30,075 nt of DNA from Armatimonadota bacterium (GTDB lineage: Bacteria > Sysuimicrobiota > Sysuimicrobiia > Sysuimicrobiales > Humicultoraceae). The stretch is from contig JBBIOM010000026.1 in the NCBI GenBank assembly GCA_037443365.1, positions 1 to 30,075 of the forward strand, read 5' to 3'. Numbering within the stretch: position 1 is the first letter of the stretch; every line of letters begins with the position of its first letter. The notes beneath the pieces are model-generated. The model saw nothing but the letters and a program-made list of their open reading frames with translations, had not been told where the DNA came from and searched no databases. The translations under genes and the position numbers were made by a program. Below, piece by piece: positions 1 through 30,075 of this stretch.

Positions 1-203
1 TGCTGGTTCCAGAACTCCACCGCCTCTTCCACGAGCCTGATGCGCGTGTCGCCCTCCGCCCCCACGGGCGCAACAGCCGGGATCTTGTCCCACGGGTAGT
101 CGTTCCCACGCCAGTGGGTTATGCCCTCCTGACCGAAGGCCACGGCGGCGATTCCGGCGATCAGTACGAGCGCAGCGGCTGTGCGGGCGGCTGCACGGCC
201 CAC
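1..203 (-). CDS. Secreted protein, N-terminal part only (continues beyond window start)
   Basis: Not in the ORF track. Minus strand reads GGAGGT-5nt-GTG at 203, then open MGRAAARTAAALVLIAGIAAVAFGQEGITHWRGNDYPWDKIPAV...RLVEEAVEFWNQ to the edge; basic N-terminus, hydrophobic core and AFG/Q cleavage-like site. Confidence 0.7.
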   Translation of the reverse strand, partial: MGRAAARTAAALVLIAGIAAVAFGQEGITHWRGNDYPWDKIPAVAPVGAEGDTRIRLVEEAVEFWNQ

Positions 204-260
204 TTGGCACCTCCCGGAGCCCCTGCCCTCGCGCTTCGGCGCCACCCCTCCAAGAACCTG

Positions 261-289
261 TTGACCGCTCAATCATTCTCGCGTACTAT
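261..289 (+). promoter_or_regulatory. Sigma70/SigA-type promoter of the DeoR operon
   Basis: TTGACC (261-266), 17 bp, TACTAT (284-289), in an AT-richer patch just upstream of ATG 308. Confidence 0.8.
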
Positions 290-305
290 CAATCACGATC
301 AATCA
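269..305 (+). promoter_or_regulatory. Putative DeoR-family operator (phased TCAATCA direct repeats)
   Basis: TCAATCA at 269-275, 289-295 and 299-305, on a 10-bp phase overlapping the promoter. Confidence 0.65.
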
Positions 306-307
306 AA

Positions 308-1063
308 ATGGATCTCCCGGTCGAGCGGCGCCAGCGCATCCTCCAGTTGCTAGAGGCACGTGGGGGTCTGCGCACCTCGGAACTGCAGCAGGCCATCGGG
401 GCGTCCATTGCCACGATCCGGCGCGACCTCAACGACCTGGCCGCGGCAAGCCTGGTAGAGCGCACGCATGGCGGCGCGCTTCCCAGGGCGCTGGGTACCG
501 CGCACGAGCCGCCCTTCTCGGTCAAGTCAGCGCTCATGCGCGAGGAGAAGGAGCGGATCGCCATCGGCGCCGCACGTCTTGTCCCGCCCGGCTCTACCAT
601 CATTCTCGACTCCGGCTCCACGACGCTGGCGCTCGCGCGCCATCTAGCCGGGAAGCGCATCACCGTGATTGCGCTCGATCTGCCCGGGGCGCAGGCCGCG
701 GCCTCGGGCGCAACCGAGGTTCTGCAGATCGGCGGCCGCGTGCGCAACGGGCTGTACAGCCTGGTGGGACCGTGGGCCGAGGATACCCTGCGTGGGCTCC
801 ACGCGGACGTCTTCTTCCTGGGCGCGGACGCCGTGGACGACGACGAGGTTACAAACAGCACAGTGGACGAGGCGGCCGTGAAGCGCCTGGCCATCCGCTC
901 GGCGCGAGAGGTGATCCTGCTCGCCGACCACAGCAAGTTCGGGCGCAGGGCGCTGGCCCAGGTCTGCCGCCTGGATGAACTGAGCGCCATCGTGACGGAT
1001 CAGGGCATCGGCCCCCGCGAGGCGGTCCTCCGCGAGCGCGTCAGGAAGGTGGTGGTTGTCTAG
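308..1063 (+). CDS. DeoR/GlpR-family transcriptional regulator
   Basis: N-terminal HTH (ERRQRIL...SIATIRRDL...RTHGGA) and DeoRC sensor domain (LDSGSTT, LADHSKFG). Confidence 0.95.
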   Translation: MDLPVERRQRILQLLEARGGLRTSELQQAIGASIATIRRDLNDLAAASLVERTHGGALPRALGTAHEPPFSVKSALMREEKERIAIGAARLVPPGSTIILDSGSTTLALARHLAGKRITVIALDLPGAQAAASGATEVLQIGGRVRNGLYSLVGPWAEDTLRGLHADVFFLGADAVDDDEVTNSTVDEAAVKRLAIRSAREVILLADHSKFGRRALAQVCRLDELSAIVTDQGIGPREAVLRERVRKVVVV

Positions 1064-1065
1064 TC

Positions 1066-1878
1066 ATGGAGCGTTTCGCCAAGCTGTTCGGAACGCGCAA
1101 GCCCGTGATAGCGATGGTGCACTTCCAGGCGCTCCCGGGTACTCCGCTCTTCGACGACGCGGGCGGGATGGACTCCCTGATCGCCCAGGCCGACAGGGAC
1201 CTGGCCGCCCTCCAATCGGCCGGCGTGGACGCGGTGATGTTCGGGAACGAGAACGACCGACCCTACGAGCTGCGCGTGGACGTGGCCTCGACCGCGGCGA
1301 TGGCCTGCGCCATCGGGCGGCTGCGCGACCGGATTACGGTGCCGTTTGGCGTGGACGTGCTGTGGGACCCGATCAGCACGCTGGCCCTGGCCGCGGCGAC
1401 GGGCGCACATTTCGCGCGCGAGATCTTCACCGGGCTCTACGGCTCGGACATGGGGCTGTGGGAAGGCCGCGCCGCCGAGGCCCTGCGCTACAGGCGCCGG
1501 TTGGGCCGCGGCGACCTGTTCCTGCTCTACAACATATCCGCGGAGTTCGCCTCCCCCCTGGACAGCCGCACGGCGGAGGAGCGCGCGCGCAGCGCGCTCT
1601 TCTCGAGCATGGCCGATGCGATCCTGGTCTCGGGGCCCATCACCGGCGAGGAGACGCCCCTCGAGCGACTGCGCGAGGTCAAGCGCGCGCTGCCGGACGT
1701 GCCGGTGTTGGCCAACACAGGCGTCCGCCACGAGAATGTCGCCGAGGTCCTGGCGGTCGCCGACGGCTGCGTCGTGGGCACCGCGCTCAAGGTCAACGGC
1801 GACACGTGGAGCCCTGTGGATCCCGCGCGTGCCGCGAAGTTCGTGGAACTGGCGCGCAAGGCGCGCGCCCGCATCTAG
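1066..1878 (+). CDS. BtpA/SgcQ-family TIM-barrel protein
   Basis: VIAMVH...LPG, MFGNENDRPY, ADAILVSG...TG, VLANTGV, ADGCVVGT motifs; 270 aa. Confidence 0.9.
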   Translation: MERFAKLFGTRKPVIAMVHFQALPGTPLFDDAGGMDSLIAQADRDLAALQSAGVDAVMFGNENDRPYELRVDVASTAAMACAIGRLRDRITVPFGVDVLWDPISTLALAAATGAHFAREIFTGLYGSDMGLWEGRAAEALRYRRRLGRGDLFLLYNISAEFASPLDSRTAEERARSALFSSMADAILVSGPITGEETPLERLREVKRALPDVPVLANTGVRHENVAEVLAVADGCVVGTALKVNGDTWSPVDPARAAKFVELARKARARI

Positions 1879-1879
1879 G

Positions 1880-3370
1880 ATGCTGGCGCTGGGCGTGGAC
1901 GTTGGCACGACCGCGTGCAAGGCGGTCCTGCTGGATGAGCACGCCCGCAACATAGCCGAGGCCGAGCACCCGCACGACCTCGCAAACCTCCAGCCGGGGT
2001 GGGCCGAGGAGGACCCGGCTGACTGGTGGCGGGGCACGGTCGCCACCGTGGGAAGGGTGCTGGCAGGTCACGACCCATCCCGGGTGCGCGCCGTGGGGGT
2101 CTCGGGGATGGTGCCGGCGCTGGTGATGCTCGACCAGGACGGAAGCCCCATCCGCCGCTCGATACAGCAGAACGACGCGCGCGCGGTCGCCGAGATACGC
2201 GCCCTCCGGCTGCGCCTGAGCGAGGACGCCCTGTTTCAGCGCACCGGCGCCACCTGGAACCAGCAGGTGATCCCGCCCAAGCTTCAGTGGATCAAGCACC
2301 ACGAGCCCGAGGCCTGGGCAAAGATCCGGCGCATCTGCGGCTCCTACGAGTACGTGACAGGCCGGCTCTCGGGCGCGCAGTACACCGAGGCCAACTGGGC
2401 GCTGGAGTCGGGCATGTGGGACGCGCTCGAGAATACCTGGTTCACTTCCGTCCTCGACCTCGTGGGGCTGCCGCCGGGAGCGCTGTCACCCGTGCGGCGC
2501 GCCCACGAGATCGTCGGAGAGGTCACCAGTGCCGCGGCGCGCGAGACCGGCCTGCGCGCCGGAACACGGGTCGCGGCCGGGAGCGCCGACCACATCGCCG
2601 CGGCGCTGGCAGCCGGCCTGGCCGCCGAGGGTGATGCCGTCCTGAAGTTCGGGGGCGCCGGGGACTTCCTCTACGCGGTGGACCGCTTCCGTCCCCTGCG
2701 CGAACTGTTCATTGATTATCACAATCTGCCCGGCCTCTACATCATCAACGGCTGCATGGCCACCTCCGGGAGCCTGGTCAAGTGGTTTCGCGACCGCTTC
2801 CACCCCGGCGCGTCCTACGCGGACCTCGACCTGGCCGCCTCGCGGATCCGGCCGGGGAGCGACGGCCTCGTGCTGCTGCCCTACTTCCTGGGCGAGAAGA
2901 CACCCCTGCACGATCCCGAGGCGCGCGGCACCGTGTTGGGGCTGACCCTTTCGCACACTCCCGCGCACATCTACCGGGCCATCCTGGAGGGCGTGGCCTT
3001 TGCGTTCCGGCATCACGTGGAGGTGCTCGAAGATGCGGGCCACCGGATATCGCGGTTCTACGTCATGGACGGCGGCGCACGCAGCGCGCTGTGGCGCGAG
3101 ATAACGGCATCGGTCCTGGGGAGGGAGGTGTACCACCTGGCCGGCGGGCACGCGGGCAGCGCGTACGGCGTGGCCTTCACGGCAGGTGTGGCCGCGGGCG
3201 CCTGGCCCTGGTCTCGCATCAGGGATAAGGTCAGGATCGCCGGGGTAACGCACCCGGAGCCCGGCGCCGTGCCCTTCTACGCGGAGGCATACGAGATCTA
3301 CCGGGAGACATACCGAAGGTTGAGGGACCTCTACCCGAGATTGAGGGGGGAGCATCTTGTCGGGGATTGA
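1880..3370 (+). CDS. FGGY-family carbohydrate kinase (XylB-like)
   Basis: ATG 1880 follows the upstream stop; LGVDVGTTACKA, GWAEEDP, PYFLGEKTP...ARG, RAILEGVAF, DGGARS motifs. Confidence 0.92.
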   Translation: MLALGVDVGTTACKAVLLDEHARNIAEAEHPHDLANLQPGWAEEDPADWWRGTVATVGRVLAGHDPSRVRAVGVSGMVPALVMLDQDGSPIRRSIQQNDARAVAEIRALRLRLSEDALFQRTGATWNQQVIPPKLQWIKHHEPEAWAKIRRICGSYEYVTGRLSGAQYTEANWALESGMWDALENTWFTSVLDLVGLPPGALSPVRRAHEIVGEVTSAAARETGLRAGTRVAAGSADHIAAALAAGLAAEGDAVLKFGGAGDFLYAVDRFRPLRELFIDYHNLPGLYIINGCMATSGSLVKWFRDRFHPGASYADLDLAASRIRPGSDGLVLLPYFLGEKTPLHDPEARGTVLGLTLSHTPAHIYRAILEGVAFAFRHHVEVLEDAGHRISRFYVMDGGARSALWREITASVLGREVYHLAGGHAGSAYGVAFTAGVAAGAWPWSRIRDKVRIAGVTHPEPGAVPFYAEAYEIYRETYRRLRDLYPRLRGEHLVGD

Positions 3371-4148
3371 GGCACTTGTCACGGGGGCCGCATCAGGCAT
3401 TGGGCGTGCGATCGCGCTGCGGCTGGCGCGCGAGGGCGTGCGCGTGTGGGTGACGGACCTGAATGCGCTTGGCGCCGGGGAGGTTGCGGCACAGATCGCG
3501 GCGTCGGGCGGGGCTGCCACCGCCCGACGCCTTGACGTCACCAGCCGAGCCGATCTGGAGCGCGTCGCCGGGGAGATCTACGCTTCCTGCGGGCGGCTCG
3601 ATCTGCTGATCGTCAACGCGGGCGTCTCGACGATGAACAACTTCCTCGACCTGACCGACGAGGAATGGGACCTCAACTTCGGCGTCAACGTCAGGGGCGC
3701 GTTCCTCACGATGCAGGTCTTCGCACGCCGCATGGTTCGCCAGGAGGCGATGCCGGGCAGGGATCTGCGCGGCAAGATCGTGCTGACGGCCTCCATGGCC
3801 GCACGGCGCGCCGCTCCAATGCTGGCGCACTACTCCGCCTCCAAGTTTGGCGCCCTAGGGCTCATGCAGGCCGCGGCCCGCGAGCTGGCGCCCCACCGCG
3901 TCACGGTGAACGCGGTCAACCCCGGCTACGTCAGGACCGCGATGCAGGAGCGCGAGGTAGTCTGGGAGGGGCGGCTCCGGGGGATGAGCCCCGAGGAGGT
4001 GGTCCGCGACTACCTGAGGGACACGCCGCTTGGGCGTCTCGAGACCCCGGAAGACGTGGCCGGGGTAGTGGCGTTCCTCTGCGGGCCCGACTCCGACTTC
4101 ATGACCGGTGAGGCCATCGAGGTGAACGGGGGCGCATGGATCGCCTGA
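3357..4148 (+). CDS. SDR-family NAD(P)-dependent oxidoreductase
   Basis: TGAASGIG, VNAG and YSASK catalytic motif; TTG start overlapping the kinase gene after a G-rich SD. Confidence 0.93.
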   Translation: MSGIEALVTGAASGIGRAIALRLAREGVRVWVTDLNALGAGEVAAQIAASGGAATARRLDVTSRADLERVAGEIYASCGRLDLLIVNAGVSTMNNFLDLTDEEWDLNFGVNVRGAFLTMQVFARRMVRQEAMPGRDLRGKIVLTASMAARRAAPMLAHYSASKFGALGLMQAAARELAPHRVTVNAVNPGYVRTAMQEREVVWEGRLRGMSPEEVVRDYLRDTPLGRLETPEDVAGVVAFLCGPDSDFMTGEAIEVNGGAWIA

Positions 4149-4218
4149 CCGCGGGTTTGCGCCCCGACCGCAACGCGCAAGCGATTCAAATACGCGCACG
4201 CGACAGGAGGTGCAGTGG

Positions 4219-5478
4219 ATGATGGTGCGAAGATCGGCATGGTTCATCCTGGCGGTTGTCCTGGCGCTCGCACTGGTGCCGCTGTCGGGCGGCCTGGCGC
4301 AGCCGAGGGCGACATTGAACCTCGTCTCGATGTCGGATCGCTTCTCCGGCGCGCTCACCCGGCTGGCGCCGGAGTTTGAACGGGCGACAGGCATCAAGGT
4401 CAACGTCACGATCCAGAGCTACGGCGAGTTGTACACCCGTGCCATCGCGGACTTCGTGGGCCGCACCGGGGGCGCCGACCTCTACACGGTGGACATCGTT
4501 TGGACCGGGGAGTGGGCGGAGAACGGCTACCTGGTAGACCTAACCCCCATGATCCAGCGCGACCGCGCCGCGATCGCCTACGACGATGTCTTCCCGTCGG
4601 TCTGGAAACTGGGCGGCTGGATGGGCAAGCAGTACGCCTTCCCGCTGGCGGCCTATGCGGGCGTGCTCTCCTACAACAAGAAGGTGCTCACCGAGATGGG
4701 CATCAAGCCGCCGCGCAGTGTGCCCGAGTTCGCGGTGGCGATTCAGAAACTCACCGGCGACGGGCGCTTCGGCATCGTCATGAATGGCGCCCGCGGGGCG
4801 CCGTGCGCGCAGGACTGGATGTACCACATGTTGATACACGGCGGCAGCATCCTGGACAAGGCCGGGATGCCGGTCCTCAACAGCACGGCCAACGTGCGCG
4901 CCCTGACCTTCTTCGCGGACATGTTCAAGTACGCGCCGCCGGGCGCCACCAGCTACGCCTGGGGCGACCGGGAGCTGGCGTTTCGCAGCGCGGTGGCCAT
5001 GATGCAGATCGGCTGGTCCACCGGGATTCGGGCGCACCGCGATCCCACGATGTCCAAGGTGGCCACGATCAGCGACATCACCACCCTGCCCCAGGCCGCG
5101 GGCGCGCCGACGCGCTACCCGCTGGGTGGATGGAGCATCGGCATCAACCGAGACTCCCCCAACAAGCAGGCGGCTTGGGAGTTCATCAAGTGGATCACCT
5201 CGCAGCGCGTGCGGCCGGACTTCGTGCGCTTCGGCGGCGAGCCCATACGCCGAAGCGAGGTTGCGGACTCCAGGCTTCTGGCCGAGTTCCCGTGGTTTGC
5301 GATGGTGGGCAAGTCATTTGATCACGCCGACGGCGACTTCCGGCCGCGCATCCGGCAGTACCCGCGGATCCAGGACATCCTGGGACTCGAGGTGAACCTG
5401 GCCATCACGGGCCAGAAGTCCCCGAAGGCAGCACTGGACGCCGCTCAGGCCGCGGCACTGCCGCTGTTTGGTCGGTAG
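4219..5478 (+). CDS. Carbohydrate-type ABC transporter substrate-binding protein
   Basis: AGGAGG SD at 4205-4210; signal peptide ending LA/Q with no lipobox; FERATGIKV, LSYNKK, AAWEFIKW (SBP family 1). Confidence 0.9.
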   Translation: MMVRRSAWFILAVVLALALVPLSGGLAQPRATLNLVSMSDRFSGALTRLAPEFERATGIKVNVTIQSYGELYTRAIADFVGRTGGADLYTVDIVWTGEWAENGYLVDLTPMIQRDRAAIAYDDVFPSVWKLGGWMGKQYAFPLAAYAGVLSYNKKVLTEMGIKPPRSVPEFAVAIQKLTGDGRFGIVMNGARGAPCAQDWMYHMLIHGGSILDKAGMPVLNSTANVRALTFFADMFKYAPPGATSYAWGDRELAFRSAVAMMQIGWSTGIRAHRDPTMSKVATISDITTLPQAAGAPTRYPLGGWSIGINRDSPNKQAAWEFIKWITSQRVRPDFVRFGGEPIRRSEVADSRLLAEFPWFAMVGKSFDHADGDFRPRIRQYPRIQDILGLEVNLAITGQKSPKAALDAAQAAALPLFGR

Positions 5479-5481
5479 CAC

Positions 5482-6363
5482 ATGAGGTGGCTGAGGCGGC
5501 TGGGGCTGCTCCCGTGGGCGGCCCCGGCCCTTCTGTTCATGCTGTGCTTCGCCTTCTACCCCCTGGCCTACTCTCTGTACATCTCCTTCTTCAAATACAG
5601 CCTGACGGATCCGTCCCAATCTCAGAAGTTCGTCGGGCTCGCCAACTACCTGAGGGCGTTCGCGGATCCGGTCTTCCGCGTCGCCGCCTTGAACTCGGCG
5701 TTGTTCGTCGTTCTGGCCGTGGGTCTCCAGATCGTCCTCGGCCTGGCCATCGCCGTGCTCCTGAACCGCGACCGGCCAGGCACCCCGCTGGTCCGCACCC
5801 TACTGCTGGCCCCGCTCACGCTCACCCCGATCGTGGTGGCGCTCGTGTGGAGGGCGCTGTACAACGCCGACTTCGGGGTGGTCTCCTACTACCTTAAGAC
5901 GCTCGGCGTGCACGTCGGTCGCGGCCCGATCGGCGAACCGTCCACGGCGCTGGCGGCCCTGGTCATTGTGGACGTCTGGCAGTGGACCCCGCTGGTGGCG
6001 CTCATGCTCCTGGCCGGCCTGCGCAGTCAGAGCGCCGACCTGTTTGAGGCGGCGCAGATTGACGGCGCCTCGGCGTGGCAGCAGTTCTGGTGCGTGGCCC
6101 TGCCCCTGCTGCGCCCGATCCTGACCGTTGCCCTGTTGATCCGAACCATGGATGTCTTCAAGCTCTTCGACTCGGTCTTCATCGTCACCGGCGGAGGGCC
6201 CGGCTACGCCACCGAGGTGATGAACCACTATATCTTCAAGACCGGTCTGACGTTCTTCGACATGGGATACGCTGGGGCGATGTCCAACCTGCTGCTGGTG
6301 CTCATCGGCCTGTTCACCGCGGCCTACTTCCGCGCCATCGGGCACCTGGGGGTCACGCAATGA
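5482..6363 (+). CDS. Carbohydrate ABC transporter permease (MalF/UgpA-like)
   Basis: Multiple TM segments, FVGLANY, EAA loop FEAAQIDGASAWQQFW. Confidence 0.93.
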   Translation: MRWLRRLGLLPWAAPALLFMLCFAFYPLAYSLYISFFKYSLTDPSQSQKFVGLANYLRAFADPVFRVAALNSALFVVLAVGLQIVLGLAIAVLLNRDRPGTPLVRTLLLAPLTLTPIVVALVWRALYNADFGVVSYYLKTLGVHVGRGPIGEPSTALAALVIVDVWQWTPLVALMLLAGLRSQSADLFEAAQIDGASAWQQFWCVALPLLRPILTVALLIRTMDVFKLFDSVFIVTGGGPGYATEVMNHYIFKTGLTFFDMGYAGAMSNLLLVLIGLFTAAYFRAIGHLGVTQ

Positions 6364-7193
6364 CGAAGCGGCAGCGCCAGCGGGTGGCCGACGCGGTGAC
6401 TTACACGCTGCTTGCCATGGTCCTGGGATTCTTCCTGTTCCCGCTCGTGTGGTTGCTGTTGACCTCGCTCAAGCCCGCGCGGGACGCGTTCGCGATCCCA
6501 CCGGTGTGGATCTTCCACCCGATCGCGGACAACTTCCGCGCCGTGTTCAAGATGGTGCCCGTGGTCTCGTATCTCAAGAACAGCCTGACGATCGCCCTGG
6601 GCACGACGGCGCTGTCGCTGGCGCTTGGCGTACCCGCGGGCTACGGGCTTGCCCGGACCGCGTCGCGCGCCGCCGGGAACACGGCGCTGCTGATGCTGGC
6701 AATACGCATGGCACCGCCCGTCGTTCTTCTGATACCATTCTACATGGTCATGCGGGATCTGCGTCTGCTGGGCACCTACCCGGCGGTGATCCTCCTGCAG
6801 AGCGTGTTCAACACGACGTTCGTGACCTGGATGATGCGCGGCTACTTCCTCTCGTTGCCGAGCGACCTCGAGCTGGCCGCGCTGACCGACGGCGCCACCA
6901 GGTTCGGAGCGTTCTGGCGCGTCGCCCTGCCCCTCTCTGTGCCGGGGCTGGCGACCGCGGGGATCTTCACCTTCACGTTCTCCTGGAACGACTTCCTCCT
7001 GCCGCTGCTGCTGTCGGGGCGCACCACCCGGACGCTGACGCTGGGGATCCTGGAGACCATGAGCACCTACGAGATCGGCTGGAACAACATGGCCGCCATC
7101 GGGATGATCACCATCCTGCCCGTGCTGCTGCTGGGATACATACTGCAGCCGTACTACATCCGCGGGCTCACCCTGGGCGCGGTCCGGGAGTAG
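6360..7193 (+). CDS. Carbohydrate ABC transporter permease (MalG/UgpE-like)
   Basis: ATGA overlap at 6360; ELAALTDGATRFGAFWRV EAA loop, FSWNDFL. Confidence 0.93.
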   Translation: MTKRQRQRVADAVTYTLLAMVLGFFLFPLVWLLLTSLKPARDAFAIPPVWIFHPIADNFRAVFKMVPVVSYLKNSLTIALGTTALSLALGVPAGYGLARTASRAAGNTALLMLAIRMAPPVVLLIPFYMVMRDLRLLGTYPAVILLQSVFNTTFVTWMMRGYFLSLPSDLELAALTDGATRFGAFWRVALPLSVPGLATAGIFTFTFSWNDFLLPLLLSGRTTRTLTLGILETMSTYEIGWNNMAAIGMITILPVLLLGYILQPYYIRGLTLGAVRE

Positions 7194-7205
7194 GAGGGAT
7201 ACGAG

Positions 7206-8501
7206 GTGGCTCTTGACCTGGTAGTTCGCAACGCCCAGTTGCGCGGGCGCGGGGGTCTGGTTGACATAGGAGTTGCAGACGGCAGGATCGCGGCCGTCGA
7301 GCCGGGCCTTCCCGCCGGCGCGGCGCAGGAGATCGACGCCGCCGGACGCCTGGTGACCGAGCCGTTCGTTGACTGCCACTTCCACATCGACAAGTCGTTC
7401 TTCGGCGAGGCAGTGGGCCGCTACGAGTACCCCCTGAGACCCCTGGGCGCGCCCGGCGAGGCGTTCGAGGGAGAGGTCAGGTCAGGCATGCAGGAGTACG
7501 AGCTGCTCCACAGCAACGTCGTGCCCATCGAGCACACCTGGGCCTTCAAGCAGCGGTACACACCCGAGGAGGTGGCGGGGAGAGTGGGCCGCGCGCTCGA
7601 GCTGGCCCTCGCGCACGGCACCCTGGCGATGCGCATGTTCGCCGACGTGGACTCGTTCGCTGGGCTGCGGGCGCTGGAAGGCGTGCTCCTGGCCAGGGAA
7701 CGGTTCGGGCGCACCATGATGCTGCAGGTGTGCGCGTTTCCCCAGGAAGGGCTGCTGACCAACCCGGCGACGGCCGACCTGATGCGCCAGGCCATGGAGA
7801 TGGGGGCCGACGTGGTCGGGGGCATCCCGTTCGTCGAGTTGGACGACGAGGGCGCCCGGCGGCACATTGACTTCTGCTTCGAGCTGGCCGCGCGCTACAA
7901 CCGCGACGTGCACATGCTGTGCGACGACGCGCCCAACCCCAACTTCCGGACGCTGGAGATGCTGGCCGCGAAGACGATCCGCGAGGGATACCACGGCCGG
8001 GTCGCCTCCGGGCACAACGGCGCCCTGCGCGTCTATCCGGACGCGCACGCCGCCAGGGTCATCAACCTGGTCAGGCAGGCCCGGATTAACATCGTGGCCA
8101 ACCCGAACGTCAACGTGCTCGGCACGCTTACGCGCGTGAACGAGCTGATGGCTGCCGGCGTCAACGTCTGCTCAGGGCAGGACGATCTGGACAACTTCTA
8201 CTATCCGCTTGGGCGCGCGGACCTGCTCGATTCCGCGAACTTCATGGTGCACACGGCGCACCTGGCCACCCCGCAGGGCTTCGAGACCGCCTTCGACATC
8301 GTGACGCGCAACGGCGCCAAGACCCTGGGGCTAGAGGGCTACGGGCTGGAGGTGGGTGCCTGGGCGAGCATGCTCATCTTCGACGGCAGGAACCTGCACG
8401 ACGTGCTGCAGATGCAGGCCGATCGCAACTACGTCATCGCCCGCGGACGCGTCGTCGCCCGCACGACGCGGCAGCGGCACATCGAGCTGATCAACGCGTG
8501 A
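7206..8501 (+). CDS. Metal-dependent amidohydrolase, cytosine deaminase (CodA)/AtzC-like
   Basis: DCHFHIDK metal motif, AFPQEG, VVGGIP, GQDD...YPLG; GGAGG SD upstream of GTG. Confidence 0.88.
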   Translation: MALDLVVRNAQLRGRGGLVDIGVADGRIAAVEPGLPAGAAQEIDAAGRLVTEPFVDCHFHIDKSFFGEAVGRYEYPLRPLGAPGEAFEGEVRSGMQEYELLHSNVVPIEHTWAFKQRYTPEEVAGRVGRALELALAHGTLAMRMFADVDSFAGLRALEGVLLARERFGRTMMLQVCAFPQEGLLTNPATADLMRQAMEMGADVVGGIPFVELDDEGARRHIDFCFELAARYNRDVHMLCDDAPNPNFRTLEMLAAKTIREGYHGRVASGHNGALRVYPDAHAARVINLVRQARINIVANPNVNVLGTLTRVNELMAAGVNVCSGQDDLDNFYYPLGRADLLDSANFMVHTAHLATPQGFETAFDIVTRNGAKTLGLEGYGLEVGAWASMLIFDGRNLHDVLQMQADRNYVIARGRVVARTTRQRHIELINA

Positions 8502-9280
8502 GCATCCCACCGATCCCTCGAGGCAGGTCCTTCGCCCACCTGACATGGGCCGAGATCAGGGACATGCCCGACAAGGACCGGGCGGTCCTCATCCAGCCGG
8601 TCGGCTCGACTGAGCAGCACGGCCCGCACCTGCCGCTGCTCGTGGACTCGGCGATCGGATCGGCCGTGCTGGCCGGGGCCCTGGAGCGCCTGGGCGAGGG
8701 AGTGCCGGCCTTCGCGCTTCCCCCGTTGTGCTACGGGAAGTCCAACGAGCACCTCGCCTTTCCCGGAACGATCTCCCTGGAGGCCGGCACGCTGCTGTCC
8801 GTGCTGATGGAGGTGGCCGGGAGTCTGCACCGTGCCGGGTTTCGCCGCCTCGCCCTGCTCAACTCGCACGGCGGCAACAACCCGGTGGTCGAGATCGCGG
8901 CGCGCGACATCCACGTTGCCCATCCCGAGATGTGGATCTTCCCGCTCTCCATCTGGGGACGGGGCGCGCTCGCTGCGCCCGCCGGGGGCGGCGGGCCCGA
9001 CCTGCACGCAGGGGACGACGAGACGAGCCTGATGCTGGCGATCGCCCCTGAGGATGTGCGCGTGGAAGCCGCGGTCACGGAGCACCCGCCGGAGCCGCTC
9101 GTGCGCGGGTTCCCCGACCCCGGGATCCCCTTTGCCTGGTCGGCGCGCGATCTGACCACCAGCGGCGTGGTGGGCGACGCCCGAGCCGCGAGCGCGGAAG
9201 TGGGCCGGCGGATCCTCGAGTCCCTGACTGCGCGGCTGGCCCAGCAGATCCGGGCGATCCACGCCTTCAGACCGGGATAG
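8498..9280 (+). CDS. Creatininase-family amidohydrolase
   Basis: PVGSTEQHGPHLP...D, SNEH.AFPGT, NSHGGN, HAG..ETS motifs; GTGA overlap with upstream gene. Confidence 0.92.
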   Translation: MSIPPIPRGRSFAHLTWAEIRDMPDKDRAVLIQPVGSTEQHGPHLPLLVDSAIGSAVLAGALERLGEGVPAFALPPLCYGKSNEHLAFPGTISLEAGTLLSVLMEVAGSLHRAGFRRLALLNSHGGNNPVVEIAARDIHVAHPEMWIFPLSIWGRGALAAPAGGGGPDLHAGDDETSLMLAIAPEDVRVEAAVTEHPPEPLVRGFPDPGIPFAWSARDLTTSGVVGDARAASAEVGRRILESLTARLAQQIRAIHAFRPG

Positions 9281-9340
9281 GGACCTGGATCCAGCAAGGG
9301 CCTGTCACCCCATTCGACGAAGCCGTAGAGGAGACGATAA

Positions 9341-11401
<2,061 letters not shown>

Positions 11402-11414
11402 GCGGTGGTGGAGC

Positions 11415-11924
11415 ATGAGGCGGATCCTGGTCTGGATCGTGGTTCTGGCGGCCGCGGCGGCGCTCGTCTGGTGGACGCAACTGCGGCCGCAGGAGGCGCG
11501 CGTGTCGGTGTTCTTCGTGGGGACAGTTGACGGCTCAGGCACGGTGGTGCCAGTCGAGCGAACGGTGAGCGGGCGCAGGGCAGAGGAGGTTCTTCGCGGC
11601 GCGTTCCAGGCTCTGCTGTCCGGCCCCAGCGCGCAGGAGCGGGCAAAGGGCCTGACCAGCGAGATCCCTGCTGGGACGCGGCTACGCGGGATCACCGTCC
11701 GTGAGGGCCTGGTGACGGTTGACCTCTCCGAGGCCGTCGCCTCGGGCGGAGGATCGGCCAGCATGCAGGGACGCCTGTGGCAGATCGTCTACACCGGGAC
11801 AGCCCACCCTGCCGCGCGGCAGGTACGGTTGCTCATCGAGGGCGAGGAGCGCCCGGCGCTGGGAGGCGAGGGCCTGATGATCGATCGGCCCATCGCCCGG
11901 CCGCCCGCCTATCCCAGGTTCTGA
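11415..11924 (+). CDS. GerMN-domain membrane-anchored protein
   Basis: N-terminal TM helix; ALLSGP...IPAGTRL...VDLS...QIVYT...VRLLIEG. Confidence 0.85.
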   Translation: MRRILVWIVVLAAAAALVWWTQLRPQEARVSVFFVGTVDGSGTVVPVERTVSGRRAEEVLRGAFQALLSGPSAQERAKGLTSEIPAGTRLRGITVREGLVTVDLSEAVASGGGSASMQGRLWQIVYTGTAHPAARQVRLLIEGEERPALGGEGLMIDRPIARPPAYPRF

Positions 11925-12014
11925 GGGTCGCCAGCACCGGGGAGAGGGCAGGAGACCAACTCCGGTCCGCAGAAGACTCGTCTGTTTACACCGCCACGAC
12001 AACGGAGTTGCCGC

Positions 12015-13130
12015 GTGCCTCGCGAGGTCTTCGCCGAAGAGATAGAGGCCTTCCTGGAGCGGCTCGACGCCATCGCCGCCGTGCGCGTTCTGGCGAACGA
12101 GTCGGGCGTGATAGAACGCATCCACGTAACAACGGAATCGGCCCGTGACGACGGGGCGATCCGCCGCGCCATAACCACGGCGCTGATGAGCCAGTTCAAC
12201 CTTCCGGTGGACGGCTGGCGCATCCAGATCGCGCACTTCGAGCCTGCGCCCCAGCCCCAGCCACTTCCCGAGTGCCGCATGGTGCGGCTGGAAGAGACGA
12301 TAACCGAGGCTTTCACCAAGGCGCAGGTCGAGCTGCGCTACGAGCGCGAAGGTACCCCCAAGACCCTCACCGGAACCGCCCAGGCCCCGCCCGGTTCGGC
12401 GCACCGGCTGCGCACGGTGGCGGCGGCGACGCTCGAGGCGATGCGCCCGCTCGCGCAGAGGGCAGGCCAGCGGCTCTCGCTGGAGGGCCTGACGCTCGTG
12501 CCCTTCGCAGGAGCCACGGTCGCGCTGGCCGCGATCGGGGCGGCCTCCGAGCGCGACACCGTGCTCAGCGTGGGCGCCGCGGTGGTGTCCTCGGGTGACG
12601 CGGAGGCTGTCGTCGCGGCCGTGCTCGATGCCGCGCGCAGGCCGCCGCGGCCGGCGGAACGGACCGGCAGGATCCGACAGGACCGCAGGCACCAGATCGA
12701 GGGACTGCGCCAGCACTACGAGCGCCTGCTGCGCAAGGAGGCGGGCCCGCCCGAGGCGCCCGCGCCCCAAGAGATTGCCTCATCCGCGCCCCAGGTTGCG
12801 GATGAAGCGCCGGCCGACATTCGTCCGGAACGTCAGGGAGGTGCTGCGATCTTGACTCGTGATGACTTTCGCGCGGACGCGCAATCCTCAGCCAAGGCAC
12901 CGCCGCGCGCCTCCGTGGAGGATGCCTTCTACCGCCGCCTGGCGGCCACGGGCGCTCCGGTGCACATACGGTGCCGCGACGGCTACGAGATCCCCACCGC
13001 CGTGGTGAAGGAGTTCGGGACGTACAGCCTCCTCGTGGAGGTCAACGGCGTCACCGAGCTGGTCTTCAAGCACGGCATAATAGCCATCCGGCCCTACGGC
13101 CCGCTGCCGCCCGAGCCAGGGACGCCCTAG
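12015..13130 (+). CDS. Uncharacterized protein with C-terminal Hfq/Sm-like domain
   Basis: Residues encoded by 12912-13094 (SVEDAFYRRL...PVHIRCRDG...FGTYSLLV...ELVFKHGIIAIRP) align by eye with the Hfq core (SLQDPFLNAL...PVSIYLVNG...FDQFVILL...QMVYKHAISTVVP). Confidence 0.8.
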   Translation: MPREVFAEEIEAFLERLDAIAAVRVLANESGVIERIHVTTESARDDGAIRRAITTALMSQFNLPVDGWRIQIAHFEPAPQPQPLPECRMVRLEETITEAFTKAQVELRYEREGTPKTLTGTAQAPPGSAHRLRTVAAATLEAMRPLAQRAGQRLSLEGLTLVPFAGATVALAAIGAASERDTVLSVGAAVVSSGDAEAVVAAVLDAARRPPRPAERTGRIRQDRRHQIEGLRQHYERLLRKEAGPPEAPAPQEIASSAPQVADEAPADIRPERQGGAAILTRDDFRADAQSSAKAPPRASVEDAFYRRLAATGAPVHIRCRDGYEIPTAVVKEFGTYSLLVEVNGVTELVFKHGIIAIRPYGPLPPEPGTP

Positions 13131-13139
13131 AAGCGACCC

Positions 13140-14687
13140 GTGCCGTCCGACCGCCTGGAAGACCTGCGCCGCCGTCGCCAGCGCCTCCTGGCCATGGGAG
13201 GCGCGGAGCGCGTTCGCCGGCAGCACGAGGCCGGCAAGCTCACCGCGCGCGAGCGCCTCGACCTGCTCCTGGATCCCGGATCGTTCGTGGAACTGGACCC
13301 GTTCGTCGAGCCCCGCTGCCGCGACTTCGGGCTGGACCGTGTCGAGGCTCCGGCCGACGGCGTGATCACCGGGCACGGGGCCATTGACGGGCGGCCCGTG
13401 CACGTCTTCTCGCAGGACTTCACGGTCCTGGGCGGGTCACTCGGCGAGGGGCACGCCGCGAAGATCTGCAAGGTCATGGACCTGGCGACCAGGACCGGCA
13501 CGCCGATCATCGGCCTCAACGACTCGGGCGGCGCCCGCATCCAGGAGGGCGTGGTCAGCCTCGGCGGGTACGCCGACATCTTCCTGCGCAACACGCTGGC
13601 CAGCGGTGTGGTGCCCCAGATCTCGGCGATCATGGGTCCGTGCGCCGGGGGCGCGGTCTACTCGCCGGCGATCACCGACTTCACGGTGATGGTGCGGGGC
13701 ACCTCGTACATGTTCGTCACCGGCCCCCAGGTCGTGAAGACGGTCACGCGCGAGGAGGTCTCTTTCGAGGAACTGGGCGGCGCGGATGTGCACGCCGCTC
13801 GAAGCGGCATCGCGCATTTCGTGGCCGGGAACGACGAGGAGTGCCTGGACCTGCTGCGACGCCTGATGGGCTTCCTCCCGTCCAACAACCTGGACGACCC
13901 GCCGCGGCGACATCCCACCGACGATCCGTCCCGCGCCGATCCGGCCCTCGACGAACTCGTGCCCGAGGATCCGTCGCGGCCCTACGATATGCACGTCGCG
14001 ATCCAGCGCATCGTTGATGACGGCGAGTTCCTCGAGGTCCACGCCGCGTTCGCTCGCAACCTCATCGTGGGATTCGGCCGGCTGAACGGCTGGCCCGTGG
14101 GCGTCGTGGCCCAGCAGCCCGCGGTCATGGCCGGCGTGCTCGACATAGACGCCTCGGTCAAGGGCGCGCGGTTCGTGCGGTTCTGCGATGCCTTCAACAT
14201 TCCCCTGCTCACGTTCGTGGATGTGCCGGGGTTCCTGCCGGGCACGGCCCAGGAGCACGGCGGCATCATCCGGCACGGCGCAAAGCTGCTCTACGCCTAT
14301 TGCGAGGCCACGGTGCCCAAGATGACCGTGATCACGCGCAAGGCCTACGGCGGAGCCTACGACGTCATGAGCAGCGCCCACATCCGCGGCGACCTCAACC
14401 TGGCGTGGCCGACGGCCGAGATCGCCGTAATGGGGCCTGAGGGCGCCATTGACATCATCTTCCGGAAGGAACTCGCCGAGGCGCCCGACCCCGAGGCTCG
14501 CCGGCGCGAGCTCGTGGCCGACTACCGCGCGAGGTTCGCGACGCCCTACGTGGCGGCCGGCCGCGGGTACGTTGACGATGTGATCGAGCCGCGCGAGACG
14601 CGGCGCCGCCTGATCGCCTCGCTCGACCTGCTGCGGCGGAAGCGCGCCTCAAACCCAAGGCGCAAGCACGGCAACATACCCCTGTAG
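13140..14687 (+). CDS. pccB: Acyl-CoA (propionyl/methylmalonyl-CoA) carboxylase carboxyltransferase beta subunit
   Basis: [40 protein letters not shown]-terminal KHGNIPL. Confidence 0.93.
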
Positions 14688-14764
14688 TCCAGAGGAATCA
14701 CAGGACCCCAGGCGGAATCCCCCCATGGATCCCAACAGGAGTCTTGTAGGAACGCCGACGTGAC

Positions 14765-15238
14765 ATGAAGCTGCAACCCGTCGAGGCAGGCGACCCTCGC
14801 TTCCGCGAATGGCTCAGCCGGTACCGGGAGGAGATCACCGGTGAGGTGCCCTCGGAGGAGTGGCTCGACAAGTACACCCGGGCGCTGTTCTCCCGCGTCA
14901 ACAAGCGCCGTCACGTCTGGTGGGCCATAGACGGCGGCCGCAAGGTCGGGTTCGTGGTCGCCGCGACGGGCAGGCACTGGGCCGACCGCTCGCGCACGCA
15001 GGCCCAGATCGGCGAGTTCTTCATCTATCCCCAGTACCGCCGCGAAGGACTGGGCCGGCGCCTCGCCCAGACGGTCATCGAGTGGCTCAAGTCGCAGGGC
15101 GCGGGCGAGATCCAGTCAGGGGTGATTGCCGGCAACCTCAGGGGCCTCAGGTTCTGGGAGGCCGTGGGGTTCCAGATAGCGCGCTTCTCGCTCGTGTATC
15201 GCCCGGACCGGCCTCGCGAGCCCGACGAGGACGACTGA
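14765..15238 (+). CDS. GNAT-family acyltransferase
   Basis: EFFIYPQYRREGLGRRL (motif A), N..GLRFWEAVGF. Confidence 0.88.
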   Translation: MKLQPVEAGDPRFREWLSRYREEITGEVPSEEWLDKYTRALFSRVNKRRHVWWAIDGGRKVGFVVAATGRHWADRSRTQAQIGEFFIYPQYRREGLGRRLAQTVIEWLKSQGAGEIQSGVIAGNLRGLRFWEAVGFQIARFSLVYRPDRPREPDEDD

Positions 15239-15246
15239 CCTCGAAG

Positions 15247-16731
15247 ATGCCGCTTCCCCGCCGCCTGCTGGTCGCCAATCGCGGCGAGATCGCCGTGCGC
15301 ATCCTGCGCGCCTGCCGCGATCTGGGAATCGAGACAGTGGCCGTGCACGCGCCGGTGGACGCCGGGGCCCCGCACGTGTGCCTGGCCGACCGCGCCCTGC
15401 CGCTGCCGGGCGACTCCCCGGCCGAGGGCTACCTGAACCGCGCCGCGCTCGTGGAGATTGCGTCGCGCTGTGGGGCTGGCGCCATACACCCCGGGTACGG
15501 GTTCCTCTCTGAGAACCCGTCCTTCGCGGCGGCGTGCGAGGCCGCGGGCATCGCGTTCGTGGGACCACCTGCCTCGGTGCTGCGGATGTGCGGGGACAAG
15601 GCCGAGGCCCGGGCGGCCGTCGAGGCCGCCGGCGTCCCTGTGCTGCCGGGCTCCGGGCCCGTGGACGACGCAGAGGTCCGGCGCGCGGCCGAGGCAGTCG
15701 GCTTTCCGCTGCTGATCAAGGCGGTGGGCGGCGGCGGCGGCAAGGGCATTCACCTGGTGCGGTCGCCGGACGATCTGCCCGGCGCCCTGCGATTGGCCCG
15801 GGGCGAGGCGCAGACCGCCTTCGGGGATCCGCGCGTCTATCTCGAGCGATGGGTCGAGCGGCCGCGGCACGTCGAGGTGCAGGTCCTGGCCGACGCGCAC
15901 GGAGGCGTGGTTCATCTGGGCGAGCGCGCCTGCTCGGTGCAGCGCCGGCACCAGAAGCTCATCGAGGAGGCCCCTGCCCCGGGCGTCTCACCTCGCGTGC
16001 GCGAAGCCCTGCTGGAATCGGCCGTGCGCGTGGCGCGGGCGCTTCGCTACCGCAACGCCGGCACGGTGGAGTTCCTCCTGGACGGCGACGCCTTCTTCTT
16101 CATCGAGGTCAACGCCCGGCTGCAGGTTGAGCACCCGGTGACCGAGATGATAACCGGAACGGACATCGTCGCGGCGCAGATCGCGGTGGCCGGGGGCGCG
16201 CCCGTCCCGTTCTCGCAGGAGGACGTGCGCCCCGCAGGCTGGGCCATTGAGTGCCGTATCAGCGCCGAGGACCCGCACGGCGGGTTCCTGCCCTCGCTTG
16301 GGCGGATCGACGGCGTGATCGAACCCCAAGGCCCGGGCATCCGCGTGGACAGCGGCTTTCGGACCGGGTGCGTCGTGTCCAGGCACTACGACCCCCTGCT
16401 GTCCAAGGTGGTGGCCTGGGGACGCGATCGGTCCGAGGCGATCGCCCGCATGAGGCGCGCACTGGCCGAGTACGCCATCTCGGGCGTGGACACCACGATT
16501 CCGTTTCACCGCTGGGCGATCGAGCAGCCGGCCTTCCTCCGGGGGACTTACGACGTGCGGTTTGCCGAGGATTGGGACGGCGCAGCCCCCTCGCAGGAGG
16601 CGGAGCGCCTGGCCGCGGTTGCGGCCTCGGCGTGGCTGCGCCGCAGAGCCGCCGCCCAGCCCCGTGACGGCCACGGCGCCGGTCCGGCATCCAGGTGGAT
16701 CGCCGTCGCAAGGGAAGAGGGCATCCGGTGA
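15247..16731 (+). CDS. Biotin carboxylase subunit of acyl-CoA carboxylase
   Basis: LLVANRGEIA, HPGYGFLSEN, GGGGKG, ERACSVQRRHQK, EVNARLQVEHPVTE; true start at ATG 15247. Confidence 0.95.
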   Translation: MPLPRRLLVANRGEIAVRILRACRDLGIETVAVHAPVDAGAPHVCLADRALPLPGDSPAEGYLNRAALVEIASRCGAGAIHPGYGFLSENPSFAAACEAAGIAFVGPPASVLRMCGDKAEARAAVEAAGVPVLPGSGPVDDAEVRRAAEAVGFPLLIKAVGGGGGKGIHLVRSPDDLPGALRLARGEAQTAFGDPRVYLERWVERPRHVEVQVLADAHGGVVHLGERACSVQRRHQKLIEEAPAPGVSPRVREALLESAVRVARALRYRNAGTVEFLLDGDAFFFIEVNARLQVEHPVTEMITGTDIVAAQIAVAGGAPVPFSQEDVRPAGWAIECRISAEDPHGGFLPSLGRIDGVIEPQGPGIRVDSGFRTGCVVSRHYDPLLSKVVAWGRDRSEAIARMRRALAEYAISGVDTTIPFHRWAIEQPAFLRGTYDVRFAEDWDGAAPSQEAERLAAVAASAWLRRRAAAQPRDGHGAGPASRWIAVAREEGIR

Positions 16732-17218
16732 ACTTCGAGATCAGGATCCGGGGGCAGGCCCAGGCGGCCGAGTCCGGCGATGGCGTTCTGCTCGAGCCGC
16801 TGGCGGGGTCCGAGTGCTGGACGCTCGTGGTCGCGGGAAGAACCGTTCCGGTGCGCGTGCGGGAGCAGGAGGGAAGGCTCCTCGTCACGATCGGCGCCGA
16901 CCGGGTCGAGGTGGGAGTGCGCCGCGCGTCGGCGTCCTCATCGCGCGGGCCCTCCGCCCAGAACGGCGCAGATCGCTTCGAGGTGCGGGCGCCCATGCCA
17001 GGGCTGGTTGTCACCGTCCCGGTGGCGGCCGGCGAGCCGGTGCGGGCCGGGAGTGTGGTCGCGATCGTTGAGGCGATGAAGATGCAAATGGAGGTCGTCT
17101 CCCCGGCAGCCGGGCACGTCGAGGAGATCCGCGCCCTGCCAGGCCAGGAGGTGGCCGGCGGGCAGGTCATGGCCCTGATCAGGGTGCCGGCCTCTGCTCC
17201 TGACGAGGGGGCGGCCCG

Positions 17219-17222
<4 letters not shown>
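16728..17222 (+). CDS. Biotin carboxyl carrier protein
   Basis: APMPG...EAMKM biotinylation motif; GTGA overlap at 16728. Confidence 0.92.
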
Positions 17223-18754
<1,532 letters not shown>

Positions 18755-18758
18755 GGGC

Positions 18759-20012
18759 GTGAGGGACGACGAGATCCACGCACTGGTGCGCGCCGTCGTG
18801 GCCGGATCGGTTCAGGCGGTCGCTCGCCTGATCACGTTGATCGAGAACGACGGCGATGATGCCGCATCGGCGCTGCGCGTCCTCTTCCCGCACACCGGGA
18901 AGGCCCACGTCGTCGGGGTGACCGGGCCGCCTGGGTCGGGCAAGAGCACGCTGGTCAACGCGGCCATTCGAGTCCTGAGGACGCAGGGCCGGCGCGTCGG
19001 CGTCGTCGCGGTGGATCCCAGCAGCCCGTTCACGGGCGGCGCGCTTCTAGGCGACCGCATTCGCATGCAGGACCACAGCACCGACCCGGAGGTGTTCGTG
19101 CGCTCCATGGCCACGCGCGGGAGTCTCGGCGGGCTGGCGCCGGCCGCGGGCGAGGCCGTGGCAGTGCTGGACGCCTGGGGCGCCTCGACGATCTTCATCG
19201 AAACCGTGGGCACAGGGCAGGCCGAGGTGGACGTGGTCTGTGCCGCCGACACGGTGGTGGTTGTGTGCGCGCCCGGCCTGGGCGACGGGGTCCAGACCCT
19301 GAAGGCCGGCGTGATGGAGATCGGCGACGTGTTCGCCGTGAACAAGGCCGACCGTCCGGACGCCGACCGAACCCTGACCGATCTCAAGATGGTCCTGGCC
19401 ATGGCCCCCGAGGGTGGCTGGCGCCCTCCTGTGCTGGCTACGGTGGCCACCACCGGCCAGGGCGTCGCCGAGGTGCTGGAAGCAGCAGGCGAGCACCTGC
19501 GCCACCAGGAGCAGAGCGGCGGCCTGGCAGACCGGAGGAAGACCCGCTGGCGACGCGAGGCCGCCCTGCGGCTGCTGGAGGCGGACGTCCGTGTGGACCA
19601 CATAGGCGTGGCGGTGCGCAGCATAGCAGAGGCGGCGCGGTTCTACGGCGAGGTGCTGGGGCTGCGGGCCGGCCCGCCCGAGCAGATGCCGGCGCAGGGC
19701 GTCACGATGGTCTTCTTCGACGCCGGGGGGACCAGGATCGAGCTGCTGGAGCCCCTGGCCCCGGACGGGCCGATCGCCCGTCACCTGGAGCGCCGCGGCG
19801 AGGGCGTCCACCACATAGCGCTGGCCGTGCCCAACCTGGAGCAGGCGCTGGAGACCGCGCGGGCAGCGGGTTTCGAGCCGGTTGACGCTTCCCCGAGGCC
19901 GGGCGCGCACGGCACGCGCGTGGCCTTCCTGCACCCCAGGGGCACGCACGGGGTGCTCGTGGAGCTGGTCGAGCACGCGCCCCGGGTTGCCCCCCTACCC
20001 CCGAAGCGGTAA
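18759..20012 (+). CDS. MeaB/ArgK GTPase fused to methylmalonyl-CoA epimerase (VOC fold)
   Basis: GPPGSGKST, DPSSPFTGGALLGDRIRM, ETVG, NKAD, then in-frame DHIGVAV...IELLEP...GVHHIAL...FLHP...GVLVELVE. Confidence 0.88.
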   Translation: MRDDEIHALVRAVVAGSVQAVARLITLIENDGDDAASALRVLFPHTGKAHVVGVTGPPGSGKSTLVNAAIRVLRTQGRRVGVVAVDPSSPFTGGALLGDRIRMQDHSTDPEVFVRSMATRGSLGGLAPAAGEAVAVLDAWGASTIFIETVGTGQAEVDVVCAADTVVVVCAPGLGDGVQTLKAGVMEIGDVFAVNKADRPDADRTLTDLKMVLAMAPEGGWRPPVLATVATTGQGVAEVLEAAGEHLRHQEQSGGLADRRKTRWRREAALRLLEADVRVDHIGVAVRSIAEAARFYGEVLGLRAGPPEQMPAQGVTMVFFDAGGTRIELLEPLAPDGPIARHLERRGEGVHHIALAVPNLEQALETARAAGFEPVDASPRPGAHGTRVAFLHPRGTHGVLVELVEHAPRVAPLPPKR

Positions 20013-20015
20013 GAT
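19987..20015 (+). promoter_or_regulatory. Sigma70-type promoter for yabE-like gene and rsmA
   Basis: TTGCCC (19987-19992), 17 bp, TAAGAT (20010-20015), overlapping the epimerase stop codon. Confidence 0.6.
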
Positions 20016-20088
20016 AGACGTATCACCCCGGTAGGCCTTCGCTCGATCTGGACCGGCTCTGATCTTCATTCCGACAGGAGGTGAGCGG

Positions 20089-21090
20089 ATGCGCCCTCGC
20101 ATGTCCCGCCGGGTGCTGCCGGCACTCGTGGCCGCCGCGTCCCTCGCGGTCGGAGCGGCCGATCTGGCAGCGCGCCCGATTTTGGTCGTCCTGCAGACCG
20201 AAGCCGGAGCACAGAAGATCGGGACCCGCCAGGCCACGGTGGCGGGCGTGCTCCTGGAGGCCGGTATCGGCCTTGGCGCACAGGATCGTGTCAGCCCTGA
20301 GCCGGGCGCGCGCCTGGCGCCCGAGATGACGATCAGGGTCAGGCGTGCCTTTCCGGTGACGCTGATCGCGGACGGCCGCGCGATCCGGGTGTTGACCGCC
20401 GCCGAGTCGGTCGAGGAGTTCCTCGCCGCGCGGCCCGGCGGGGTGGCGCTGGCCCCGCGCGATCGCGTGCACCCGTGCATGGATACGCGCCTGTGGCCCG
20501 GAGCGGTGATCAGGGTGGTGCGCATCAAGACCGTGCTCATCGCCAGGGAGGAGCGCCTCCCGTTCGCGCGCATAGCCAGGCCTGATGCGACCCTGCCGCG
20601 CGGAATGGCGCGCCTGGTGCAGCACGGCAGGCCCGGGGCGCGCGTGATCCGCCTTGCGATCACGACCGCGGACGGGCAGGTAGTGGACAAACAGGTCATC
20701 GGCAGCGTGCTGGCCCGGCCCCCGCAGGATCAGATCTCGCAGATCGGGACGCGCCGCGTGATAGCCGCCCGGGGCGAGTTCGCCGGCAAGGAGATCGTGC
20801 ACATGGAGGCCACGGGCTACGCGCCCTGGCACGGCAAGGGCGTGGACGGCACGACCGCGATCGGCATGCGGGCCGGCCGTGGCGTCGTGGCCGTGGATCC
20901 GCGCGTCATCCCGCTGCGGTCCGAGCTGTACATCGAGGGCTACGGCCGCGCCGTGGCCGGGGATACCGGCGGGGCCATCAAGGGCCATCGCATCGACCTG
21001 GGCTTCGCCACCGCGCGCGAGGCATACCAGTTCGGCCGCCGGCCGGTGCGCGTGTACATCCTCTCGGTGCCGCCCCCGCGCCGGAAGTAG
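20089..21090 (+). CDS. YabE-like cell wall protein (DUF348 repeats, G5, 3D domain)
   Basis: Signal peptide; TVAGVL..AGI.L...DRV.P repeats, G5-like segment, 3D domain ATGY...VAVDPRVIPL...DTGGAIKGHRIDL; AGGAGGTGA SD. Confidence 0.9.
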   Translation: MRPRMSRRVLPALVAAASLAVGAADLAARPILVVLQTEAGAQKIGTRQATVAGVLLEAGIGLGAQDRVSPEPGARLAPEMTIRVRRAFPVTLIADGRAIRVLTAAESVEEFLAARPGGVALAPRDRVHPCMDTRLWPGAVIRVVRIKTVLIAREERLPFARIARPDATLPRGMARLVQHGRPGARVIRLAITTADGQVVDKQVIGSVLARPPQDQISQIGTRRVIAARGEFAGKEIVHMEATGYAPWHGKGVDGTTAIGMRAGRGVVAVDPRVIPLRSELYIEGYGRAVAGDTGGAIKGHRIDLGFATAREAYQFGRRPVRVYILSVPPPRRK

Positions 21091-21098
21091 GCGCCGCC

Positions 21099-21980
21099 TT
21101 GGAGGACGCCCGACCGTCCCCGGCGCTGTCCGAACTCGATCTGGCCACCCCCAGGGGTTTGCGGGCGGCGCTTTCCGCGTCTGGCCTGCGCCTGCGCCCC
21201 TCGCGCGGCCAGCACTTCCTTGTCAGCCGTCACGTGCTGCGCCGGATTCTGGCTGCGGCCGAGATCGAGCCCGGCGAGGCGGTGCTGGAAGTGGGCGCGG
21301 GTCTGGGCACGCTCACCGTTGCGCTGGCGCGGGCCGGCGCGCGGGTCAGCGCAGTGGAGGTGGACGCTCGATTCATCCCTGTGCTGCGCGCGGTGTGCGC
21401 TCCTTATCCTGACGTGCGCATCCTGCACGCCGACGCCATGGCCCTGGACCTGGGGTCGCTGCCCGAGCCGCCCGCGAAGGTCGTGGCCAACCTGCCCTAC
21501 GCCATCGCTTCGCCGCTCCTGGTGAACCTGCTCGAGGCCGGCATCGCGGGCAGGTACGTCGTGATGGTTCAGCACGAGGTGGCCGGGCGCATCGTCGCTC
21601 CTCCGGGCGGGAAGGACTACGGGCTGCTCTCGGTGGCGGTGCAGGCGCGCGCGGTCGCACGCATCGTCGCGCGCGTGCCCCGGGCGGCGTTCTTTCCCCC
21701 TCCCGAGGTGGACTCGGCCATCGTAAGGCTGGATGCCCGCGACCTGGCCGCCGCGTCCCGGGCGCTCATGCCCGAGGTCCTGTCCGTGGCCAGGGCGGCC
21801 TTCGGGCAGCGCCGCAAGATGCTGCGCTCGGCGCTGCGGTCCGTGGCCGGCCGTGCCCTGTCCGCGCCCGAGGTCGAGGCCCTCTGCCAGGCGGCAGGGA
21901 TAGACCCGCGGCGCCGGGGGGAGAGCCTGTCGCTTGAGGAGTTCGCGCTCCTGGCGCGGGCGTTACGCAACAGGGAGTGA
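21099..21980 (+). CDS. rsmA: 16S rRNA adenine dimethyltransferase
   Basis: GQHFL, VLEVGAGLG, VANLPY, VMVQHEVA, FFPPPEVDS, FGQRRKML; exact start uncertain. Confidence 0.95.
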   Translation: MEDARPSPALSELDLATPRGLRAALSASGLRLRPSRGQHFLVSRHVLRRILAAAEIEPGEAVLEVGAGLGTLTVALARAGARVSAVEVDARFIPVLRAVCAPYPDVRILHADAMALDLGSLPEPPAKVVANLPYAIASPLLVNLLEAGIAGRYVVMVQHEVAGRIVAPPGGKDYGLLSVAVQARAVARIVARVPRAAFFPPPEVDSAIVRLDARDLAAASRALMPEVLSVARAAFGQRRKMLRSALRSVAGRALSAPEVEALCQAAGIDPRRRGESLSLEEFALLARALRNRE

Positions 21981-22044
21981 GCGGGTCGGCAGGGAAGAGT
22001 CAACTGCTGGAAGCAACGCTGGAACCAGGTGGGGTGGGATCGAG

Positions 22045-23298
22045 ATGCCAGAGTACGAGTCCTTCCTGTCCGCGCTGGCGCGCCGGGCAGAGCGCTCCGT
22101 AATCCGGGAGTTGCTGAAGCTGGCACGTCCCGGGAAAGTCATCTCGTTCGGCGGCGGTCTGCCCGATCCGGCCACGTTCCCGATCGCTGCGATCCAACAG
22201 GCCGTGGGTGAGATCCTCTCTGGCGGCGGGAGAACGGCGCTGCAGTACGCGACCACAGAGGGCGATCCGGCCCTGCGCGATGAACTCGCGCGCTGGATGG
22301 CCAAGGACGGAATCGGGTTCGGGCGCGACGACATCCTGATCACGACCGGCTCGCAGCAGGCGCTCGATCTGGCTGGCAGAGTGCTCCTCGATCCGGGCGA
22401 TGCGATCGTCGTGGAACTCCCCACGTACCTGGGCGGGCTGCAGGCCTTCCGCGGCTACGGCGTGGACATGATCGGCGTTCCCCAGGACGACGAGGGCATG
22501 GACATGCAGGCGCTGCGCGCCGTGTTGGCGCGCCTGCGGCAGGAAGGCCGCCGCCCGAAGTTCATCTATGCCGTGCCCGATTTCCAGAACCCCTCCGGCG
22601 TCACCTGGAGCCGACAGCGCCGCGAGCAGTTGCTGGACCTGGCGCGCGAGTTCGACACCCTGATAGTGGAGGACAACCCCTACCGCGAGATGCGCTTCCT
22701 CGGGAGCGCTCCCCCGCCGATAGCCGCGCTTGACCCCGAGGGGCGCACGCTCTACCTTTCCACCTTCAGCAAGACGCTGGCGCCCGGCCTGCGCATAGGA
22801 TGGATGGCCGGCCCCCAGCCTGTCCTCTCGAAGTGCGTCGTCGCGAAGCAGGGGATGGACCTCTGCGGCCCGGCGCTGACGCAGGCGATCGCCGCGGTGC
22901 TACTGGGGCGCGGCACGCTGCTGGAGCGGCTCCCCTCGGTCGTGGGGCTCTACCACCGCAAGCGCGACGTGATGCTGGAAGCCCTGGCGCAGGGGATGCC
23001 CGAGGGCGTGTCGTGGACGCGGCCGGAGGGAGGGCTCTTCCTGTGGGTGCGCCTTCCCGAGGCCGTAGACACCGGCGAGATGCTGAGGTCCGCGCTCGAG
23101 GAGGAAGCCGTGGCGTACGTTCCCGGGCAGCCGTTCCACGCCGACGGAAGCGGCCGCAATACGATGCGCCTGAACTTCTCCTACCCGCCCGAGGACGACA
23201 TCCGTGAGGGCATCGCCGGTCTGTGCCGGGTCGTACGCCGCCGCGTGCCGGACCTTGTCCACACAATCCACAGGAGCGGAACAACTGTTTCGGATTGA
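22045..23298 (+). CDS. PLP-dependent class I aminotransferase (LysN/2-aminoadipate transaminase-like)
   Basis: SFGGGLP, GSQQAL, FQNPSG, EDNPY, STFSK.LAPGLRIG, MRLNFS; start at ATG 22045. Confidence 0.92.
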   Translation: MPEYESFLSALARRAERSVIRELLKLARPGKVISFGGGLPDPATFPIAAIQQAVGEILSGGGRTALQYATTEGDPALRDELARWMAKDGIGFGRDDILITTGSQQALDLAGRVLLDPGDAIVVELPTYLGGLQAFRGYGVDMIGVPQDDEGMDMQALRAVLARLRQEGRRPKFIYAVPDFQNPSGVTWSRQRREQLLDLAREFDTLIVEDNPYREMRFLGSAPPPIAALDPEGRTLYLSTFSKTLAPGLRIGWMAGPQPVLSKCVVAKQGMDLCGPALTQAIAAVLLGRGTLLERLPSVVGLYHRKRDVMLEALAQGMPEGVSWTRPEGGLFLWVRLPEAVDTGEMLRSALEEEAVAYVPGQPFHADGSGRNTMRLNFSYPPEDDIREGIAGLCRVVRRRVPDLVHTIHRSGTTVSD

Positions 23299-23323
23299 CT
23301 ATCTGCGGGTAGTGCGCTAGCGT
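23295..23323 (+). promoter_or_regulatory. Sigma70-type promoter facing a gene-free gap
   Basis: TTGACT (23295-23300), 17 bp, TAGCGT (23318-23323). Confidence 0.6.
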
Positions 23324-23327
23324 CACT

Positions 23328-23420
23328 GGTGTCAGCGGCACGTGGCTGGTTGAGATGGGAGGAGGTACTCCTTCGGGAGCGACCCGGCCTAACTCAGCAG
23401 CAGGCGGCCGCTGACGCTTT
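23328..23420 (+). ncRNA. Candidate structured small RNA (~90 nt), family unidentified
   Basis: 12-bp closing stem GGTGTCAGCGGC/GCCGCTGACGCT, inner stem GCTGGTTGAG/CTCAGCAGC, apical CTCC-TTCG-GGAG; 5' end matches the predicted TSS. Confidence 0.5.
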
Positions 23421-24743
23421 CTACGGATTGGGCAGTCGCGCCGCGGCGTCGGGCGCAAGGAGCACGACGATTGCGCCTCCGGGCTGCGGCGCTTCCTCCC
23501 TGACCGCGAGCCCGCCCAGCGCGTGGGCTATCGCGCGCGCCACGTGCGGTCGGCCGGCGTTGTCAATGACTACCGTCGCGTCCGCATGCCTTGATTCCGC
23601 GCGCACCGCGACCGTCCTGAAGCCCAGCGCTCCCATGCGCAGGGCCACGCGCTGGCCCAGGCCTGGCACGCCGCTCGCGTTCACGACCTCGACCCGTTGG
23701 GTCTTCAGGTCCTCCTCGCCGAGGCCGTAGAAGAGGTCGGCCACGACCGCGCGTATCCGGACCGGATCAGGCTCCCAATAGAGGGGCGCGAAGCTTCCGG
23801 GCAGCGTCTCCACGCGCAGAGGCGCCCCGCGGGCGCGCAGCGCGAACACACCGAGCGTCACGATCTCGCCCCGGGTCAGGTCTGTCTGCGTGTTGCGGGC
23901 GAAGGCGTCCAGCAGCCGCGGTCCGGCCAGCACCGTGCGGGGCTGCCGCAGCTCCCGCACCAGCGCCATGATCACCTGGTGCTGGCGGTTCACACGCCCG
24001 ATGTCACCCAGGGGGTCTTGCCGGAACCGGATGTAGCCCGCGACCTGATTGCCGTTCAGGCGCTGCCGGCCCTTCTTCAGGTCCACGGTGAACCCGGCCC
24101 AGGAGTCCGTGTAGTGCATGTCCTTCTCGACGTCTATCTCGATGCCACCGAGGGCGTCCACCATGCGGGCGAACGAGTCGGGGCCCAGCTTGATGTAGTA
24201 GTCCACCCTTACCCCGAGGAAACGCTCCACGGTCCGAACCGTCAGGCGCGGTCCACCGTAGGCGTACGAGGCGTTGATCTTGGTGACGCCGTGGCGCGGT
24301 ATCTCGACGCGCGTGTCGCGCGGAATCGAGAGCGCGCCCAGGCGCCCTCCGTGCGGGTCGAACGAGACCAGGACGAGGGTGTCAGCGCGCGCGACGTTGA
24401 TCACCTGTCGGCGGTTGTCCAGTGTAACGTCAATCCCTATCAGGAGAACGTTCACGCGGTCGGTCAAGCGCAGCGGCCAGCCGAAGGCCTCGCGGTTGCG
24501 CCGCCCCGCGGCAGCCTCGCCCGTGCCGACCGTCATGTTGCTCAGGACGTAGAGGTAGATCCCCAGGGCCAGACCTCCGGCCACGAGTACCAGGACCGGC
24601 ACGCCCCAGGCCGCGATGCGCCACCAGCGCCGCCGGGCAGGTGGCGGGGGCGCAGCAGGGGCCCCGGGCTCGGCAGGAGGCCCGGGCTCGTCCGACAGGG
24701 CCTGCGGCGCGATGCGCTCTTCGATAGGGGGTCGCTCGGCCAC
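23421..24743 (-). CDS. LCP (LytR-CpsA-Psr) family protein with LytR_C domain
   Basis: TM helix; NVLLIGID, RADT, LSIPRDT, KINASY, RFR...DIGR..RQ; C-terminal VEVVNASGVPGL. Confidence 0.93.
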   Translation of the reverse strand: MAERPPIEERIAPQALSDEPGPPAEPGAPAAPPPPARRRWWRIAAWGVPVLVLVAGGLALGIYLYVLSNMTVGTGEAAAGRRNREAFGWPLRLTDRVNVLLIGIDVTLDNRRQVINVARADTLVLVSFDPHGGRLGALSIPRDTRVEIPRHGVTKINASYAYGGPRLTVRTVERFLGVRVDYYIKLGPDSFARMVDALGGIEIDVEKDMHYTDSWAGFTVDLKKGRQRLNGNQVAGYIRFRQDPLGDIGRVNRQHQVIMALVRELRQPRTVLAGPRLLDAFARNTQTDLTRGEIVTLGVFALRARGAPLRVETLPGSFAPLYWEPDPVRIRAVVADLFYGLGEEDLKTQRVEVVNASGVPGLGQRVALRMGALGFRTVAVRAESRHADATVVIDNAGRPHVARAIAHALGGLAVREEAPQPGGAIVVLLAPDAAARLPNP

Positions 24744-24749
24744 GGGGTC

Positions 24750-24778
24750 ATCTTACGGTAATAGCCCTCCCGGCGCAA
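24750..24778 (-). promoter_or_regulatory. Sigma70-type promoter of the LCP gene (probably leaderless)
   Basis: Minus strand TTGCGC, 17 bp, TAAGAT, then 6 nt to the GTG start at 24743. Confidence 0.6.
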
Positions 24779-24861
24779 CGAAGGCGGCCCCGCACGGAGG
24801 ACTTGCCCCCTGCGATACCTAACTGATAGGTGCCGCCAAGCCACACAGGGGGGCAGATGCT

Positions 24862-25728
24862 GTGAAGGAACTGCGCCTCAACGCCTACGCGAAGGTGAAC
24901 CTGGCCCTGGACGTGCTCCAGCGCCGCGAGGACGGATTCCACGAGGTCGAGACCGTCCTCCACACGATCGCGCTGCACGACTCGATCACGCTGCGCGAGT
25001 CGGGCGAAGGGATCCAGGTCGCCGCCAGCGACCCCTCGATCCCGACCGACGCGGGCAGCCTGCTGCACCGCACGGCCTCGCTCGTGCGCGAGAAGTACGG
25101 CATCGCGCGTCCCGTGGAGATCGAGGTGCACAAACGCATCCCGGTGGCCGCGGGCCTGGGGGGAGGGAGCGCCGATGCGGCGATGACGCTCATCGGGCTT
25201 GCCCAGATGTGGAAGTTGCGGCTAGACCGCCGCGAGCTCCACTCGCTGGCCGCCTGCCTCGGCTCCGACGTCCCGTTCTTCCTGGGCGGCGGGGCCGCGG
25301 TGGCCCGGGGCAGGGGCGAGCGCGTTCAGCCGCTTGCCCCCTTGCCGGCCACCTGGGTAGTGCTGGCCAGGCCGCGGTTTCCGGTGTTGACCGAGTGGGC
25401 CTACGGGCAGTTGCGCCCCGACGAGATCACAGCCCGCCCCGACATACCCCAGCTCCTGGACGCACTGGCGCGCCGGGATCTACCCGCGGTCGGGCGGCTG
25501 GTGGGCAACGTGTTCGAAGGGCTCGTCGCCCGCCACCACCCCATCGTCGCCGATCTCAAGGCAAGGATACTGCGCGGCGAGGCCTACGGGGCAGCGATGA
25601 GCGGGACAGGCCCCACCGTCTACGGGCTGATGGCCAACGAGGCCGCGGCCAGGCACCTTGCGGCGGACCTGACGACGCGTGATGATGTGGATGTCATGGT
25701 GACGCGGACCTTCGCGGAGGAGCGCTAG
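24862..25728 (+). CDS. ispE: 4-diphosphocytidyl-2-C-methyl-D-erythritol kinase
   Basis: AKVNLAL, DGFHE, KRIPVAAGLGGGSADAA, LGSDVPFF, MSGTGPT. Confidence 0.96.
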   Translation: MKELRLNAYAKVNLALDVLQRREDGFHEVETVLHTIALHDSITLRESGEGIQVAASDPSIPTDAGSLLHRTASLVREKYGIARPVEIEVHKRIPVAAGLGGGSADAAMTLIGLAQMWKLRLDRRELHSLAACLGSDVPFFLGGGAAVARGRGERVQPLAPLPATWVVLARPRFPVLTEWAYGQLRPDEITARPDIPQLLDALARRDLPAVGRLVGNVFEGLVARHHPIVADLKARILRGEAYGAAMSGTGPTVYGLMANEAAARHLAADLTTRDDVDVMVTRTFAEER

Positions 25729-26486
25729 TGCCCGCGGCGATCGTGCTGGCCGGGGGAGGACCCGAGCCGCAACTTGCCCCCGGCCTTCCCAACAAGGCGT
25801 TCCTCCGGATGGGCGGCCTGAGCCTTGTTGAACGGGTTGCCTCGGCCCTCCGGGGAAGCCCCAGCATAGGGAGGACAGTGGTCGTGGGGCCGCCCGAGCC
25901 CCTCTTGGCCCTGCTGGGATCCTCGGTGGAGATCGTTCCTGACCAGGGCGCTATGCTCGACAACATCGCCGCGGGCGCGGCCCGGTTCAGGGACGAGGAG
26001 CGCGTGGTCGCGGTGGCCTCGGACCTGCCGCTTATCACGGCCGAGGCCGTGGAGGGCTTCCTGGGGCGCTGCGCCGGCGATGCCGACTTCTGCTACGCGA
26101 TCGTGCCTCAGGCCGCGATCGAGGGTCGGTTCCCCACGGCGCGCAAGACCTACGTGAAGGTGGCCGACGGCACGTACTGCGGCGGCAGCATCGTGCTCTT
26201 CCCACCCCGGGCCCTGGAGCGGATTCGGCCGCTGGTCGAGCACGTGATCGCCGCGCGAAAGAAGCCCTGGCTGCTGGCGCAGATCTTCGGGCTCGCGACC
26301 ATCATGCGGTTCGCCTCGGGAAGGCTCTCGATCGCCGAGCTGGAGGAGCGGGCGCACGCGATCAGCGGGCTCCGCTGCCGCGCTGTCGTACTCGACGGCC
26401 CCGAGATGGCGCTCGACGTGGATGCCGGACGGCCCGAGAACCTGGCCGCGCTCCGCGCGGTCCTGGAACCGCCCCAGGAGTCGTAG
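25728..26486 (+). CDS. MobA-like nucleotidyltransferase (GT-A fold), function unknown
   Basis: AIVLAGG...NKAFL, SDLPLI, DVD near the C-terminus; TAGTG overlap with ispE. Confidence 0.8.
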   Translation: MPAAIVLAGGGPEPQLAPGLPNKAFLRMGGLSLVERVASALRGSPSIGRTVVVGPPEPLLALLGSSVEIVPDQGAMLDNIAAGAARFRDEERVVAVASDLPLITAEAVEGFLGRCAGDADFCYAIVPQAAIEGRFPTARKTYVKVADGTYCGGSIVLFPPRALERIRPLVEHVIAARKKPWLLAQIFGLATIMRFASGRLSIAELEERAHAISGLRCRAVVLDGPEMALDVDAGRPENLAALRAVLEPPQES

Positions 26487-26492
26487 GCAGAG

Positions 26493-27362
26493 ATGCCGCG
26501 CCGGAAGGTTCTGCGCGCACGCCCGGATGCGAGGCGTCAGGGAGGGCGGCTCCGCCGCGGGCAGCGCATGGTCGTGCTCGCCCACGCGCTGATGCAGGGG
26601 CCGGACCGCCTCCACTCGCTGGCCGAGTTCTCCGCGATGCTTGGGGCCGCCAAGTCCACGATAAGCGAGGACCTGGCGTTGCTGGGGGCCGCGTGCTCGC
26701 GCTATGGCCTGGGCCGCATCGTCACTTACCCTGGCGCCTCCGGCGGCGTTCGCTTCCAGCCGCACCGCACGCCGGCGCAGATTCGGCGTCTGGTCGAGGA
26801 GCTCTGCGGGCGCCTCCGGGAGCCGGGACGCGTGCTCCCGGGCGGGTTCCTGCAGACCACCGACCTCATCTCGACGCCGTCCCTGGCCGCGGAGATAGGC
26901 GAGGTGTTCGCCACGCTGTTCTGGGACGCGCGTCCCGACTGCGTGCTGACCATGGAGGTCAAGGGCATCCCGCTTGCGCTCATGACCGCCCGCGCCTTCA
27001 ACGTGCCCATGGTGACGATCCGACGGGAAGGCAAGATCACCGAGGGCCCCTCTGTCAGCGTCAACTACCTGTCGGGGTCGTCCCAGATGGTGCAGACGAT
27101 GACGCTGCCGCTGCGCGCGATTCCCCAGAGGGCGCGCGTGCTGTTCATTGACGACTTCCTGCGCGGGGGCGGCACCGCCCGAGGCGTGCACGACTTGATG
27201 CGCGAGTTTCAGGCAGAGGTCGCGGGCATCGGGGTGCTCGTCGAGACAGAGCGGCCCGCCGACAAGATGCTCGATCGCTACGTCGCCCTGATCACGTATC
27301 ATGGGGTGGGGGCAGATGGTGCTGTGCTGGTGGGACCCAGCCGCTGGATAGCCGCTCTATAG
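26493..27362 (+). CDS. purR: Pur operon repressor, Bacillota type (wHTH plus PRTase domain)
   Basis: AAKSTISED, GASGGV, RVLPGGF, T.EVKGIP, TEGPSVSVNYLSGSS, PRPP loop IDDFLRGGGT. Confidence 0.93.
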   Translation: MPRRKVLRARPDARRQGGRLRRGQRMVVLAHALMQGPDRLHSLAEFSAMLGAAKSTISEDLALLGAACSRYGLGRIVTYPGASGGVRFQPHRTPAQIRRLVEELCGRLREPGRVLPGGFLQTTDLISTPSLAAEIGEVFATLFWDARPDCVLTMEVKGIPLALMTARAFNVPMVTIRREGKITEGPSVSVNYLSGSSQMVQTMTLPLRAIPQRARVLFIDDFLRGGGTARGVHDLMREFQAEVAGIGVLVETERPADKMLDRYVALITYHGVGADGAVLVGPSRWIAAL

Positions 27363-27391
27363 GTCGGCAGGGGCACAGGATGGAGGATGTG

Positions 27392-28744
27392 ATGAGGCCT
27401 GTCATGCTCAAGCGAATCGGCGCACTCGCCGCGGCTGTTCTGATCTGTACCGCCGCCGCACACCCGGCATACGCGCAGGCGCCCAGACCGGTGACGCTTG
27501 TTGAGGCGCTCACCATGGCCGCTCAGAAGAACCACGGGCTGCGGGCCGCCGCGCTCGAGGTCAAGATCGCCCAGGCCCAACTAGCCCAGGCCGAGGCGGC
27601 CAGGTCAGGCCAGATCGCGTTTGCGGGCTCGTACACGCGGGTGAACGAGCGGGCTGGCGCGACGATGGTCATACCGCCCGGAACGATTCCCGGGATCACC
27701 GACCCGATAGTCATCACGCTTCCGCCCCCTGATCCGAACGTCTACTCGGCGGCCATCACGTACCAGGTCCCCCTGCACAGCGGTGGGCGCATAGAGTCCC
27801 AGATCGCGCTGGCACGGGCCAACGCGAGCGGCGCAGGGGCCGCGCTGGAGCGCGCCAAGCAGCAGCTCGTGCTCGACGTCAAGCAGGCGTACTTCCAGGT
27901 GCTCCTGGCCCAGGCCGGCATCGAGGTGGCAGGGCGCGCGGCCGCCGCCGCCGACGAGAACCTGCGCGTGGCACGGGCGCGCGTGGCAGCCGGGGTCTCA
28001 CCCCGCTTCGACGAGGTGCAGGCCGAGGTGAGCCTGGCCAACGCCAGGCAGGGGCAGATCCGCGCGCGCAACTCGCTGGCGCTTGCGCTCCACGCCCTCA
28101 ACGCGCTCGTGGGTCTGCCGCTCGATACGCCCCTGGCGCCGCGCGAGACGATGACCATCGCTCCGGTCCGCGGCGATGCCGCGACCCTGCTGCGCCGCGC
28201 GCTTGAGGGGCGGCCCGAACTGGCCGAGCAGCGCGCCCGCATAGAGATGGCCCTGGCCGCGATCGAGATCGCGCGTGCAGGAGGGCGCCCGATGGTGGCG
28301 CTCTCAGGCGGTCCCACCTACGGCAACGCGAGCGGCACCTCGGCGTCGGCGACCGGCTGGGCGGTCACGCTCTCGGCCACGGTCGTGCTGTTCGATGCTG
28401 GCCTGACGGCGCAGCGCGTCCGCGAGGCCGAGCTGCGGGTCGAGCAGCTGCGCGAGGTCGAGGCCCAGATCCGTCAGGGCATCGAGCTGGATGTGCGGCG
28501 CGCGCTCCTCAACTACTCCTCCGCCGCCGAGGAGCTGGCCACGGCCGACAAGGCCGTTGAGCTGGCCCAGGAAGGTCTGCGCATCGCCAACGTCCGCTTC
28601 GCCGCGGGCGTGTCCACCAACCTCGAGGTCGTGACGGCGCAGGCCTCGCTCTCGCAGGCCGAGGGCAACCGGATCCAGGCGCTCTTCAACGTCAACCTGG
28701 CGCGCGCGCAGCTAGAGCGCGCGGTCGGGGGAGCGGTGGAATAG
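27392..28744 (+). CDS. TolC-family outer membrane efflux protein
   Basis: Signal peptide ending AYA/Q; two OEP-type repeats (VKQAYF, RFAAGVST.LEV); GGAGG SD at 27382 favours ATG 27392 (alternative 27380). Confidence 0.9.
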   Translation: MRPVMLKRIGALAAAVLICTAAAHPAYAQAPRPVTLVEALTMAAQKNHGLRAAALEVKIAQAQLAQAEAARSGQIAFAGSYTRVNERAGATMVIPPGTIPGITDPIVITLPPPDPNVYSAAITYQVPLHSGGRIESQIALARANASGAGAALERAKQQLVLDVKQAYFQVLLAQAGIEVAGRAAAAADENLRVARARVAAGVSPRFDEVQAEVSLANARQGQIRARNSLALALHALNALVGLPLDTPLAPRETMTIAPVRGDAATLLRRALEGRPELAEQRARIEMALAAIEIARAGGRPMVALSGGPTYGNASGTSASATGWAVTLSATVVLFDAGLTAQRVREAELRVEQLREVEAQIRQGIELDVRRALLNYSSAAEELATADKAVELAQEGLRIANVRFAAGVSTNLEVVTAQASLSQAEGNRIQALFNVNLARAQLERAVGGAVE

Positions 28745-28755
28745 GGGGGCCTGCG

Positions 28756-30075
28756 ATGGTGACGCTGCGCGGGCATCGCGTGCCGCTCGTTCCCCTGGTG
28801 CTTGTGCTGGGGCTGGCGATCTACGGCGCGGTGCGCTACTCGGCGGGCCGCGCCGTGGTCAACGAGACGGTCATCGAGGGCTCGGGCACCGTGGAGGCGA
28901 CGCAGGTGCAGGTAGCCCCCAAGATCCCGGGGCGCGTCACCGAGGTGCCGGTCGCCGCGGGTGACGCGGTGGCCGCCGGGGACGTTCTGGTCCGCTTCGA
29001 CCGGCAGGAGGTGGACGCGCAGGTCGCCCAGGCCGAGGCCGCGGTCGCGGTGGCCCGCGTGCGCGTCGGCCAGGCCGAGGTCGCGCTGCGGATGCAGCGC
29101 AGGCAGTCGGCCTCAGCCGTGGACCAGGCCGAGGCGGCGAAGGCCGCGGCGGATGCGCGCGTGCCCCAGGCCAGGGAAGCCGTGCTCCTCCAGAAGGACC
29201 AGTCCGAGCAGCAGATCGCCTCGGCCCGCGCCGCGCTCGCGGCCGCCGAGGCGGCGTCGAGGTCGGCCGCGGACGGCCGCGCAGCGGTGAGGGCCAGCCT
29301 GAGGAAGGCGGAAGGGGATCTCGCGCGCGCCAGCGCCCTGCACCGGGAGGGCGCAATCGCGGCCCAGGCCGTGGACGCGGCCAGGGCCGCGGTCGAGGTG
29401 CTCGCCGCCCAGGAGTCCGCCGCGGCATCCCAGGAAGCCGCCGCCGCCAGGCAGGTGGAGCAGGCACGCGCGGCGCTTGCGCTCGCCGAGGCGGCCGCCC
29501 GGCAGGTCAGCATCCGAAGGGGCGACGTCGCGGTGGCCGAGGCAGGCGCAGGCCAGGCAGGCGCGGCGGCCGCCGGCGCCCGGGCCTCGCTCGATCTCGT
29601 GGCGGCCCGGGAGCAGGAGCTCGCCGCGGCAAGGGCCGCGCTCGCCCAGGCCGAGGCGGCGCTGCGGCTGGCGCTCGCGGTGCAGGCCAACGCGGTGCTT
29701 ACCTCGCCGATCTCGGGCGTGGTGCTCTCGCGCAGCGTGGAGCCCGGCGAGGTTGTCGGCGCGGGCGTGCCGGTGCTGACCGTCGCCGACCTCGGCGAGG
29801 TGTGGCTGCGCATCTACGTCCCCGAGGCGCGGCTCGGCAGGGTCCGGATCGGGCAGCGCGCCGAGGTGTTCGTGGATGCCTTCCCGGGCAGGGCCTTTCC
29901 CGCGCGCGTGACCGAGATCGCCAGCGAGGCCGAGTTCACGCCGCGCAACGTCGCCACCCGCGAGGAGCGTGCGAAGCTGGTCTTCGCGGTCCGGCTGGGC
30001 CTGTCCAATCCCGAGGGGCTGCTCAAGCCCGGGATGCCGGCCGACGGCCGCATCGATGCCCGGACCGGACCCTGA
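28756..30075 (+). CDS. HlyD-family membrane fusion protein (YbhG-like)
   Basis: N-terminal TM, SGTVEA...KIPGRV, long Ala-rich coiled coil, SPISGVV, AEFTP.NV.T.EER, LKPGMP; stop codon at 30073-30075. Confidence 0.92.
   Translation: MVTLRGHRVPLVPLVLVLGLAIYGAVRYSAGRAVVNETVIEGSGTVEATQVQVAPKIPGRVTEVPVAAGDAVAAGDVLVRFDRQEVDAQVAQAEAAVAVARVRVGQAEVALRMQRRQSASAVDQAEAAKAAADARVPQAREAVLLQKDQSEQQIASARAALAAAEAASRSAADGRAAVRASLRKAEGDLARASALHREGAIAAQAVDAARAAVEVLAAQESAAASQEAAAARQVEQARAALALAEAAARQVSIRRGDVAVAEAGAGQAGAAAAGARASLDLVAAREQELAAARAALAQAEAALRLALAVQANAVLTSPISGVVLSRSVEPGEVVGAGVPVLTVADLGEVWLRIYVPEARLGRVRIGQRAEVFVDAFPGRAFPARVTEIASEAEFTPRNVATREERAKLVFAVRLGLSNPEGLLKPGMPADGRIDARTGP

Follow-up and report, generated by a model that had tools for sequence, protein, structure and literature searches.

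The window, by which we mean the whole stretch of 30,075 nt analysed here, carries nine co-directional genes on the forward strand (Table 1), at coordinates identical to those of a preliminary description of this DNA or within a few bases of them. In gene order, the intergenic spacing is +2, +1, -14, +70, +3, -4, +12 and -4 nt, the two hydrolase genes overlapping at their stop and start codons and lying 12 nt from the permease gene; the binding-protein gene has an alternative GTG start at 4210. Downstream, the cluster is bounded by the housekeeping gene ligA (9368-11401), 87 nt after the creatininase-family gene, while the only ORF upstream of deoR is short, lies on the reverse strand and is unmatched in Pfam. 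The cluster has no ATPase gene of its own; the genome encodes a MalK-like ATPase at another place (C24), which shares 52% identity with the ATPase in the cluster of another locus (L066). As had been described, Pfam and NCBIfam profile searches found no glycosidase, phosphorylase, isomerase or aldolase family among the nine products. A ribulose-phosphate 3-epimerase is encoded in the genome.

Table 1. Genes and putative regulatory features of the nine-gene cluster
Feature	Position	Strand	Evidence
Promoter-like site (TTGACC, 17 nt, TACTAT)	261-289	+	Sole sigma-70-like site in 1-9600, just upstream of deoR
Direct TCAATCA repeats (three, at 269, 289 and 299)	within 261-305	+	Overlap the promoter-like site
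DeoR/GlpR-family repressor	308-1063	+	HTH_DeoR plus DeoRC, 155.7 bits (Pfam)
BtpA/SgcQ-family protein, predicted phosphate-binding TIM barrel	1066-1878	+	PF03437, 247.7 bits; TIGR00259, 257.9
FGGY carbohydrate kinase, xylulokinase-like	1880-3370	+	FGGY_N, FGGY_C
Classical SDR, polyol or secondary-alcohol dehydrogenase type	3357-4148	+	adh_short
Extracellular solute-binding protein, sugar-type ABC importer, 5IAI (ribitol) type	4219-5478	+	SBP_bac_1, 149.2 bits
ABC permease 1	5482-6363	+	BPD_transp_1
ABC permease 2	6360-7193	+	BPD_transp_1; ATG overlaps permease 1 stop
CodA/AtzC-like metallo-amidohydrolase, distinct subfamily	7206-8501	+	Amidohydro_3, 117.1 bits
Creatininase-family amidase, HGGN type	8498-9280	+	PF02633, 234 bits

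The promoter-like site is weak evidence in itself, since 0.5 such sites would be expected in 1-9600 and one was found. The repeats that overlap it account for all three exact TCAATCA matches in the window, a count that is also weak alone, as 11 of 100 shuffles reach three matches anywhere. Repeats of the CAATCA type likewise lie upstream of deoR in five other loci (L095, L096, L097, L111 and L010 from Meiothermus), and the repeat region is likely to be the DeoR operator. The DeoR protein itself scores below all equivalog cut-offs, the best being GlpR (183.9 against 300). No terminator-like site was found after any of the nine genes; the three detected all lie inside coding sequence, in a number not above that of shuffles. 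Judging by their spacing, by the one promoter-like site and by the lack of terminator-like sites between them, the nine genes appear to constitute one operon.

The kinase belongs to the FGGY family and has its best PDB match in 3IFR (414.5 bits); it stays below the cut-off for xylulokinase XylB (TIGR01312, 313.7 against 380.25). The SDR, whose PDB matches include 3AK4 (240.4 bits) and sorbitol dehydrogenase 1K2W (130.1 bits), reaches no curated equivalog cut-off. BtpA is a clear member of its family by both profiles (cut-off of 30 bits for PF03437, positions 1-253 of 254; cut-off of 153.4 for TIGR00259), and falls well short of the equivalog for BtpA of photosystem I biogenesis (NF045918, 182.8 bits against 400). 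In its AF2 model (pLDDT 94.8) strands and helices alternate, and invariant Gly-rich loops (S189-G190, N217-T218-G219 and G238) follow strands 185-188, 214-216 and 234-237, so that SG, NTG and VG stand after strands 6, 7 and 8 in the standard phosphate-binding arrangement. A PDB sequence search with BtpA gave no match. Its structural neighbours are barrels acting on sugar phosphates and heterocycle phosphates, TrpF, HisA and HisF (Z 16-17.7) among them, in a flat list (Z 19.3-15.8 over 50 entries) that does not single out TrpF and HisA. By fold class BtpA is thus predicted to be a phosphate-binding (beta/alpha)8 barrel, phosphate binding itself being presumed.

The CodA-like enzyme scores 192 bits to E. 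coli cytosine deaminase and 180 bits to AtzC; it shares their fold, and the HxH motif, the Gln of AFPQEG, a later His and the strand-8 DD align. At only about 190 bits, however, it lies under all NCBIfam cut-offs, those for cytosine deaminase CodA included (NF005748, 294.7 against 438; NF006685, 238.9 against 483), and about 23 residues are inserted behind its HxH. Its motifs, tabulated over 42 sequences, are DCHFHIDK, AFPQEG, DVHMLCDD, SGHNGA and GQDDLDN. We take the metal and catalytic residues of CodA to be HxH, His214-x-x-Glu217, His246 and Asp313, with Gln156 binding the substrate. With positions read from the alignment, the CodA-like enzyme does not have this full set: HxxE is replaced by DVHMLCDD, in which an Asp aligns with Glu217 and the His lies two residues earlier. 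The replacement is conserved across the CodA-like subfamily, and hydrolytic deamination itself is therefore not assured. The second hydrolase belongs to the creatininase superfamily (PF02633, cut-off 31.3, positions 1-238 of 238), which also includes creatinine amidohydrolase, MftE, ArfB and IolN, and the Glu, His, Asp, His and His positions of creatininase align. It scores under the cut-offs for creatininase, MftE and IolN, and differs from creatininase in having HGGN for HYEN: the creatinine amidohydrolase equivalog (TIGR04448) gives 113.9 against 235, with Glu122 of HYEN aligned to a Gly, and the mycofactocin peptidase MftE (TIGR03964) gives 147.5 against 172.

The closest solved relative of the binding protein is 5IAI (E 5e-103, 348.5 bits, residues 31-417), whose crystal is described as containing ribitol (PMC8468352). 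An orthologue in R. leguminosarum, 46% identical to the window protein, scores 658 bits to 5IAI, and its gene clusters on a plasmid with permeases, three amidohydrolases, SDR, DeoR, BtpA and FGGY; the Rhizobium region further carries a BMP-family ABC system and more amidohydrolases. Among 401 Hyphomicrobiales genomes, 19 have a binding-protein orthologue, and in 18 of these, Rhizobium included, a gene of the amidohydrolase superfamily lies within 10 kb. An SDR gene was found within that distance in 10 of the 19; only 5 have BtpA and FGGY there, and the coupling is thus not an obligatory one. These clusters share the type of binding protein with the window; they differ in that their hydrolases are just 27-30% identical to the CodA-like enzyme, a questin-oxidase-like gene is present in 17/19, often with an FAD oxidoreductase, and a creatininase gene in 0/19. 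Within the phylum of the window, binding-protein orthologues occur in 6/94 genomes, exactly those with a CodA-like orthologue of at least 82% identity.

The main test, one that the preliminary description had itself proposed, was for co-occurrence of the two amidohydrolases with the sugar genes, and they proved to be conserved with the cluster. The full set is present in five related genomes at 55-92% identity (G002, G005, G006, G020 and G001, the contig of the last being cut at FGGY) and in more distant contigs at 44-72% (L002/L112) and 41-71% (L114); many of these sets come from close kin and so are not independent. Of 29 metagenome loci listed, 19 have a CodA-like match of at least 53%, and in 15 of the 16 that could be judged it is paired with a creatininase gene, the exception being L116 (55%), where 4.6 kb downstream hold none. 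All six loci in which 8.8 kb or more of upstream sequence can be read contain BtpA, and the gene order takes three forms: besides that of the window there is a shuffled one (L113, DeoR-BtpA-CodA-Crea-SDR-SBP-P1-P2-FGGY) and a third (L118, L125, L127), in which an FGGY or OTCase-like gene is followed by BtpA and DeoR, all pointing away from a divergent operon with an ABC transporter, Amidohydro_1, an NMT1 binding protein, the CodA-like and creatininase genes, enolase and a MOFRL glycerate kinase. In Thermus and Meiothermus (Deinococcota) and other lineages, the core DeoR-BtpA-FGGY-SDR stands without CodA-like and creatininase genes and together with other ABC systems, its FGGY and SDR showing at least 57% identity (e.g. 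L004, L007-L010, L017, L068), and among the best 80 BtpA loci CodA-like and creatininase matches were found in 2/80 each. A gene of the M42 metallo-peptidase family (SgcX-like) is paired with BtpA in 58 of these 80. BtpA is absent from the surroundings of the two CodA-like genes in the phylum that come nearest at paralogue level: that of G016 (64%), paired with a creatininase gene and lacking sugar genes, lies beside a PnrA/Bmp-type ABC system and a xanthine-dehydrogenase-like gene, and that of G028 (58%) beside another sugar-type ABC system.

Our literature search found no paper describing the nine-gene cluster; two known catabolic systems are close to it. The pentitol operons rbt and dal of Klebsiella encode an SDR ribitol dehydrogenase, an FGGY pentulokinase and a repressor, and the window cluster resembles them in having a repressor, SDR, FGGY kinase and polyol transporter. 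It differs by the addition of BtpA and two metallo-amidohydrolases with conserved linkage, and by a kinase and SDR that reach no curated equivalog cut-off. In rbt and dal, a pentitol oxidised by the SDR and phosphorylated by the FGGY kinase yields a pentulose 5-phosphate that calls for no extra dedicated enzyme. The preliminary description had BtpA act on a phosphorylated intermediate in place of a missing isomerase or aldolase; the substrate class fits the predicted barrel, whereas the argument from missing enzymes is weak, since a pentulose 5-phosphate made in this way needs no such enzyme. With the E. coli sgc operon (sgcR, sgcA/B/C, sgcE, sgcQ, sgcX) the cluster shares a DeoR-family regulator, a BtpA/SgcQ protein, a metallohydrolase and sugar uptake. 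However, sgc relies on a PTS, against an ABC importer plus kinase in the window; its hydrolase is SgcX, of the M42 type, where the window has the CodA-like and creatininase pair; and it encodes an RPE-like protein, SgcE, but no SDR. The function of sgc is given as still putative in a report of its induction on nitrogen-containing carbon sources (PMC13343008).

We put at about one half the probability that the nine-gene operon serves to break down a ribitol-type polyol to which a hydrolysable nitrogen group is attached. Starting from the established gene content, tight packing, linkage across lineages and gene orders, ribitol-type binding protein and BtpA fold class, we infer every catalytic step, the order of the steps and the identity of the nitrogen group. 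DeoR would control the single operon. The substrate might be a ribityl- or pentityl-substituted amidine, ureide, lactam or N-heterocycle, taken up by the binding protein and two permeases with an ATPase borrowed from elsewhere in the genome. The CodA-like and creatininase-family enzymes would then strip or ring-open the nitrogen part, the SDR would turn the polyol into a ketose by oxidising a secondary hydroxyl on its chain, the FGGY kinase would phosphorylate a terminal hydroxyl, and BtpA could convert the phosphorylated ketose (or ketosamine) to an intermediate of the pentose phosphate pathway. The BtpA/SgcQ family, long without explanation, is thereby linked to a testable pathway. A sugar or polyol on an N-heterocycle had been proposed earlier: conservation of the hydrolases with the sugar genes agrees with a nitrogen-bearing substrate, while the N-heterocycle becomes one of several possible nitrogen groups, weakened by the lack of the canonical cytosine deaminase HxxE. 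Binding of a plain sugar, with amidohydrolases neither co-transcribed nor conserved with the cluster, had been named as what would speak against the proposal. The nearest solved relative does hold plain ribitol, whereas the amidohydrolases are conserved; by analogy with 5IAI, the imported ligand could be a bare polyol.

A plain pentitol operon of ribitol type is possible, though we think it unlikely. The imported pentitol would be converted by the SDR to a pentulose and by the FGGY kinase to pentulose 5-phosphate, BtpA being accessory and the CodA-creatininase pair a separate, linked nitrogen-scavenging module. The SDR, FGGY kinase and repressor of the cluster match the classical pentitol layout, which consists of these three, and the closest solved binding protein holds ribitol. 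The hydrolase-free core of Deinococcota and other lineages, the sugar-free pair of G016 and the wider spread of BtpA in the phylum (18/94 genomes, against 6/94 for the CodA-containing version) also suggest two separable parts. Yet the pair stays linked to BtpA and DeoR in three gene orders, in L113 even standing between BtpA and the SDR gene, and in the window its genes overlap and lie 12 nt from the permease gene. In Hyphomicrobiales the 5IAI-type binding protein has an amidohydrolase neighbour more often than an SDR or FGGY one (18/19 against 10/19 and 5/19), and a plain pentitol leaves BtpA without a task.

An aminopolyol or ketosamine (Amadori-type) pathway is another reading, which we regard as improbable. 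Here the hydrolases would deacylate or decarbamoylate an N-substituted 1-amino-1-deoxy-pentitol, the SDR would give the 1-amino-1-deoxy-ketose, the FGGY kinase would phosphorylate it, and BtpA, as a deglycase, would release pentose 5-phosphate and the amine by a reverse Amadori reaction, the opposite of what TrpF and HisA do in the forward direction. These enzymes and HisF are structural neighbours of BtpA, but the flatness of the list tells against reading much into them. The frl fructoselysine system combines a PfkB kinase with a SIS deglycase, and one locus (L075) brings together PfkB, BtpA, M42, FGGY, SIS-domain and creatininase genes; the frequent pairing of BtpA with M42 and the reported induction of sgc on nitrogen-containing carbon sources (PMC13343008) point the same way. 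Nevertheless, the core is found without any hydrolase and the chemistry is hypothetical. Still less probable, in our view, is a modified nucleoside or nucleobase conjugate with ribose as the sugar, whose base the hydrolases would deaminate and open while BtpA replaced a nucleosidase or phosphorylase. Relatives of the CodA-like gene in the same phylum (L100, L101) adjoin PnrA/Bmp-type ABC systems, which we take to be nucleoside-binding, others (L102, L104) adjoin NMT1-type ABC systems and xanthine-dehydrogenase-like genes, and the Rhizobium region has its BMP-family system and further amidohydrolases. The window binding protein is, however, of the sugar (CUT1) type with a solved relative that holds an open-chain pentitol, and an SDR and FGGY kinase suit a polyol or ketose, not a ribofuranoside.

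A hydrolytic, ring-first breakdown of ribityl-substituted heterocycles, such as breakdown products of flavin, lumazine, deazaflavin or ribitylaminopyrimidine, seems to us a doubtful alternative, with low odds. The two amidohydrolases would open a pyrimidine-type ring, activation of the ribityl chain would fall to the SDR and FGGY kinase, and BtpA, as a lyase or isomerase, might split the phosphorylated ribityl conjugate to give a pentose phosphate, in the manner of TrpA acting on indole-3-glycerol phosphate. If true, the route would be an undescribed one; the classical riboflavin pathways, whose enzymes were by one account never purified (PMC12746152), would obtain their genes, and the BtpA/SgcQ family its first catalytic function.

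Viewed from its CodA-like gene and its binding protein, the cluster unites a sugar-type pathway with two putative metallo-amidases. Its gene content and linkage are solid: the nine co-directional genes of the preliminary description were borne out, each family being confirmed by both Pfam and NCBIfam. Read from the sequence in gene order, the intergenic spacings are +2, +1, -14, +70, +3, -4, +12 and -4 nt. The flanks are unrelated, namely a short reverse ORF of no family upstream, and ligA followed by housekeeping and propionate-pathway genes downstream.

Genes of the putative DeoR-controlled operon
Feature	Coordinates	Strand	Family assignment
DeoR	308-1063	+	Pfam + NCBIfam
BtpA/SgcQ	1066-1878	+	Pfam + NCBIfam
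FGGY kinase	1880-3370	+	Pfam + NCBIfam
SDR	3357-4148	+	Pfam + NCBIfam
Sugar-type solute-binding protein	4219-5478	+	Pfam + NCBIfam
Permease 1	5482-6363	+	Pfam + NCBIfam
Permease 2	6360-7193	+	Pfam + NCBIfam
CodA/AtzC-like amidohydrolase	7206-8501	+	Pfam + NCBIfam
Creatininase-family protein	8498-9280	+	Pfam + NCBIfam

The only sigma-70-like site within 1-9600 lies at 261-289, and all three copies of TCAATCA in the 30-kb window fall in 269-305, a number also reached in 11 of 100 shuffles, so the statistics are weak. Close relatives and Meiothermus granaticius likewise have CAATCA-type repeats ahead of deoR, which suggests that they are a candidate DeoR operator. In the Meiothermus locus (L010, upstream of 9280), CAATCA direct repeats overlap a promoter-like TTGACA before deoR. 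A terminator scan gave no site above shuffles. The six sequencing runs listed for 200-9400 are all of DNA; they come from three studies, and one may be the source sample. The cluster holds no ATPase gene; a MalK-like ATPase gene is present elsewhere in the source genome (2.2 Mb, about 70% G+C).

Whether the amidohydrolases are conserved with the cluster was the preliminary description's own test, and it was upheld from the side of the CodA-like gene and the binding protein. CodA-like orthologues of at least 82% identity occur in five relatives, with the whole gene set each time (the contig of G001 is cut at FGGY). A metagenome scan from the same gene returned 29 loci, 19 of them with a CodA-like match of at least 53% identity; of the 19, 15 continue with a creatininase gene, three are unjudgeable because the contig ends within 350 nt of the CodA-like gene, and one (L116) truly lacks it. 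BtpA and DeoR are present in all six metagenome loci having at least 8.8 kb upstream of the CodA-like gene, in three arrangements. The window's gene order is kept in L111 and L114, and L113 has the shuffled order DeoR-BtpA-CodA-Crea-SDR-SBP-P1-P2-FGGY (Crea, creatininase-family gene; SBP, binding protein; P1 and P2, permeases). In the divergent layout (L118, L125, L127), one strand carries an FGGY or OTCase-like gene, then BtpA and DeoR, and the opposite strand an ABC ATPase, a fused permease, Amidohydro_1, an NMT1-type binding protein, the CodA-like and creatininase genes, an enolase and a MOFRL glycerate kinase. Two truncated loci, L112 (cut at FGGY) and L123 (cut at DeoR), are consistent with these arrangements. 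The ten metagenome loci with a CodA-like match of at most 42% displayed neither creatininase pairing nor BtpA linkage. Neighbouring genes were named solely from Pfam hits or from tblastn hits spanning no less than 40-50% of the query, because the GC3-based gene caller clips some starts and cannot be relied on near 62% GC.

Several neighbours of the pair deserve mention. Enolase and DUF4147/MOFRL (glycerate-kinase-type) genes follow the creatininase gene in L126 (2074-4760) as well as in L118, L125 and L127 (e.g. L127:12646-14943), and in L118 and L127 the OTCase-like carbamoyltransferase takes FGGY's place beside BtpA; these neighbours hint at glycerate and a carbamoyl compound as possible products. 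Two genomes of the phylum carry looser CodA-like relatives with no BtpA nearby. In G016 (64% identity) the CodA-creatininase pair lies near a PnrA/Bmp-type ABC system and a xanthine-dehydrogenase-like gene, and in G028 (58%) the surroundings are a second amidohydrolase, a sugar-type binding protein and a xylose-isomerase-like barrel. The G016 gene, the phylum's nearest CodA-like paralogue (L100, G016:C241, 3518-17159), is divergent from the creatininase gene and a FAD_binding_4 gene, and a second amidohydrolase is also among its flanking genes, the xanthine-dehydrogenase-like one being a molybdoenzyme. In two distant versions of the cluster, permease 2 and the CodA-like gene are separated by the gene of a small DMT_YdcZ membrane protein (L002:14619-15044 and L114:9516-9980); L002 also has a RibD_C-domain gene, some 600 nt 3' of its creatininase gene.

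The co-occurrence of BtpA with the amidohydrolases thus depends on the gene from which it is viewed: it held from the CodA-like gene (6/6 loci with long upstream sequence) and failed from BtpA, where among the best 80 of 549 relatives' loci (one representative genome per species) a CodA-like match was present in only two and a creatininase match in two. BtpA and the kinase therefore do not need the amidohydrolases. FGGY adjoins or accompanies BtpA in 70 of these best 80 loci, an M42 (SgcX-like) gene occurs in 58, mostly of Alphaproteobacteria, and lies directly 3' of BtpA in 51, and a PfkB kinase and an aldo-keto reductase are found in 40 and 37, respectively. The dominant context is BtpA, then the M42 metallopeptidase-family gene, then FGGY (range L011-L080; e.g. 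L027:10001-13412), mirroring the sgcQ-sgcX pairing of E. coli; the FGGY of such loci is about 33% identical to the window kinase. A metallohydrolase accompanies BtpA in most loci, be it M42 or, in the window, the CodA-like and creatininase pair. A DeoR-BtpA-FGGY-SDR core of 57-79% identity recurs, within the same best 80, in Deinococcota, Chloroflexota and the window's phylum, usually with another ABC system and without a CodA-like or creatininase gene. The closest named BtpA locus belongs to a MAG titled Candidatus Fervidifonticultor, Ca. Sysuimicrobiota, a probable relative of the source organism, and BtpA is found in 18 of the 94 genomes that represent the window's phylum in the collection (the unpublished G015 and G024 included). 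In Meiothermus granaticius the contig of the DeoR-BtpA cluster also bears two CodA-like genes of 39-40% identity (G096:C36:519-2920), some 11.5 kb upstream of that cluster, and the ABC genes there lead on to HMGL-like and 'putative cyclase' (formamidase-type) genes.

The best solved relative of the window binding protein is 5IAI (E 5e-103), used as a 1.6 Å ribitol complex in a conformational study of ribitol (PMC8468352). The orthologue of the window protein occurs in six of the same 94 genomes (G015 and G024 again among them), the very six with the CodA-like orthologue. Beyond the phylum, 55 Rhizobium plasmids carry an orthologue with about 46% identity to the window protein; the one examined scores 658 bits to 5IAI and has beside it three amidohydrolase-superfamily genes, a questin-oxidase-like gene and an FAD oxidoreductase, and also the ABC genes and SDR, DeoR, BtpA/SgcQ, FGGY and gamma-glutamyltransferase-family genes. 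In a sample of 401 Hyphomicrobiales genomes, 19 had the orthologue, and within 10 kb of it the amidohydrolase 'AH3' was present in 17, any amidohydrolase-superfamily homologue in 18 (the sole exception being a contig end), the questin-oxidase-like gene in 17, SDR in 10, and BtpA and FGGY in five each. An amidohydrolase is therefore a more constant companion of the ribitol-type binding protein than the sugar enzymes are.

The CodA-like protein scores about 190 bits to E. coli cytosine deaminase and about 180 to AtzC, and reaches no curated cut-off. The HxH motif is present, as are the Gln in AFPQEG, the His further on and the DD of strand 8, but the protein has DVHMLCDD in place of the HxxE of cytosine deaminase, with Asp aligned to Glu and His two residues upstream, as well as an insertion of about 23 residues after HxH. 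The motif set (D[CS]HFHI[DG]K, AFPQEG, H-x-L-C-D-D, S-x-HNGA, GQDDLDN; canonical HxxE absent) is kept across orthologues and looser relatives, whereas neighbouring paralogues retain HxDE; more distant relatives (L129-L133, L135) have Ser where the subfamily has the His of H-x-L-C-D-D. On its sequence, this is a CodA-like subfamily with an apparently remodelled active site (HxLCDD for HxxE), almost always paired with an HGGN-type creatininase-family enzyme. In the latter, the Glu, His, Asp, His and His of creatininase are all matched in the alignment, whereas creatininase Glu122 aligns with Gly (HGGN versus HYEN); the protein falls under the cut-offs for creatininase, MftE and IolN.

BtpA had no sequence match in the PDB at E ≤0.01. 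Its predicted model, from a 34-sequence alignment, is a TIM barrel (pLDDT 94.8) with invariant Gly-rich loops after strands 6 to 8 and invariant polar residues H19, N61, E62, D101, R118, D128, N156, E160, D233 and K242. The model's neighbours are sugar-phosphate and heterocycle-phosphate barrels (KDPGal aldolase, hexulose-phosphate synthase, GGGPS, ThiE, HisF, TrpF, RPE, TrpA): Foldseek gave TM 0.53-0.61 to TrpA, KDPGal aldolase, RPE, ThiE and PcrB, and VIA-align a flat ranking (Z 19.3 to 15.8 over 50 entries). No single structural family stands out in either search, so the fold gives no specific reaction, and assigning one from it was rejected. The FGGY kinase is nearest to 3IFR (414.5 bits; deposited as 'Carbohydrate kinase, FGGY') and also near xylulokinases, under the XylB cut-off, and the SDR is nearest to Agrobacterium carbonyl reductase and to acetoin and sorbitol dehydrogenases.

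From these data we infer the chemistry of the pathway. The simplest complete scheme, to which we give a probability of roughly 0.5, is that a ribitol-type polyol bearing a hydrolysable nitrogen group would be imported, the two metallo-amidases would remove or open that group, the SDR would oxidise the polyol, FGGY would phosphorylate the oxidised product, and BtpA would finally convert the resulting phosphate. The main rival, in which the operon serves plain pentitols and the nitrogen-scavenging pair, though linked, is a separate module, is in keeping with the ribitol complex of the binding protein's relative and with the hydrolase-free core of other phyla; yet the shuffled and divergent layouts still link the hydrolases, the binding protein's amidohydrolase partner is near-constant, and a plain ribitol route leaves BtpA no task. 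We regard this rival as rather unlikely. The earlier claim that BtpA has to substitute for an absent isomerase or aldolase fails for pentitols. The source genome encodes a ribulose-phosphate 3-epimerase.

Compared with hydrolysis of a nitrogen-substituted ribitol-type polyol, a ketosamine route seems improbable and a nucleoside route more improbable still. The boldest reading, a hydrolytic route for ribityl heterocycles, is speculation to which we attach little probability. A 2025 paper (PMC12746152) states that no enzyme of either riboflavin pathway, ribitol-releasing or ring-first, was ever purified. The available parts of that paper and of PMC13492142 concern other enzymes (RcaE, Lum genes, fin genes) and mention neither BtpA nor creatininase; the riboflavin idea therefore stays speculation.

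Our literature search found no paper giving BtpA/SgcQ (PF03437) a catalytic function or reaction, matches to 'BtpA' mostly concerning an unrelated Brucella TIR protein, and none describing the DeoR-BtpA-FGGY-SDR-ABC-CodA-creatininase cluster. The sgc operon of E. coli is still called putative in a 2026 study, which reports no growth defect of sgc mutants on 190 carbon sources and induction on nitrogen-containing ones (PMC13343008). A widespread family without an established catalytic function is now placed in a defined, recurring genetic context and, in the window, linked to a binding protein with an orthologue solved in complex with ribitol, so that the open annotation question becomes a handful of experiments on expressible proteins. 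These also take in the related cluster in culturable Rhizobium. The plasmid region around it (L140/L141, NZ_CP025506.1 305000-338342) is an island of nitrogen-compound catabolism, with a further amidohydrolase beside a BMP-family ABC system, a Rieske dioxygenase and a GST, and with the gamma-glutamyltransferase-family gene adjoining FGGY.

Farther along the window, 13140-20012 holds a propionyl-CoA-type operon (carboxyltransferase, GNAT gene, biotin carboxylase, biotin carrier, methylmalonyl-CoA mutase), in which the ORF at 18504-20012 joins a MeaB GTPase and a glyoxalase-type (epimerase-like) domain in a single frame.

Follow-up and report, generated by a model that had tools for sequence, protein, structure and literature searches.

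We analysed a window of 30,075 nt (the whole stretch of DNA) from a genome of CSP1-3, which is named Sysuimicrobiota and described as a widespread, uncultured phylum in PMC11604079. In this window, a structured RNA gene lies at positions 23330-23420 (+ strand). It is a rod-shaped stem-loop of about 90 nt with a UUU end, and it is identified by its fold, by matches to a covariance model (CM), and by covariation. The upstream neighbour, which is outside the RNA gene, is an ORF of the class I/II aminotransferase family (21934-23298, + strand; PF00155, 7.4e-42). The convergent neighbour is an ORF of the LytR-CpsA-Psr (LCP) family (23421-24743, - strand; PF03816, 9e-45), and its stop codon (23421-23) abuts the 3' end of the RNA. 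An earlier note on this DNA had placed a candidate small RNA between convergent genes, and this is correct, as the aminotransferase gene ends at 23298 and the LCP gene ends at 23421. Upstream of the RNA are a -35 element (TTGACT, 23295-23300, + strand) and, after a 17-nt spacer, a -10 element (TAGCGT, 23318-23323, + strand). Ending 4 nt before the -35 element is a LexA-type palindrome (GAAC-AACT-GTTT, 23279-23290), and further upstream are two DnaA-box-like 9-mers, TTGTCCACA (23255-23263, + strand) and CAATCCACA (23264-23272, + strand), the second of which abuts the first. The last ~15 codons of the aminotransferase ORF overlap these upstream boxes.

RNAfold predicts that 23328-23420 (+ strand) forms a single rod with a free energy of -55.6 kcal/mol. 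Dinucleotide shuffles of this segment had a mean of -36.6 kcal/mol (z = -5.75), and none of 200 shuffles was as stable. The complement folds more weakly (-42.4 kcal/mol). The rod is built from a 12-bp terminal stem (23328-39/23407-18), more stems, the purine-rich segment GGGAGGAGG, an apical hairpin (CUCC-UUCG-GGAG, 23368-23379, + strand), and UUU. The rod with its UUCG-capped hairpin, purine-rich segment, and UUU end had been described in the earlier note, and the fold reproduces it. The 12-bp terminal stem that was also described is present in the fold, but its outer two pairs are not conserved among the relatives. The conserved RNA begins at about 23330/23331, which is where the stem starts and is 7-8 nt past the -10 element. 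The 5' half of the basal stem (23330-23343, + strand) pairs with 23404-23416, and the 3' half together with the short U-tract at 23418-20 (23404-23420 in all, + strand) is presumed to be the intrinsic terminator of the RNA. The U-tract is three long in the source genome. In 45 of 53 members, at least two U's come directly after the stem; these runs are 2-6 long, and they are absent in 8 of 53. A scan of the region for consensus promoters and terminators called neither one here.

We compared the RNA to known classes. A search of the whole window against Rfam 15 at the gathering score gave 0 matches. With a permissive cutoff (E < 10), the RNA region matched only MIR1883 and cold-seep-1, which are noise (14 bits), and when five divergent homologous loci were searched at E < 1, only an unrelated tRNA was found. 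So, the Rfam scan that was proposed in the earlier note returned no known family. The RNA had been judged not to be an SRP RNA and to be short for a 6S RNA, and both judgments were borne out. There was no match to SRP RNA (RF00169; the criterion was at least 40 bits, including the helix-8 loops) or to 6S RNA (RF00013, which is ~180 nt, while our RNA is only ~90 nt). The genome's real SRP RNA and 6S RNA are on other contigs (C16:46684-46783, 72.2 bits, and C4:3474-3655, 74.6 bits). A Y RNA (YrlA) was also rejected: the Ro/TROVE family (PF05731) had 0 matches in this 97.7%-complete genome, and the RNA has no Rfam match. A REP-like repeat or terminator was rejected because BLAST against the source genome gave one full copy plus chance matches of 14-22 nt, and the RNA has its own promoter in 52 of 53 members. 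The functional suggestions in the earlier note fared less well. A protein sponge that uses GGA motifs or mimics a Shine-Dalgarno (SD) sequence, as in CsrB/RsmZ, is not supported: CsrA (PF02599) had 0 matches in the genome, the GGA lies in an internal-loop strand and outside of the hairpin loops (apical loops are of the UUCG or GAAA kind or similar), and conservation of the SD-like run is loose. As for an Hfq-like partner, the only match to Hfq is a borderline one to a 401-aa frame that is 10 kb away (26.8 bits in Pfam, or 27 with frame neighbours, where the cut-off is 27), and there is no conserved linkage.

The RNA is nearly universal in its phylum. Of 61 related genomes, 45 had a BLASTN match to the element. 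With a covariance model that was made from 33 sequences and the minimum free energy structure, we found the RNA in 84 of 94 genomes from the phylum and in 52 of the 54 high-quality ones. (The tally of 94 includes two unpublished genomes, G015 and G024; without them it is 82 of 92, and the conclusions do not depend on either.) By family, the model matched 31/33 genomes from f1, 22/22 from f2, 18/23 from f4, 11/12 from f5, and 1/1 from f7, along with 0/1 from f3 and 0/1 from f6. Of the ten genomes that the model did not match, eight have a completeness of 59-89%; the other two (G081 and G083) are 96% complete. Genomes have 1-3 copies, mostly one, although several have two or three. In the source genome (2.2 Mb), the RNA is single-copy.

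The CM search covered one phylum, and other collections were searched with exact patterns. Among 185,579 species genomes, an exact pattern for part of the core identified 31 stretches, which are from metagenome-assembled genomes titled Armatimonadota or Armatimonadetes (including CSP1-3), Candidatus Fervidifonticultor, Ca. Geohabitans, Ca. Nitrosymbiomonas, or just "bacterium". A looser pattern identified 93 metagenome stretches and 3 IMG/VR contigs. We ran the covariance model on 80 of the 93 metagenome stretches and on the 3 viral loci (83 in total), and 71 of these 83 pattern-selected loci were CM matches, with 62 distinct sequences. The other 12 (9 of 80 metagenome loci and 3 of 3 viral loci) had no CM match and were set aside as unrelated chance matches; the viral loci are considered chance matches because they have neither a CM match nor a rod. 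As far as we have searched, the RNA family is confined to CSP1-3/Sysuimicrobiota.

To count base pairs, we used 53 distinct genome-derived members that were aligned to the covariance model (1763 cells). Standard pairs are found in 93.9% of the 1763 cells versus 81.2% after shuffling, and 0 of 500 shuffles reach 93.9%, but these shuffle statistics overstate the support, because the model guided the alignment and the sequences share ancestry. Of 34 base pairs, 27 have changed on both sides, as compared to 8-14 if the partners are slid by 1-3 columns. A separate run of MAFFT and RNAalifold recovered the terminal, core, and apical helices, with four compensatory pairs. The homologue search and covariation test that the earlier note had suggested thus show an RNA that is near-universal in the phylum, with compensatory changes at 27 of 34 pairs. 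The strand is also clear. There are 180 cells with G.U and 20 with A.C, and CM scores are 48-109 bits for the sense strand and at most 31.5 bits for the antisense strand. This excess of G.U over A.C and the low antisense scores imply that the RNA is read from the + strand, which is the strand that had been preferred on the basis of G-U pairs. The conservation of the promoter is likewise restricted to the + strand.

The most conserved part of the RNA is a near-invariant core, with 5' G-A-G-R-U-G-G-G-A-G-(N)-G-A-G-G-U opposite 3' A-C-C-C-G-G-C-C-U-A-A-C. The core strands of the internal loop are 5' UGGGAG(N)GAGGU and 3' ACCCGGCCUAAC. In the source genome, the 5' core strand is GAGAUGGGAGGAGGU (23352-23366, + strand), and its invariant columns are the same in 53/53 sequences; it includes the G of a wobble pair, G23357.U23390, which is retained in 53/53 members. 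In the 3' core strand, ACCCGGCCUAACUC (23382-23395, + strand), CCCGGC.U.AC is invariant in 53/53 sequences. We model the core as short helices that are broken by a 1x1 R.A mismatch, an AG(N)/GG purine loop, and a bulged A. In family f4, GGCUUAAC is paired with UGAGAG, which is a single covariation from G-C to A-U and fixes the register of the core pairing. Outside of the core, the structure is kept and the sequence is not. The apical hairpin has compensatory changes in 4 of 4 stem pairs, and it varies by family in its sequence, its length, and its loop (UUCG, GAAA, and others), with an extension of ~35 nt in f2. The sequence of the basal stem has been replaced wholesale across lineages and paralogues (covarying forms include GUCAGCGG, GCCGGCGG, GCCAGCGG, and GCUAGCGG), and in helix 1, 12 of 13 pairs have changed on both sides.

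The -10 element in the source genome is weak, as TAGCGT has only 3 of its 6 positions in common with TATAAT. Since the consensus scan called nothing, the promoter would be weak evidence if there were just a single sequence. However, the comparison across members confirms the TTGACT-17-TAGCGT promoter that was claimed in the earlier note. A TTG-type -35 element lies 32-34 nt before the start of the model in 52 of 53 members, and in 44 of these 52 promoters it is TTGACn, at a fixed distance from the start of the RNA. A TAnnnT -10 element is present in 46 promoters, of which 45 have a spacer of 17-18 nt, and TG precedes the -10 element in 35 of 52 promoters (this extended -10 is found in relatives and is absent in the source genome). 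The -35 element, the spacing, and the TGnTAnnnT-type -10 element are conserved while the sequence of the spacer is free to vary, which indicates that the promoter is real and that it moves with the RNA. We also noticed that conservation in the 45 nt upstream of the -35 element exceeds that at the end of the adjoining coding region.

The neighbours of the RNA differ among the families. They are the aminotransferase and LCP genes in f1; ispG and a pyridine-nucleotide oxidoreductase in f5; nadE for the long copy in f2, and an aldehyde dehydrogenase or unannotated ORFs for the short copy; ThyX in f7; and alanine dehydrogenase, tilS, or an M20 peptidase in f4. Overall, there are at least six unrelated neighbourhoods, the gene after the RNA is convergent in most contexts, and no protein neighbour was found to be conserved across families. 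Comparison thus shows a stand-alone gene with its own predicted sigma-70-type promoter, and with the basal stem and short U-tract as its putative end. The genome comparisons give strong support to the proposal of a stable independent RNA: the conserved promoter is mobile along with the RNA, the RNA is near-universal and covarying, and it has no match in Rfam.

The palindrome upstream of the promoter spans roughly -51 to -40. Among the 52 promoters from genomes, GAAC-N4-GTTY is perfect in 40, has one mismatch in 8, and has two mismatches in 4, which are the four promoters from f5. Among 103 distinct promoters (including those from metagenomes), 74 have a perfect palindrome, 18 have one mismatch, and 10 have two; the one other promoter is out of line and was probably mis-anchored. 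These 103 promoters have 27 different N4 sequences, so that the arms have high information and the centre has low information. The palindrome is at the fixed distance of 4 nt from the -35 element in four of the five families with matches. The arms match the core of the Gram-positive-type SOS (Cheo) box, which is GAAC-N4-GTTC in B. subtilis. Neither this palindrome nor the DnaA-like repeats upstream of the -35 element had been part of the earlier reading of this locus.

All 60 of the phylum's genomes that we searched encode LexA, and the source genome has two paralogues. The operator in this lineage is CGAAC-N4-GTT(T/C)G. CGAAC-N4-GTTTGC is found upstream of the main lexA gene (lexA1) at each of the 28 loci that were counted, which do not include two others that come from unpublished genomes. 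Similarly, CGAACAAATGTTCG is upstream of the second lexA gene (lexA2), CGAACATTTGTTTG is between the -35 and -10 elements of recA, and CGAACACTTGTTCG is between TTGACA and TATAAT, before an ORF of 221 amino acids on contig C8. The palindrome core in the RNA's promoter is identical to the core at lexA1, lexA2, and recA. The 2.2-Mb source genome has 65 sites that match GAAC-N4-GTTY, and the RNA's is the only one with a box that is followed, after 3 to 5 nt, by TTGAC. There are two differences from the other operators. First, the flanking base is different: the RNA's promoter is mostly GGAAC...GTTYC, while the lexA and recA operators are CGAAC...GTTYG. Also, the palindrome is upstream of the -35 element at the RNA, while the box overlaps or follows the -35 element at lexA and recA. 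Because of the different flank and the position upstream of the -35 element, the palindrome may be bound by another dimeric regulator. On balance, these comparisons lean towards LexA controlling the RNA's promoter via the palindrome.

For the DnaA-like boxes, the two 9-mers are at offsets of -40 and -31 from the -35 element, and box 1 is at its -40 offset in most f1 promoters. Of the 103 distinct promoters, 75 carry one or two DnaA-like boxes at fixed offsets. Among the promoters from genomes, 42 of 52 have at least one such box and 36 of 52 have two or more. The source genome has a single cluster of at least three DnaA-like boxes, which is upstream of dnaA on contig C9 and includes TTATCCACA and TTGTCCACA, so box 1 of the RNA's promoter is the same 9-mer as in the dnaA-upstream cluster. 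DnaA-like 8-mers are not over-represented in the genome (122 were found, versus ~170 estimated from base composition). We rejected the idea that these boxes are part of oriC, as dnaA is on another contig, and it is ~1.0 Mb away in the near-complete genome G014 and 92-220 kb away in G058. Rather, the boxes move with the RNA into other contexts and so belong to its promoter. Promoters from f5, f7, and the short paralogues of f2 have none of them. Given these missing boxes and the degenerate palindrome in f5, the regulation is less conserved than the RNA. It is tempting to suggest that DnaA controls the promoter via the 9-mers, though we put the odds of this at slightly less than even.

Our best explanation for the locus as a whole is that it encodes a stand-alone rod RNA that is gated by LexA and DnaA and that acts via its core. 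We give this reading, which relies on sequence comparisons, a probability of roughly 0.55. LexA would bind to the GAAC-N4-GTTY palindrome 4 nt upstream of the -35 element, and DnaA would bind to one to three 9-mers just upstream of the palindrome. Cleavage of LexA after DNA damage would then allow the RNA to accumulate, while the state of replication initiation would tune the RNA via DnaA. In other words, DNA or replication stress probably turns the RNA on. The invariant, G.U-containing core would be presented by the two helices around it, the basal stem that covaries and the apical hairpin that varies, and it would be a sequence-specific platform for a protein or the ribosome and not a linear seed for pairing with mRNAs. 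That the core is a protein- or ribosome-binding surface is the weakest of our inferences, and we propose it tentatively; most likely, it would be a protein-binding site. More speculatively, the RNA might be the effector of a phylum-specific checkpoint for replication stress, and might restrain DnaA or the replisome, the 30S subunit (via the SD-like strand), or the division apparatus. It would then be an RNA counterpart to the protein factors Sda, SulA, and YneA. We view this checkpoint as improbable.

Other explanations need to be weighed against this one. If the RNA acts in trans by base pairing, then its purine strand GGGAGGAGGU, which is nearly a perfect SD sequence, would pair with the 3' end of the 16S rRNA or with C/U-rich mRNAs, and translation would be damped or particular mRNAs would be regulated, much as the LexA-controlled DinR acts on ftsZ in Klebsiella. 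All members seen have GGAGG or GAGG, and base-pairing sRNAs that are linked to the SOS response are known (PMC10907235). But conservation of the SD-like run is not strict: in many members, a 1-nt insertion divides it, and f4 and the short copies of f2 have an altered run. Also, the two conserved strands mostly pair with one another within a stable rod, and invariance on both strands of the internal loop suits the recognition of a shape better than a seed. In a search of the source genome for complementary sites, the gene itself was the only site within 1 mismatch out of 12 for the 3' core strand, and the 5' strand gave 55 matches without a pattern at 1 mismatch or fewer. We consider base pairing in trans to be unlikely. 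It is also rather unlikely, in our view, that the RNA is a constitutive housekeeping component of a ribonucleoprotein, with the palindrome and the TCCACA repeats being sites for other factors or elements that set the promoter's strength. Such a role would fit with an RNA that is near-universal and low-copy, like the SRP, 6S, and RNase P RNAs, with the stronger conservation of its core relative to the upstream boxes (these have degenerated or are lacking in f5, f7, and the short copies of f2), and with the difference in the flank between the palindrome and bona fide lexA and recA operators. It would not explain why the arms of the palindrome are exactly the core of the lineage's SOS box, with a free centre and a 4-nt distance that is kept in four of five families, or why box 1 is the same as DnaA boxes beside dnaA.

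The remaining alternatives do not involve an independent non-coding RNA. The structure could be a cis element, either a bidirectional terminator or 3' stabiliser for the aminotransferase and LCP mRNAs or else a 5' leader or riboswitch. The position between convergent genes, the terminator-like combination of a basal stem and UUU, and the abutting LCP stop codon are all compatible with the former. For a leader, there is a co-oriented gene within ~60-120 nt after the RNA in f5 (ispG) and for the long copy in f2 (nadE). However, in these co-oriented contexts there are -10-like sequences past the RNA's U-tract, which weakens the case for a leader without abolishing it, and there is no match to a riboswitch in Rfam. 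More broadly, a conserved promoter lies directly upstream in 52 of 53 members, the same RNA appears in at least six unrelated neighbourhoods (mostly with a convergent gene after it), and the invariant core of 40 nt far exceeds what a terminator needs, so a cis element seems highly improbable. We give still less credence to a tiny mRNA. An RUG at 23355 opens a frame of 19 codons in the source genome (MGGGTPSGATRPNSAAGGR), and most members have ATG or GTG at the same position. But there is no SD sequence upstream, and the start codon is within a helix. The frame is broken by the 1-nt insertion in the core (in several members of f1, in all of f4, and in the long copies of f2) and by the ~35-nt insertion, and compensatory changes preserve the pairing instead. 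We therefore rejected a small-protein mRNA or type I toxin, and, as this core frame is broken in many members, the RNA is non-coding. From the comparative evidence, we conclude that it is a real and new family of stand-alone bacterial small RNA, with an unusual promoter that carries two putative operators.

Small RNAs that are controlled by LexA do exist, and we compared the CSP1-3 RNA to them and to other systems. In function, the LexA-controlled sRNAs and the SOS-linked 6C RNA are the closest, and in architecture the protein-binding rod RNAs are, but the CSP1-3 RNA belongs to none of these groups. DinR of Klebsiella pneumoniae is a LexA-controlled sRNA (PMC10907235). The likeness to DinR and to RNAs of the IstR-1/tisB type is the presence of a LexA operator in the transcription unit of an sRNA (PMC10907235), which in our case is predicted from sequence. 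DinR is cut from the 3' UTR of dinI, is Hfq-dependent, and pairs with ftsZ, while the CSP1-3 RNA is a stand-alone rod. The RNAs of the IstR-1/tisB type are cis-antisense to a toxin, while the CSP1-3 RNA has no nearby toxin ORF or detectable homology. In Mycobacterium tuberculosis, LexA ChIP peaks at two sRNA genes have been reported, with no clear induction (PMC3381160). The 6C RNA of Actinobacteria (RF01066) has been tied to the SOS response in Corynebacterium glutamicum (PMC5014011). Like our RNA, 6C is a lineage-wide, highly conserved, short, strongly structured, stand-alone RNA of high-GC bacteria, and it is linked to DNA damage and cell division. It differs in having two hairpins with C-rich loops, while the CSP1-3 RNA is a single rod whose core strands are G-rich and pyrimidine-rich, and the Rfam searches gave no match to 6C. 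The 4.5S, 6S, and Y RNAs are similar in that they have a long terminal helix that joins the 5' and 3' ends and conserved internal loops, and in being low-copy and lineage-wide, but the core sequence of our RNA is unlike any of theirs and their covariance models do not match it. The regulon of LexA in Gram-positive bacteria has the same core palindrome, while the RNA's box is upstream of the -35 element and has G and C swapped in the flank. Finally, promoters that are regulated by DnaA and clusters of DnaA boxes outside of oriC resemble this promoter, with its tandem 9-mers of the TTATCCACA/TTGTCCACA type ~1 Mb from dnaA (in G014). Here, the RNA's two candidate boxes abut head-to-tail, with 9-bp spacing, and they are missing in three sub-lineages.

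We found no description of this RNA in Rfam or in the main text of PMC11604079, which never uses the term "small RNA". To judge by the absence of that term from that text, the phylum is without described regulatory RNAs, and the covariance model could be used to annotate a marker gene for it. A strongly constrained RNA that is near-universal and has an invariant core of 25 nt points to an RNA-protein interaction that may define this lineage. Few stand-alone sRNAs are known to be under the direct control of LexA, according to a 2024 review (PMC10907235), so an RNA gene with dual operators would be unusual. If our reading is correct, then this gene, by having DnaA boxes as well as a LexA-type operator, would connect signals of genome integrity to control by RNA in an unusual way.

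The aminotransferase open reading frame upstream of the small RNA gene, as listed, spans the two DnaA-like boxes as well as the LexA-type box that precede the RNA (window positions 23255-23298), and its TGA stop lies within the -35 hexamer of the RNA promoter. Because a stop comes earlier in a relative (locus L015), the actual C-terminus may be upstream of the listed one, or the end of the gene may overlap the RNA promoter.

Genes of the MEP pathway were repeatedly found near the RNA (21099-25728 in the window, and loci L100-L103 from relatives). In the window, positions 24862-25728 encode what we take, from the translation, to be ispE, which starts 1.4 kb downstream of the RNA; in family f5, ispG (GcpE) is directly 3' of the RNA. 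This proximity may be a coincidence. The earlier note had suggested an Hfq-like protein, encoded at 12921-13097 (+) in the window, as a possible partner of the RNA. This region gives a borderline match to the Pfam Hfq family (26.8 bits versus a cut-off of 27) that sits within an open frame of 401 amino acids, and the protein may not be a canonical Hfq.

Genomes of family f2 usually carry two paralogues of the RNA (loci L105-L114). The long form (127-130 nt), located upstream of nadE, has DnaA-like boxes and an apical hairpin with a GC-rich extension of about 35 nt. In the short form (92-96 nt) the hairpin is of the UUAGCC type, the palindrome is perfect, and DnaA-like boxes are absent. In G036, a genome of family f4, the same strand carries a tRNA gene (L115:1391-1464, -; 61.7 bits) that begins 37 nt after the RNA, with a TATAAT-like element between the two, so at this locus the RNA is followed by a second stable-RNA gene.

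Upstream of the main lexA gene, we found CGAAC-N4-GTTTGC at 28 of the 28 loci examined in the phylum (contig C4 of the window's genome at about 70170-70260, -, and 27 others among L124-L152). TTTGCA, which makes up the 3' half, also appears to serve as a -35 element, and the box is followed by extended -10 elements of the TGCTATCAT type. Most genomes of the phylum encode at least two LexA paralogues. Elsewhere in the window's genome (contig C8, 51420-52116, +), the arrangement TTGACA-ta-CGAACACTTGTTCG-TATAAT is, by its sequence, a textbook SOS-type promoter. Behind it is an ORF of 221 amino acids that may, as a guess, encode an ImuA-like protein of SOS mutagenesis.

The sole DnaA-box cluster of the same genome, with four strict 8-mers in 230 bp, is on contig C9 (15489-15720). 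Its boxes include TTATCCACA and TTGTCCACA, in both orientations. Located upstream of a match to the dnaA AAA+ domain (C9:13730-14206, -), at a distance of about 1.3 kb, the cluster is a candidate for the origin of replication (oriC) or for a dnaA control region.
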